DNA of 64,000 bases, the filler included, from Reclinomonas americana ATCC 50394 (taxonomy: Eukaryota), in assembly GCA_048213135.1 (NCBI GenBank). It is 15 parts of 15 records of this genome, joined end to end, with 100 filler letters (N's around TTAATTAATTAA, not from the genome) between each part and the next. Parts side by side here need not be neighbours in the genome. Positions count along the whole stretch, not along the records: positions 51,960 to 54,110 come from AFZH01019498.1; positions 54,211 to 56,187 come from AFZH01019499.1; positions 56,288 to 59,945 come from AFZH01019500.1; 12 more parts are not named here. One strand, given 5' to 3'. Position 1 is the stretch's first letter. Every line of letters starts with the position of its first letter. Of this stretch, positions 1 to 64,000 are shown one piece after another. The position numbers were made by a program, and so were the translations under genes. The notes under the pieces are model-generated. The model was not told where the DNA came from. It was given only the letters and a program-made list of their open reading frames with translations, and searched no databases.

Positions 1-161
1 CAACAAGTCGGTGGCGGTGAGTGTGTTTTTGTGTGGCATGAGGAGGAGAGGGGAAGATGGGGAAGTCAGGAGGGGTTCTGTGGGAAACGGGGGTATAAGG
101 GAAGAAAGGGGAAGGGAGATGCATGCTTGTGAGTATTTATGTCTTTTGCAATGTCTGACCG

Positions 162-551
162 TGTTGTTGTTGTTGTTGTTGTTCTTCTTGTTCTCCTTGT
201 TCTTCTTCTTCTTCTTCTTCTTCTTCTTCTTCTTCTTCTTCATCATCTTCTTGTTCTTCTTGTTCTTCGTGTTCTTCTTCTTTTGTTCTTGTTCTTGTTC
301 TTCTACTTCTTCTTCTTCTTCTTCGTCCTCTACTTCTTCGTCTTCTTTGTGTTCTTCTTCTTCTCCTTCTTCTTCTCCTCCTCCTCCTATTCTTCTTCTT
401 CTTCTCCTCCTCCTCCTCCTCCTCCTCTTTCTTCTGCTTGTTCTTCTTCTTCTTCTTCTTCTTCTCCTTCTTCTCCTTCTTCTTGTTCTTGTTCTTGCTC
501 TTGCACTTGCTCTTCTTCCTCCCTTGTTTTTCCTCCTCGTCCTCCTCCTCC
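162..551. repeat. Degenerate (TTC/TTG/CTC)n trinucleotide microsatellite, probably filling a + strand intron
   Basis: Tandem ttc/ttg/ctc runs. A gtgagt donor-like site lies near 17 and a gccacgcag acceptor ends at 589. The long ORFs here are low-complexity read-through of the repeat. Confidence 0.85.
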
Positions 552-589
552 ACTTGTGTTGCTCTCCATTGCTGACTGCCGCCACGCAG

Positions 590-1038
590 GAAAACATGTC
601 CAAGGTCACCAACTTGCATCGCACAGGTTTGCTCGTCATCGTGCTGTCGTTCTCCTAATGTACACTGACGCGCGCTCACCCCCCCGTCTAGTGAGCATCC
701 AGTACGCCGACATTGAGGGGTGCGTCCTACATGCCTGTCTCTCTCCTCTTCTCGCACTTGCTTACCTTCTCTCTCCCTCCCCTCTCTTCTCATGGACACA
801 GATTGCTCAGGTTCTGGCATTATTGCTGTGTGCATGTGAGATGCAATGTGCTTCTCCTCTCTGACCGTTCGTTGTTCGCGATTGCAGGAAGAACTGTGCA
901 CTGGCGACAGTGTGGTACGAGGTGCGTGCGATATGCATAGTTGAGCATGCGTGCAATCTGCCCGCCCTCATCCGTCATTGCGCAGGTCAAGCGTCGCGTT
1001 CCTCCAAACGAAGCGGCGGCTCCCGCCAGCGGCGGTCG
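590..1038 (+). CDS. Fragment of an unidentified multi-exon gene (about 5 short exons)
   Basis: Series of short segments bounded by cag/tag acceptors and gt donors (ENMSKVTNLHRT, VSIQYADIEG, LLRFWHYC...). No family recognised. Confidence 0.35.
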
Positions 1039-1482
1039 GTAAGCAACACCGTTCTCGACAAAGGCAGCATTTGGAAAATTATCACCGCGCGGCCACACTG
1101 TAATAGATTGTGTGTGCGCCGCGCCGTCCGATCCATTACGGCAAGTGTAAACTTTTACAAATCACTCCTCACTCGTCCCTCACTCAAGGAACAGAATGCG
1201 GCTCCATAGCGTGCCGAGGAGACGCTCGCGAACCCTCGGATGTCTCGATGCACCAAACAGCGCAAGCACAATTACAACAACAGCAATGGCAGGGGCACTG
1301 ATGAACACACAGTGAGACAAGACATCCTGCCACAGGCTGTGATCCTTGCGAGCGCAACGTACCGTCTTCTCAACGCTCGCGACAGATGACTCGCCAGGCT
1401 TGCAGACTGCACAACAGGGAGACCAGTGGGAGTCTGAACGCAAGGGGAGTGAGTCACCGCGTCATCAGCAGGGCACACTTCG

Positions 1483-1969
1483 TCACACACGCACCGCTTT
1501 CCCATTTGAGGCAAAGTGTACAACAGGGCGCGATGGCTGCTGGTCAGGTGGTGGTGTGACAGGAACGAGAAGCGGTCGAGTGCTCTTGCCGGTGTCGATT
1601 ACCGATGCAGGGGAAGGGCGGACTACAGTTGACATCCACACATCAGTGAGCTCTTCCACGCAAAAAAAAAATGGAGGGAGCGACGAGAACACGCACCGAG
1701 TGGAGGCACTTGCGACGCGGCGGCGGTGGCCGCGGGCAAGATAATGGGTGGTGATCGCAAATCGCCTCGTGCATTCAGCGCCAGTGCAATGTCCCATTCG
1801 TGGTCGCGCAAAACAGGTTCCACCTCGGCACGTGACAAGTGCGGGCGAGAATGTAATGGTGGTGGAGGCGACGATGCGTTACGCGCGGAAGGCAGCGGCG
1901 GAGGTGCGGTTGTGTCAGGGCGGGGACCGAATGCGTGCATAATGTCCCAGTGGTCGTTGTCGCGCGTCT
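1483..1969 (-). CDS. 3' part of a hypothetical gene with a UBA/CUE-like helical motif
   Basis: Exon after a pyrimidine tract and ctcag acceptor encodes PHLSRAEVEPVLRDHEWDIALALNA, which resembles the CUE/UBA-like consensus. Confidence 0.3.
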
Positions 1970-2049
1970 GAGCGGGGGCAAGGGAGGGAGAGGGCAAGTG
2001 AGAAGGAGGGTAGGCGAGAGAAATGGGAAAGGAGGACAAGATCGGAAAA

Positions 2050-2149
2050 NNNNNNNNNNNNNNNNNNNNNNNNNNNNNNNNNNNNNNNNNNNNTTAATTA
2101 ATTAANNNNNNNNNNNNNNNNNNNNNNNNNNNNNNNNNNNNNNNNNNNN
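2050..2149. other. Artificial assembly spacer N44-TTAATTAATTAA-N44 (first of 14)
   Basis: Identical 100-bp spacers with a six-frame stop linker start at 2050, 4857, 7476, 21996, 24112, 28015, 45502, 47664, 49472, 51860, 54111, 56188, 59946 and 62070. Confidence 0.98.
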
Positions 2150-4807
2150 CTCTTCCTCGTCGGCCACTGCATGACGATGATGATGATGATGTTGGGTCGC
2201 GGCGTGTACGACGGGTTGAGGCTGCTCGTCGTCGTCGTCGTCCTCCTCCTCCTCCTCTTCATCTTCGTCATCCCCCGTGGACACACCAGCAGCAGCGGCG
2301 GTGACGAGTCGCAGTGGTACCGGATCATCGGCACCCCACTCTTCCTCACTGTACGTACTGCTATTGGCATCACCAGCTGCACCAACGGCGATGAGGCGAA
2401 TCGGGCGCGCATCATCGGCACGCCACTCGCTCTCGCTGTGCGAGCGGCGCAGCGCCGGCGATTCACGCTCCGTCTCTTCCTCCTCGTCCTCCTCTTCTTC
2501 CTCCTCTTCGTCCTCCTCCCGAACAAAGCTGACCGTTCGCAGGCGCTCGCCGGGTGAACCTGACGACGCACTGGCTGCGGCGGCGGCGGCAGTTTCGCGC
2601 AGTCGTCGCTGGTACCGAGAACCGGCGGCCACCACAGCGATCTGCGGTTGCGAATGTGAACCGTCATCGTCGCTGCTGTTGCTGCTATTGTCGCTGCCGT
2701 CCTGATCGCGTTCATCGTGCTCCACCGTGTTGTCCGTGATGTCATGATCCTGCTCTTCATCCTCGACGCGGAGGGGGTGGCGGCGGTCAACGTCGTCGTC
2801 ATCGTCGCCATCTCCGTCTTGCTCGCGAGAGACGTCGGTGGCCATCGGGGAGCGCAGTGGGGTGCGAATGGGGGACTGGCGAGGAGGGAAAGGGCGAGTG
2901 AGGAAAGGGTGAGTGAGTGGGGAAAGGGTGAGTGGGGAAAGGGTGAGTAGGGAGAGGGGCGAGTGGGGTAAGGGCAAAGAGCGAAAGGGAGAGTGGAGAC
3001 AAGACGAGTAAGGAGAAAGGACATGGGGATAGAGTGAATCGCGCAGTACGAGAAGAGTTAGGTAAGAAGGAAAGGTCGAGTAGGGAAACGGTGAAGCGAG
3101 TAGGGAAAGGGCGAGTGAGGAAAGGTGAGCAGTGAAAGGGCAGGTGGGAAAGGGTGAGGAGGGAAAATGCGAGTGTGGAGAGCGTGAGTGGACAAAGGGC
3201 ATGGGGATAGGGTGAATCGCGCAGGTGAGTAAGAAAGGACGAGTAGGAAAGGTCGAGTAGGGAAACGGTGAACAGGAAAAGGTGAGTAGGGAAAAGGGTG
3301 AGTTCGGAGAGGGTGAACAGAGAATGGGCAAGTGGGCAAAGAGCGAACGGGAGAAAGGAGACAGGACGAGTGTGGAGAAAGGATATGGGGATAGGGTGAA
3401 TCGCGCAGGTGAGTAAGAAAGGACGAGTAGGAAAGGGTGACTAGATGGGAAAGAGCGAGTAGGGAAAGGGAAAGGGCGAGTGTAGAATGGTGAGCAGTGA
3501 AAGGGCAGGGGGAAAAGGGTAAGTTAGGAAAGGGCGAATAGGGACTCTCAGAGCGAATAGCGATTTCAAAGGGTGAATAGGTAAAGGGTGAGTGCGGGGA
3601 AAGGGCGAGAAGAGAAAGGGCGAGTGGGGGAAGGGTGCGTGGGGAAAGCAACTAAAAAAGAGTCTGAACTCACATCAGTTGTCAATCCGCTGTCATCTTC
3701 ATCATCATCCTCCTCTTCGTCATCATCCGCATCGTCGTCATCTTCGTCGTCGTCGTCATCGGCAACTGCTGAAGGTTGATCACCAGGTGCCGCGACCTGC
3801 AGTATTCGCAAGTCAGTTATCCAGTCCAGGCGGCACACCACCCTGCTTTCATGAAGCACGTCACCACAGAAGCAGACAAGGCGCCCATGGAGGCGTTGAA
3901 GGCGAAGCTATCAAATGTTGAGTTGGCCGATAGATTCACTGCGTGAGGCAGGCGCGGTTGAGTTGTTTGTTAGTGACGAACTGGGAAGGCCAGCAGCATG
4001 CATACCATCGCTGTGTCCGGCGAACGAACTGTCGGGAGAGCGTTCTGTGTGCAGGCAAGGCGAAGGCGATTGAGTGTGAGGAAATGAGATAAGTGCAAAT
4101 GGTTGGGAATGCACAGTTCAATACTCACGATCAGCAGCACCTGCAGTCGCCACTGGCGAGAGGCCGCCCACCGCTGATATCGCAGGCGCCGGTGTCGGTG
4201 AGGCGAACAGTTGCCGATTGCTCGGAGAAGCTATCGAAGAACAACACATTGAGCGGCTCGTGCCAGAGAGTAAGGTACGCTGCATTTGTGCAAAATACTG
4301 ACCTTGTTCGGCGCCGTTGTCTCGCGCGGCTTCGTCGAAACGATGGGCGAGATTGAGTGGCGTGCGCACCGTTTCCACTGTAGCGTGTGGGTGTGAGCAG
4401 AGAGAAGACTCACAAGGAAAATAAATGGAGACACACCGCGCGGTGACGCCGAGGAGACCAGTGGCGGCGACGCTGTTGCTGCGACAAACGGCGACCGCGT
4501 AAAGTCGTCGAGGAGTGTGCTGACTCGATTGCGCAGCACCTGCAATCGCGATTGCTGATCCGAGACATAGTCCTGCGAACATGATTGATGCGCAGATCAG
4601 TTGCTGCGAATGAAACTCGTGTGTTCAGCACAATTTACCTCACACGCCGACTGCCGAGCTTTGAGCCCGGCAAAGTTGGTCTTCCAGTCGTCCAGCATCT
4701 CACGCAGCAGACGACGATCGCCATCGGAGAGCCGACGCACCGGAGACGAATCAACAGACAAGTCATCCAGTGCGTCGATATCCGCCGGTTGTGTCCGCGA
4801 CGGGTAC
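2150..4807 (-). CDS. Partial multi-exon hypothetical protein with a short coiled segment and a very acidic (D/E-rich) low-complexity region
   Basis: GT-AG-bounded exons join in frame (RLLREMLDDWKTNFAGLKARQSACE / DYVSDQQSRLQVLRNRVSTLL / ... / VAAPGDQPSAVADDDDDEDDD / QDGDGDDDD...). Both ends are truncated by spacers. Confidence 0.55.
2878..3650. repeat. Purine-rich compound satellite: short gggaaagg(g/t)cgagtag-like units nested in an ~180-bp higher-order repeat
   Basis: The block atggggatag(a/g)gtgaatcgcgcag recurs near 3023, 3201 and 3385, with many GGGAAAGGG subunits between. Confidence 0.85.
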
Positions 4808-4984
4808 CTGCGCATGAGAAGCAGCGTGATGAGCTCAAGACAACACCCTCTTACGCNNNNNNNNNNNNNNNNNNNNNNNNNNNNNNNNNNNNNNNNNNNN
4901 TTAATTAATTAANNNNNNNNNNNNNNNNNNNNNNNNNNNNNNNNNNNNNNNNNNNNATTTGCACACGCACGCACGCACACACAG

Positions 4985-7321
4985 ACACGTTCTGCTACTC
5001 GACATCAAGGATCGCGCGTTCCGTGCACGACCCATTCCGCTGCGGCAATCACGAGCATTCGTGTACCGTGACCTTGTGCTGTCGGAGCTGGGACGGAGCC
5101 CGCTGGAGGTCGACGAAGACGCGCTCACCAGCTTGCTGGTCAAGGAGGTGCGGATGGGTGTGTCTGTGTGTGTGCGGGGTGTGCGGACCTGCCTTTTTAG
5201 TAACAATATCTCGCCGTCACAGGTCGATGACATGATCAAAGAGGCGACCGCCAAAGCACCACCCGCGGATGTGCTCGAGCGACACCCGAGCCTGCGACTA
5301 CCACTCATTCGGTTACGAGTCGACTACACTGGCGGCTATCTGTCACTCCTGCCGCAGCGGTTCGGGCAGCGCTACGTCGGCAAGGTGAGTCATGCTCGGA
5401 ATTGGCGGACTGCTCACCTCGGGCTCACGTGCTGCACGAGCTCCACAGGTGGCCAATCCCACCGATGTGGTCTCGTTCATCCGTCGCACCACGCGGCGTC
5501 CCACGCAGACGCTTCCCTCGGTGGTGGTGCCGCCCGTGATGCATGGCGATGAGGGCGAGGTGCGTGTGCTGCTTCGTTCTGAGAAGTGTTCTCGCCGCGT
5601 CTCACAGCAGGTGCGAGCAGGGCAGCGGTGTACGGATCGAGGACATGGTGCTCGACTACTTGGCACAGGATGCCGCAGGTCTGCGAGTGTTGGAGAGCGC
5701 CGATCTCACAGAGGCGTTGCGCGAGTTCGTGGATAAGGACAGTGCCGGTGCATTTGCAACGTACGTACTTGTGGTTTCTTCGTGCGCGCAGTGGTCGGCG
5801 TGTGTGTCTCACACAAGGCGAAACAGCAAGGTCAACGCCCAGCTGGAGGCGCGTCAAAAGCTGGTGTGGAGCATGTGGAAGCGCAAGCAAGTGTCGGATG
5901 CCGACAAGACCGAAGACGACGTGAAGAAAATAGTTGTGTCGGCCTCTGCAGTCGGTGTTTGTTTTAAGAAAACGCTGCTGACGTTCATGGTGTAGGTCGA
6001 TGAGATTCTGGACGAAAGTGCAGAGGCACGGAGGCAGCAGGCCACAACTGACACCGCGAGTGCCCGATCATCGGCGGCACCGGCGCTCAAAGGTGCTGCC
6101 GAGGGCGGCGATCGGCGGGACGACGAAGATGGCGACAGCGACGCACCACCAGTCTCGGTTGCGTACCGTACCGCAGCAAGCGTAACGCACGTGCTGTAGT
6201 CTCACTCCGCACCACTCGCGCAGCACATTCCGCTGCTGGGCAGATCGGCGCTTGGCGACGACGACGATGGTGGAGCAGGCGAGGATGAAGACGAGGCACC
6301 GAAGAAAGGCGGTGGCAAGAAAGCAGCCGGCAAGAGAGCGACAGCCGCTGCGCCGCGCAAGACGGCTGCAGCGTCCAGAAAGAAGGAGGTGGTGGCTGAC
6401 GAGGACGACGCAGAGAGCGACTTTGGCGACTCCAAATCAGTGGTGAGTGAGCTCGGGTTGTCGGCTACACTTCCGGCATCGCTGCTCATGATCATCATCT
6501 GTGGTTGCAGTCTGGGAAAAAGGGTCGTGGCAAGGCGGCGCCGGCGGCACGCGGAAAAAAGGCCGCGAGTAGTGGTGGAAAGAAGGCGGCGGCTGCGACC
6601 AAGACAGCTGGTCGAAAGCGCGCTCGCGCACAACAGTGCGTTTGGTCGTCGATGTGCGAAATGTTGCCACTTGATCTCATTCACCGTCAGCAGATCCGAG
6701 GACGATGACGACGACGGTGATGACGGTCATGACAGCGATGTGAGCGAGGTCGTCGTGCCGCCATCAAAAGCCGCACCACCGGTTCGTTTGTTCGTGCGCA
6801 TCTCCTCCCTCACGCCGGCGACTCAGATCACATGCGTTTAAAAAAACAGCGACGTGCGGCAGCCGCAGCCGCAGTCGCAGCCATGAGTGAACCGATGGAC
6901 CAAGACGACGATGTCGTGGTGCTGGGCGACGGCGACGATGATTTCGAACCGGTCGCCAAGTCGCGCAAGAAGAGTGCCAGGTTCGTATACGCGCACAATG
7001 TGTGTGCGTTGCATCCCAACACAACACCCACCGTTGATCATTCTCGCAGTCAATCGGCGTCCTCTTCCCGAGGAGGTGGTCGACGCAGCGGTCGAGTTTC
7101 GTGAAAGATTATCATCGCTCTGCGCACTCCTGTTTCTTCTCTTCCTTCTCACCGTACCGCCCGCAACGTATCAGAGCGACGACGAGTATGAAGACGTGGA
7201 CGAGGACGACGATGTCAACGTCTCCAATCGCCCGCTAGAGCCGTCGACCGGTACAAGTACGCAAAAGAGTGTGAGGCAAGAGTACGGGCAGGCCCGAGGG
7301 GGGCGCGCACGTCGAATGTAG
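4985..7321 (+). CDS. MRE11: MRE11 double-strand-break repair nuclease, C-terminal part (5' truncated), multi-exon
   Basis: Spliced sequence contains HVLLLDIKDRAFRARPIPL and [39 protein letters not shown] (Mre11 capping/DNA-binding domain), then ALREFVDKD and a charged disordered tail ending GGRARRM*. Confidence 0.93.
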
Positions 7322-7377
7322 TTGTTCTCTGTCGGCATCGACATTCTAGAATGTCTACATTGATACCTGTTTTTTCA

Positions 7378-7906
7378 ACCTTCGAGTCGCGAAGCTTCGA
7401 TGGCGGTCACAGCTGCCATGGCCGCCTCCAGCTCGGCCATTTGCCGACTACGAGAGGGCGGTGATGCGGCTGCGTNNNNNNNNNNNNNNNNNNNNNNNNN
7501 NNNNNNNNNNNNNNNNNNNTTAATTAATTAANNNNNNNNNNNNNNNNNNNNNNNNNNNNNNNNNNNNNNNNNNNNACGTGCATGCACGAGCACATACACG
7601 TACCCCTCATTAATGTCATCGAATTCAAACTTGGTCAGTTGTGCCAGTGTACGACCGTGGCGTTCCTCGGCCTCCACACGCGCAAGCACAAACTGCGCCA
7701 GTGTCTTGGTCTTGGCGGCACCCTGCTTGATCTGGTTCAAGCACAGCTCCATGTGATCCTGCGCGTGTTGGTGTGAGACTTTCTGTGCGAGGGCAGAAAT
7801 AAACACACACACGCGCGCGCGCACACGACGCAACCCATAGCTCGGAGCGGTAGGAAGGACCCGGCATCATGAGCCCGGCAGAAGACGTGTGTGTCTCCGA
7901 TGCCAT
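7378..7906 (-). CDS. F-BAR/FCH-domain protein (N-terminal exons at 7604-7906; probable last exon at 7378-7475 across a gap)
   Basis: SYRSELW|DHMELCLNQIKQGAAKTKTLAQFVLARVEAEERHGRTLAQLTK fits the FCH pattern (LW...G...L..F...R...E.....L..L). The link to the 7378-7475 exon is inferred. Confidence 0.72.
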
Positions 7907-8147
7907 GATGGGTGCGTGAAAGTTGGCGACGGTCGATTTCCCGCCCGCGAGCCGTAGTCAATTGTTCGCGGTGACGTGGTGCGTTTCTCGGCGTTTTGAC
8001 AGTGTATTGCGCGACAGAGCATAATCCTCCTTTCTCTTCAACTCCTTGTGTGTCTCCGCCTGATTGCTGCGTGCTGATCTCACACTCTCGCACCTTCCAC
8101 TCCTGTGCTCGATCGCATCGCTGCTCCTCCTTTCGTGAGTTTGCACC

Positions 8148-9140
8148 ATGGACGACGTTTACAAGCCGTTTATTGGCGCGCGTCGCGACAATGTGCACAA
8201 CATCCTGCTGGTGCCGAAGACAGTGGGCCACGCGCGTCCGTCCACCTATGACTTGCCCGACGAAGACTTTGTGTATGGGCACAAAAATCCGGCGCAGACC
8301 GAAACTGCCAAGGACGGTAAGACAGCGGGCGAGTGCTTTTGTTATATATGTGTGTGTGTGCATGATTGCATCATCATCTTAATCATTCATTCGTTGCCAG
8401 TGTCTCTCACCTGGCAAGAGTTCAACCCGAAGAAGGTGAAGAGTGCCGGCATCAACAACTTCATCAAGACCAACAAGACGTGCGTTGCCGAGAAGGTCCT
8501 CACGTCCAAGGAGGTACTGGCAGTGTGCGACCATGGCTACCGCCCCAGCACACACACTCACTGTGAAGCCGCTGCAGGTGGGCGACTTTCGGCGAACACG
8601 CGAGTTGCCCAAGGTGCCGCAAGGAGTGCGTCCTGCGCGGAAGGATGAGCGACCGGCGGTGCTGCGCGATCCCGGCCACGTGTTTGGCAAGGCTGAGCCG
8701 TTGCGTTGGCACACAAGGCTCGTCGTGCACACAGTGTGACGCTCACCTCTCTCCACGTCTATTCTGCACGCAGACCGTCAGTGCCGGCCAAAAAGGTGAT
8801 TGAGGCGGACTTCCAGCTCGACTGGGTCAATGAGCAAATCCGACAGCAGCAGGAGGAGCTGACCAAGTCCTCAGTTGCGCACACGCGGTACAAGCAACAG
8901 TTCCGCGCACCACTTCTATTTCACTCAACAACACACATCCCGCGTCCACAGAAGCGATCCGCGGGGCGGAGGCGGTCACTCGACCTGGCACCAAGCGCAC
9001 CACTGCGCCACCGCCGGACCGAGGAGGATGACGACACGGAGGAGCACTCCAAGGCCGTGTCGGAATTCAAGATGAAAAAGTTCTTGAGCGTCGAGCCGCG
9101 AGTTAGCACCCGACGAAACTCGCCGCCGGCGCACACATGA
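8148..9140 (+). CDS. CFAP77: Cilia- and flagella-associated protein 77 (C9orf171-like), 4 exons
   Basis: NILLVPKTVGHARPSTYDLPDEDFVYG, NFIKTNK...LTSKEVGDFR and FGKAEP-PSVP match conserved CFAP77 blocks. Confidence 0.85.
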
Positions 9141-9269
9141 GGAGAGAGAGAGGCATGCACACATAATGTGCACACACCATACGCAGCGTCTCCTGCTTCG
9201 CCGTCGCCCTCTTGCGTCGTCCATGCGCACTCGCCACTTAATGTACATCTTGTTCCGAGGTTGTTGACG

Positions 9270-10235
9270 CTATCGTCGCCGTCGATACTGTGGCTGCTGC
9301 TGCTGTTGGTGCTGCCGGTGCTCTCGTTCTCTGTCACCTTGCCTCTGCCGCGGAGGTGGTGGGGGTGGCGGTGGCGGTGGTGGAGGCGTCGGAATGGCCG
9401 CAGTCGACGCGGCCACAGCCTTAGTGACATTGTGCAGCTGCCAGTGCCGCATGCGGTCCTTCTGACGCGCCATGGCCGACGACACATCTTCCGGTGCCAC
9501 TCCGCGCGCCACTCTCGACGACACGAACACCGGTTCGTGCAGCAGTGCATTCACCTGCGCGCACAGGCAACTTCGAATTCACACCAAGCGATCGCATCCC
9601 ACACAGCACAAGCCTGCGTACGCAACTCGTGGATCCCGACTCCGATGCCGCTGCTTCTCGTCGTGAGCGACAGCTCTTCTCGTCTCTCGATGCTTGCCTG
9701 GCACCACGCCGCGACCATTCTCGTGCTCATCAACGTGCTTCAAGCGTTCCGAGCGCGGCACGGACAACTTGGCTGCCGACATCCCTCAGACACACTCTCA
9801 AGTACGTCACAAGCACATCACAAGAACACACACCTCGCAACGCTGCCACAGCCGCAGAGCACGTCTCTGTTGCCTCCTCAGTGTGCGGTCGCTTCTTTGG
9901 TGGTGATTGCGAGTGATCATCATCGTCTTCTGCTGCTCATCATCATCAGAAACATGCACACCAGCTCCCCCTCACAGTCGCGCGTGCTGAACCTGCGGAG
10001 ATGGACGAAGAAGAGGAGCCATCGCTGCTGCTATCGTCGTCATTGTCGTCTGCGGATCAGGTTGAGTCTCACTCGTACGAGAGAGAGAGAAGAGAGTGAA
10101 GGGAGGACCGTGCGTGTCGTCTTCAATGACAACGCGGTGGCGTTTTGGTGGCCCACTGAGACCACGCTCGGCTCGACTGACATACGGTTGCACTGTGATG
10201 CCCTCGATCACTGCTGGTGTGCTCGACACCGACAT
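9270..10235 (-). CDS. Hypothetical multi-exon protein with a Pro/Gln-rich C-terminus
   Basis: ATG at 10235 (MSVSSTPAVIEG...), GT-AG introns, and a last exon VNALLHEPVFVSSRV...QQQQQPQYRRRR*. Confidence 0.5.
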
Positions 10236-10274
10236 CTCAACAAGCTTGCAAGCAGGACAACTTTTTTATCAAAC

Positions 10275-12459
10275 TCATACCCATACGCCGAGCAGCGACA
10301 TGACGCCAGCGCCCAGCAGCACCTGCCGAGGTGGTGAGTGAGGAGGCGACTGGACATGCACATCACGTGGGGGGAAAAGGGACGAACCAGGGAGAGACGC
10401 CACCAAAAGTGGTCGTACTTGACCTCCTTTGCAACGACTTCGGAGAAGCCCTGTGAATGCGTGTCGCGAGTCGTGAGGCGCTGCATGCGGGTATCAGCAC
10501 GTCACGGAGGTCAAGCGCCGCAACTACGAATATGAACGTGCCGGAGGCCAGCCCCGTGAGAATGCCCTCGAGGAGGGTGGTGGTGTCGGCTGCCGCTCTG
10601 CGAACGACGCGTAAACACAATGACAAAGCCAGCCAGCCAGCCAGCAGCGACAACAGCAACAAGGACGACGCAACAGGTCAGTCGCCAACATGCCGGCAGC
10701 GACTCCGAGAGGAGTGGCGACTGAAACTGTGGCACCCATAAGTGTGAAAAAAACTGCAGACATGATGGCATGGCCAGCAGGGAAAATGGAGAGGCACGCA
10801 ACAGACGACGAGAAGCGAGTAGATGGCACACAACGACAGCGGTGACGAGGCCATACGAGCGCCGAGTGCGTACGATGCCAACAGCTTGTGCGCGATAATG
10901 GCAATGAACACTCCCTGCACGAGTTTTTTTTTCGTGAGTCTCACAGGCGACCACAATCGCACACGAGCTGGAGGTGCGCACCTGTGTGTTTTCCAGCTCC
11001 TGCGTGGCGCCGAGCCCGAGACCCTCAAAGAGCTGCATCGTGGGAGTGAATCGGTGCGAACTGCCGACGCTGGGACTATCACCACGCACCGAATGCACTG
11101 CCAGTGCGACAGCGAGAATGAGAGCACTGGCAAAGCTGCGCGTGTGCACCAACATGTCTGCATGATCGTGACAATTCGCCAGTGCACCACCACCGTCGTC
11201 CACGTGCACATGTGGCACTGCAAAAGCGGTGGCGCTGTTGCCGCCGGCGGTGGTGTCGCTGCAGCTGTCACTACTGCGATCACTTTCCACGTCGTCGTCG
11301 ACGCTTTCGTGCAGCGCGTGGCATCCGGCGGTCGCTACCGTAGTGGCGGTGGTGGTGTTCGCTTCCACTGCCACAGTTGTCGCACCTGCAGGGGACGCAG
11401 CTCTTCTCCTCCTCGAGCTCCTCCTCCTCTGCTGTTGTCTGTTCCTTCGCAACGACATATCCTGCAGCGGCACGGCCATGAACGGCGCCGTTGAGCGCCG
11501 GGGAACGGAACGACGAGGCGCGGTCGACGACAGATGATCGACAATCTTCTCCAGCATGAAGATCAACAGGAACCCAATCAGCGCCACAAGCGCAAAGAAG
11601 GGGTAGCCGCCATGCTGACCCGTGTACTGTGCGAACGCCATTTGCGAGTCCGCCAGCAGGTGAACGAAACCACTGCAATCACCACCACAATCAACTGTGT
11701 TACTCCACCGACAGCAACACGACAAAGCTCACGGGATGCACAATGAACCTCGCCATAAACACGCCTGCGCACCGGCGAGCAGTCAAACAACAGCCGCGCA
11801 CAAGCACACACATGCACAACGCACTCCACTCACCACCAGCAAAACAATTGGCCAGACTGAACCACAGTCGCACTCGCGGGCTCAGGCCATCGGGGCTGCG
11901 TGCTGCGCGATCGCCACTGCTCATCTCCTCCGGCTCCAGCTCCCGCCGTCGATGTCTCGTCTGCTGCGCTGTCTCGTTGGTGCGCGGACGATGAAGGTTC
12001 TCCACCGCCGACCACTCCAAATCATCATCATCATCGTCGTCATCCTATGTCAAAAAAAAACGCATACTTAGCGCACGTCCACCAGTGGTCTCACCACAGA
12101 CAACCACCAACACTCACGCGAAACGCATCACAGTCGCCCCCACGAGTGACAGCAGCATTCTGATCGTTGATGGATGCGACTGTCGCTTGTGACGCTGGTG
12201 TTTGTGGTGATGATGATGATGTTGTTGATGATGATGATTGTGAGGAAGACGAGCGACAACATGAACCGCGTCCACGCAGAATGCACACGGGAAGGAAGGA
12301 ACAGAGGAACGAGGAGACGAGGAAAACGACGGCACTGACGATTTTGAAGGTGGAGTTGACGCTGATGCCTTGGCCGCCACTGCCGCCACCGTGCACGCCC
12401 ATCGTTTCTTCGTTAGGCGGAAGAGCGGCACAGACAGAAGGGTCGGAAGAAGAGGACAT
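10275..12459 (-). CDS. ZIP (SLC39/ZRT-IRT) zinc/iron transporter, multi-exon
   Basis: Spliced motifs NCFAGGVFMASGFVHLLADS, ALAVHS-LFEGLGLG, AIIAHK and LASGTFIFV, ending LLGAGVMSLLGVWV*. Confidence 0.93.
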
Positions 12460-12604
12460 ACAGGCGCAGGACTTCCCGCGTGAAGCCGTTTGTTGCCTGA
12501 AAGCGCCACTGGCGACGGAATGGGTGGAGTGTGCGTGTACATAGAGTATTAACGTATATTTTCCTTAGTGGCGGTGGTGTATAACAGTGTAGGAGGTGGC
12601 GAGG

Positions 12605-14370
12605 TCATTTGGCGGCCGCGGCACGGGTTCGGGGCAGGGGTGCACGCGACGAGCTCGAAGGGGTGGCAATCGGAGGCTTCCGGTGAGCAGCTGGTGGCGG
12701 AGCGTTTGCACTACCGGGTGCGGGTCGCGCGCTTGACGCGGACGATACAGAGCCGGTCCAGCTGGCAGAACGCATGCGGCCGACAGTGAGAGCTGTGTCA
12801 ATGTCGCAAGCGCCCTCGCGAGGCGACGAAGAACAGCTCAGCACCGACGGGCCGCTGCTGGAGTTGGAGGTGGCGGTGGACGAGAAGGACGGCGAGATGG
12901 TCGCACAGTCGTCGGCAGTGGTTGTCACCGACGCAGCTGCAGCGGCAGCGGCGGCGGCAGCAGCAGCTGCTGTGGTGGCGCTGGCCGGAGGTGTTGACAC
13001 GTTCACCAGGTCCTCCACAATCTCATCTGTGAATGTGGCATGTACAGGTGAGGGGAACAAACAGCGAAAAGGCAGAAGGCATCATTGCCAGCTGGTGAAC
13101 ATGTGTGTATACCGAGTGAATCAGCGTGAATCAATCGTCGTCTCCTGAGTGGCCGGCCACCAGCTGAGGTGGCAGCTCGCGGTCGACTCGACGCCTGGCT
13201 CGGTGTCGATGAGGAGCCGGAGCCTGACGCACTGCTGTGGTGATCCGTGGTGGCCGCCAGTTCTGGTTGCACCTGCGGTGATGCAGCGTTGCTGTGCAGT
13301 CGATGCTGTCGCGAAGTAGCACTCTTGTCCGTCTCGGCCACCAGCGCTGAGCGCAGTGGGAGCGGTGGCGCGGAAGCACTGGGATTGGATTGCGCCGCTA
13401 CGTTGGCGGCAGCAGCAGCAGCAGCGGCGGCGGCGGCAGCGGCGGCAGATCCAGCTGCCGACGAAGCGCGATGGTTATTCGGCGCCGCTGTCGACGGAGC
13501 CGTGGCGGAAGTCATGGCCGCCAGCACGATGCGGCCGTTGGAGCGGTGGTCGAGAGGCACGTCACACTGCTGACTGAGCACGATGCGAGGACGGCCCTGC
13601 ACCGACTCGAGGACCGCGTGAGTGACCGGTCCCTCTGTGCGGGTCTGATTGGCAACGTGGCGGAAGCCGAGTGAATCGGTCCAGTAGTCTGCCGCCAGTC
13701 GCTGATGAGACACAAGCAACACACATAGACACAGACAAAAGCGGGGAAGACGCACCCAGCGCAGTGTTGACACATCGGACATTGACACAGACGGCAGCCA
13801 GAGGCTCATCGCGCACCAAAGCCGCCGACTCGACCACCACAATCTGGTGTCCGTCGGGCGACTGCAGCACCACCGAGCGCACGCTTCCGGCCTGCTCTCG
13901 GCTCAAGCCACACACATCGGCGGCCCACGCAGGCACCGACTTGTCCTCGCTGTCAAACTCGCCACTCGTCAACAACGCGCGCAACAACACCATATCTGAG
14001 GCCACGAGCAGCGACTGCACATTCTTTGGTGTCTGTCGTGGATCAGCCGGTGCTTCGTGCTCATAAAAGAGCTCCAGTCGAAAGGCAGACACATGCAGAG
14101 GGGTCGGGAAACGCAGAATCGTCCGTGAGCATGCACACGATGAAGGCAGTGTCTCGCCACTCTGCTGCACGCGCCACCACGGCACAGTGCTGGTCGCCTC
14201 CTCGTGGTGCTCCACCGCCATACCCAGTCGATGAGAGAAGAAGGCGATTGCGGCCGCTGCGTGGAGATCTCGTGAGAATAGGGGAACTCGAGTGGAAAAG
14301 CTCAAACTCTGCACACACCACGATCCCACACTCTCAGTGACACCGCATGGAGTCCAGTCTGCTGTACCAT
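12605..14370 (-). CDS. GLOD4-like glyoxalase (VOC fold) with a long Ala/Ser-rich C-terminal extension
   Basis: Spliced N-terminus MVQQTGLHAVSLRVWDRAAAIAFFSHRLGMAVEHHEE parallels the GLOD4 start. Further matches: FRLELFY, SPDGHQIVVV, PLAAVCVNV, YWTDSLGF and LDHRSNGRIV. Confidence 0.72.
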
Positions 14371-15639
14371 ATTGCACCACCCTCGCACCCGCAACACGAC
14401 TGCGTGAACAACAGAGTCAGTGTGGGCCGCGATTTGTGTGGTTGGGACCACCTCGCATTCACAGAGTCCAGACAAAAAAGAGTTGCATGCGAGACACAGT
14501 GTGTGTGTGAGAGAGAGAGAGAGAGGAGGGCGAGAGGGTGAGGGGAGGGGGACAGGAGAGGAAGGGAGCGTGTGGTGCTGCGGACATTGTGGCCCAACTG
14601 CGACTGACCTCCTCTCGCTGAACGCGTGAAAAACTCGGAATAAATTTGCGCGAAGTGCGCCCCGTCGCACGTCAGCATGTTCAGATTTGCCAAATGAGAC
14701 GGCCGCCAGTGCCGGGAGCGATGCGGGGTCCAGAAAAGAGAGCAGGTGATGCAGTAACCCGCGATCGACACAGAGCGGCGATTTCAGCAAAACGATATGA
14801 ATGTGATTGATATCGTGTGCGTGCGAACAAGATGATGCAATTCGTTCTTTTTTCGTTACGCACGACTCGAGCGCCCCCTCCTCCGTATACAGTGAGGAGC
14901 CCAGACAAAGCTCACGAGACAGGCGCGGTCGATCGATCAATCACGGCCGATGATGAAACAGTATAGTCGATATACTCGTGCTTGCGTGTGTTCGGATTCG
15001 TTGTGTAAATGGAAACGCGGCAGCTACCGGGGAAATAGGAACGATGCTGGCAGAGTCGTGCTGGCGGAATGGGGTTGCTGTTGCACGTGATGATGGCAGG
15101 TCACGCAACAGCGTCGAAATGCGGGCGCGAATCAGAACATTTACCAAATGCGGCTGATACTGGAGTTCCGTCGAGTTCCCACGAGTGGGCATTGAACGGC
15201 GGTGCTCCCAACATTGTTATTCACCACACGCACTTTCATCCTGGACTGCTTGGCTGCGGCCAACACTTTTTTCGCTGCGCGCGAACCAATTCGCGTTTTC
15301 CGAACCGATTTCCGATTTCCGATTGCGATATCCGATTCATTGCTTGCGAAGTCTGTGTTCTCGGACCCAGCCCGCCCAAGTTGCTGCATCGGGGGTGAGT
15401 AGTGCAGCCATGTGTTGGCGAAACTATTGCGGTTGTCTCTCGTTCGAGCTCGTCAGGTTCGAATTCGACTTGTCCTGGCTTCGACGTCGCGATCGACGTC
15501 GTAGCTTGTACTCGCCGCCATCGCCAACTGCAATCTCCGCTATCCCACTGTCACCGCGCTGCCAGCAGCCCTTTGACCCATCTCACACCAGCTTGCAGGA
15601 CGACGCGAAGCAGTCATATTCCATTGCCTGATTGCGCAA

Positions 15640-17790
15640 ATGTCGAAGCGGTCGCGCGATCACGCCGACAGCCGCAGCCGCTCTCGGTCACGCACACCAC
15701 CACGCAAGGCTCGACGGCTCTCTCCGCGCGACAAACTGGCCTCGGCGGCTGCCGCGCGCGAGCCGCCTCCATGGCCACCAGTCATGCACGATGCGCTTCT
15801 CTTCCCGCCGCAATTGCAGGTGAGAGAGCCCAGCAGCAGCAGCTTCAGTTCGCCACTGTTGCATGCCACTGACAGCGCCCGCCACCACCACCACCACCAC
15901 ACAGGGTCTTGCAGAGTCGCCATCTGCTCTTGCTGCACACTGGCAGGCGTGTTGCGTTGCCGACGAGGAGGCCGATGCATTGCGTGCACGACTCACCAGT
16001 GCCATGCGCGAATGGTCAGTCATACGCCTTCACTCACTCTCTCACCTCCACTCCCTCATCCCCTTCCGTTTGCAGGTACGGTCGCGGAGGCAGCGACCAT
16101 GTGTCACCACTGGACGCCGCTACGGCGAGCTTCTTGGTGCAGTCGCCGCAGCTGGCCAAGTCACTCTGCTTGTCGCCGCTGCTGGAGCTGATGGAGAGTG
16201 GAGCGTTGGTGTACCGCGGTAACCGACATCCGTTTGTCGATGTGGCCAAGGAGTGCGGGTCGCCCGCGTCGTCGCCTCAATCGTTGCGTGCGTGCGAGCG
16301 TGTGTGTATAATGTTTGGTGGTGATAGTTGACCCACCACTGCATTCGTCAGACTTCTGCTTCTGTTCTGCACGCTGGCAGAGGCGAGAGAAGCGGCCGGC
16401 GCGACAACGGCAACAGCGGTGCGGCAGTGGATGGTGCAGTTGATGGTGGCGGCGCCGAGTGAGGTGCGACGCGATTTCGTGTGCGCACTCGGCCACTGCG
16501 TGAATGGATCGCGACCCGAGCCCTGGCAGCCGCTGGCACTTCCAGACTTGTCAGTGGAGGCGGCTGGAAAGCTGCTTACCGCTGTGGCGTCGGCACCGCA
16601 GCTGGCGGTGGAGAGCATTGCATACTTGCTGGAGGCGTTCCCGGGACGGGCCGATCGCTTCCTCGATCCAATGGAGGAGGTACGGCGCTTTTCTGCACAG
16701 CTGTGTCACCCACTGTTGTGTTTTACACTGTCGCGCGCACAGTTCCTGCGAAAAGCCACCACGGCCTCTGCGGCACCACTGGTGCGCCTGGTGCTGAGTG
16801 ATGCACTGAGCCACGATTTCAACGTGTCGACCATGGTGCGCTCGCTGCATCGCCGCCTGACACCAGTGCGTGGTGCGTGGTTTGTCGACCTGTGGTGGCC
16901 CGCGATTCTTTCCGAGCTGGCCGTGCAGCATCCGACGGGTTCGCGGCGCCAGCGTGGTGAGTGTGTGCACGGCGGCACCTTCTCGATCGCTTCACGGCTC
17001 ACGCGCTCAATCGTCGCAGCGAGCTCACTGGTCGAAGTCGTGCTTCGAGATCTGCCTCGGCTCTTGTTTGGCGACGACAAGGACGGGCGCGGAGACGAAG
17101 TGTTTGCACGCTTCACGGCACACTTGTTCCACGGCAGTCGATCCTCGCTGGCGCGCGATGTCGTGCTGGCTGCGTTGAGTCAGTGCGTGCACTCACATCC
17201 GCATGTGATGAGCGTGAAACGTATCGGTGCGAGGCGTGCGTCTGCTCTTTCCACTTCGTGTCTTGTGTGCTCGTCTCCTCATCAATACCAAACAGAGCTC
17301 CTGTGTGCCGCCGTGCGCTCCCTTGCACATGCTGCTGCTCTCTCAACCGGCAGCAGTAGCAGCAGCAGCAGCATCCACGGTGACGATGATGCGAGCTCCA
17401 ATGTGTTGCCGGTCATTCGCTACTGTGCGCAGATTGTGGCCGATCGTGTGCGACATCTCATTCCCGTGGCGCTGGACGACTCGGTTGCACGATCTGCGCG
17501 GCTGGAGGCGCAAGAGCACTTGTGTTCCCTCATCAATGCCATCCTGCTGTTCCAGTTGCCTGCGAGTTTCCGCCTGCTGCCGAGTCAACTGCTGGTCGAG
17601 TGTCTGTTGCTGATTGACGCGTGCGAGAGCGCTGCAAGGGGCGAGGTGTTTGCCTCGCTTCGACCCCTGGTGGATCGGCTACTGCGCGCCATGTCCGGCA
17701 TCGCCACCCTCACTGTCCTCGTGCCGCCGTGCAACTCACTCTCGCTCGGCTACTCGCGTCCAGGGTGCGTCTGCGGTCGCCGTTGCCGTC

Positions 17791-17829
<39 letters not shown>

Positions 17830-18772
17830 AATAATTTCTTGCAGTGCCGCGGGATCGGTAGCCGGCATTCAACTCGAGAGCGGCGACCAGACACTGGCGG
17901 ATACCGACTTTTGTGAGCACTTGCTCACGTGCCTTCTCGCGTGGTTCGAGGCACCACATTCAGGAAATCCCTCGCGGCAGACGCTGGAAACACCCGTGAC
18001 GGCGCTAACTGTGGCACTCTGGGTGCGTTTCATCCCGTCGAGCACTCTCAAGGACCTCTGTCTTCGCTGCATGGGGCACGTTGTCAGCGTGCTGTGCTCG
18101 TCCTCTGCATTGCATGTCGCGCAACAGTCCGAGCTGGCGGATCATGTGGCACTGGTGTGCGCCGATGCACTCCTGCATGACAACGGCAATCGTATGCGGA
18201 ATCTGGGGTTGCGTTCATCAACAGGGCGATTGTTGCAGTAGCGCAAGTTGCTGATTTCGTGCACTGTCTTTCCCTGCTCGTCAGACTTCAGCAAACCGTC
18301 CGCAGCCTCACTGCGCTCTCTGGGAGCGTCGCCTGTCACTTTATCAGTGTGCTGCTAGCGCAAGTGCGGCAACTCGTGCTGACCATGAGCCAGTCTCGCG
18401 CGACTGCTCGTCGTGGTCTGGCGTAACGCACCATTGTCTCCGTGCTCTGTCGATGGCGGTGCCATTGACTCTTTCCGTCTTCGCGCAGAACTCAATGTCG
18501 GTGCGCTATCGCGCTTGCTCGGCGAGGTGGTCCGTGAGGTCGCAGATGCGCAGCGAACACCTGCTGCAGCCGACGAGGTGCGACAGTACGTCAGCTCGCA
18601 AATTGAGCATTTGTGGGTACAAGGTTCCGTCCCTCGCGCGCCGCCTCGTCTAATGTGCGAGGACCTCACGTGCTACGTATCAGGGGCAAGTCGAGGCGAT
18701 GCAGTGGCCGATCTCGAGACCGTGATTACCGACCTGCACCGAGTCGTCGGCGACTCTGCGCAGACAAGGTGA
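15640..18772 (+). CDS. Large hypothetical Leu-rich alpha-helical protein with an RS-rich N-terminus, multi-exon
   Basis: MSKRSRDHADSRSRSRSRTPPRK start, long exons with regular GT-AG introns, and stop after VVGDSAQTR. No family recognised. Confidence 0.65.
17793..17828. repeat. (GT)n microsatellite, intronic. Similar tracts at 28115-28215, 33210-33243, 50229-50268 and 59177-59217
   Basis: Direct dinucleotide repeats visible in the sequence. Confidence 0.95.
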
Positions 18773-18997
18773 GACCAAGGCGCAGCGAGTTCTGCACGCG
18801 TCAACCCGCGACTGACACGCTCGTGCAGCTCACAGCCACCGTTTGTGCGATTCACCAGACGACTCGCATGGGTAGAAAAATCCACAGCCGACTCCAGCAG
18901 GAGTACTCACAAATAATAGCAACTACAACATTGTTGGACCCATGCATTGTTATTCTTTTCCCTCCCCACCGAACCACGTGCACGGCTCCGCAAACAA

Positions 18998-21995
18998 CTA
19001 CTTGTTTTGGAACAAGTGCAGCAACTGCGCGACTTTGCCAGTTGATCTGTTCCACGAAAGCGCCACATCAGGCCGATAAAAAAAAACAACGACAACAACA
19101 GCAACAACAACAGAAGTCATACTCACCCTCCTGAACCAGTGCCTCCGGCGGCGGGAGGCGGAGGTGGCGGTCCAGTGCCTGGTTTCGGTGGTGGAGGAGC
19201 AGCACTGCTACTTTCGGCTTGCTGTCTTCGCTCCTTCATCCGCCGCTCCAGTTCCGTTTCACCGGCTGCAGAGCAAACAAAGTCAGCCACGCTGTCGACA
19301 CAAACAACAGGTACATCAAATGTCGACGCACGGGAATCACTCGAGTCGCTTTTTGGCTTGGGTGCTGGCTTCAAAATAGGTGCCGGCCCAGTAGGCATCG
19401 GCGCACCAGGCCTGGCACCAAAGGCACTCGCCGACGGAGACGCTGGCGTGGCGGGTGTGGACGGTGCCGACGGGGTGCTGGGTGACGCAGTGGAGAATTT
19501 GGATGCAGCATCCGCGAATTTCGGAGACGGCAAGGGCGGTGCGACACGAGACGACGGCGGTGGTGGTAGGCCGGCGCTACCCGCAGCTGCCGCAGCAGTG
19601 GCTGCAAGAGCAAACACATGAGCAACGCTGACGGAGGGGGAAGAGAAAAGGCAGTACGCACGTGGTGTTGGCGGCAGAGGCCGATCTGGTGGCTTGGAGG
19701 AAGAAGAGGTTCGAGACGAGGACGACCCATCACTGCCGTCGGTCGTGGGTGGCGCATCATGGACTGCCTCGGACTTGCTCCGCGAACGCGACTGTACCGG
19801 TGGAGGCGTCTCGGGAGGAACCGCGCCACGAAATCCTTCGGCTGACGATGCTCGCCGTGACGCGTCATTGGCGGCGGCGGCGGCGGTGGCGGCAGCAGCA
19901 GCAGCAGCAGCAGCGGCAGCGCTGGGCGTTGACAGTGTCGGCGGTCCAGTCGCCGCTGGTTGTGCAGAGACTGCGGGCGGTGCTGCAGCGGTTTCTTGTT
20001 GCTACGCGACAGAGAGGAAATAGACGAGATTTTGAGTAACAGCCGGCGTGGCATTCCCTCCCTCCTCTCTGTCGCCGTACCTTGGAAGCCGCTGCAGGTC
20101 GTGTCCACTGCGTCTCTCCTGTTACAGGATTATGATAGTAGGATTCGCCGGTCTCGGCCGGATAGGCTAGCCAAGGGGCCGGGAGTGGACTCTCACTTCG
20201 ACTTGCAGCAGATGGCGATGACATTGCAGACGAGACGGGTCGTGAGCCGGCTGGTGTGAGCATTTGACTGGACTGTGGGGCCAAGCTACTTTCAAACGAG
20301 CTCCGTACACCACCGTAGCACGTTTGGAGGAATTCCATGGAGAAATCCTGCATGTCCACAACTGCCATCAACGCTTCTCGGTACAGCCGCTCGCGATCTG
20401 TGTCATGAGACAGGGGCGACCGCGAGAGTACAGTCAGAGTGGAGTATATGAAAAGGCGCAGATGCTAACGAGCGCACCGAGGCCAATGTCGGCAACTGCT
20501 CTTGCAGTCTCGGGATCGCTCGGCAGAACAGGAGGCGGGTCGTCATCATCGGTACCCACGGTCGGCATTTGCAGACTGGAAATGTACAGATGGTTTGGGT
20601 TGTCACGGTTGTCCGAGGAAAACACGCAGCCGTGCGTCAACCGCACATACTGCCGCGTCGCCAAATCTGCCACATAACAAACAGCGATTCAAAAGAGGTT
20701 CTACCCTGATTTGCCGCGAGCGTATCGAACCTGCATCAAAGTACTCCTCCAGCAACTCGGAAAACGCAGCACCCTCCACACACGCCGCCACATACAGTGT
20801 ATCGTCGCCCAAGTGCAACGCAATACTCTGCTCCGTGTGCGCCCATCGTCGCAAATTCCCAAACGGCACCACGCTTAGTACGTTCTGTATACATGGCACA
20901 GGAGTCCGCGCAACTCGGTCAGTGCGGGTGATATAAAATGCAATGAAAGACAAAACCACCACAAACCCCCGACGCGGCATCCACACGCAGCACGGCATCC
21001 TCTCGTACCAAGACATACGCCGGTGCGCTATACTCGACCTCCGGCAGTCGTTCTGTTCTCAATTCCTGCACAGACACACACGCAGCACAGTCGCTGTCAG
21101 TGTACCAAGAAATCAAGCAAGCGAGAGAGTAAGAGAGTGAGAGCGAAGTGTACCAGCACTGGGAATCTGTGGTAGCCGTAGTTTGGCGACGTCTCACACA
21201 GCCAGATGAAATCCGTGATGCAGTCTATGCGACTGCGTCCCGCAAGAGTCGCAAAGGCCAGCTGTTGTGATTGCACCACAGTCGGTGTCCGTGCGTGCTC
21301 CTCGGGCACAAACTCGAGAGCCCTGCGGTCGCTCACCGCGTGAGCACAACGGGAATAACTGTCTGACTGACCAACAACACTGCACACCAACCGTGTTCTG
21401 TCATTCTGGCTCTGCGCGTAGAGTGCACTCAGTTTGAAGAACTCGTCCCTGGAGAACCGCAAGTCGCCGTTGCGGATGGCGTTGGTGAGCTGCAACAATC
21501 ATACTCGTAAGGACACCGATGAGAGAGGCAGTGGCCACACGCGAACAAATAATAATCACCTGCGCAAACTCGGCCTCGGCCATCGCATCCCGATACTCAA
21601 TGTCTTTCTTCCGCCGCACATACAGACGCCTGCACAGCAGCAAGGTCTTCGACACATCGTAATCCTCGAGCACTTTGCCCTTGTCCATCCACGCTGTGAA
21701 ACAACACAGTGAGAAGCAGTCCCCTAGTCGCGAGAAATCACTTTCTCGAGGTGTCCCGCAACTGCGCTCTGGCAGAAGCTGCAGTGAGTACCACAGCGCG
21801 AGGTTGTGATAGTCGCTGGTCGAAGGGCCATCGGCTGTAAGCAAGATGATGATCAGAAGCAGCAATTCGCATGGATCAACAACACCAACGACAACCACAC
21901 AGCAATGACAGAGAAGAAGATGAAGAAACACAACCTGACTCTGTGTGTGCGTGTTACGTGAAAGTCACAGACACACAACTCCGCGGCGGACGACA
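18998..21995 (-). CDS. FERM-domain protein with a WW domain and Pro-rich tail (5' truncated)
   Basis: FERM-like blocks WMDKGKVLEDYDV, AEFAQLTNAIRNGDL...FKLSALYAQ, FIWLCETSPNYGYHRFPV and VPFGNLRRWAHT. WW domain PLPAPWLAYPAETGESYYHNPVTGETQWTRP. Ends GKVAQLLHLFQNK*. Confidence 0.8.
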
Positions 21996-22095
21996 NNNNN
22001 NNNNNNNNNNNNNNNNNNNNNNNNNNNNNNNNNNNNNNNTTAATTAATTAANNNNNNNNNNNNNNNNNNNNNNNNNNNNNNNNNNNNNNNNNNNN

Positions 22096-24111
22096 TGTGT
22101 CGCAATGCGGACCATCGCTCGAGCCCCTCGAATGCTTCGGGCCTGCTGTTTGCTTCCATGTCGACACCGGCCTCGACTGTTCTGCCTCTACTCCTCCTCG
22201 CGATCGCCCATGCTCTCCAGCAACGACGCGGCATCGTGGACCACCATGTGACCGCTCTCCGTCGGCTTCTCGGCCTGCTCCGCTTCCACATATTCGTCCT
22301 CCTCCTCCTCCTCCTCGGCGGCGGCGGCGGGGGTCGGCGATGTCCGCTGTCCCCAGTCGCCGTTGCTCTCGGGTGATCGCACGTCGGACAAGGCCGAGAC
22401 AGTGGTCGCGGCTTCGTCGCCACCTTCTTCCTCGTCTCCTGTGGCTTCGTCTCCAACAACGGCATCACCTCGCTCCTCGACGTCGGCCTCTGCTAGTTCC
22501 GGAGAATAATCTCCTTTGTCTTCAGCGCCGTCATCGCCGCCAGCGGCAGCTGACAACTCATCATCCAGTTGCTGTTGCTGTTGCTGATGGTGGTGGTCGT
22601 GTAATCTGTCAGCCACTTGATCCACATTGAGCGAGTCACGTGCACTGCGGTGTGATGGCGACGATGCGGCCGACGACTGCTGCAGTGCTTGCTTGAGCAC
22701 TGCGTTCTCCTCACGCAGTCCGCGCAACTCGCGTCGCACTTCCACCGTATCGCTCGACAGCTCCAGCTCCCGCAACTGCCGCAGCGGGAAGCCGATCGGC
22801 GTGAGAAAACAGCGGCACTCTGCTTGCGTTCTCCTCGCCACCTTACCTTGTTTTGATACTCCTGCTTACGGGTCTCCAACTCTACCAGCAGTCGACTCTC
22901 GCGGCGGCTGAGCCTATCGATCTCGCGCTCCAAGTTCGCGCGCAGCAAATTCTCCTCATCTGAAGCTCCAGAGGCGTTGCTGCAACACCAACACACAAAG
23001 CATGAGTTCCTCGCCGTCCTCTTCCCAGCCGCAAACACCACCATCACCCACCTTTGTGCTGTGCGCTTAAACAACGCCACCGTTTTCTGCAACGTGTGAA
23101 GACTCCTCACCAGCTCCACGTTCTCGAGTTTGACGCGATCATTTTCCTCTTGCAACACAGCATCCGACGACTCGGATGAGAGGGATCGCACATGGCCATT
23201 TCCGCGATCCAGCGCGAGTGGCACACTGAGCGACCCCGATGCCGAGGCCGCCAAGGACGACGAAGATGATGATGACGGGGCGCTGGCATCTTCTTCCGAC
23301 TGCGACCGATGCACTCCCGAGCGTGCGGCAATGGTGGTCGGCGGCGATTTCACCACCGACAGCACTGGTGACACGGCAGCCTCTCGTGCCTCGCGCATGG
23401 CGCGCAGTTGTTGCACCGTCGGCCGTGACCTACAGACGCAAGTACACTTTCAGGTCTTGTACAACATGCATCGGTGCGGTGTCACGCACGCTCACCGTAC
23501 GGGCACAGCGCGATTGATTGCCGACCCACCACCGACGCCATGGTCGACTCCACCCGCACTTCCAGCGTCGCGCGTCGGCGACGTGCGTGTGGACTCCTCG
23601 GGACTGACGGTCGGCTTGACTACTTGTGTTTGGCCGAGAGCCACCGCGACCGCAGGGTTGTCAGTGGACGCACGAAGAATGGCAGTCAGCCGCTTGATCT
23701 CCCGCTTGTTTCTCTCGTTCTCATCCACAACGCCTTGCAAGTGGGCCTCCAGCTTGAGCTGCACCCATGCACGGCATTGAAATGAGCAAAGAAGCGTCGA
23801 GTTGACGATACCAACGAGAAAGAGGCGCAACCTTCTCGTGGTACAGCGCTTGTGGATCATCGATGGGCGCAATACTCGCACGAACTGCCGGACCCGCACA
23901 CAGTCGTCAACTCGGAGTTCAGAGAGAGAGCAATCAGGTCACCATCACAGACGCAACTGTCGGGTCGCACAGTGGCCTCATCGTCGGCCGGTTGACTCGA
24001 CGGATGCGGTCCGAGTTGTGATGACGGGTGCAGCGGGTTGCGCACACGCACCCCGGGTCCGCGAAGCGGACCCATGCTCGCACTGCTGGACGAGCGATTG
24101 CCACCGTCGCC
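22096..24111 (-). CDS. Coiled-coil protein fragment, possibly the 5' part of the FERM-WW gene
   Basis: Heptad-rich exons LQEENDRVKLENVELVRSLHTLQK, NLEREIDRLSRRESRLLVELE and VRRELRGLREENAVLKQAL. Both ends meet spacers. Confidence 0.6.
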
Positions 24112-24211
24112 NNNNNNNNNNNNNNNNNNNNNNNNNNNNNNNNNNNNNNNNNNNNTTAATTAATTAANNNNNNNNNNNNNNNNNNNNNNNNNNNNNNNNN
24201 NNNNNNNNNNN

Positions 24212-26122
24212 CGGACAGTATAAGGCGGCAGTACGCACCAGCCGTTCGTACTCGATGGATAAAGGCCGAAATGAAGCACGCCATGCTCGTCATCTGTTTC
24301 GCGCATGGCGATCGTGTGCGTCAGCCGAGTGGTGGGCAGGAGAGCAGGAAGCAATGTGACTCACCGACATGTAAAACGTCGTTAAACCTATAAAGAACAC
24401 ACCAAAGTCGACACTCGTGAAGAAGTGCTGCTGCAGCACGTACTTGCCGAGCACCACGAACAATGCCGATGCTGCAGTCCACACGACGTGCGGTCAGCAG
24501 GCAGCCCACTCCACACAAACACACACACACACATGATTGTGAGAAACACAGACCGAGGACTCCGATAAAGGAGCCAAACAGCAACCACGTGGACCACATG
24601 GGGCCATCCTGAATTGTGTCGCCGAGAGTAGGGCACGTGAGAACAAATGACAAACAATAAGAAGAGGGCTTCACCCAAATACACACCAAAAGTCCCATCA
24701 TGGCCAACCCCTGTCGCAGCCCGCTTTGCTTCTCGGCAACCACCTGTCTCACGCGCAAGTGTGAGTGGGCGAGGAGGCCGAGTGGGAAGCAGCGTGCGGT
24801 AAACGGGAACAAACCATGTGAAGAATCAGCACCAGACTGAACATGGGCGCGGTGATGAACCAACCCGCGCCACCCTTTGCGACAACTGCACACACACACA
24901 CATACGAACAGTAAGTCACGGAAAAAGAGCCAACGAGCGACGAGGGGCGTGCGCAGCGCAACTGTCGCGATCAATAGGTCTCGCGTCAATCTCCGGGAAG
25001 CCCTCCACGTGCAGCGATATGCGGCAGTTGCCAGGAGCTGTCACAGCCAGCACAATGAGCGGTAGCACAGATGAAGATTGAAAGCAGGCGACGCACCGGC
25101 GTTGCACACGTTGTTTTGGCTGTACTTGAGAATGTGCGCCTCGGCAAGCGACACAAATGCCTGTGGCGTGCGGTCGTTCGTGACATTGAAGACGGAGGTG
25201 ACCACCGGCAACTCCATGACCCACGAGAACAGCAGGCCTGTACCACACACGTACACGGAGACAAGAAAGATGTGAAACTGCCACATAATGACAGAGACGA
25301 GTCACACATGCACTCACCAACATAGGTAGGCCCCTGGTTCTTTCTGTGCATGTAGTCGACCACGGTGAGTACACGCCGGAGCACTTCCACGCACACACGC
25401 ACACACACATACACAACTTCATAAAGTCTTTCAACTCGGTCTCACTGGAGAAGCCGACGAGGCCTCGCGGAGTCGGATCTGCAACACTCATTCGTCGGGG
25501 CTCCGCGACAACCACACACACACACTGATACAACACACAAAAACCACGCACCATCGAGCGCCTGACTGCGTCTGCGCTCCGCCACCGTCAGTCCAGTGAC
25601 CTGCTGCAGCCAGTGCATCGTGTCTGTCACTCTTGCGTCGCCGTCGGGCGCATAGGCCACTGTCACGCAGTTGGCCTCCTGCACGTGGTACATACTTTAC
25701 TTGCTGTGTCACCCGCCAAGTCAGCAGGCGGCGAGAGACAACGCAACTTTGCACTGTTGCAGAGTGCCAATGTCGGCCGGAGTCACCGAGTCGACTTGTG
25801 CACCGCGCGTGGGATTGATCTTGACAGCAGCAGTAATGTGTGTTGGCATTCTCATCATTGATCTTTTGTGTCAACACACACACACACACGCACGCGCACC
25901 TTTTGCATCAGGAAGATGAGGAAGATGATGAAGACGGGGGCTATGAGGTGCGCCAGTGTCACTTTCAGGCTGCGTGTCTACTCCGACCCCGCAGAAAGAA
26001 TAAGTCAGATATAGTGAGAGAGAAAGAGTGCGTGTGCATCAGCAGCACAAGGAACCCACCCACACGCAAAAGTGCTTGATGCATAGCACCCAGAACTGAC
26101 TGAACCACGCGAGAATCCACAT
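24212..26122 (-). CDS. ABCA-subfamily ABC transporter, N-terminal TMD/extracellular part (3' truncated)
   Basis: MWILAWFSQFWVLCIKHFCVWTRSLKVTLAHLIAPVFIIFLIFL, then VAYAP, GFSSETEL and VVAEKQSGLRQGLAMMGL (ABCA V.EK....R..L..MGL motif). Confidence 0.88.
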
Positions 26123-26232
26123 TGCGTGGAGTGGTCTGTTTAGCTGCGCACACACAATGGGACTTTGTGACGACAACGACGTTCACTCACTCTGACTGTG
26201 CATGCCCGTCGTCGCTTTTTGTGTGTGCACGC

Positions 26233-28134
26233 TTACAACTTAATAAAGATCTTTCTCCAGTAGAGAATGGCGCCGACAGAGACCCACACGAGCGCATTAA
26301 AGAGGCCGAACATGGCGCCGCCCCAGTCGCGGCCCATGGGATTGTTGAAGGCGTTGGTGCCGAACCAGACGTAGAACGGGTTGCATGGATCGCCGTAGTA
26401 GACCATCGACAGCAGATTGGGAACAACCTCGGAGCCGATGTAGCTGTGCGCGGGGAGAGCTGTCAGAAACACAGGCGTGCACACTCAGTACACGACTGCA
26501 CGCAACAGAATGATGGCATTCATGCCCTGCATGGTCGGTGGCACACCACAAAAAAGTGAGTTCTACGTGAGCACGCTTCTCCTCCTCCTCCTCGCCCCCA
26601 CCACACGATGCTTGCTTACCATCATGATCCACGGCTTGATGAGCCAGCTCCACTTGAGCACGTCGACAAGGACGTAGACGAGTGTGACGAACAGCGTATC
26701 GGCGCCGCCCATGAATACCGTGTACGAGAAGGACCACAGACTGATGCACCACGAAAAGAGTGAGAACACGCAGGAAGGCAGCAGAGGCGTCAGTGAGCGT
26801 AACTTCTTGTTCCATGGGATCGCGCCCGTCACGTGCAAAACAATGCCTGTGTGCGGCGAGCGAGCGGCGGTGGGTGGGTGGGTGAGATCGTCTGAGCCAC
26901 ACGATACTCGTGCGAGGTGCACGTACCGAGGGTCACCCAAAAGACACCGAAGGGTACCCACTGCAAGATGCGCTCCTTGATGGTGGTGCACTCGCGGCAC
27001 ACACGGCCCACATGGAGGCCCAGGAAGAGGGACAACAGCGCAGTAAAATCGCCCATCAGCTGTGCGCACATGTCAGACACACACACGCACACCACGACAT
27101 GAATCGGCACGTCAACCGCACGCAACTCCCTCGGGATCAAAATTGTAGTCGCAGTCCTTGCCTGCAACAAGCACACGATGAGTGGTTCTTACGCTTCGGC
27201 AACGAGACATACGAGCAACACACCGCACGTAGGGCCGCCATACATGTGGCTCCGGCCGAAAAACTGAGTGCCACAAGCGAGAGAGAAAGAGAATGAAAGT
27301 GAGTACAACACGAGTGGCTGTGTGCAGGTAGCGCACGTAACTTGATCGTCCATGTATTGCGCGGCGTTGCACTTGGGTCCCAGCTGGCCCTTTCCGCACC
27401 CTGCCGATGCGACAACATGAGCGTGACAGCGTACACCACATCGCGAGCACACTCGAAAGAACCCACCCGGCACGTTCCAGGCGAACATAAGAATGAGGTG
27501 AATCATCACCACCAGCCAGCACACCAACCACTGCAGGCCATACTTGAGGAAGATACGGAACGGACCCGATGCCGATTTCCTGTGTGCACACTTGCAGGTG
27601 AGCGTGCGGCACATGGAAAAACAGCAACACACACGCGCATGCATACCAGGTCGGCACAGTCAGCATGATGATCGAACCGAGGAAGTACACAATGCCAATG
27701 CGCTGCAACACGCCCGGAATTCGAACTGTCTTGAAGTCAATCACGAACGCCTGCCACACGCACGTGTGTGAGAGAGGGAAGCAGCTGTATGATAAGCTGG
27801 CCGACTGCATGCACACTCACCGTGAGGCACGAATCACCGGGGAGGTCAAACGACGGAAAATTGTTGATGATAAAGATGCCGATCAACATGAGCTTGGCGA
27901 AGCGCACAAACGCCTGCACGACGACAACGTAAGAAGGACAGAGGAGAGTGAGGGAAAGAGAGAGAGAGAAGCACACCTTCCAGAACAAGCCCCACTTGTT
28001 CTCGCCCTTATCAANNNNNNNNNNNNNNNNNNNNNNNNNNNNNNNNNNNNNNNNNNNNTTAATTAATTAANNNNNNNNNNNNNNNNNNNNNNNNNNNNNN
28101 NNNNNNNNNNNNNNACTCTCTCTCTCTCTCTCTG

Positions 28135-28197
<63 letters not shown>

Positions 28198-28488
28198 TCT
28201 CTCTCTCTCACACACAACTGACCTCGCGCTCCATCAATCGACACGATGCGCTCTTTCTTCGGCGGTGGAGCGCCGCCAATCGCACCGTCCTCATTCAGCA
28301 GCACAGGCGTCGCATAGTCGCGTGCTGGCTCCTGTTTGCGCGCGCGTGTGTGTGTGTGTGTGAGGACCACAACATGTCACACGCGCACTCAGACGCAGTC
28401 TGCTGCTCTTCGAGGCACGCACTTGGATGTCGTAGGAGTGGCTCTTGCGACCGCCGCCAGAACCGAGCAGCTGCTGGCGCTCTGCCAT
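26233..28488 (-). CDS. HGSNAT: Heparan-alpha-glucosaminide N-acetyltransferase family protein (spans a gap)
   Basis: RIVSIDGARG, RIPGVLQRIG, GPKCNAAQYMD, FDPEG, IPWNKKLWSFSY, GMNAI and a LYWRKIFIKL* C-terminus. Confidence 0.93.
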
Positions 28489-28765
28489 TCGTAGGTTAAT
28501 TCTCCGACCGACTTTGATCCACCCGATATCAATGCGTGCTGCATGAACGCAGGCTTCGCGTAGAGCAAGATGTGCATCGAATGCTATGCATGTTGTGTAT
28601 TGGTAACGAGTGACGACACTGTGTTTCGGGTCACCAGATCATGAGTGGCAGCTGCGATCTCGCGATATCGCTCATGATCAGCACTTGGCGCGTTGTCGAA
28701 CCCCACAGAAGGCGTATCCTCTTGGCTCGTCCGCTTGGCTTGCTGTCGATCTCGTGTCACCTCCG

Positions 28766-31312
28766 TCAGCCAACCAGTCCGTTCTCCGCCACAAGTCGCA
28801 CCATTTCAGTATGTCCGGATGACCACTGCTTCCACGCCTGGCTGGCCACGAAGCGCGGGAAGCTGTCGGCACGCAACGTTCTCATGACACTCTTCACGGC
28901 CCCATCAAAGAGCGACAGGTAGCTCTCCACGACGGCAGTGACTCCCTCAGTGGGAGACGTCTGTGGCTGATGAGCACCCTCGAACGCCTGCCGAATACGC
29001 AACAGAATGCCACCCGACAAGTTCAGTTCGCTGATGCCTGGTGAGCACGCGACGAGCAGTCAGCAATGTAATGAGCAGTATCAACGCCGGTGCACATAAG
29101 GGTTCCACCATTCTCTTTCAGGTACTCCTCGTACATGGCGTGGGCGTGTCGGTGAACATCGGCAGCTGACCGCGAAGCCGACGGCATCTGCAATGTCGTG
29201 CTCTGTGAGGACACGAGAAGCAGAGAAAGAGAGAGAGCGCCAGTGGCGACTTGCGCTGCGTCGCACGAGATCTCACCTCACGGAGTTTATCAATGGCGTC
29301 CATGAATGTGAGATTTTCCACACTGACAGGCAAGCATGCTTTTTTTGAGGAACGACGGCACATCGTAGTACACAGATCTAGGCAGAGTGCGCACCTGAAC
29401 TCGCCGACCAGATACCTACACAACACAACTGTGAGTGCATTCATCGATCAGTGCCTCGCAAGTACGCTGCGCAACTGTCGAAACTGCTCCCGCGCCTCCG
29501 ACGTGCTCATCACGTACTCAAACTGCGTAGTCGACGCGTCCATCAAACTTGCGCCGAGTTGACTGCCCTCGCGTGCGCGAGAAAACCCCTTGAGGGTCGC
29601 GTTCCACGCACGTAGTCGCAGCAGTGGAAGCACAATCGGCACCAGTACATGCACACAAATCAATGTCGGCATCATCACATCGGTCGCCACCTGCAAAGGA
29701 CCAACGACAAGCTTCTTGTAGTCGACCAGACTCAATATGGCGGCTGTGAGACTGAGCGGCACGCTGAATATTGCGTTCACCAGCAGCCTGCAATGTGCAG
29801 CAGCAACACACGCGCATCATGACAGTCACAACCTGCATGAGGTACTATGTGTCGGCGCATTCACGCAACTCAATACGGTTCGAAAACACATCTCGCACGC
29901 CGCGAATGAGCCAGGCACACTGAGGTCGCACGCACATGTCAGCCATCTTGGAAGACAGCAAGCAATGCTCTCGCAGCGCGCACCAACAGGTATCCCGCGC
30001 TCAGAGTGACAATCGTGTATGCACTGGCTACGACTGTGTTACTCTCACTCGTGGCGGCCGCGTGGAAGAATGGACACCAGGCCAGAACATCGCGCTCAAA
30101 CGCCACAATGTCAGCCTGCTCCTCGCTCTCGGTGGGCATCGGTACCTTATTCGTGCATGAAGGGCGTGAGAGGCACACACATGCACACACACGCACACGC
30201 GCTGGCATGCAACGAAACGAACGGTCCAATGGCCACGGCCAACACGAGGACGTACATGATGGTGAGTACGACAGTCAAGCCGGCGAGTATCAACAGGAAG
30301 CGCCCCTCGCTGCACGCAGCGGTCGTCATTAAGTCACCGCTCGATGAGCATCACAACTCGTCGCACCCTCGACCCACCTCCACGCTCGCGCACGACGTAG
30401 ACGGGCCACCACTGCGGTGTTTGCATTCATATTCTCGGCTTCCACTCCACCATCGATAGCCTTGGTGAGACTGACCAGTGATAGTCTCCTTTGTGCTCGC
30501 ACTCGGCCGGCATCAAAGACTATCCACAGGCGCACTCTGCATCAAACAAAAGCGTGAAAATCAGCAACACGCGTGACAAACATCAGCTCCACACCGCTTG
30601 CATACTCAACGCCCTCAGCTGCAAACAACAACAACAAGTGAGAGCTATGCACAGCAGACATGCGGCGCGCGGCAGACGACGACTCACAATTGGGATGACC
30701 AACACCAGCGGAATGAAGACCAAGAAAGGAATCAGTTCGCCCCACTGTACAACACAGCGATCGCATGCACACTGTGAACAACGAGGAGTGGCATGGCGCA
30801 GTGCAGCAGGTGTGTGTGTGTGTGAGAGAGAGAGCACCACGAACAATTGCAGTCGGTGACAGCTGGTGCAGTTGCCCGCCGGCCACAAATCCCGTCGCCG
30901 TCACCAGTCGAGCAATAAGGGCACCCAATGCAAACATGGCCTGCACGGAAGCGCAAGCAAAGAAGGATATCAACACCACGAAATCCGAACATCGACGATG
31001 ATCATTCCTGTCATCAATGCACACACCTGCGCCCACAACATCCACCGAGAACGTGCCCGCATGATCTCGTGCTTGCGCAACAAGAAGTGCATCACCAGCA
31101 CCACCAGCACAACAGTCACGGCGATCGGCAGCACACTGCCCTTCGGTGAGAGTTCGGAATGTCTGTCAACAGTCAGTCTCGCACCCAACTCACATCTTTG
31201 CAGTCAGCTTGGATCGACCCGAGCGCGCCAGAGCCGCCGGGTCGTGCTGCAGCTCCAGCTGGTTCTCCCATGTCAGCAGACACTCGTGGTCCACATTGCC
31301 CGCCGAGGCCAT
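28766..31312 (-). CDS. Multi-pass membrane (7TM-like) protein fused to a C-terminal RGS domain
   Basis: Multiple hydrophobic helices starting IVLPIAVTVVLVVLVMHFLLRKHEIMRARS. RGS motifs FRQYLVGEFSVENLTF, AMYEEYL, ELNLSG and LFDGAVKSVMRTLRADSFPRFVAS. Confidence 0.85.
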
Positions 31313-31369
31313 TCACGTCGAAAGCAGGACACGCCGCCCAATTCTTGTCCGCTTTCTCACCCCCCATCG

Positions 31370-32536
31370 ATGTTCACGCGACGCTCGGCTTGCATTCCGT
31401 GCGAAGGAGTGGTGTCAATCACGACCACAGGCGGTCATCCGTCGCACCCAGACACCTTTGTGAGCGGCAGCATGGACCGCTCGCTGCGCGTGTGGTCGCT
31501 GCTGTCCGGTGAGTTGCTGGAGTGTTGGGATGAGGCGCATTGTGGCTGGGTGCTGGCGGTGGCGTCGACCCCCGACAGTGAGCACTTGGTAACGGGCGGT
31601 GCAGACAACCGAGTGCGTATGTGGTCGCTGACTGCGCGGCAGCCGATGCTGATGATGTCGCCGTCACGTGCGCCATACTGGATCTTGTCGGTGGCTGTGC
31701 ATGCTGAGCGACAACTGGTGTTAGGTGGAGGGACGGACTGCAAGATCAATGTGTGGAACATGGAGACAGGAGATAGTGTGCGAGTGATCACGGGAAACGG
31801 TCACGTGGTGACCGCCATTGCTGTGATGCATAGTGGGAGCCTGGCGGTGTGCGGCACCGACAATGGCGTGCTGTCGGTGGTGTCGTTGTGGACTTTTGAT
31901 GTGGAATGCGAGTTGCTGGGTCACATGGAGGGCGTCAAGTCGATTGCAGTGTCTGCAAACGATCACTTTGTGGCAAGTGGCTCGGCTGACCACACCGTTT
32001 GCGTGTGGTCGGGCACGCACTTTTCGTCCGGCGACCGTCAGCAGATGCCAGCGATGCGCTTGCGCGGCCACACCGACACAGTGTGGTCGGTGGCTGTGCT
32101 GTCCAACTCGAGGCAGGTGGTGAGCGGGAGTGCAGACTGCACAGTCCGCGTGTGGTGCTTGCTGACTGGCGACCAAGTTCAGTGTCTGGTTGGACACACG
32201 GACCGTGTTCGTGCCGTCGCCGTGTCGCGCGATGAGCAGCACATTGTAAGTGCAGGGAGCGACGGTGATATTCGACTGTGGGGCACGCCACTGGGTCTGG
32301 CTGCTGTGGAGGTCGTCGCTGTACGTGACGCACTGTCAACCGTACAAGATGTGCAGCACGAGCTTGAATGTGATTTCGCAGCTGTCGACAGCGATGCCGA
32401 CGTGGATATGGACGAGGATGCAGATGAGGAGCTCGAGGGCATGCAATGGTGTTTGGTCGAAATCGTGTTGCGTTGTTTCATGCTAGAGGAGGCACGACTG
32501 GTCCTGTTGCGAGTAGAGCAAGATGGCAGAAGATAG
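31370..32536 (+). CDS. WD40-repeat protein, single exon (~388 aa)
   Basis: About 7 repeats, e.g. SGSMDRSLRVWS, GHMEGVKSIAV...SGSADHTVCVWS, GHTDTVWSVAV and GHTDRVRAVAV...AGSDGDIRLWG. ATG at 31370. Confidence 0.92.
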   Translation: MFTRRSACIPCEGVVSITTTGGHPSHPDTFVSGSMDRSLRVWSLLSGELLECWDEAHCGWVLAVASTPDSEHLVTGGADNRVRMWSLTARQPMLMMSPSRAPYWILSVAVHAERQLVLGGGTDCKINVWNMETGDSVRVITGNGHVVTAIAVMHSGSLAVCGTDNGVLSVVSLWTFDVECELLGHMEGVKSIAVSANDHFVASGSADHTVCVWSGTHFSSGDRQQMPAMRLRGHTDTVWSVAVLSNSRQVVSGSADCTVRVWCLLTGDQVQCLVGHTDRVRAVAVSRDEQHIVSAGSDGDIRLWGTPLGLAAVEVVAVRDALSTVQDVQHELECDFAAVDSDADVDMDEDADEELEGMQWCLVEIVLRCFMLEEARLVLLRVEQDGRR

Positions 32537-32592
32537 CTGCTGTACTAGCAGTATGATGTAAAAAATGAAAGTACTTTACTATATCTATAGGC

Positions 32593-33208
32593 CTATAGGT
32601 AGGGTACTAGAACGTAGCTGGCGATCCACACCCACAGGGGCATGGCACGTTCCGGTGCGTTCGTAAAGGTGGATTCAGTGACTCGCTTTGCATGCGCGGC
32701 CATGTTGTTGAATTCGTCAATCATGGCACGACGCAATCGCGGCGAACGAGTGACGATAGCCACCTGCGACTCCAAGTCGCGGTCCACGGAACGGACACCG
32801 AAATTTGGTGAGCCGATGAGCGTCAGTCCACTGTCGGGGAACCACAAGCCCTTGGCATGGAAGGTGTACTCGGGCGCGCCTGACGGTGTCGAGGTCTCGC
32901 GTGCCCGCTGATACTCCCACAGACGCACCACTGGTCGTGTGAACCGCGAAGCTCGCAAGAAGAATCGTCTCTCGATCTCGCTGTAGCAGTGCGGCAGATA
33001 CCGCGAGATGCCTTTGCCGTTGAAGAAGCCATTTGCCTGTCAATCACGCTGTGAGGCGCATAAACACACGCACGTCAACAACTTGACACAAGAGACGCAA
33101 CTCTCGGTGCAGCCGTGATAATGTCAACCTCGCACGGCGACGACCGAGCTTTTTCGCCCAGAATCACCATTTCGTACTCCTTGGTGATGTTGAAGTAGCT
33201 GTGGTGAT

Positions 33209-33247
<39 letters not shown>

Positions 33248-34504
33248 CACGCATCGTTGGCGAGTCGTATCCTTGCGCGTGCAATACACAGCATGACGTG
33301 GACGCAACGCAGAACTCATCCACAGACGCTGCACCGGTTGCTCGTCGGCATGTGTCGGTGGTGACACGGCGCGGTCCAGCACGGCCAGCGTCACAGACTC
33401 ATCGTGTCGCACGCCCCACGGGCGCATTTGGATGGTGGGGAAGAGCAACGTGTCGATGCGCTCCGTGTCGGTGTCCGGCTCCTCGCAGTCTGCAATCGCG
33501 GTCAACAGCCGCACCACCACCAGCACCATCACCACCACGCACAATGGCGCTGAGCGACGCAACGGAAAGACGGCGACAAGAGTCGGTTCAGCGCGTCGCC
33601 AGCCGTCTGTTCGTGCACGAACTCAGGAATGGGAACGAAACTCCCGAGGGGCAACTTACGCACTCACCACTGGATCGTCGGCGGGAGGCCGAATGTCAGA
33701 GTTTGTGTGCACGCGATGCGAGAACCGGTTCACGGTGTGCACCAGGTTCTGGTACCACGTGCACAGTTGTGATACACCGCGCAGTTCATAGTATCGATCT
33801 TGTCGTGTGTGAAAGTACCAGTCGGAGAGATTTGCCCTGCGGAGTGTGTCAGTCAGTCATCGGTGTCGCCTTCTTCGTCATGTTGGGCTCGCCAACTCAC
33901 CCACTGAGGAGCAAATCGTCGTCAAACACGTACACCTTTAGGTGCTGCACGCCAATGGACTCGTTGTAGCGCGGACCCAGCAGTCTCTTGGTCGGCCCCC
34001 GCAACAGCGGCGTGTGGAACAAGTGCAGTGACACGCGATCGCCAAACTCGCTGACCAGCGGCGACACCAGTGACACCGTCGACTGATGACTGTCTGTGTG
34101 CAGAGAGTGCGGTGAGCCAAGACAACAACAACACCCACACTGCACCACCGATGAGAAGGGCACACACCGTGATCGCGCAAAGCTCGATTGTAGTCAAACA
34201 GCATGGTCACCTGCAGCTGCGGATGCCGCTGACAGGCCTCGCGCAGCATCCCAACCATGCGCTTCTCATCGGGTCCATGCCCCAAGTACAACGATGCCAG
34301 CACAATGCGATGCTGTGCGCGTTGAATGCCCGCCTGCACATGGGGGGGGGTGGGCACGAGAAAGGGACAGAGAGACAGAGAGGAGAAGGGAGCGCACACC
34401 TCAAGTCTGCGCAGGAAGCCCGCCGGCTCCTGCTCCACAGTGATTCGATCGCCGGCCATTGCAAAGCACGGTCCCATTTGTGCGAGTCTTCGCGTCAAAC
34501 TCAT
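32593..34504 (-). CDS. PGS1: PLD-family phosphatidylglycerophosphate synthase (mitochondrial PGS1)
   Basis: RIVLASLYLG, LFHTPLLRG...RYNESIGVQHLKVYVFDDDLLLSGANLS, FPTIQM and YTFHAKGLW...LIGSPNFGVRSVDRDLESQ. Confidence 0.93.
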
Positions 34505-34673
34505 GCCCACTGGCACACAAAAATGAGCATGACACAGAGTAAAGATAGTGATGCACAACGAACCTCCATAGTCGCGCTGGAGCAGCAGGTGCTTCCACGC
34601 AAGCCGCATAGCGATGATGGATGGTACCTTTGAAATTTAGTCCTCTTCTTAGCTTGCTTACATTCCCACTTTG

Positions 34674-37600
34674 ATGAGTGATTTTGTCACTGTGAAACCC
34701 AAGAAGCGGGTTGGCGCATCGCCTGCCTCTTCCTCTTCTGGTGGTGGTGGTGGTGGTGGTGGTGCCGGTGGCGGCAGTGCAAGACCAAAAAAGCACAAGG
34801 GAGGGGAGAAGAATGCCTCTGGTGGTGGAGGTGGGAAGCGCAATGGAGCAGCTGGAGCAGGTGGTGCGGGTGGTGCGGCTGCTCCATCGCCGGGGCAGAC
34901 ACGACCGGTGAGTGAGTGGGAGTCACTGTCACGCGCTGAGCTGAAGACATGTCCTGGTGACATCACCAACACCCTCTCTCGCTCTCGCGCGCGCTCTCTC
35001 TCTATCTCTGTGTGTGTATGCGCGCGCGTATGTATGCGTGCTCACTGCTGCTCTGTGCGCAATACACGCAGAGACGCAACAGTGAAGGTTCATCGTCATC
35101 AGCGTCCTCCGCAAAGCCGGAGCAGCAGCAGCAGCAGCAGCAGCCTTCGAGTTCACGCAAGTTGCGTGCATGTCCTCGCCACGCACACACACCCACACAC
35201 ACGCGTCTGTGTGTCTGTGTATTGCCCGAAGAGAAAGATGCATTCTTCGAATCTGTGCGACTGAATGAGGAGGGGCATTACAGGAGTGGTAAGCGACGAG
35301 GCAGCGGTCAGCAGCAGTCGGCTGCGGCGGATGCAGCTGCGCCGGCGTCACTGGTGTCCACTGGTGTGCCTTGTTTTTGTGAGTTGTGTTTGTTTGTCAC
35401 ATTTGCTGAGTGGTGGTGCGTGCACGCGCGCAGCGCACCAGTGGCGATGGGAGCGTGAGCAGGCCACGAACTCGGCCTCGTTTGGCCGCTTCCTGCACAC
35501 GTGTGTGCGCGTCAAGAACTGCATGTGGGTCATTGGTGGACGACAGGGTGTCGAGTACGGTCGCGATTTCCTGTGCTACGACTTTGGTACTGCTCACTCA
35601 CCACCGACGATGATGGATGATTGTGATGCTGATTGATGATGTGGGGTGCAGATGCAAGAAGATGGCGCACGGTGCCGATCGAGAGTCCGACGTGGGAGCC
35701 ACGCATTGGCCACTCGTGCACCGTCGTTGGCGACAAGAAACTGTACATTCTGTTTGGACAAACGCAAGACGGTACGCTGCTGGACGGCTCGCATGTGTTG
35801 GCCTACGATAGCGGTCAGTGCTGTGGTTTGTGTGTTTGTGTGTGCGTGTGGCCTGCTGACGAGAGCACTTGTACGGCCAGAAAACGACGTGTTCAACAAG
35901 TTGGTGTGCACCGGCGACGTGCCCTGCGAACGTGTGTCACACAGCTGCACGCTGATGGGAACCAACAAGCTGATTGTCTTTGGCGGGCTTTCGAAGAACC
36001 CCGAAAGTGGTGAATGGTTCTACCTGGACGATGTCTACGCCCTCGACCTCAGTTGCGGACAATGTGCATGCGAGGTGGTTGCATTCTCTTTCTGTTTTGC
36101 TTAGTTGCTCTCCTCGCACAGACACCTTTGTGTGGTCCGCTCTCAACATGGGCAGTCCAAAGCCAACAGCGCGCTGTGGACATGGAGCTGTGCTGATTGA
36201 CGATCACTACATTTTCGTGTTTGGCGGCTTGACGCGCCACGGTCACAGCGCCAATCTGTATGTCATGGATCTTGGTATGCGACACACCTCTGCAGCTTCT
36301 GTTGGTGTCACTTGCTGTGACTCAGAAAATTGTGTGCGCACAACAGCCCACTTGCAATGGACGCCGGCCAATGTGTTGGGTGAAAAACCGCCGTCCATGA
36401 CTGGCATGTTGGTGGCGTACTTTTCGAATACCAAGGAGGTGGTGATTTTCGGCTTTGGCGAGCCAACTGTTTATTCGTTTCAAATAGGTGCTGTTCTTTG
36501 TGTGCATATATTCGCGTGTGCGGCGTCTCATTTCGCACCTCGTAGACAAGGGATCGTGGCGCAAGCTCAATGTGGCAGGCAAGTGCCCGCGTGCGCGCAC
36601 GCATGTTGGTGGTGTGCAACTCGGCAACGCACTGTTCGTATTTGGCGGCCAGAACGAGAACTCAGCTTCGACCGAGTTCACCATCCTGACCAACCAGCCG
36701 GGCGACGTTCGCACACAAGTGCGGGAGGCTGGAGAAGGCTCTGGTTCCGCACCGCCTCCCTCTCCTCCAGCGCAGACGGTTTGTCGATTCATGCGAACGC
36801 TACACTTTGCTGTGTTTGCGCGTGTCTGACGTGTTGCGCAGCTGCCGATCCGCTTTGAATTTCACGGCCGAGCACGGCGTGATAATGTGGCAGCTGACAT
36901 TTCTTTCAACAACATTCTGCGACGCGTGCAAGATCTATGCCAACTTCGCGATGTGCCTGACTTGTCGTATTTCGATGGCCCTTCGCGCATTCACATTGTG
37001 ACCGAGGTTCGTCTGCGCCTCCTGCTGTCGTGTGCGTGAGTCTGTGTGTGCATGTGACTTACCCTTCTCTCCCGTGCGTGCAGCATGAGTGGCGGCTGTG
37101 CGTGGAAGATTTTCAAAAGTCGGGCGAGCGAAGCATGCATTTGGTTATCGAGCAGCGAGTTGCGCAGCCAGTGCCAAAGCTATGCAATTTCAACATTGTG
37201 TTACTCAATCGCGTGTGTTGTAGCAACCGAACCGACCTGCCACAGCCACCGGTGGATTCGCCTCGTCTTCAACCGTTGGTGGCAACGGTCGCAATTACAG
37301 TGGGAGCGGTAGCAGCAGTGCCAGAGTCAGCGACGAGCAGTCGGGTGTTGCCGTGCAGTCGTACCTGCCGAGCAGCTTGCGGCGGAGTGATGGCACTCCA
37401 CATCGGTGGACCAAGGGGTCCTTGCTTGGCAAAGGAAGTGCGCAGTCCGTGTCTCCCATGTTGTTATTGGTGGTGCAAGTATCCTTACACGCATGTAGGT
37501 GGTGGTGTGGTGCATCTGGCGTTGGATTTGGATACGGGTGCACAGTTTGCCGCGAAAGAGCTGGAGTTGGAGCGCATCAAGGGCTCCGCTGATCAGAAGC

Positions 37601-40024
37601 AGAAAGAGGTTTGTGTGCATTCAGTGCTCGGTTGTCGGTGTGACACGAGGTACTCAACCGCGGTTTGCGGTGCACAGTTGGAAGCGTTTGAGAGGGAAAT
37701 TGCGCTGATGAAGCAACTGAACCACCCCAACATTGTGCGCTACCTCGGCACCGAAGTCGACGACAAGAAGTTGTATATCTTTATGGAGTACTGCCCAGGT
37801 CTGGAGATGCAGCGTGTGCGCTCTTGTCTTTTCTCAACTCTCAGCTCACGTGCCACCCATATCGATCGCAGGTGGCTCTCTGTCGACGCACGTGTCCAAG
37901 TTTGGTCAGCTGTCGGTCACTCTCATTCGCAAGTACACGCGGGACATTCTCAGTGGCCTCAAGTACCTGCACGATTCGGGATACATCCATCGCGGTACGT
38001 GCAATGTGCACTTGATTGTTAGTGTGCCAGAAGAGTTGTTTTGACGGGATGAGACTCGCTAGATTTGAAGGGTGGCAATATTCTGGTCAACACCGACGGC
38101 TCGATAAAACTCGGCGACTTTGGTTGCAGCAAGCGACTGGTTTGTGTTCATGCCGATCCGTTTGTGAATGTTGGCATGCGACTCTCTTTCTCACGACAAT
38201 GTGTTATTTGTTGTTTTTCCTTCCCCGTGCACCACATACTAGGATGGTGAGTGTGAAGTAGATTGCTGGCGACTGCAGGTTTCTTTTGCTCACGCGTGCG
38301 TGCTCGCTGCAGACTCGAGTGTCGTCAACAGCCTAGTCGGGACGCCGCATTACATGGCACCAGAGGTGGTGACTGGCGAAGGATACAGAAAGTTACTCGC
38401 AGTCCACAGTGCGCGCATATCGTGCGATCCACGCACTGACTCGCGTGTCATTGTCGTCATAGATCTGTTGACATTTGGAGCCTCGGGTGCACCATCATTG
38501 AGATGGCGTCGGGCGATGTGCCGTGGTCGGAGCTGCAGCTCAGCCATCCTCTCAAAATCCTGTATCGTCTCGGTACGGCCGAGCTTCGCGAAATCCCCCA
38601 AATCCCGCCCTCGCTGCAAGGCGACGCTCGCGACTTTGTCCTGCGTTGTCTCGAACGGTGCGCCAGCTGAAATAGTGTTGCATGGCGCTCTTGGTTCATG
38701 TTTTCATTCGATTCGCATGCTTGTGTCTATGTGTGCACCACAGCGATCCGGAGAAGCGATGGACGTGCGAGCAGCTGATGGATCACCCGTTCCTGCAGGA
38801 CCACGGAGAGGGTGGCGCTGGTGGGTGTTGCGAGTGCTCCTTTGTAATCGCAATTGGTGCTGTTATTTTTTGTCTCACGGGCGTGAGACTACGCAGCGGC
38901 GCAACCTGTTCGTGGCCTGTCATACGCCTCGGCATCTCGCGGCACACGGTTGACCTCGCTACAGAGCGGCAACTCAATCACACCTGGCGCAGTGGCAACG
39001 GTGCCCCAGGGTGTCTCGGCCTCTTCCACGGTGGCAAGCTCGATCGTCTCTTCGTCGACACTTGACGAAGAAGCGGTGGAGAGCGAGTCCACCGGGGAGG
39101 ACGACACGGATGCTATGCAGCGGTTCCAGGATGAGGTCGATGGTGACGAGTATGACGTTGACGATGGTGGCGATGCCGAATACGAAAGCGGCGGCAACGA
39201 CAGCGGCGACGAAGGCGACGACGATGACAACGAAGGTGCCGAGGACGACGAATCTGAGAAGCGCAGTGGTGGTGCGTGCAGCGTCTATGTGTGTGTATGT
39301 GCGCGCGCAGCGTCAGGTCTGAGTTTGATGCGCAGGAGAGAAACCGCCATATCGCACAGGCTTGTCAGAACGAATGGCTCCGGTGTCCCTGCCGCCAAGT
39401 TGCGACAGTGTAGTGTCACCGACGCGTGTGACAAAGAGACACGAGTACGCTAACACTTTTGTGCGTTTCGAACAGAGCCACAGCAGAGGCGGCCACCACC
39501 CGCCGATATCAACACTCGGTCACATCATCAGTCGCAATCGTCGTTCCAGAGCACACCTTCGTCGTCGTCGGAGAACGGCAGTCAGATGGATCTCAGCAAG
39601 TCCATGGTGCGAGCGCGTCAAACCAACACCAATGCGTGGGGTTCGTCGGCTGTCTGGCGTGTCTGCGGCATTGGCGATTCTCGGCTCACAACTGATTTCT
39701 TTTTCGCAGTGCGTTCCCGGTCGTGGGCTGAGATGGCATCGCTGACGGCTGCGTCGTCGCCGCCGGCGGAAGACCCCGCCAGCCGGCTCAATTCCACCAT
39801 GCCTCCGACGGCGGGTCGTGGTCGTGGAAACGCTGGCACTGGTGGCGGTGCTGGTGCTAGTGGCACGGTGGGTGCCGGTGGAGCGGTGGGTGCGAGTGGA
39901 ATGCATGCGTCGAGAAGCCAGGGTAGCATGGTGAGTGCTGCGTGCTGCATTGCAGGTTGCGCGACGTGTGTCTAATTCGTCGATCTGTTAGCAGGCTGTA
40001 CGACGAGCGGATGGCGAGGAATAA
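34674..40024 (+). CDS. STE11/MEKK-type MAP3K with an N-terminal Kelch propeller and a PB1 domain
   Basis: Kelch repeats (RIGHSCTVVGDKKLYILFG, RVSHSCTLMGTNKLIVFGG, RCGHGAVLIDDHYIFVFGG). PB1-like exons at 36842-37170. Kinase motifs WTKGSLLGKGSGG, AAKEL, HRDLKGGN, DFG, GTPHYMAPE and DIWSLGCTIIEMASG. Confidence 0.92.
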
Positions 40025-40133
40025 TGATGAGTAAATGAGCAGTGCGATTGTGTTTCGTGGCGCGTTCGCACAGCATGTAAACAAGCAAACAGTCATGCGG
40101 ACATTGTATTATTGCTGCTCACGTGATGTGCTT

Positions 40134-43100
40134 TCACGGAGCCGCGGAGCCTGCTGCACCGTCATCATCCGGCATTGCGGTCATGGCGGCCTTCTCGGCA
40201 AGGCGCTCAAGGTACAAGTACTCAAAGTCCATTTGTGGCAAACCCATTACGTCCTCACGATCCACGGAACTGCAACACCAACGCAGTTACTACTGGTGAG
40301 TGGCGGAACCCAGGCGCACACAAAGCACAGCCACATCGTACGCACTCGTATTTACATCCGCGCAAAGACGAGCGCTGAGCGGCGACCAGGTAGTCCATTT
40401 TCGAGATGGGCGACGATCGATCCATGAGCTGCAGATCAGAAAAACAGCACGTGGGGCAGATGAGCATATCATTGAGAGCGAAGAGCGTGTTGTCGAGTCG
40501 ATAACCACCACACGTACCGTTTGATGGAACCAGTCAAGATCGATGGCGTCCCACCCACTGCGGAGACAAGCAATCAGCGCAACGACTGTCACCACATGGG
40601 AGGAGCGAACGAACGAAACTGATATGATGCCTTGAGCATGGCCAGACACCGGCTGACAGACCACGTTGGACTGACAAAGGCATCAGCAGCACTACTGGTC
40701 GGCAAGACCTGCATGTGCACAGTTGTCATGAACCAGGCGAGAGAGAGCACTCGCACCACACAGTGCGCAAACCTCCAGTCCTTGTGTCACGACGCCTCGT
40801 TGCACCGTGGCCAAGAACGCCAAGTAGAACTTGAGAACGACGCGATTCCACTCCTCGCTACACGAAGTTGTCATCACGGTTAGCTTACCCAGCACCTAGT
40901 AGCAACAGCAGCAACAACAACAACAACACACCGAATGAAGCGAGTGAACATGAGAAATCTCTTGTCGGTCTTTGAGTTCTTGATGGCCGTCGACACCAGG
41001 GCGCCAGTGTACTGCGTGACCAAGTCACCGGTGCCGAACTGTTCCTTGAAGAACTGGAAAATGTAGGCCACCAGTGGTGTCGACTCCTCCTCCCGATTCT
41101 GCTGCACCAGTGCCGCACGTCCCTTGTACACATCTCGCACCAGACGAAGCGCCCATTTTGGTGTCTTCGGAGGCATGTCAGCCAGTGCGCGTACCATGCG
41201 TGGAACCGGCATCTTGAGGAAGTCGTCGACATTGAGACTGCCAGCCCCCGCACCGAGCCGGCTCAGCGCCACACTTCCCTGCACGTCGGTGTGGTGTGAG
41301 ACTCAACAACACACAGAACTGAATATAATGGAACGACGACAGTACGCAACTCTGCGTGCGTTTGCTGCACTACCACGTGGCGTGTTTGTGCCGCGTCCGG
41401 GTGTAGCCAGTGAACCCGAACTTGAATTGTGCCCAACCCCGCCGAGTTTCAGCCGACGCAGTCTCGATGGCAGCTGTGAAGCCATAGGCGACGACAGCTC
41501 GCCACCGGTCTCACTGGCATCAGTTTGCGTGCCGTTGTCTTGCGTAAATCTGTGCGACAAACAGGTCCATTTCAGCAGCGAGTTGCGAAAAGATCACAAC
41601 CAATGCTGAGGGGAGAGGGGGCGACGCACCCGAGTTGACGGAACAGGTCGAAACGGTGATGCGGAGCCAATTCAAGTACCATCTTCCTTGTGCTGGCATC
41701 ACTGTCCTCTGCCGTGTGGCTGTTAGATCCCGCGCGCAGCAACTGGCCGCGTTGATGATCCGATATTGTGGCGGGACGCACTCCAGCAGCAGCGCGTCGC
41801 AGCTCCTCCACAGAGTGCACGCCCATGTTGACACTCGTATGATTTCTCGTCAAGTGACCCACTTGCGCCGAGGCTTGATGAGAGTCTACGCACGTGGTCG
41901 CGGTGTCAGTTGCCGCTAAAGTAGATACCCGCGAAGCGATTCAAACACATACAACTGACCAAGTGCTGCGGCTGCTGGTGCCGAGTCTCCAGCCGCACTT
42001 GAAGCACCACCGGCGCTCGCCAAGTTCGCCACCTTCTTGTTGAGAGCCTCGGTCATCTGGTCCAGCAGCAAACACACGCTGACATTGGTGTTGGAATTGT
42101 ACTTGTAGCCGAGATTGCCGGAGACAAGCTCGGCAGCAAGCTTTTCGGCAGCTGTTACATCCCCAGCAGCCAAGGCAGCAGTTGTCGATGTACCTGTTCC
42201 ACATAGGCAGTAAGTCACCGCAGCAACAAGAAAACACCAATCCGTCCCCCCGTGAACCCGCTCACCAAAACCTCCGAATCCGCGAGCCGTGTTGTTTGCC
42301 GACGAGGCGGCCGACGACGACGACGATGCCGACGACGACGATCCAGCATGTCGGATCAGTTGCTCCAGTCGAGCAATCTTCTCAAACATGGATTTGAGCG
42401 ATCGACCACCGCGACCGTTCCCATCGTCGTCGTCATCATCAGTGTCGAACAAAAAGTCGCCATCTTCTTCCTCATCGGCGAATATGTCCTCTTCCTCCTC
42501 AACCTCCTCCTTCTTGGACTCTGTGATCACGCCACACTCGAACAAATCTGTGGTAACAGATCAGTGCTAGCCCACCGAACCCCGGCAATGTACAGAGCAG
42601 CAGACGCAACTGGCAGCCAGTCGACGCCGACGCTCCACAATCGTGTCGGCGAGCGACTTGGACTTGGGCTTGGCGGCCTGTTTTTGCACACTGGACGGTT
42701 CCTCTTCGTCGTCACTGCCCAGGTCTTGATGCGCGTCCATCATTCCACCAGATGGCATGCCACCCTCGGCCAGCGCATTTGCCATTTCCTGTGCACATGC
42801 AGTGAGCGCAACCGCAACGCGTCCACGTCACTTAGCGTCGTACTCACCAACTGGGGCTTGAGGACGCGTTCGACTTCATCGTGGACGCGCAACTCGATGG
42901 CCTCCTGGAACCACACGTGCATGGCCTCCTCACCCACTTGTGTGCACACCGATCGTCCCGCAATCGACGAGCGGTTCTGTAGCTCCTGAATCTGTTGCTT
43001 CTTCTGCTGCAGTTCCTTGCTCAGTTGCGCTTGTTTGCTAATGTTGGTCGCAAGCTCCTCGCGGAGCCAGGCCTGTCGTAATGTCTGTCAGCGCTGCCCA

Positions 43101-45501
43101 AAGCAAGGGAGGAGGAGTTGAGACATGCATACACACACACACACACCTTTTCTTGCTCGCACGCCGCCAGATCGGCGCGAGCTCTCTCAATCTCAAACTC
43201 CTTCCTCTCCATGTCCTCATTCACCGTCCCGATGCTAGCATGCAACTCTGTGTATGCCTTGCCGAGTGCCCGCCACAGCTCTACCATTCGGCACCGCATT
43301 TTTTCCAACAAGCTGCCACGCTCGACGCAGTGCACAAACACCTAAAACGTGTCACGCAAGGTCGTGAGTGGACCGCGCGCTTATACGTAGATACGTAGCT
43401 ATAGAGCAGCTGCTGCAGTACCTGGCGACTGAGTTCACTCAGCACGACGTCGTAGATGCCAAACTCCTCCGTCAGCGACTCGAGATCGGCCTTGCGATGT
43501 TCCTCGAAACTATGGCGGCACATGGCGTCAGCAACACACAGCCTGCTTCTTGCGTCGTGCAAGGCGTTCGACGCAACGAATCGAGGTCCGACAGCGCAAA
43601 GTCGTCAGTGAGTTTGTGTCGAATCATGCTCTCCAACGCCTTGGCGAGAAAAATGACCTCGACACTGTTTCACACGGAAGTGAGTGCTTGCGCGCCAACA
43701 CTCGCGGCAAATACCAACATGGGGTCGCCTTCTCACCGTGAACTCGGCCGCGACGACGGGAAGACCAGGTGCTTGTACACCTTCTGCTCTCGGTCGTGCG
43801 CCACCTGACACGCACGGTGCACGGCATGAGGACTCTTGCAACATCAATGACAGAGCGCATAAAAAAACCAGACCTTGGCGTAGGGCACCAGCGGAATGGG
43901 CGAGTCGGCAAACACGTGATACGACTCGGGAATTTTTGTCTCTGGAATGCATCCGTGCAGCCACTGCCGCAAGATCATGGCATAGTCGTCGTACTTGCTG
44001 TCCTCGTCAGAAAAACACTCGGCGAACGCATCACGAGCAAACTGTGCCACCTGTTTTCTCGACACTCAATGAGCAACACACCAACGGAGACAACACACTG
44101 ACTCGTCGCTGTCGCGCCGCACCTTGGCCTCCTGCACCGACAGTTGCTTGTTGGCCGCTCGCTGCGCCGTCTGCTCCGGCACGTGATACGACACGTCGGT
44201 CGACAGTACACCGCCGTAGAGGTGAGCAATGTCGGGGAATTCGACACTCTGGGCCAGTTCCCGTGGCTGCGAAAACGACGCAAGAGGCATCTGCATGACC
44301 ACGTTCTCCAGTGTCATGCTGCTGGCGGGGCGAACAGTTGGCGACGGCGAGCGAGTCATACGGCTGGGCGAAGCGCTGCAGCTGCGTGTCGACTTGCGTT
44401 CCCGCCGCGCCTTCCGTTGCAAACCGTGATGAAGCTGATGAATTTCCGTGGCATACGGATTGCCCGCCGCCGCTGATGCCTGCGACGAGGTGGGCCGCTG
44501 TGGCGAGCTGCGCAGTGAGGGGAACGGCGTTGGATTGTCCACTTGCCCGAGTGCCAGCGACTTGGGGTTGGAGTTGACGAACGACAAGTTCAGTTGCTGC
44601 GAGTGCACTTGCTGTTGGTGCTGTTGATTCGTCCTGGCTCCGGTGGAGTCGTGCAACACACTCACACTGGCCTGCAGTACTGCGTCCATCACACGAACTG
44701 CTTGCTCAGCTGCCTCGGCCTCCGATGGTTGTGTTGGCGCGATGTCGACAACATCTGGCGGCACTCCCTGCACTGCGTGCGCCTGCACCTTCGATGAGCG
44801 CTGCTGCACCGAGTGCGGCATCGAGGCGTCGAGAAGCGACTTGAGGTGCGTACGTAGTTCGTCGTGTGCCATCGCTGTCTTGCCACTGGTGCCCACACTG
44901 TCCTTGCTGTCGCGAAGGCGATTACCGCTGTTGTTGCTGCTGCTGCCATTTCTGCTGCTGTTGCTACTCCTGCTGCTGCCACCACCACCGCCACCAACAT
45001 GGATTCCGCCTGCCAGATCGCCCAGCGTCAGAATCTCCGAGTCGGCCACCGAAGCTGTCACGCGACTGCTGGGACACGCGCTGTACGGCGCACTGACTGT
45101 CCCAGTCACCGCCGTATGTGTTCCGCCGCCGCCACCACCACCACCGCCACTGGCACCGCCACTGCGAGGAGCAAAGGTCGATGTCGCCTCATCTCCCATG
45201 GCCATCATCATCGAGAACTTGTGTGCACTGGCTGGCCGCGGCAGTGGCTGACCCGATGCACTGCCACTGCCCGTAGTAGTCGGTCCCGACATCTGCACCG
45301 CAGGAAGGCGAGACCGGGGTGAGAGACAAAGGAGAGTTTGATCGTAGATATCGAAATGAGGCGCGTCACCTTGGGCAGACGATTGGTGAGGCCGAGTGAG
45401 GCCACCACTGCATCACCGGCGGTAGTCGCACCAGGCAGAGCAGTAGTAGTGGTTGTAGTAGCAGCCGTCGCCGCATTCACCGCCGCCGCACTGTCGCTGT
45501 C
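40134..45501 (-). CDS. AXDND1: AXDND1-like axonemal dynein light chain domain protein with coiled coil (5' truncated)
   Basis: LVFPSSRPSSR..EVIFLAKALESM and EFGIYDVVLSELSRQVFVHCVERGSLLEKMR match the AXDND1/p28-type domain. A helical C-terminal domain follows (YIFQFFKEQFG...RFLMFTRFI). Confidence 0.7.
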
Positions 45502-45703
45502 NNNNNNNNNNNNNNNNNNNNNNNNNNNNNNNNNNNNNNNNNNNNTTAATTAATTAANNNNNNNNNNNNNNNNNNNNNNNNNNNNNNNNNNNNNNNNNNN
45601 NTCACAACCGGCGCCCACGAGAAAACAACAACAGAGATAGAGAGGAGAGCAGCGAGGGATATACATAGAGAAGCTTTTTCCACGCACTCCCCGCACATTC
45701 TCC

Positions 45704-47663
45704 TCAGCGATCGATACACAACGCGCAGCCGACTGCGAATTCCTCGCCACTTGGTGGGTGCGGCGCAAACTTGCAGTGCCCAGGTCCCGGACAGCGTGGC
45801 AGGTCTTCGCGCTGCAATATGAACAAAGAAGAAGTGAGGATGCAGAACCACACAAGCCACTGCTGCGCTGCTCACCTTGTAGCGTGTGAGATAGTCGCCA
45901 TCCTCTTGTCGCTTGTGGCACTTTTCGCAAAAGTGCGTCGTGCCCCAGCAGAAGAAGCTGGCCACGTTGCAGCAGAACTTGCACTTGTGCTGCAAGTAGT
46001 CCTTGCCGTGACGCGCGCATGTCTCCAGCCCGACACTCGAGCACGTCGGGCATACCAAGTCGTCGGGATTGACGGGCCGCTGATCGGCCACTTGCTCGCA
46101 TTCACGCCGACCGCCAAAGTATGGGTCCTGCAGGTGCTGGGAGTGAGCGCACGATTGGAGACGGAGCACAGCAACTGCTACATCCATCACCTTGCACTTG
46201 GAGCACCGATAGTAGGCGTAGCGATGCAAAGCAAAGCCGAGTGGATCATTGTGGAACTTGCCCGACGGATCCACAATGTGAAAGTGATTCGATTCACCCT
46301 CACGCTCCAGTCGATCCAACACGCGAGCCTCCACCGTCTGCGCCACACCACCACGGTGAGGAGGCAAGATGGCGACACCGCGGGGGGAGAAAACAACAGC
46401 AAGCCACAAAAACGCACTCGGTACAGAAGGAGCGGATCGCGCATGGCCTCCGCCAGTGCTGGGTGGTTGAACATCCGCTTGCAGTGCGGGCACAGCATGT
46501 ATCCGAACGTAATCGAAGGACCAGGGTAACTCCGCTGCAGCTGCTCGAGCACACAGTGGTAGTGCAGCACGTGATTGCAGCTCAGCCTTATGCACGGCGC
46601 CAGCTGCAAGAAAGATCATACAATACGCGAACAGTGAGTCACCCCATGCGCTATCTTGAGAAGGCACTAGCGAAAAAAATGTAGACCAACCTTTAGCGGC
46701 TCGTACCCACAAATCACACAGTACTCGTCGCCGACGCAGCTACCATCCGGTGCCTCGCAACGCAAACATCCCAAACACTCCTCCTCGCCCCGAATTCCAC
46801 AGCACGGATGACCACAGTCCAGCAGCTTTTCGCAGCTCCGCGCGCGCTTTTCGACACAGCCGGGATCGGTGCACACATCGAGCAGTCCCGGCGGAATGTC
46901 GGCATCTGCAATGCAACAACAGTAAATGAGACGAGCACACAAAACAAACATACGTATATGCACACAGTCAGACACGCAACAGTCCTCCACTGGATCCACG
47001 CACGTGTTGCGCTCGTTCAGCTGGGTCTCGCAGAAGCGGCATGCGCGCGAGTTCTTGTACTCCACCCACTGCACCATCCGAATCATTCGTCAACATTCCA
47101 CAGCGTGCGCGCACCAAGGTACGTGACAAAAATAAAAAACGAAACTCCACTGCAGGTGTAGCCGACGTGGTACGGAATCTCCTTGCAGCTGGCGCAAAAC
47201 ACAGAGGCGCACTTGCGGCAGCGGAAGCGGTAATTGGCCTGATGTTCTTGCGCCTCGGCCGACATTTTCGGTCCACCGGCCTGCATGGAGAGCCACGTGA
47301 ATATACGACTGCACAGCGCCGCAACCACCGAAAGTGACACATACCTGCGGGGCGCCTCCAGCAGCTGCACCAGACGCGGCCACTCGTTCAAATGGCGCAC
47401 GGCATCGCGGACAGCTCACCAACTCGCCACCCTCCTCCAACTTGGCCTGGATCGGGCCGTCCACCAAGTCCGTGTACTCGGCCTCGCTCAGCACCTCCTC
47501 CTGCGACACGGTGGCAAGAATGAGGCACGGTCGCACAGCCGTGCTCGAACACGCACACACACACAAACCTTGAGTGTCTTGGGAGGGACCAGCTCCGTGC
47601 AGGCCTCCACAGGACACTGCACGCTACCGGCGCGCTGCCGGATGGCCCGCAATGAAGCATTGC
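45704..47663 (-). CDS. MYCBP2/Highwire-type RING-Cys-relay (RCR) E3 ligase module preceded by an IBR-like domain (5' truncated)
   Basis: CGHPCCG, RING CVIC...APCIRLSCNHVLHYHC...ITFGYMLCPHCK, YAYYRCSKCKDPYFGGRREC, HGKDYLQHKCKFCCNVASFFCWGTTHFCEKCH and HPPSGEEFAVGCALC. Confidence 0.92.
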
Positions 47664-48251
47664 NNNNNNNNNNNNNNNNNNNNNNNNNNNNNNNNNNNNN
47701 NNNNNNNTTAATTAATTAANNNNNNNNNNNNNNNNNNNNNNNNNNNNNNNNNNNNNNNNNNNNGTGTGTGTGTGTGTGTGCGTGTGTGAGTTCGGTGACA
47801 AAAGGCAATCGCACGCAAACATGACAAGATCGGTCCACCGTGCATGCATGACAGTGCATGACTTGTACCGCAGCAATCGCTCTTGTTGCTGTCGTTCCTG
47901 TGGCTCCCGCTGAAAGAAAGAGAGAGAGAGTGTGTGTGTGTGTGATCGTATGTGCCACGCACTGCACCAAAAAAACAAGAAAAAATTGACTGCAGCACTC
48001 ACCTCCAACTGCAACACTTGACGTTTCCCGGTCGCCCCTCACTCCGCAAACCCCACACTCTCCCTGCCTATGACCCTCTTGACTCAAACAAGAGCCAGAG
48101 CGACTACAAAAGAAGAGAGAGTGACAGATTCCGGGATTCGCCAATCTCGACATTGACAACTGCTGCAGCGACTCTCCCATCATTCAACCAATTTCACGCA
48201 ACTCAAGAGCAGAAGCAACCTGCTCTCTCTCTCTCTCTCTCTCTCTTTGTG

Positions 48252-50227
48252 ATGGTTCGCGTCAGCTTTCGTGTGAGCGAGGTGCCAGCGGCCTTTGGCG
48301 AGCTGTGCTTTGTCGTCGGCAGTGATGTTGCGTGCCGCTCCACACCACCACCGCATTAGTCAATCATGCGCTCACTCTCGCTCTCTCTCTCCTTCTCGCA
48401 CACACACGCAGGAGTCGCTTGGCTCTTGGGAGCACACCAACGGCTTCCAACTGCGATACCGCGACGGTTGCTGGGAGGGCACAGCGCGACTGACTTCGAT
48501 CGCCGACGACAAGCATCGCCACTCGTCGGCACTGTTGCGCTTCAAATACGTTGTGTACAACCCACACATCTCCAACTCGATCAAGGCCGAGACCGGTGTG
48601 CGGTGAGTGACTTGTCTTTGCTCTTGTGTACACACACAGACACACGCACACAGACTGCTCTGTTTGCCTTTGTGTGCGCCTCTCGCACTTTTGTGATGCA
48701 GAGAGCCGCTCATGCAATCTTCCACTCGCTCTCTCTTCCCACCCCCTTCTTTCCCGCGCTACACACACGCGTTCTCTGGTCTCCTCACGCATCGCACTAC
48801 ACGCAACGTTGAAGTGCAAGTTCGTTTTGTGAGCGACATGTCGCACTGATGTCGTCGTCGTGTCTGCGCAGAGAACTTGTGCTTCCGCTGCTGCACAGCG
48901 CGGAGCACGATCGGTTGCTTCATTTGGGCAGCGTGGATCTGTGGCGAGCGGCGGCAAGTGTCGATCAGGGCATTGTGTCGAGTGCGGCCTTCCGAGGAGT
49001 GCTCTTCCGACGCGAGGCCGACGCGGTGCCGCTGAGACCGTCGCTGGCCGATGTGCCGTCGGCCGACTGGGATCCGAGTGTCACCGAGGTCGAGGTGCGC
49101 GTGGAGGCGTGGCGCGTGGCACCCACCGATTCGGTGGTGCTGATCGGCTCGTCGCGGGCACTCGGCGAGTGGGATCTCGCTCGTGCAGTACCGATGGTGT
49201 GTGAGCAGCAGGCGGACGCCGCGGCGGTGTTCCAGTGGACCACGCGCTTCCAGGTGGCACGCGACGAGCTGCCGGTGCGATACAAGTTTGTGCTGATCGA
49301 TAACGAGGGTCGTGAGCGCATGTGGGAGGCCGGCGAGGATCGCGTGCTGGACGCGGACTTGGCGGCTCCCGGCGGCGGCGCGCCGTGCCGCAAGATCGCC
49401 ATGCAGACCACGCCTTTCCGCTTCCCCAACAACCTCGGGGCGCTGACGTTCCGCGGCGCCGGCTCCGCCATNNNNNNNNNNNNNNNNNNNNNNNNNNNNN
49501 NNNNNNNNNNNNNNNTTAATTAATTAANNNNNNNNNNNNNNNNNNNNNNNNNNNNNNNNNNNNNNNNNNNNATTTGTGTGTTTGTTTTTGCTCTTGATCT
49601 GGCCCGATAACTCACGGTGCTGTGCGTGCAGTGCCCTCGATTCGACTTGGCCTCTTGCGACACCTGTTGGGCGACACGGAGGCCGCAGTGGTGCGGGATC
49701 TCTTGTTTGTGGCACCGCCGGCCTCGACCACCTCTTCCTCATCGTCGTCAGCTGCCGGTGGCTCGTCTGCTCCCGACGCCGCCGTAGCCGCAGCTGGCAG
49801 TGCCGATGGCTCGGCTTCATCGTCCTCTTCGTCTTCGTCTGCCGGCGCCGCGCCACCTCTGTTTGTGGAGCACGATGCCACGGTGCTGTTCCTGAAGCCC
49901 GAGTTCAGCACGGAGCGTGCTGTGGAGAAGAGTGGCCTCTCACCGGAGACCTGCCGCTGCATCTACGTCAACGTGTTCAACAACGTGTGCCTGTACAAGG
50001 ATCGCGAAAACCGCGATGCTTTCTACCCGCGCTTTGCCCTGTGGAAGACCGCCAAGTACGGAGAGCTGTCGGCCGACTGGAAGCGCGAGTTGTACCGTCT
50101 GTGTATCTCGTACTTTTTCGAGCGACAAGAGGATCTGTGGGGTCAGGTGGGATTCGAGCGCACGTCAATGATGCGCCGCGCCTCCAGTTGCGTTTTTAGT
50201 TTGTTGTTGCAGCAGCTTGGTGGTGTG

Positions 50228-50269
<42 letters not shown>

Positions 50270-50846
50270 TTGTCGCTCACTGTTTTATTGTTTCTTCGCA
50301 GAGATGCTGGTGTGCGCCGAAGATCTCGGCTTGGTACCCAAGTGCGTCGCTCCGGTACTGAGCGACTTGGGCATTCTCGGTCTGCGTGTGCAACGCATGC
50401 CGGCCGACGCCAAGAAGGAGTTCGACGAGCCGTGGACGTACCCGTACCGCACAGTGGCCACCACCTCCAGTCACGACACGTCGCCACTGCGAGCGTGGTG
50501 GGAGGAGGATCGTGCGCGGTCACAGCGCTACTTCAACTCGATTCTCGGCTTCCCCGGCGACGCACCCTTCTTCTGCGAGACGTGGGTTGCCGAGCGAGTT
50601 CTCATGCAGCACTTGCAGTCGCCGTCCATGTGGGCCATTTTCCCGCTGCAAGACCTGCTGGCGTGTGACGAACGTCTGCGCCACCCATCGCCACAGAGCG
50701 AGCAGATCAACAACCCAGCGAACCGGTACCACTACTGGAAGTACCGCATGCACATTCGACTGGAGGATCTGCTCGGCAACTGGCACTTCAGCAACGAGTT
50801 GTCGCGTCGGATCGGCAGCTCCAACCGGAACAACTTCTACTCGTAG
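48252..50846 (+). CDS. DPE2: DPE2-type 4-alpha-glucanotransferase (GH77) with two N-terminal CBM20-like domains (spans a gap)
   Basis: CBM20 motifs FGELCFVVGSDESLGSW and LIGSSRALGEWD...YKFV...WEAGEDR. GH77 motifs FRGAG, CAEDLGLVP, LGLRVQRMP, TTSSHDTSPLRAWWEED and INNPANRYHYWKYRMH. Confidence 0.95.
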
Positions 50847-51255
50847 ACAACGAACAGAGCGTGTGTGAGAGAGAGAGATATCATTTTTTGTGTTTGGTGA
50901 GTTTGTGTATAAATGTGCGCAGTTGCACACATGAATAAGTTGGCATACAAGGAGTGTGGAAACGCGAGAAACTGTGAGTCTACGAGAGTCGGCTCGACGG
51001 CGGAGGCCAGCGCTCGAATGCACTCAGAAAGGGAATTGTTGGCCTCACTCGTATCCAAGTCAAGTGACACACTAGTGTGGGGAACAGAAAATCAGAACTG
51101 TCTGGGACACGAGATCTAGAGCAGGCATAAGCGAGGAACACGAACAACGAGCGCGGCACAGAGGACAACAGAATGGGGCGTAGACGGGCAGACTCAAGTC
51201 TGTTACCTCTACGGAACAGGCGTCTGTAACGGTCGTTGCTGTGAAATCGAAAAAT

Positions 51256-53317
51256 ATGACAGAGAGGCGACACAGTCTCTCTTCGCTCTCCGACACTGAC
51301 GTGGCCGGCTTTCTCAACTTCTTTCGTGATGGACTCGCCAATCCGCGTGGTGCACCACTGACAGGAGGAGCAGCACAATCAGGAGGGGGAGGAGGAGGAG
51401 CAACGGTTAGTGTGTGTGATCGTGCGCTTATTCATGCATTGTGCGAGAGAATAATGCTCGTTTCGGGCAGGGCATTGGCGGCGGCTACAGCTCATCGCTG
51501 AGCAGTGCGCTCTCGGAGCTGCCGTCTGAGGAACGCGAGGAGCGCATGAGAGAGGTATCACCTGGCTGGACACTCTCCTGTCAATCCCTCACTTGTCTCA
51601 CTTCGAAAAAAAGATCGACGTGCTGCGGCAACGCGTCAAGGAGCTCTCTGCCAAGCTCGGTGTCGCCATCTCTCTGTCGGAGAGTGGAGGCAGTGAGAGC
51701 GCAGCACAGACAATCTTTACTGCCACTCAACAACAGCACCAGCAGCAACAACAGCGACGACCGACTAGCTTTGCTCCAGCCACACAGTTGCGCCCCTCCC
51801 TCTCCCTCTCTCTGCCGTGGAGGCACTGACTGACTGACTGTGCGTGCCACTAACTGCGCNNNNNNNNNNNNNNNNNNNNNNNNNNNNNNNNNNNNNNNNN
51901 NNNTTAATTAATTAANNNNNNNNNNNNNNNNNNNNNNNNNNNNNNNNNNNNNNNNNNNNGGCGATCCACGTGCCGCCGTCCAGCTGTCCAACTCGTTCGT
52001 GGTTTCAGATCCGACGGGCACCGACTCGGACCTGCTGTCGCGAGAGTGCGTGTTTGCGGGTGGATCGTGTTGCAGTGTGTTGTGACTTACGCTTCGGCAT
52101 CTGTGTGTGTCTGCACATGCAGTATGCATCGGTACACCACCAGTGACGGCGATCAGGAGAACGCGGCGGATCTGTACCGCGAAATCGCGGCCACCGTGGA
52201 CCAGCTGCAGTCGGCGGCGCGTCTGGCACACACCGTTCCCGTTGAGGGCCGGCGCTCCCCGTACGCCCGCACCGGTCGACCTGGCCATCGGAGACAGCGA
52301 TCGTCGCCCAGCCCGCTACCTTCGTCCCAGTCCCGCTCGAGGACCGCACCCTCGTCTCAGTCAGCTTCCACTCGGCGTTCTCGTCGATCAGTGTCAGCAG
52401 ATCGTGAGCGCAAGCCACTGTCAGCACGACCGCCAACTGCACATCGACGCCCGTCCACTGGACGGTCGGTGCCTGCACAACCGCCCACCAAGCCTGCTTC
52501 TCGCAAGACCGAACGTGCAGGTCGCACTCAATCACGCTCTCGCTCGCCGCCACTCGCCGAGGCACACGTGCTCGGCAGTGGCAGCGGTCTCGACGACGGA
52601 GTGCCCTCCATTCGAGTGCCCGCTATCTCTGGTTCAGGACGCGCTGGTGGTCGTCGGTGAGTGACCGTGATCGTGAGGCACGATTTTTTCATCTGCGTGA
52701 AAGAGGTCTCACGACTGGCGATGACACAGAAAGCGTCGTGGTCGCTCGCGAAGCGTCAATCGGAACGTGGAGGAACACGTCTCGCGACTGGAAAAGGTTC
52801 TAGTCACGTCGCATGCGTTTCTTTTGCTTCTCTGTATGTATGCCTTACTGGTGATATTGCAGGCCAACAAGCTGCTTGGAGAAGAGCTACGCCAGCTGTC
52901 GGAGGAGAATGCCGACATTCGCAAGGTGCTGGCCACGCAAAAGTCAAACATTCGCAAGGTACTTGCAAAAATGACAGTCAGTGTGGTGGGTGATCATCCT
53001 AACTCTTGTTCTTCACACACGCTGCACAGCTGGTCGACTTTCGCGCGCGCCTCGTCCGACTTTTGCAGTCGGTGGACCAAGACAAGACGGTGCATGGCGT
53101 CCAAGTGTCTCGCTTGCGTGCACTCGTCACCGACATTGATCTGCTGCTTCGAGTTGCGTCTCCCCCCGCAAGTTTTCTTGCGCTGGTAGGTGCACGCGCT
53201 CACCGTCCCGAGCAGACGCTCGACTTTGAGATGCCACCACTGTCCGGTCGTCGGTCGTCGTCGCCGGCGATGCGACGCACGTCTGTCAGCCCCCGGTTAT
53301 CGGCTAGGAGGAGGTGA
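51256..53317 (+). CDS. Hypothetical coiled-coil/Ser-Arg-rich protein (spans a gap)
   Basis: MTERRHSLSSLSDTDVAGFLNFFRDG start, IDVLRQRVKELSAKLG, and EHVSRLEK-ANKLLGEELRQLSEENADIRK. GT-AG introns. Joining across the spacer is inferred. Confidence 0.55.
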
Positions 53318-53476
53318 ACTGTTTTATCGTATCTTCTTTCGATCCTGTTGCTGACGCGCGACCGATGGGCCACAATGGCGCTCGGAGTCGCGACAGTGAA
53401 ACAGTGGATTGTATTGAGCGCTTCATTTTTATTGCAACACAGTCACGGACCAATCGTGCCCCAGACCGCCGCCACT

Positions 53477-56187
53477 TCAAGAGCGCAGTCGTGACCGCGA
53501 CTGTCCGCTAGTGAGCAGCAGGTACAGTAGACCGACGATCAGCAACACAATCGATGCCTTGAGGATATTCAGTGACACCTGCAATGGCGCGGTGTCAGGT
53601 GGACCCGTGCACACACAACAACACTGTCGGTCAGAGATCACCTTCTCGCCCATGTTGAGCTCGTCCACCACGCTCTCGACAACCTCCACATCCGAGTCCG
53701 AGTCGTGACCATGTTGTTCTGTGCCGTTGGTGGAGCCCGACGAGGAGCCACTGGCGCCTGCGGCCTTTGGTGCCTGCTCCGCCAGCAGGTCAGCAGATGC
53801 AACAATGCTTCGTGTCACGCCACAGCACACACGACGCACCTTCGGCTTGCTGCTGACTTTTCGCTTCATAACTTGCGACTCGGTGGCGTCAGACGATGGC
53901 CCACGAGAAGCTGTTGCCGCTGGTGCTGCAGAAGAAGGCTGTGGAGGCGGGGCTGCGGAGGGCTGAGTAGCGGGCGTCGGCTGCGGAGCCGCGGCACCGG
54001 AACCTTGTATGCCAGCGCGCAACGCCAACACAGCAGCCGTAGAAGGCGGAAGCTCTGTGCGCAACCCAGTCAATAGCCATCCAAATACACGCGCACACAC
54101 ACACACACACNNNNNNNNNNNNNNNNNNNNNNNNNNNNNNNNNNNNNNNNNNNNTTAATTAATTAANNNNNNNNNNNNNNNNNNNNNNNNNNNNNNNNNN
54201 NNNNNNNNNNCACACACACACACACAAAACACACGCAACTGCTCAGCGATGTGGCGTCGACAGTGAATGGAACGGCGTGTGATTCGTCGCCCGTACTTGT
54301 CCACTCCGAACTGCGTGATCGGTCAGTCCGTCACACCTCACATGCCACTGAAAAAGTGTGAATCAACGCAACACTTTGTCGCTGGGCTTGGCACTTCGCT
54401 TGCGTCGACTAGCTGCCGCCGCTTCGGCATCCTCCGCAACAGCACTGGCGCCAGTGGGAGGTGCAGACGAGGGCGCTGACTGCGGTGCTGTGGCTGTCAC
54501 TGCCGTGGAATCGGCGGCCGCGTCCGCCCCACCCTTCTTGCTGCTGTTGCGTCGTGAGCGATTCTTCTGTGTCGTCTCCGTGGCACCCACAGGCGCATTG
54601 CCGCCTGCCGGAGCCACGGTGGACGCATTGGTTGCTGGCACAGGAATGCTCAAGCCCTCAGGCTTTGGCAACTTGCGCTCTCCACCACTCTGCCGGCGCG
54701 ACCTCGGTTTCTGTTTCTTGTCGTCAGTGGCACCTGCACGACGAGAAGAAGAAGAGGAAGAGGAAGAAGGACAGGGTGAAATAACATGACAAGAAGGGGA
54801 GCGACGGCGCGCGGTGACGCACCACTAATGAGATCCTCCAATCCGCCGATTTGCTCGGCAGTCAATGCCGGTACATGCTCGGCACTCGAGGCCGAATGTG
54901 CATCAAGCGACGGTGACGTGCCTGGGCTCACAACCACGTGGTGGTGATGGTGGTGGTGATGGTGATGATGGTGGTGCACCTCCGTGACGACACCATCGGC
55001 CGACACCTGCTTGTCAGTGGTCACGAGCGTGGTGGTAACGACTGTTTCGGTGGTCTTCTTCTTGCCACTGTTCGACCGCCGTCTTCCCGGGGCCGACGAC
55101 CGCATTGGAGACGTCGACGCTGCAGGGTAGACCCACGAAAGATACAAACTCAGATCGCCATGTCTACCTCCTTGCGCGTATGTCTGCTTCGCAACTGCGC
55201 GGTGACGGGTCGGTCGATGTCGTGTTGTCTTTCCGGCGACTATTGCTGCGTTTCCGTCCACCGCCTAGCGAAATGGAAACAGTCAGGCCATGAAGCAGGA
55301 TGAAAAGCGATGGTGCAAGCAATCACGCACTGCCGTGGCCCCCAGATTCCGCAGCCGCAGCCCCCGGCGCTCCGGCGGGGCGAGAGGGCGACGGCTTGCG
55401 ATCTGATGCGGTCGGTGTAGGTGCATTGAGGGATCTGCCGAAACAAACATCGGTGAGTTAGTTACACGCGGTCGCACTCTCTCGCAGTGTGAATACGCAC
55501 TTTGAGCTGCCACTGCCAACGCGATAGTGAGATACCGAGCAGCGAAAAACCAACAAACAGGAATGCAATGCAAACAAACCTCTTTGTGGGCGCGGGTGCA
55601 GACACCGACGTGCCTGTCGAAGCACTGTTCGTGGTGCTGGCCGAACCCGAGTGAGTGGAGGCGCGACTGGCCTCCGACGAGTGGCTCTCCGGTGACGCAG
55701 CACGCTTCTCAATGCTGTTGCCGCGGCTCCTATTCGGGCCTCGGCCAGACTGCTTCTTACGAGCATTATCGTTCGCTGGCTGTGTCGTGCCGCCACCACC
55801 ACCACCACCACTGCCACTGCCAGCTCGGCTGCGGCCTTCGCCTCCTCCCGCCGGCGCATTTCCCTCGCCTCCTTCGTGTCGTCGACGAGTGGACGGTGGC
55901 CTCTTTTCGCCACTGCCTCCAGCGTCCTTGGCGGATGACGGATTCTGAGTGCGTTCATCAGGAGCACGGCGAGGAGGCTGTGGTGGACGCTGCGCATCCG
56001 ATGCAGTCGGTGGAACCGGCACATTCATGACTACAGCAGGAGGTTGCGGTTGCGACTGTGGAAGCTGTGCGGGCGGCGCCGGCGCAGTCAGGTGTGGTGG
56101 CGGTGCCGTCACAGCAGTGCTTGTCGTCGCTGGCTCAATGAGCGGCGGCGTGCTCCACGCCGGCTTCTTCTTCTCAACGGCGCCCTC
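53477..56187 (-). CDS. Long disordered region with a poly-His tract and C-terminal TM helix; probable 3' part of the eIF4E gene
   Basis: Open exon starts immediately at the spacer (EGAVEKKKPAWSTPP...). Exon phase matches across the 54111 gap. Last exon is VSLNILKASIVLLIVGLLYLLLTSGQSRSRLRS*. Confidence 0.65.
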
Positions 56188-56287
56188 NNNNNNNNNNNNN
56201 NNNNNNNNNNNNNNNNNNNNNNNNNNNNNNNTTAATTAATTAANNNNNNNNNNNNNNNNNNNNNNNNNNNNNNNNNNNNNNNNNNNN

Positions 56288-57738
56288 CAGAGCACACCTT
56301 TTCCTGGTGACGTGGTCGCTGCACTTCCCAGCCCGGTTCCGCAATCGGGGCCACCTCCAGGGCCTTCTTCGTGGCCGGGGGGTTGGTGGTTCCCACGTTG
56401 GCCTTGGCATCCTGTGACAGAAAACGACGTCAGCCGACCCAGTTTGTGTGGCTTTAAAACGAGTAGAATTGCACGACGCAACAGCGTGCGTCTGGTACTC
56501 AATCTGGTACTGCAGCGAGTCGAGACCGAGATACGTAATAATCTCCCGCGCAAATGCATGCGCAACATCCGGCGCGGCCACCGAGGCGCTCCAGAACGCC
56601 ACAAAGTCCAAGTGTGCACGGCAAGAGAACACCACACCACACTAACGAGAGAAGAACACAATAAGTCCCATGCGACCAAGTTGGAAGTGGTCTTGCTCTC
56701 CTCACCAAGTCCTGCACGCTCTGGAATCCCTCCGCCACCATTCCCATGATCGCTTTCTCCCATACAACGCCGCGCAGGTGACGCGGAAGTTTCAGGATCT
56801 GCCCAGCATTGCGGGAACAGGGTCAACTCTCTTATTTGCGAGATGCGAGATCGGTCGGAAACACACGCAGACCCATCGGCCTCCGTTGGCGTTCTGCGGG
56901 TCCTCCCACGAGGGATGAATGTCGGACTTGAACACACGAAAGTTGGACAGGTACGGCAGCTCGGCCACATCCAGCTGACTCCAGTAGCGCCAGAATTCGG
57001 AGATGGTGGAAAACGATCCAATTCTGCCAGAGAACGAGGCGATATGAGGCGATGTCACTGTGGAGCTGGCAAACAAGAGAGCGCCGACAGAAACCTCTCC
57101 AGCTCCTGCGCGTACTCCTGCTGTGACATGCCACGATGCTGCTGCTGATCAAACCACAGCGTCCACACATGCTGCAGCGGCATCTCATCATCCTGCCCCG
57201 GCGAAGACAAGTCCTCGAGATTGCCTGGCACACAGATGAGCACATAAGGAGAGTATCCCATGCGTCGCTCTCCCCCGCACTCTCTCACGGACCAATGTCG
57301 GCTTCGACTTCATCGGCCCAGCTTCCCGAGTATCGCGTCTTGCGCGGTCGAGCATACGGGTGATCCTCGATACCTTTTTTTGCACACACACACACATGCA
57401 AGTCAATGACCAAATGCGCTGACTCAGGCGCGCTTGTTGACAGAGAGGCAACAGACGCAACTGTGCCCATCGCCCGACCATGTGTCGAAACCTGCGCGCG
57501 CGCGCCATCACACAATGTCACACACCCACTTTTGGCGACACAGCGAGACAGAGAACACAGAAGGCGACGATGCAGCACGCTTGACCAGCAGAGATGCGCA
57601 CACACACGTGCGTGCAAGACAGAAAAAGAAGAGAGAGAGAAGGCATGCACGCGCGAAACTCTCATCAGCCCAGGAGCCTGTGTCCACGCCACCACCAAAC
57701 ACTTGCGCCGGCGACAGTGGCGAAGCCCGCGGATCCAT
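56288..57738 (-). CDS. eIF4E-family cap-binding protein (N-terminal extension plus core domain; reading frame continues into the gap)
   Basis: PLQHVWTLWFD, EYAQELERIGSFSTISEFWRYW, FRVFKSDIHPSWEDPQNANGGRW and LCGVVFSCRAHLDFVAFW. No stop codon before the spacer. Confidence 0.92.
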
Positions 57739-57851
57739 ATCAAAGGAAACACCGACTCTCTCACACACAAACAACGAAGAGACAACACACACACAAACAC
57801 TTCGACGACGTCCCATCAAAGTCCCGTTTTATCACTCTTTGCAAACGAAAC

Positions 57852-59172
57852 ATGCAGCGCACAGGCGGGCTTTTGCTGCTGTTTGTGGTGCTGTTTGCTG
57901 TGGTTTTGGTCGCCTGCACTCAGCATGCAGATGCATCGTCGTCACTGCGTGTGAATGTCGGCATGGAGGCGGAGGCGGAGGAGGATATGAGTGTGCTTGT
58001 GCGTCGTCGTCGAGAGGCGGTGCTTGCTGAGTTTCAGCGCACGGAGGTGATGGATGATGGCACTGTGCGCATTACGCCGGTGAGTGTGCAGTCAGCATTC
58101 AGGTCGGCTTTCCAATGCCGCTCATGCAAAGTGTCTCGTAGATTGATGACTCGGAGCGAGTGCCGCTGTGGGAACGCGCCTCTGTGGCCTCGGAGAACGA
58201 CACGCTGGGCAAGGATCCGTCGCCGTACTGGTCGTGGGTGCCGCAGTTCAAGGCCGCGGCTGTTGTCGTTGCGTGTGTGTGTGCGTGTGTGTGTGATTGT
58301 ATCGATTTGTTGACTTGTTTCACTTTTTTCCTTGCATTAGAGCGCCACTGTGTCGTGGAGTGCGCCGTGCTTTGCGCAGAACAACGCGACGCTGACGGTG
58401 ACGGACGATGGATGGAAGCTCACGCATGTCGCCGCACATCCGCGCACTCTTACTTGCGACGATGTTGCGTCTGTCTCCTGTGGTTTTTCCCGGAGTGTAT
58501 CGCGCGTGTGTGTTTGACGCCTCTCTTAGCTGTACCTCCTGGCGACTCCGGAGCACGCGCACGTGCACAATGTGTTCACGCACGGCGAGAAGCACGGTAC
58601 TGGGTGCGAGTGCGTTCTCTGCATCAGTTGTTGGACAAGCTCATTGTTCTTGTCGCAGTGACTGGCGGCAGCTGGAAGGACGGCGAGAAGGCTTGGGTGC
58701 TGCAGGTTTGTGGTGTCGTGGTGGTGTGCGAGCTCCTCTACCCTCCCTGCGCTTACGTTTGTGCATCCGTGTGCGCAGAGTGGTCTGCAAATCTTCAATT
58801 TCCCCGACGGCATTCTCGGCACCGTGGTCGACGCTTGGGTGCGTCATTCGCCGTCTGTGTATCACCTTCCTCTCTCTCATGCACACCTGAATAGGATACC
58901 TTCCGCCTGTTCACCGGCCGCAATATGCCCAAGGACAACATTGCTTTCCTGCGCGAGAAGGCCGGCCTGGTGTTCAACCCACGCAGCCAGGGCATGCTCA
59001 ACATTCCTTTCGACCAGTTCCAAGTTTCGGTTTCATGTGCAGGCAGGCAGTGTAAGTGAAGATCTCACTCTGTCGCTCACCTTTGTGCGTCTGTTCTCCT
59101 CGACGCAGTCTGGCGACTACCTCGGCATCACTCGCCTGGACGGTCTCGACCCCGTGATCATGTGGAACGCTG

Positions 59173-59218
<46 letters not shown>

Positions 59219-59945
59219 ACATATGTCGTCACTGTCGCTTGTATATCTCACATGCATACGTTACAGGCGGCGTGTTTGGTGAGACAGCTTCGACTACCTA
59301 TTGTCGATGTTGTCGATCTGGTTCTCACGCTTCGTTGCAGGACACACTGCCATGGTGCTGGTGATTGACGGCGTCAAGTACGTGTGCGAGGTGAGTGAAT
59401 TTAGGGTGTCCACGAGATTCGTCAGCGTCCAACTCCGCGAGTTGTGTCTGTGCAGAGCACCGACTTGGATCCCTTTGGCAAGGTGCGTTTCTTCGCCGCA
59501 CCCACTTTTGTTGCTCAGCGTACTGATTGTGTGGGATGCAACAGGCATACTGGCCACCGCCATGTTGCGTCTCGTGATGGAACCATTATGTGTGTGTCTC
59601 TGTGTGCATGTGCTAACTTATCGTGTTGCAGAGTTCGTGCCAGTCTGCCGCTGTGTATCGTGCTTGTCGCTGTTGATTGACTTGTCTTGTGCTTTTCTTT
59701 ACGTGTGTTTGCAGTGGTGTCATCCGGGTTCGTCGTTGATCTGTTTCCTGCACCGTATCTCATGTCCCTCATGCGCTGTTTGTCTGTGCTTGTGCGAACA
59801 GACTCCTATTGCCCAGTGGTGCGCACGACCGCTGAAACTTGTGTGAGAGACGTGCACTCATCGCTGATACCATGCAGGTTCAAGCAGGCGCAGCAGGCCC
59901 AGTACATGGTGGTGTGGGCTCGTCTCAAGCCCGAGATTCGTGCTC
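57852..59945 (+). CDS. Secreted protein resembling permuted papain-like NlpC/P60 (YiiX/YaeF-like) amidases (3' truncated)
   Basis: Signal peptide MQRTGGLLLLFVVLFAVVLVAC. WSAPCF and QSGDYLGITRLDGLDPVIMWNAGGVFGHTAMVLVIDGVKYVCES fit the (SGD...H.A....V.E) His-first pattern. The expected catalytic Cys would lie beyond the gap. Confidence 0.6.
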
Positions 59946-60045
59946 NNNNNNNNNNNNNNNNNNNNNNNNNNNNNNNNNNNNNNNNNNNNTTAATTAATTA
60001 ANNNNNNNNNNNNNNNNNNNNNNNNNNNNNNNNNNNNNNNNNNNN

Positions 60046-60404
60046 AGACCTTGTTCTCTGCCACATGTCGCTGCAGTGCTCGCTGCACTTGCACCGGCTT
60101 GACCACGGATGTGACCACGTCCCAGTTGGAGACCAAATCACGCAGTTGCACAACAAACTGTGTGGCCCCATGTAAGTGCCACACACGTGCACACGCGAAT
60201 GCCACACAAGAGCGAGAGACTTGCCTGCTCACTCAGTGCCGTGACGAATGGCTGCACATTGGCCACTGGCCACCCATTTGCCAGTGCAAGGTCAGTGAAC
60301 ACCTCCGACACGGGCGTGATGGGTGTGTAGTGCACGGCCACCACCGACTGTGTGCACACAATGACGACCACCACTGCCACCAGCAGCAACAGGGAGGCAC
60401 GCAT
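60046..60404 (-). CDS. N-terminus of an unidentified secreted protein (3' truncated)
   Basis: Signal peptide MRASLLLLVAVVVVIVCTQSVVA. Second exon is joined in frame by a GC-AG intron. Confidence 0.6.
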
Positions 60405-60423
60405 TTGCTCCGATGCGACAAGG

Positions 60424-60444
60424 GGCGCGAAAAAATGGCGGGAA
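60424..60444. promoter_or_regulatory. Two E2F-like motifs (GCGCGAAA, GGCGGGAA) just upstream of the 60404 ATG
   Basis: ggcgcgaaaaaatggcgggaa lies in the 142-bp intergenic gap. Motif resemblance only. Confidence 0.25.
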
Positions 60445-60546
60445 TTCGGAAGGTTGTCCTTCGTTATCTTTTTGTTCCGACGACGCCCCCACGCCGGCTA
60501 CGCAAAACAGAAGATACACTTGTTTGGTTGGTCGCGATTACAAAGT

Positions 60547-62069
60547 CTAGCGAACTATGACGTCGCTGGCGGCAGCCGGGTCCAGGAATATTCCGGCCAG
60601 CTCCACGGCATGCTCTCGCAGCTGTGTTATCTTTTCCGCACGCAACGTCTGCAAACCCATCATCATCAGCATCATCAGTGACAGAGAACTCACGCACGCC
60701 GAATTTGCACAAGGTGGCCCATACCGCAGTGGATTGAAGTTGCAGGACGCCAGAGCAACCGCTCGAGGCCAGCAGTGCGCGTGCATCGAGAGCGCTACGA
60801 TCCTGCGCACCGGTACTGGACATCACCACGGCCTGGATGAGTCCCATGGTGGCGTCGCTCACCGACGACCGGTCAGTGGTTTCGCGGAAGTGCTCGGTCG
60901 CGTGCCGAAGAATGTACGGAAGGACAGGCTTGAATAGCTCGGGGCACTGCTGTACGGCGTGAGTGAGCGTGTTGTAAATCACCACCTTGCTGTCCTCCAC
61001 TGGCGAGTCTGCGACCGACAGACGAATGAGCATGGAGGAGCCACGCATGTATCCAACTCACAAAACGCAGAACGCAACGAGCCACAGCCTCGAGCAAGTG
61101 AACCGCGAACAGCGAGCACGACTGCGAATCCACAAACACAGCCGTCATGAAATCGCGTGACAGGCAAAGCGATGCCTGTCCCGTGGCGATGCCCAGTCTG
61201 TGCGCCATTGTGTGAGTATGGGAGTAGTGAGTGAGAGAGAGACGTGGAACGTGCACGAGCGCAACTTGATCAGAGCATTTTCCGTGGCCGACGACAGGAA
61301 CGGCAACAGGACGGTGACGAACCCGAGCACATCACCATACACAGCACCCGACTTGGTGACACTCATGGTCAGCAACGACACCAGCAGTCTCTCCGTCTCC
61401 AGACGTGTCGACGACTGTGTGAGGCCCTGGTACACACACACACAGCAGGATAAGCGCTCTCCATTTCTTCCCCTGTGCACACACACATGCACAAACCCGC
61501 AAGAGAGTGGCTGCCAAGGAGAACGAGAAACTGCTGCTGAAGTTGAGCTCAACCAGTTCCTCAAACTGCGCCATGTACATCGACATGTAGAGGAAGTCCT
61601 CGAGGCTGGTGGACTCTGCGACGCACAAGAACAAGGACAAGGAAAGGTGAGAATGATGTGCCGCCGGTCGCGCAGCCGCAAGCGGCAAGACACACACACC
61701 ACGGTACGACGGCAGGTTCTCGGCCACAGACAGAATAGTGCCGAGCAGTGTTACCACTGCTGTGTACACTGAAGGTCGGCTGAACGGCAACACCGACACC
61801 GCCAGAGAAAACAACTGGAAATCACTCGTGTGAGAAGGGAGCAGAGCATGCAATCGCATGGCGCGGTCAGCTTTCCTCTTCGTACGCACCACTCGAAGTT
61901 GGCTGTCGGACAAGAATGGACAGATTCTGTTGAACGTTACCATCACAGCAGCACACAGCTGGTGATTCTACTCTCCCCCACAAAGCACAAGATAACGAGG
62001 AGGTCAGATACTGCAATGCGGCGAATGCCAACTTTGATGGTGCAACGCACCACAGCATCCCGGACGGAG
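60547..62069 (-). CDS. NF1: Neurofibromin (NF1/IRA-like RasGAP) C-terminal HEAT region (5' truncated)
   Basis: QLFSLAVSVLPFSRPSVYTAVVTLL, FEELVELNFSSSFSFSLAATLLRGL and KVVIYNTLTHAVQQCPELF occur in the same order as the NF1 blocks LFWVAVAVLQ...LYSAG..LL, VGLNFNSNFNFALVGHLLKG and RILYEYLAEASVVFPKVF. Confidence 0.75.
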
Positions 62070-62169
62070 NNNNNNNNNNNNNNNNNNNNNNNNNNNNNNN
62101 NNNNNNNNNNNNNTTAATTAATTAANNNNNNNNNNNNNNNNNNNNNNNNNNNNNNNNNNNNNNNNNNNN

Positions 62170-64000
62170 CACGAGCGCTCACGACATACAGACTGCTGCA
62201 AGAGTGCGCTGGTCGCGTTGACGACTTGGTCGCCCACTGCAGTCTCCACATGGGTCTGCAGTTGCTGAGCGTGAACTTGGCGCGATTGGCGGAGCTGAAT
62301 CTCCTCGCGTCTGACGTGGGACTGGACGAGTCAGTCGTCGATCGTGGTTCGTATTTGCGGTCCGCTTGCAATGTTTGCACTCTCCGTCAGATGTTTACTG
62401 TCAACGACGTAGACGGCACACAAAAGACTGTGCGAGTGGCGCTCCTTGACGTGTGCACCGGCATCATTGACTCGTCGGTGGAGCGTGTCGGGAGCAAGTG
62501 CAAGGCATCAGCCAAGGACGCAGTGTTGGCGGGCTTCCCTCTCTTTTTCCCCTCGCAGTCCGATCGTGTGCAGTCGCTGTACCGGTGATTGTCTCCCTCC
62601 CCTCTGCACCACGATTATCATTACTTTACGCGCGCTCATTGTGTTCTTTCCAGATTGCTTGCTGGCGCCGACGCTTCTGGTCGCGAATCGGACGACTTTC
62701 TACTGCGTGCCCTGTTGCGACAATTCGAAGGCTACTCGGGTGCAATGGCGTTGTCCAATGCGTCGCCGTCCGTGTCGGTACTCTTTTTTTTCTCTCATAG
62801 CGCACATTCAAAAAGAACATTTTCTCGTTGCTCACGATGTTGTTTTCGGGGGGGTAGCTGGCGGACTACTTAACGCACCAGCATCTGGCAGCCGACGTGC
62901 AGCAGCAATTGCTGTTGCTCTTGTCGCAGTTTCGTGTCGATCGGCACGTCTTGTTTGTTGGCGACTGCGAGTCAGCGACTAACTTGGAATGAGCATACGC
63001 AGCACGCAGGCTGTGTGGCTGGCAAGCCACGCAGCAGATCCTCTCGACGTCTCCGGCACACTGGTGACACATGCACTAAGCGTGTTCACTCGATCGGCCG
63101 AGGTGCTGGAGGCATCTGTCGCCGATGTGGCGCCCCTGAAGGACGGGCTTGTTGGGTGCGTCATGTACCACCTGGTGTTGCTCAGCAGGGCGAAGGACTG
63201 TATTCCTCACAGTACACATTTTTTTCGTTCCACAGCGTGCTCCTGCGTCCGCTGGTGGCCGGACTGCTGACCGCGTCGCTCACTGCCGACGTGGCGCAGC
63301 TTCTCTGGGATCCTCTGCTGCAGCTGTTCCGATGCCTGGAGCGGTGCGGCGTACCTGCTGGTGTATGTGTGTAGCTCTCCGTGAACTCTCATTCGACGAA
63401 TGAGTGCAGTGCTCGCGATGCCGCGGGACCAGCGAACAGTGGTGTGCGCTGGGTTACGGAACTGGAGCGCATGATGGCCGCTCTTTGCGGTCGCGTCGTG
63501 AAGCTTCTCATGTTGTCAGTGCCACTCTCGAGCGACGAGCTGACGTGCGGCAAGTGGTTGGATGCAGCCTATTTCCGCCATGGTCTCGAGACCGAGCTGG
63601 TGCGGTTCCCGAGCTGCTCAGATGTGCGTATTTTTCGTTTCCTCACGCACGCACATGAAAACCAGCACGAGCGTTCGACGCCATTTGCAGGCTACCGCAA
63701 GACGGACCAGGACGAATTTATCGCGGCACTGCTGCAATGTGAGGACCTTGGTGGAAAGTGTGTGGTCGCCCTGGAAGCTGCGGATCCCGACAGATCTCCC
63801 AAGGTAGTCCTCCTCTTCCAGCCATGTCGCTTGCTGTGTCTCTGATTTGTTTATTTTCTTCGCAGCACGGAACCGATGCAGTGGACGATGCAGTGCGAGC
63901 AGTGTTTGCGGTGCTGCTCAAGTTCAATGGCCTACTCGACGTTGCCGCCGGACATGCTCTGGAGCCAACACTCCAGCCTCTCGACGAAGTTGTTCTGCGG
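62170..64000 (+). CDS. Internal fragment of a large helical protein, possibly a HERC1/HERC2-like giant E3 ligase
   Basis: AGFPLFFPSQSDR, WVTELER, PLSSDELTCGKWLDAAYFRHGLE and AVDDAVRAVFAVLLKF resemble N-terminal scaffold blocks of giant HERC/HECT proteins. No HECT or RCC1 domain lies within the window. Confidence 0.45.

Follow-up and report, generated by a model that had tools for sequence, protein, structure and literature searches.

On the minus strand of the window (the whole 64-kb stretch of Reclinomonas americana DNA analysed here) lies an eIF4E-family gene, which we model as seven exons at 57738-56298/56288 with an open 3' end and a predicted length of 275 residues in the candidate exon models. 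The gene is real but divergent. Its membership of the family (PF01652) is evident from exon 4 (56873-57023), which encodes the core of the cap-binding domain: this exon alone matches positions 27-77 of the 158-position Pfam IF4E model with an E value of 7.3e-15 and a score of 55.5 bits (cut-off 28.7), and it matches eIF4E chains in the PDB (32 distinct sequences at E ≤ 0.001). The initial annotation, which recognised an eIF4E gene here, was correct in that respect. The domain begins in exon 3 (57095-57224; IF4E positions 1-24, E 0.01), for which all 16 PDB matches at E ≤ 10 are eIF4E and the alignments listed span the W..W motif. Its C-terminal part falls in exon 6 (56483-56641), where the match to positions 111-152 (E 0.07) is on its own below the cut-off and there is no PDB match at E ≤ 10. 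Between them, the phase-consistent exon 5 (56706-56798) is expected to cover positions ~78-110, and its 31-residue piece alone gives no Pfam match. Both the domain and the PDB searches were run on single exons, which weakens the domain statements for exons 5 and 6. Exons 3, 4 and 6 are colinear with the IF4E model, and a codon model for folded domains favours our annotated frame in exons 3, 4, 6 and 7 and, weakly, in exon 5.

The flanking exons lie outside the domain. Candidate exon 1 (57651-57738) would start at an ATG at 57738-57736 and is joined in a phase-consistent model, across a GT-AG intron of 277 nt, to the N-terminal candidate exon 2 (57293-57373), which also has GT-AG borders; neither the 29-residue piece of exon 1 nor exon 2 matches Pfam. 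Exon 7 (56298-56411) adds 38 stop-free codons past the Pfam domain and ends at a candidate phase-0 donor. Compared with the eIF4E family, whose members usually end ~38 residues before the end of exon 7, this protein has a C-terminus that runs at least 38 residues beyond the domain and probably into a further exon.

Human eIF4E contacts the cap phosphates through K159 and K162, and by hand alignment the equivalents of both residues in exon 6 appear to be replaced. Exon 3 carries a Trp pair equivalent to human W43/W46, and exon 4 carries equivalents of human W73, W102, E103, R112 and W113. The assignment of W102 and E103 follows a column-by-column alignment to solved eIF4Es, in which the Trp-Glu-Asp motif is kept; the equivalent of W73, the Trp that contacts eIF4G and 4E-BP, is aligned with the Trp of solved eIF4Es, and the W113 equivalent is also aligned to them. 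At the position of human W56, which lies beyond the end of the tool alignments, a hand alignment places a Tyr. In a review of protist eIF4Es, Class III forms are described as keeping W43 and having Cys or Tyr in place of W56, a Tyr here being the pattern of Class II and Class III forms (PMC3388326). The residue pattern of the present gene, with the W43 equivalent kept and Tyr at the W56 position in the hand alignment, is Class III-like. The product would be a putative soluble cap-binding protein with predicted binding to m7GTP.

A search of longer proteins with exon 4 found a single close relative, a fragment of 94 residues (P0001; 76% identity), which breaks at the same two borders as the exon. 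A scan of metagenome contigs with the exon 4 alignment returned 224 pattern matches and no relatives. The genome contig scan gave one match, over 28 residues of a bacterial MAG (L001), which was spurious and was dropped as irrelevant.

The reading frame beyond the spacer

On the far side of the spacer at 56188-56287, the minus strand holds a reading frame that is consistent in phase and has 631 codons or more. It has no detectable domain, a net charge of +28 and a composition of 56% Ala/Ser/Pro/Gly/Thr, and its product is predicted to be disordered. As initially annotated, the contig opens within a reading frame on the same strand as the eIF4E gene: the frame is open from the first base for 241 codons, and in piece 1 (55580-56187; no Pfam match) the first in-frame ATG is at 56034. 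In the chosen model piece 1 is followed by exon 2 at 55331-55434. The chaining of exons between 55331 and 55119 is ambiguous, and at least 79,032 open GT-AG paths with up to three introns exist. Ab initio exon chaining is far too permissive to count as evidence and was rejected as such. The next exon (54823-55119; no Pfam match below E 0.39) contains a His run at 54976-54938, which numbers 13 residues rather than the 12 first reported. After it comes an 89-nt pyrimidine-rich intron, then a basic exon of disordered character (54375-54733) without a Pfam match and a short basic exon (54235-54310), whose donor opens an intron that holds a (GT)n repeat and the spacer at 54111-54210. The remaining exons before the last are rich in Ala, Pro and Ser (53840-54054) and acidic (53642-53776), respectively. 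The 63-nt introns on either side of the acidic exon are in frame and stop-free and may instead be read through.

The last exon (53477-53578) directly follows the acidic one and has the form initially described, namely a predicted transmembrane helix and a short basic tail. The best 19-residue window (53566-53510) has a mean Kyte-Doolittle hydropathy of 2.47, and the 10-residue tail, with three Arg/Lys and no acidic residues, runs to a stop at 53479-53477. An AATAAA signal is found at 53433-53428, 43 nt downstream of the stop. The other modelled pieces reach a hydropathy maximum of at most 0.6, and the only other peak (2.51) sits in translated intron; no further hydrophobic segment appears in the modelled exons, which are open on the N-terminal side. 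Such a C-terminus would confer a tail-anchored topology, with insertion into a membrane predicted from its hydropathy.

Homology searches returned nothing for this reading frame. Its first exon had no match among proteins of 355-2000 residues, nor did residues 1-100 of that exon among proteins of 111-354 residues. For the 191-residue tail ORF, HMMER gave no match at E ≤ 0.001 among 1.84 billion representatives and the ESM Atlas gave no usable match. The product, with 631 residues or more, is most likely an orphan specific to this lineage.

Spacers, open frames and contig order

The spacer at 56188-56287 consists of 44 N, TTAATTAATTAA and a further 44 N, and serves as a placeholder for a stretch of undefined length. 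The other 13 gaps in the window have exactly the same composition, and the middle part of all 14 is a six-frame stop linker. They are fixed placeholders, and so neither the size of the gap at 56188-56287 nor the frame across it carries any information. How much can be hidden is illustrated by an Mre11 ORF at 4959-5549, which begins at position 270 of the 405-position model TIGR00583 (Rad32 residue ~277). Scans of the two contigs on its left covered ~75 other ORFs of at least 40 residues, on both strands, and none of them matched mre11. Some 270 Mre11 residues are therefore missing at the spacer 4857-4956, and a spacer can conceal at least 0.8 kb. The 100-nt spacers should not be taken as small gaps, a caution that applies to every gene in the window that crosses one. 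A repeat bridging 56188-56287 was also considered and is not supported, the similarity of the flanks being at the level of shuffled sequence: the local alignment score was reached by 103 of 500 shuffles for DNA and by 156 of 1000 for protein.

Open frames are easily obtained in this stop-poor genome. Across the window, with all frames considered, an open run of at least 41 codons is found at 43.9% of codon positions, the probability of a run of at least 51 codons is 0.36, and there are 198 stop-to-stop ORFs of at least 130 residues in 64 kb. The eIF4E frame is indeed stop-free up to the gap, as first noted, but this is close to chance given that all three minus-strand frames are open at 56411-56288.

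These properties raise the question of whether the contigs are misjoined, misordered or misoriented, or whether part of the disordered ORF is a chance frame in stop-poor, GC-rich DNA. The loss of the Mre11 N-terminus is as compatible with misordering as with a large gap, most contigs in the window are only ~2 kb, the many long shadow ORFs include plus-strand ORFs that overlap the region of the disordered ORF, and this ORF has no homologue, family or Atlas look-alike. We consider such an explanation unlikely, since several observations tell against it. At 54111-54210 the (GT)n tracts on both sides of the spacer and a GT-AG intron that crosses it in phase, both of which the initial annotation had recognised, argue that the contig order is true there. 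Leave-one-out codon scores choose the modelled frame in all four pieces scored and are positive in three of them, and the introns of the 3' half have good signals (the 89-nt pyrimidine tract and CTGAC branch motifs). The ORF also ends with the predicted helix, the stop and AATAAA, and an open run of 241 codons has an empirical frequency of only 1.6% in the window.

One gene or two at 56188-56287

If the contig order is accepted, the two coding regions on either side of 56188-56287 may belong to one gene or to two. The product of a single gene would be a tail-anchored eIF4E with 906 residues or more (275 in the eIF4E model and 631 codons beyond the spacer), a possibility to which we give the lesser weight. 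The fused form, which we put forward only tentatively, would consist of an N-terminal cap-binding domain, a basic disordered linker of ~600 residues containing the His13 run, and a C-terminal anchor. In its simplest version the gap would fall within a single intron, bounded by the donor at 56297 and by the acceptor that precedes 56064.

The candidate phase-0 donor AAG/GTGTGC at 56297-56296 lies 9 nt before the spacer and scores 7.63 in a position weight matrix, a value reached by none of 141 decoy GTs in the model exons, where the 13 model donors have leave-one-out scores from -6.4 to 7.9; the matrix was built from our own candidate exon models, which counts against it. Its standing above all the decoys suggests that the eIF4E coding region probably continues into a further exon. 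The candidate acceptor (exon start 56064; score 4.49) is the best in the first 450 nt of its contig, has a CTGAC-type branch motif 24 nt upstream and is in phase with the donor, but 11% of decoy AGs equal its score and the phases would agree by chance in one case in three. A codon score trained on disordered regions is 0.32 for 56187-56035, in the top 3.1% of 6596 control windows, and so coding-like usage reaches the contig edge, whereas the folded-domain model is negative for 56187-55950. The fusion is further favoured by the shared strand and open ends of the two parts, by the lack of a folded domain in the disordered ORF itself, and by the fact that the entire downstream part can be chained in phase through GT-AG introns of 63-211 nt. 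Set against this, open paths are very easily found, the spacer specifies neither the size nor the content of the gap, elsewhere in the window a spacer conceals coding sequence of 0.8 kb or more, and no homologue of such an architecture was found, either among the protein matches to exon 4 or in the literature searched.

On balance we think it probable that there are two neighbouring minus-strand genes (here A and B) whose junction is hidden by the spacer 56188-56287, a reading that we rate above the fusion. Besides the nature of the spacer, the Mre11 precedent and the near-chance openness of the frames, this view is favoured by the compactness of the genome. The eIF4E ATG is only 113 nt from a divergent ATG at 57852, and the stop at 53477 is followed after ~160 nt by the candidate stop of a convergent gene at ~53315 (candidate frame), so that one gene could end and the next begin, with intergenic sequence between them, in only a few hundred bases. 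The absence of a described eIF4E bearing a transmembrane segment in the literature searched, and of flank similarity indicative of a repeat across the gap, points the same way. The two-gene reading is weakened by the donor beyond the usual end of eIF4E, the coding pattern at the contig edge and the in-phase acceptor, by the coincidence of two genes that share a strand and are interrupted by one and the same spacer, and by the oddity of a tail-anchored protein of at least 631 residues without a folded domain, which the eIF4E part would supply.

With two genes, gene A would be a divergent, intron-rich eIF4E-family member, whose last exon and stop would lie within the stretch represented by the spacer. 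It would encode a soluble cap-binding protein, extended at the C-terminus by 38 or more disordered residues. The boundary between the genes presumably lies there too: the disorder-like codon usage up to the contig edge implies that gene B would start inside the gap and not at the ATG at 56034. Gene B would be an orphan that ends in a very hydrophobic helix and a basic tail of 10 residues. Its product would be inserted post-translationally with the disordered part facing the cytosol, either in the ER via the GET/TRC route or in the outer mitochondrial or peroxisomal membrane. The locus would then pair a divergent eIF4E paralogue with a tail-anchored orphan, in a eukaryote that has been little sampled, and would be of local interest only.

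Relation to known eIF4E and tail-anchored proteins

Tail-anchored proteins include the clients of GET/TRC40 as well as proteins of the outer mitochondrial and peroxisomal membranes, and the choice of organelle is set by hydrophobicity versus tail charge. The C-terminus at 53477-53578 resembles theirs in having a single predicted transmembrane segment within ~30 residues of the end, followed by a short basic tail. The cytosolic part of gene B is unlike that of the usual tail-anchored protein, as it would lack a folded domain altogether, except in the case that the eIF4E domain is part of it.

Long low-complexity extensions beyond the core are already known in the eIF4E family, for example in trypanosomatid EIF4E3 and EIF4E4, and in this the present gene is similar. 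The extensions of EIF4E3 and EIF4E4 are N-terminal and soluble, whereas here the extension (at least 38 residues) is C-terminal. In the literature searched, judged by titles and the opening lines of abstracts, no eIF4E with a transmembrane helix was found, and an exact-phrase search for a membrane-bound eIF4E gave nothing. The protist review covers extended forms, and the term 'transmembrane' does not occur in its text (PMC3388326).

A tail-anchored eIF4E, if the two parts do form one gene, would be the first case of a cap-binding factor with a membrane anchor of its own, and would offer a direct and genetically simple way to localise translation or mRNA storage at an organelle. Its cap-binding domain would be held on the cytosolic face of an organelle by a long flexible leash, in a position to capture or store capped mRNAs that are to be repressed or translated locally. 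The literature searched contained no direct fusion of an anchor with a cap-binding domain. Membrane-anchored adaptors for local translation are represented by AKAP1/MDI-Larp at mitochondria and LRRC59 at the ER. To our knowledge these anchors recruit soluble RNA-binding factors and none is itself an eIF4E. If real, the fusion would be like AKAP1/MDI-Larp and LRRC59 in that an anchor keeps an mRNA-binding or translation factor at the organelle surface.

A divergent eIF4E-family gene

An eIF4E-family gene was modelled on the minus strand from 57738 down to 56288, comprising seven exons that encode 275 residues without a stop. The introns are GT-AG and 64–74 nt in length, except for the first, which at 277 nt is far longer than the rest. 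Exon 4 (57023–56873) alone matches the Pfam family IF4E (E 7.3e-15; 55.5 bits, cut-off 28.7) and 32 distinct PDB eIF4E sequences. Exon 3 aligns with IF4E model positions 1–24 (E 0.01), and 16/16 of its PDB matches at E<=10 are eIF4E; exon 6 aligns with positions 111–152 of 158 (E 0.07) and has no PDB match at E<=10. Since these three exons match successive model positions, they are colinear with the domain, which finishes close to the 3' border of exon 6. Equivalents of human W43/W46 are present in exon 3, and of W73, W102-E103, R112 and W113 in exon 4, as judged from PDB alignments, and a hand alignment places Tyr at the position of human W56.

The closest relative found in a search of 5.8 billion clusters, and the only close one, was P0001, a 94-aa ORF fragment on a 932-nt contig of a public read assembly. 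It is 76% identical to exon 4 and its similarity ends exactly at both exon borders, which supports those borders and marks P0001 as genomic DNA from a relative whose intron positions agree with those of this gene. Candidate exons 1 (57651–57738) and 2 (57293–57373), both on the minus strand, each carry the same short Gly-Ser-Trp-Ala-Asp-Glu motif, which could mean that a short segment was duplicated internally or that the two are alternative first exons. Judged by sequence alone, the first ~28 codons of the divergent gene that starts at 57852 (+) look signal-peptide-like: a basic start leads into a hydrophobic run. Elsewhere, at 30860–32533 (+), 10514–11728 (-) and 35974–38950 (+), the window holds recognisable genes or parts of genes for a WD40 propeller protein, a ZIP zinc transporter, Kelch repeats and two protein kinase fragments, together with several ORFs of 400–500 codons without a Pfam family (e.g. 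16332–17831 and 44069–45412).

A probably disordered frame with a hydrophobic C-terminus

Past the spacer at 56188–56287, a phase-consistent minus-strand frame runs from the contig edge at 56187 to a stop at 53479–53477; seven GT-AG introns split its 631 codons into eight exons. Ala, Ser, Pro, Gly and Thr make up 56% of the product, its net charge is +28, and its Met residues are confined to positions 54, 243, 544 and 595. The His run, given as 12 residues in the initial annotation, counts 13 (54976–54938). The introns of the 3' half are convincing, one being 89 nt and pyrimidine-rich, with CTGAC-type branch motifs. The model is ambiguous at 55331–55119, where the chosen 211-nt intron keeps phase; an internal 97-nt exon breaks it and was rejected. 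The sole real hydrophobic segment lies in the last exon (53566–53510; mean hydropathy 2.47) and is followed by a tail of 10 residues, three of them basic and none acidic, in agreement with the C-terminal helix and short basic tail described previously. An AATAAA is found 43 nt downstream of the stop. The frame has no Pfam match better than E about 0.38, no relatives in protein searches and no look-alikes in the Atlas. Its last two introns (53777–53839 and 53579–53641, minus strand) measure 63 nt apiece, stay in frame and contain no stop, such that retention of either would add 21 residues and leave the frame unbroken.

Spacers, contig order and open frames

All 14 gaps in the window (starting at 2050, 4857, 7476, 21996, 24112, 28015, 45502, 47664, 49472, 51860, 54111, 56188, 59946 and 62070) are an identical construct of 44 N, TTAATTAATTAA and 44 N. 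It serves as a placeholder built around a linker with stops in six frames, so that length and frame across it are meaningless; every gene model of the record that spans a spacer calls for the same caution. The contigs span 1.7 to 17.4 kb and are mostly about 2 kb. At 54111–54210, the (GT)n on both flanks and the in-phase intron across the spacer, both as initially reported, argue for true contig order. An Mre11 ORF (4959–5549, +) directly after the spacer at 4857–4956 begins around Rad32 residue 277 and TIGR00583 position 270/405, and none of the remaining ORFs of >=40 aa on either strand of the two contigs to its left (24 + 51 ORFs) matched mre11. Because the N-terminal part was not found there, either ~270 Mre11 residues (the nuclease domain) are missing at this spacer, equivalent to 0.8 kb or more of coding DNA, or the contigs are misordered rather than true neighbours. 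The start of an FCH/F-BAR domain (E 6.5e-05; ORF 7576–7866, -) abuts the spacer at 7476–7575, and a CBM_20 starch-binding domain (E 2.2e-12; ORF 48813–49469, +) abuts that at 49472–49571; gaps probably truncate both of these genes as well.

The window is poor in stop codons, with 198 stop-to-stop ORFs of >=130 aa in 64 kb. A random codon position in any frame is open for at least 41 codons in 43.9% of cases, for at least 51 in 36.3% and for at least 241 in 1.6%, and all three minus-strand frames are open in eIF4E exon 7. The eIF4E frame does lack a stop before 56188–56287, as the initial annotation stated, but in this setting its absence says next to nothing. The run of 241 open codons past that spacer is an informative sign of coding. 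Exon chaining by open frames was rejected as evidence, since 79,032 open GT-AG paths with up to three introns lead from 55587 to the His-run frame.

One gene or two

The details initially reported for this locus are largely right, but its interpretation as one gene is undecidable from the data. We lean towards two tandem genes, one for a soluble, divergent eIF4E extended at its C-terminus and the other for a disordered, tail-anchored orphan protein. Using a matrix built from 13 donors of our own exon models, a candidate phase-0 GT donor 9 nt before the end of the eIF4E contig scored 7.63, a value reached by 0/141 decoy GTs in model exons (leave-one-out scores of the model donors, -6.4 to 7.9). 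If this donor is real, eIF4E coding, already 38 residues beyond the domain, continues in another exon. The next contig (56187 side) opens with 51 codons ahead of its first ATG; these scored 0.32 in the ORF frame with a codon model from the other disordered exons, in the top 3.1% of 6596 control windows, and longer non-coding controls scored <=0.01. Within the first 450 nt of that contig, the top-scoring acceptor, which would start an exon at 56064 and has a branch motif 24 nt upstream, agrees in phase with the donor. These signals, and the location of both parts on the same strand, favour a single gene encoding a true tail-anchored eIF4E. Against this, the splice matrices come from our own predicted models, the acceptor's score is reached by 11% of decoy AGs, phase agreement occurs by chance in one case out of three, and a folded-domain codon model gives negative scores for 56187–55950; the lack of a repeat common to both flanks of the spacer is unfavourable or neutral. 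The eIF4E ATG lies just 113 nt from the divergent ATG at 57852, and the interval between the stop at 53477 and the candidate stop of a convergent gene (~53315) is about 160 nt, so in this compact genome a few hundred hidden bases leave room for a stop codon, intergenic sequence and another start. With the rarity of such an architecture on one side and the donor, the codon signal and the shared strand on the other, we consider a single gene less likely than two, and a misjoin or a partly non-coding frame the least likely.

In the open-access literature searched, exact phrases describing a membrane-bound eIF4E matched no paper; nor was a tail-anchored eIF4E found in the titles and opening lines of abstracts among the eIF4E and tail-anchored literature matches listed. 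A full-text word search of the protist eIF4E review PMC3388326 did not return 'transmembrane'. By the definition of Class III eIF4E in that review, Tyr at the W56 position is a Class III-like pattern. The downstream frame has the same topology as tail-anchored proteins, provided that its N-terminus is free of a signal peptide or further TM segment.

Follow-up and report, generated by a model that had tools for sequence, protein, structure and literature searches.

Exons consisting of a single nucleotide are very rare in nuclear genes. In Arabidopsis thaliana, the APC11 gene contains such an exon, which was demonstrated by cDNA and by reporter assays (Guo and Liu 2015, PMC4674806), and its authors favour a sequential removal of the flanking introns by intron definition and a recursive-like step (PMC4674806). 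A 9-nt exon of a potato invertase is cited in the same work, for which the downstream intron is removed first (PMC4674806). The one-nucleotide exon of the P450 gene CYP621A in Fusarium was presented by its authors as the second example (Nelson and Syed 2026, PMC12940212), and according to the account given there, these two are the only nuclear genes in which a one-base exon has been documented (PMC12940212). For the exon of CYP621A it was proposed that a cryptic site rescues a 1-nt deletion (PMC12940212).

A related situation is the ratchet point of recursive splicing (AG/GT), where a donor likewise comes almost immediately after an acceptor and the overlap of both sites leads to a stepwise removal. 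A ratchet point is, however, an exon of zero length that leaves no base behind, whereas at the locus described here one base would be retained that is needed for the reading frame, and this locus is thus not a member of that class. An exon of one base pair has reportedly also been found in the mitochondrial cox1 gene of placozoans, but this is an organelle gene with another kind of intron and another splicing mechanism. A database of plant micro-exons is also said to exist.

The locus of this study is situated in what we call the window, which is the whole stretch of 64,000 nucleotides that was analysed; its G+C content is about 0.56, and it stems from an intron-rich eukaryote. A lone A at position 59632, placed between two short introns, is most likely a real and used one-nucleotide exon, and the best explanation is very probably that it serves as a constitutive one-base exon of a spliceosomal GT-AG gene. 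It would then probably represent a further case of the known, very rare nuclear one-nucleotide exons of which APC11 and CYP621A are examples. Two independent lines back this reading, namely the modelling of splice signals, in which it gives the top parse, and the homology, which yields an ungapped block in the homologue, and both argue for the interpretation that the original prediction had put forward. The extreme rarity of one-base exons is an a priori point that counts against it.

With APC11, the locus has in common that one exonic base, needed for the frame, lies between two introns of a nuclear GT-AG gene, and a sequential removal by intron definition would apply at 59632 as well (PMC4674806). 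It differs from APC11 in being known purely from sequence and homology, in another gene of another organism (PMC4674806), and also in that its introns are very short (68 and 82 nt) and that its host gene has many other micro-exons. The resemblance to CYP621A lies in the position of the base, which in both cases is the middle of a codon within a conserved motif (PMC12940212). The Fusarium exon is a G (AGGGT) that is found in at least 20 orthologues and was confirmed by SRA reads, whereas the base at 59632 is an A (AGAGT) and is known from a single locus, in genomic sequence. In this respect 59632 is comparable to CYP621A before the reads: the phase and the intron-free relative together make a complete argument at the level of sequence.

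Table 1. Features of the host gene around the putative one-nucleotide exon, in positions of the window
Feature	Position	Strand	Description
Host gene	57852..59944	+	16-exon model; also recovered by the self-trained gene finder
Exon 11	59456..59482	+	27 nt, STDLDPFGK; STD aligns to STD of P0124
Intron 11	59483..59544	+	62 nt, GTGCGT...CAACAG
Exon 12	59545..59563	+	19 nt, ends ..CCGCCAT; AYWPPP and Tyr base T; YWPPP aligns to P0124
Intron 12	59564-59631	+	68 nt, phase 1, donor GTTGCGT, GCTAACT at 59612-59618, acceptor TTGCAG
Exon 13 (putative)	59632..59632	+	single A, middle base of Tyr codon T-A-T
Intron 13	59633-59714	+	82 nt, phase 2, donor GTTCGT, ATTGACT at 59676-59682, acceptor TTTGCAG
Exon 14	59715..59727	+	13 nt, TGGTGTCATCCGG; last Tyr base T and GVIR; G-[VI]-I-R aligns to P0124
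Intron 14	59728..59801	+	74 nt, GTTCGT...GAACAG
Exon 15	59802..59818	+	17 nt, TPIAQ and two bases of a W codon; TP..QW aligns to P0124
Intron 15	59819..59877	+	59 nt
Exon 16	59878..59944	+	runs into gap; aligns to P0124 residues about 297-316
Rival donor GTGATG	59574..59579	+	judged unused; 2nd percentile of predicted donors

The host gene starts with an ATG at 57852 and encodes a signal-peptide-like N-terminus, followed by many short GT-AG introns. In our model it has 16 exons, and its 3' end is lost at a gap (59947-60046); as the gene is cut by this gap at 59947, an intact reading frame could be followed only up to there. The gap itself is an N run with TTAATTAATTAA in its middle and looks like a contig joint, beyond which an apparent gene follows on the opposite strand. 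From exon 8 onwards, the exon lengths are 64, 12, 50, 27, 19, 1, 13 and 17 nt, and the last exon has 67 nt or more, so that the coding part of exons 8 to 15, 203 bases in all, comes with 8 introns. The remaining 13 introns of the gene are 56-94 nt long, and its remaining 14 junctions are in frame and aligned to the homologue. In intron 8 (59173-59266), the donor is immediately followed by a (GT)n microsatellite some 45 nt long.

At the site itself, TTGCAG-A-GTTCGT spans 59626-59638, so that just one base separates the AG of an acceptor from the GT of a donor, with all strings and coordinates as the original prediction had given them. Both flanking introns are complete, with a donor, a branch-site-like motif, an acceptor and a usual size, as judged against our own predicted introns. 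With the donor at 59564 and the acceptor at 59631, any exon of more than one base would read T+AG, which is a stop. PPPYG is encoded in no contiguous frame of the window. The possibility that the Tyr codon arises from one non-canonical intron was considered as well and rejected, as neither exon edge is adjoined by an A.

The splice signals were evaluated with a semi-Markov gene finder, which combines codon-position Markov chains and a chain for introns with matrices for donors and acceptors and with explicit intron lengths, and which was trained iteratively on the window with 59500-59720 left out of the training. Errors occur with this self-trained, unvalidated gene finder, as exon 9 was mis-modelled with a stop across a split codon. 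Tiny exons carry no penalty in it, and a ranking of parses by signals alone would therefore not settle the matter. Under a flat length prior of 35-600 nt, 116 introns were predicted, 100 of them with at most 103 nt; in the host gene, this prior led to the merging of neighbouring short introns, and the one-base exon was skipped together with three neighbouring micro-exons. A second length prior was then taken from the first pass, with a weight of 14% on the flat 35-600 tail. It resulted in 193 predicted introns (184 of at most 105 nt and 9 of 140-549 nt), and the unconstrained parse of the whole window with this prior, the region still being left out of the training, called the one-base exon at 59632.

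The 178 introns predicted in the other genes of the window are tightly sized around a median of about 66 nt, and 9 of them exceed 110 nt. By these predicted lengths, the two pieces of 68 and 82 nt are typical, as had been assumed, and one undivided intron would, with its 141 or 151 nt, stand out as unusually long. Among the donor hexamers of all 193 predicted introns, GTGCGT was counted 24 times, GTGTGT 21, GTTGCG 18, GTGAGT 16, GTTTGT 12, GTTCGT 9 and GTGATG once, whereby these figures and all percentiles given below rest on our own predicted introns, errors included. Both donor types of the locus are thus in use elsewhere, as anticipated, with 16 of the 18 GTTGCG donors residing in other genes. 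GTTGCG is the third commonest donor hexamer and acts as a donor in 18 of its 92 occurrences on both strands, which is similar to the ratio for GTGCGT (24 of 128), and GTGATG is almost never a donor (1 of 62 occurrences in the window). The host gene contains two more GTTGCG donors (58268 and 58464), the junctions of which are ungapped against the homologue. The GTTGCG(T) class, with examples at 58464 and, on the minus strand, at 33101, 42610 and 23957, resembles the main consensus with an extra T after the GT. For intron 2, the manually assigned GTTGCG at 58268 gives an ungapped junction against P0124, while the intron of the gene finder (58273-58342) adds one residue.

Compared with the 178 predicted introns of other genes, the acceptors at 59631 and 59714 fall into the 84th and 97th percentile, respectively, and the donor at 59633 falls into the 55th. 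The donor at 59564 is found in the 13th percentile by a position-independent matrix, a point against the one-base exon, and it owes its good rank to the hexamer count. A branch-site motif nCTCAY (CTCAC or CTCAT) was derived by expectation-maximisation from 182 introns, with a median start 25 nt from the 3' end. The branch-site-like gctaac that had been noticed before the acceptor is indeed present in intron 12 as GCTAACT, with its start 20 nt before the 3' end and a score in the 28th percentile; intron 13 has ATTGACT, with its start 39 nt before the 3' end and a score in the 22nd. Neither motif scores above the lower third, which was counted against the one-base exon.

Competing parses were enumerated between two fixed points, where exon 11 starts and where exon 15 ends, admitting every in-frame, stop-free GT-AG parse; the signals were retrained for this on the 178 introns of other genes only, and the donor term was based on hexamers. 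By these signals, the model with the one-base exon ranks first among 3,750 parses, and the parses that contain the one-base exon at 59632 reach a joint posterior of 0.965, 0.966 and 0.961 under three parameter settings. An AG-N-GT occurs a single time within the 151-nt interval between the donor of intron 12 and the acceptor of intron 13. The whole window contains 450 such sites on both strands, two of which reach both observed scores, as compared with 0.24 expected if the scores were independent; at the level of the window, the acceptor/donor pair alone is only mildly unusual. When 40,000 intron-like sequences of 151 nt were simulated, an equally strong AG-N-GT with halves of at least 45 nt was found in 34, and the N was an A in 3, and within the interval the layout does exceed the chance expectation. 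Two AG-T-GT sites on the minus strand (34139 and 25524) have scores equal or nearly equal to those at 59632 and are not used as one-base exons by the gene finder; the donor score at 25524 stems from a GT repeat.

The evidence from homology is independent of the signal model. A query frame made of exons 6 and 8 with intron read-through returned a single protein, P0124 (534 aa, unnamed). When P0124 is compared with the full spliced protein, the match extends over residues 105-347 with 154 bits (E 1e-46, 92 of 247 positions identical, 37%, 5 gapped positions), and it crosses exons 2-16, most of which had no role in its discovery. The 12-nt exon 9 and exons 11, 12, 14 and 15 all fit into this alignment, and the lone gap in this region is one residue before YW, in a variable stretch. 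At the site, P0124 reads ESTD-(8 residues)-YWPPPYGIIRTP-YDQW, and the corresponding stretch under the one-base-exon model is ESTD-(7 residues)-YWPPPYGVIRTP-IAQW. Only with this exon is the block of YWPPPYG and [IV]IRTP ungapped, as the model then gives YWPPPYG-VIRTP where the relatives have YWPPPYG-IIRTP.

Homologues with WPPPYG had been named beforehand as a test of the one-base exon, and YWPPPYG followed by IIRTP is found in all five available sequences, which are P0124 and its four cluster mates. The twelve-residue block is invariant in these five cluster members, which are 86-92% identical to each other and count as one lineage, at 37% identity to the host protein. As the cluster member P0125 is an open frame of 327 aa within a contig of 388 kb, no intron interrupts the block in that organism. 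As only the inclusion of the A recreates the WPPPYG of the intron-free relative, we read the A at 59632 as a probably genuine exon. In addition, 4,665 GT-AG parses with introns of 30-400 nt were ranked by global alignment to the corresponding P0124 segment. The two top parses (scores of 81 and 78) both contain the 1-nt exon, the second being the model reported here, and the best parse without it scores 62.

Several alternatives have to be weighed against a constitutive one-base exon, and the one that survives best, even though we consider it very unlikely, is that the exon is included in part of the transcripts, whereby skipping or alternative sites would cause a frameshift and the step would be leaky or regulated. 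An artificial 1-nt exon in the potato invertase was skipped in 33% of the transcripts, as described in PMC4674806, and neither the donor at 59564 nor the two branch motifs are strong. No sequence feature speaks for regulation.

Slightly less likely still is a model in which the first intron extends from 59564 to 59633 with a GAG acceptor, followed by a 19-nt exon (59634-59652) and a second intron from 59653 to 59714 with the donor GTGTAT, resulting in the protein ..PPPFRASLPLGVIR... This is the best parse that avoids the 1-nt exon (posterior 0.023-0.024), and its introns of 70 and 62 nt are both typical, but it stands 5.3 bits under the best parse. It would have to use an acceptor with a strongly disfavoured G at -3 (-2.9 bits in the matrix) and to pass over a better CAG acceptor 2 nt upstream. 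In the protein, it would insert six residues into the conserved block and turn the Tyr into Phe, which lowers the match with P0124 to 146 bits and the alignment score to 58, compared with 78 for the model with the one-base exon.

We assign the same very low likelihood to the view that a base is missing, either by an assembly error or by a deletion in a dead gene copy, so that a single intron of 151 nt (59564-59714) would be removed and the AG-A-GT within it would be coincidental. The window is indeed a draft sequence with N gaps. Such an indel would, however, have to sit exactly at the exon edge and to coincide with an unusually long intron, of the kind that makes up 9 of 178 (>110 nt), and it would also require by chance a strong AG-A-GT that splits this intron into two pieces of typical length, as in the 3 of 40,000 simulated sequences mentioned above. 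The 14 other junctions of the host gene, which are in frame and aligned to the homologue, also stand against an error or a decayed copy.

The least likely alternative is the donor GTGATG at 59574, which is present as described earlier, keeps the frame and needs no tiny exon, as one intron of 141 nt to 59714 and an exon 12 of 29 nt would give the protein ..PPPCCVSGVIR.., but this donor lies in the 2nd percentile of those in other genes, begins 1 of the 193 predicted introns and stands 10 nt downstream of a GTTGCGT donor of a common class, its intron is exceeded in length by 9 of the 178 in other genes, the parse is found 17-22 bits below the best one (21.7, 20.5 and 17.1 bits, with ranks 254, 164 and 91, in the three settings), and the protein would lose the Tyr and have a three-residue insertion after PPP in the block that is invariant in five of five sequences (145 bits against P0124).

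For the constitutive one-base exon, a splicing mechanism can be envisaged in which the A supplies the middle base of the Tyr codon, between a first base at the end of exon 12 and a last base at the beginning of exon 14. Phases 1 and 2 of one codon would thereby be occupied by two ordinary short introns, each with its own signals. The U1 site of the intron 13 donor, from -3 to +6 (59630-59638), is expected to overlap with the acceptor AG of intron 12 (59630-59631), and for this reason the two introns could probably not be committed simultaneously and would be spliced out in succession, by intron definition. This sequential removal would be much like recursive splicing, and either order would leave a normal splice site for the second step, because after either first removal the remaining intron would adjoin an ordinary exon. 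The product ..YWPPP-Y-GVIRTP.. would then carry the conserved block of an unnamed eukaryotic family.

As to how such an arrangement came about, the likeliest origin appears to be that two introns were gained separately, at a distance of one base, in a region of extreme intron density. This would fit the locus better than the rescue of a deletion by a cryptic site as proposed for CYP621A (PMC12940212), since both halves have the usual size of an intron. Introns 12 and 13 were compared with the window and gave no similar sequence except stretches of GT repeats, hence no intron family or introner-like copies, and nothing points to a mobile intron family.

The host protein belongs to an unnamed eukaryotic family. 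Against Pfam, P0124 gave no family at E up to 1, and the read-through frames of the host gene in the window gave none either. Searches for further relatives gave the following: exon 7 (43 aa) as a query retrieved no longer proteins, and by phmmer against 1.84 billion representatives it gave one match only, P0003. This match was rejected as a tandem-repeat artefact, as it is a 692-aa tandem-repeat translation that was matched in 9 stretches. On metagenome contigs, none of 590 pattern matches for exon 7 and the read-through and none of 12 for P0124 was confirmed, nor was any of 18 for the P0124 cluster on prokaryote genome contigs; P0124 as a query found nothing on viral contigs, a degenerate DNA pattern of the shared motif had no match on genome contigs, and a profile of the P0124 cluster found no relative among the PDB sequences.

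The family is possibly related, at a great distance, to the permuted papain-like hydrolases of the YiiX/Peptidase_C92 type, although this link is weak and unproven. YiiX of E. coli (K-12 record) is a member of Peptidase_C92 (Pfam PF05708, 167.8 bits), and a blastp comparison of the spliced protein with this YiiX gave a weak match (E 8e-4 for the pair alone). Local HMMs built from the E. coli members or from 87 YiiX relatives gave E values of 0.2-3 among 776 sequences and were not significant. An hhalign comparison of the P0124 cluster with 33 YiiX relatives had a low probability of 15% (E 0.0017), with 93 columns in register, and in this alignment the motifs GD, H, E, TP..W and G.PY are in register. 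A catalytic Cys would be expected downstream of the His; P0124 has Cys-containing stretches downstream, which are candidates at best, and in the window this part of the gene would lie beyond the gap at 59947. The nearest neighbours of P0124 in the Atlas are eukaryotic clusters of 'hypothetical proteins' with 523-576 aa and scores of 0.96-0.97, and the cluster at rank 10 bears PF05708 on 13% of its members, both of which we take as leads only. Among known phyla, Streptophyta is the commonest in the Atlas clusters to which this comparison points. An AlphaFold2 model of P0124, made from the five-sequence alignment, had a mean pLDDT of 33 and was too poor for use, and in a MAFFT alignment of exon fragments to E. 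coli YiiX the fragments were misplaced.

If the exon at 59632 is real, it would add a third nuclear case from another gene family, and its genome abounds in introns of 60-80 nt. Exon definition could not be required for its inclusion, as a single base gives exon definition nothing to act on, and the locus would provide a concrete substrate for studying the order in which two overlapping splice sites are used. Ordinary gene predictors are expected to break such genes, as the gene finder with the flat prior did here.

The host gene also has exons of 12, 13, 17 and 19 nt that are supported by the homologue. It is conceivable, although we regard it as rather doubtful, that the organism handles ultra-short exons routinely and that intron gain has been so dense that introns fall within one codon. 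If this were true, about 2% of the internal exons would be no longer than 1-4 nt, which is far above any described genome, and the organism would be a natural system for obligatory sequential, intron-defined splicing. The gene finder proposes five further candidates for tiny internal exons, each between introns of usual size: two of 3 nt (29830-29832 on the minus strand and 36776-36778 on the plus strand), one of 4 nt (38243-38246, plus strand), one of 8 nt (5792-5799, plus strand) and one of 9 nt (802-810, plus strand), and some of these may be artefacts of the length prior. The 4-nt candidate falls into a kinase activation loop, at a point where the frame is kept only with one extra base (mod 3). 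It is part of a predicted gene at 34813-40024 on the plus strand, possibly two merged genes, with apparent Kelch-like repeats and a protein kinase domain (Pfam Pkinase, in one frame). At the 37994/38054 junction of the same gene, the prediction reads HRD-SLD-LKGGN, which has three residues more than the usual HRDLK, and the acceptor was probably mis-called.
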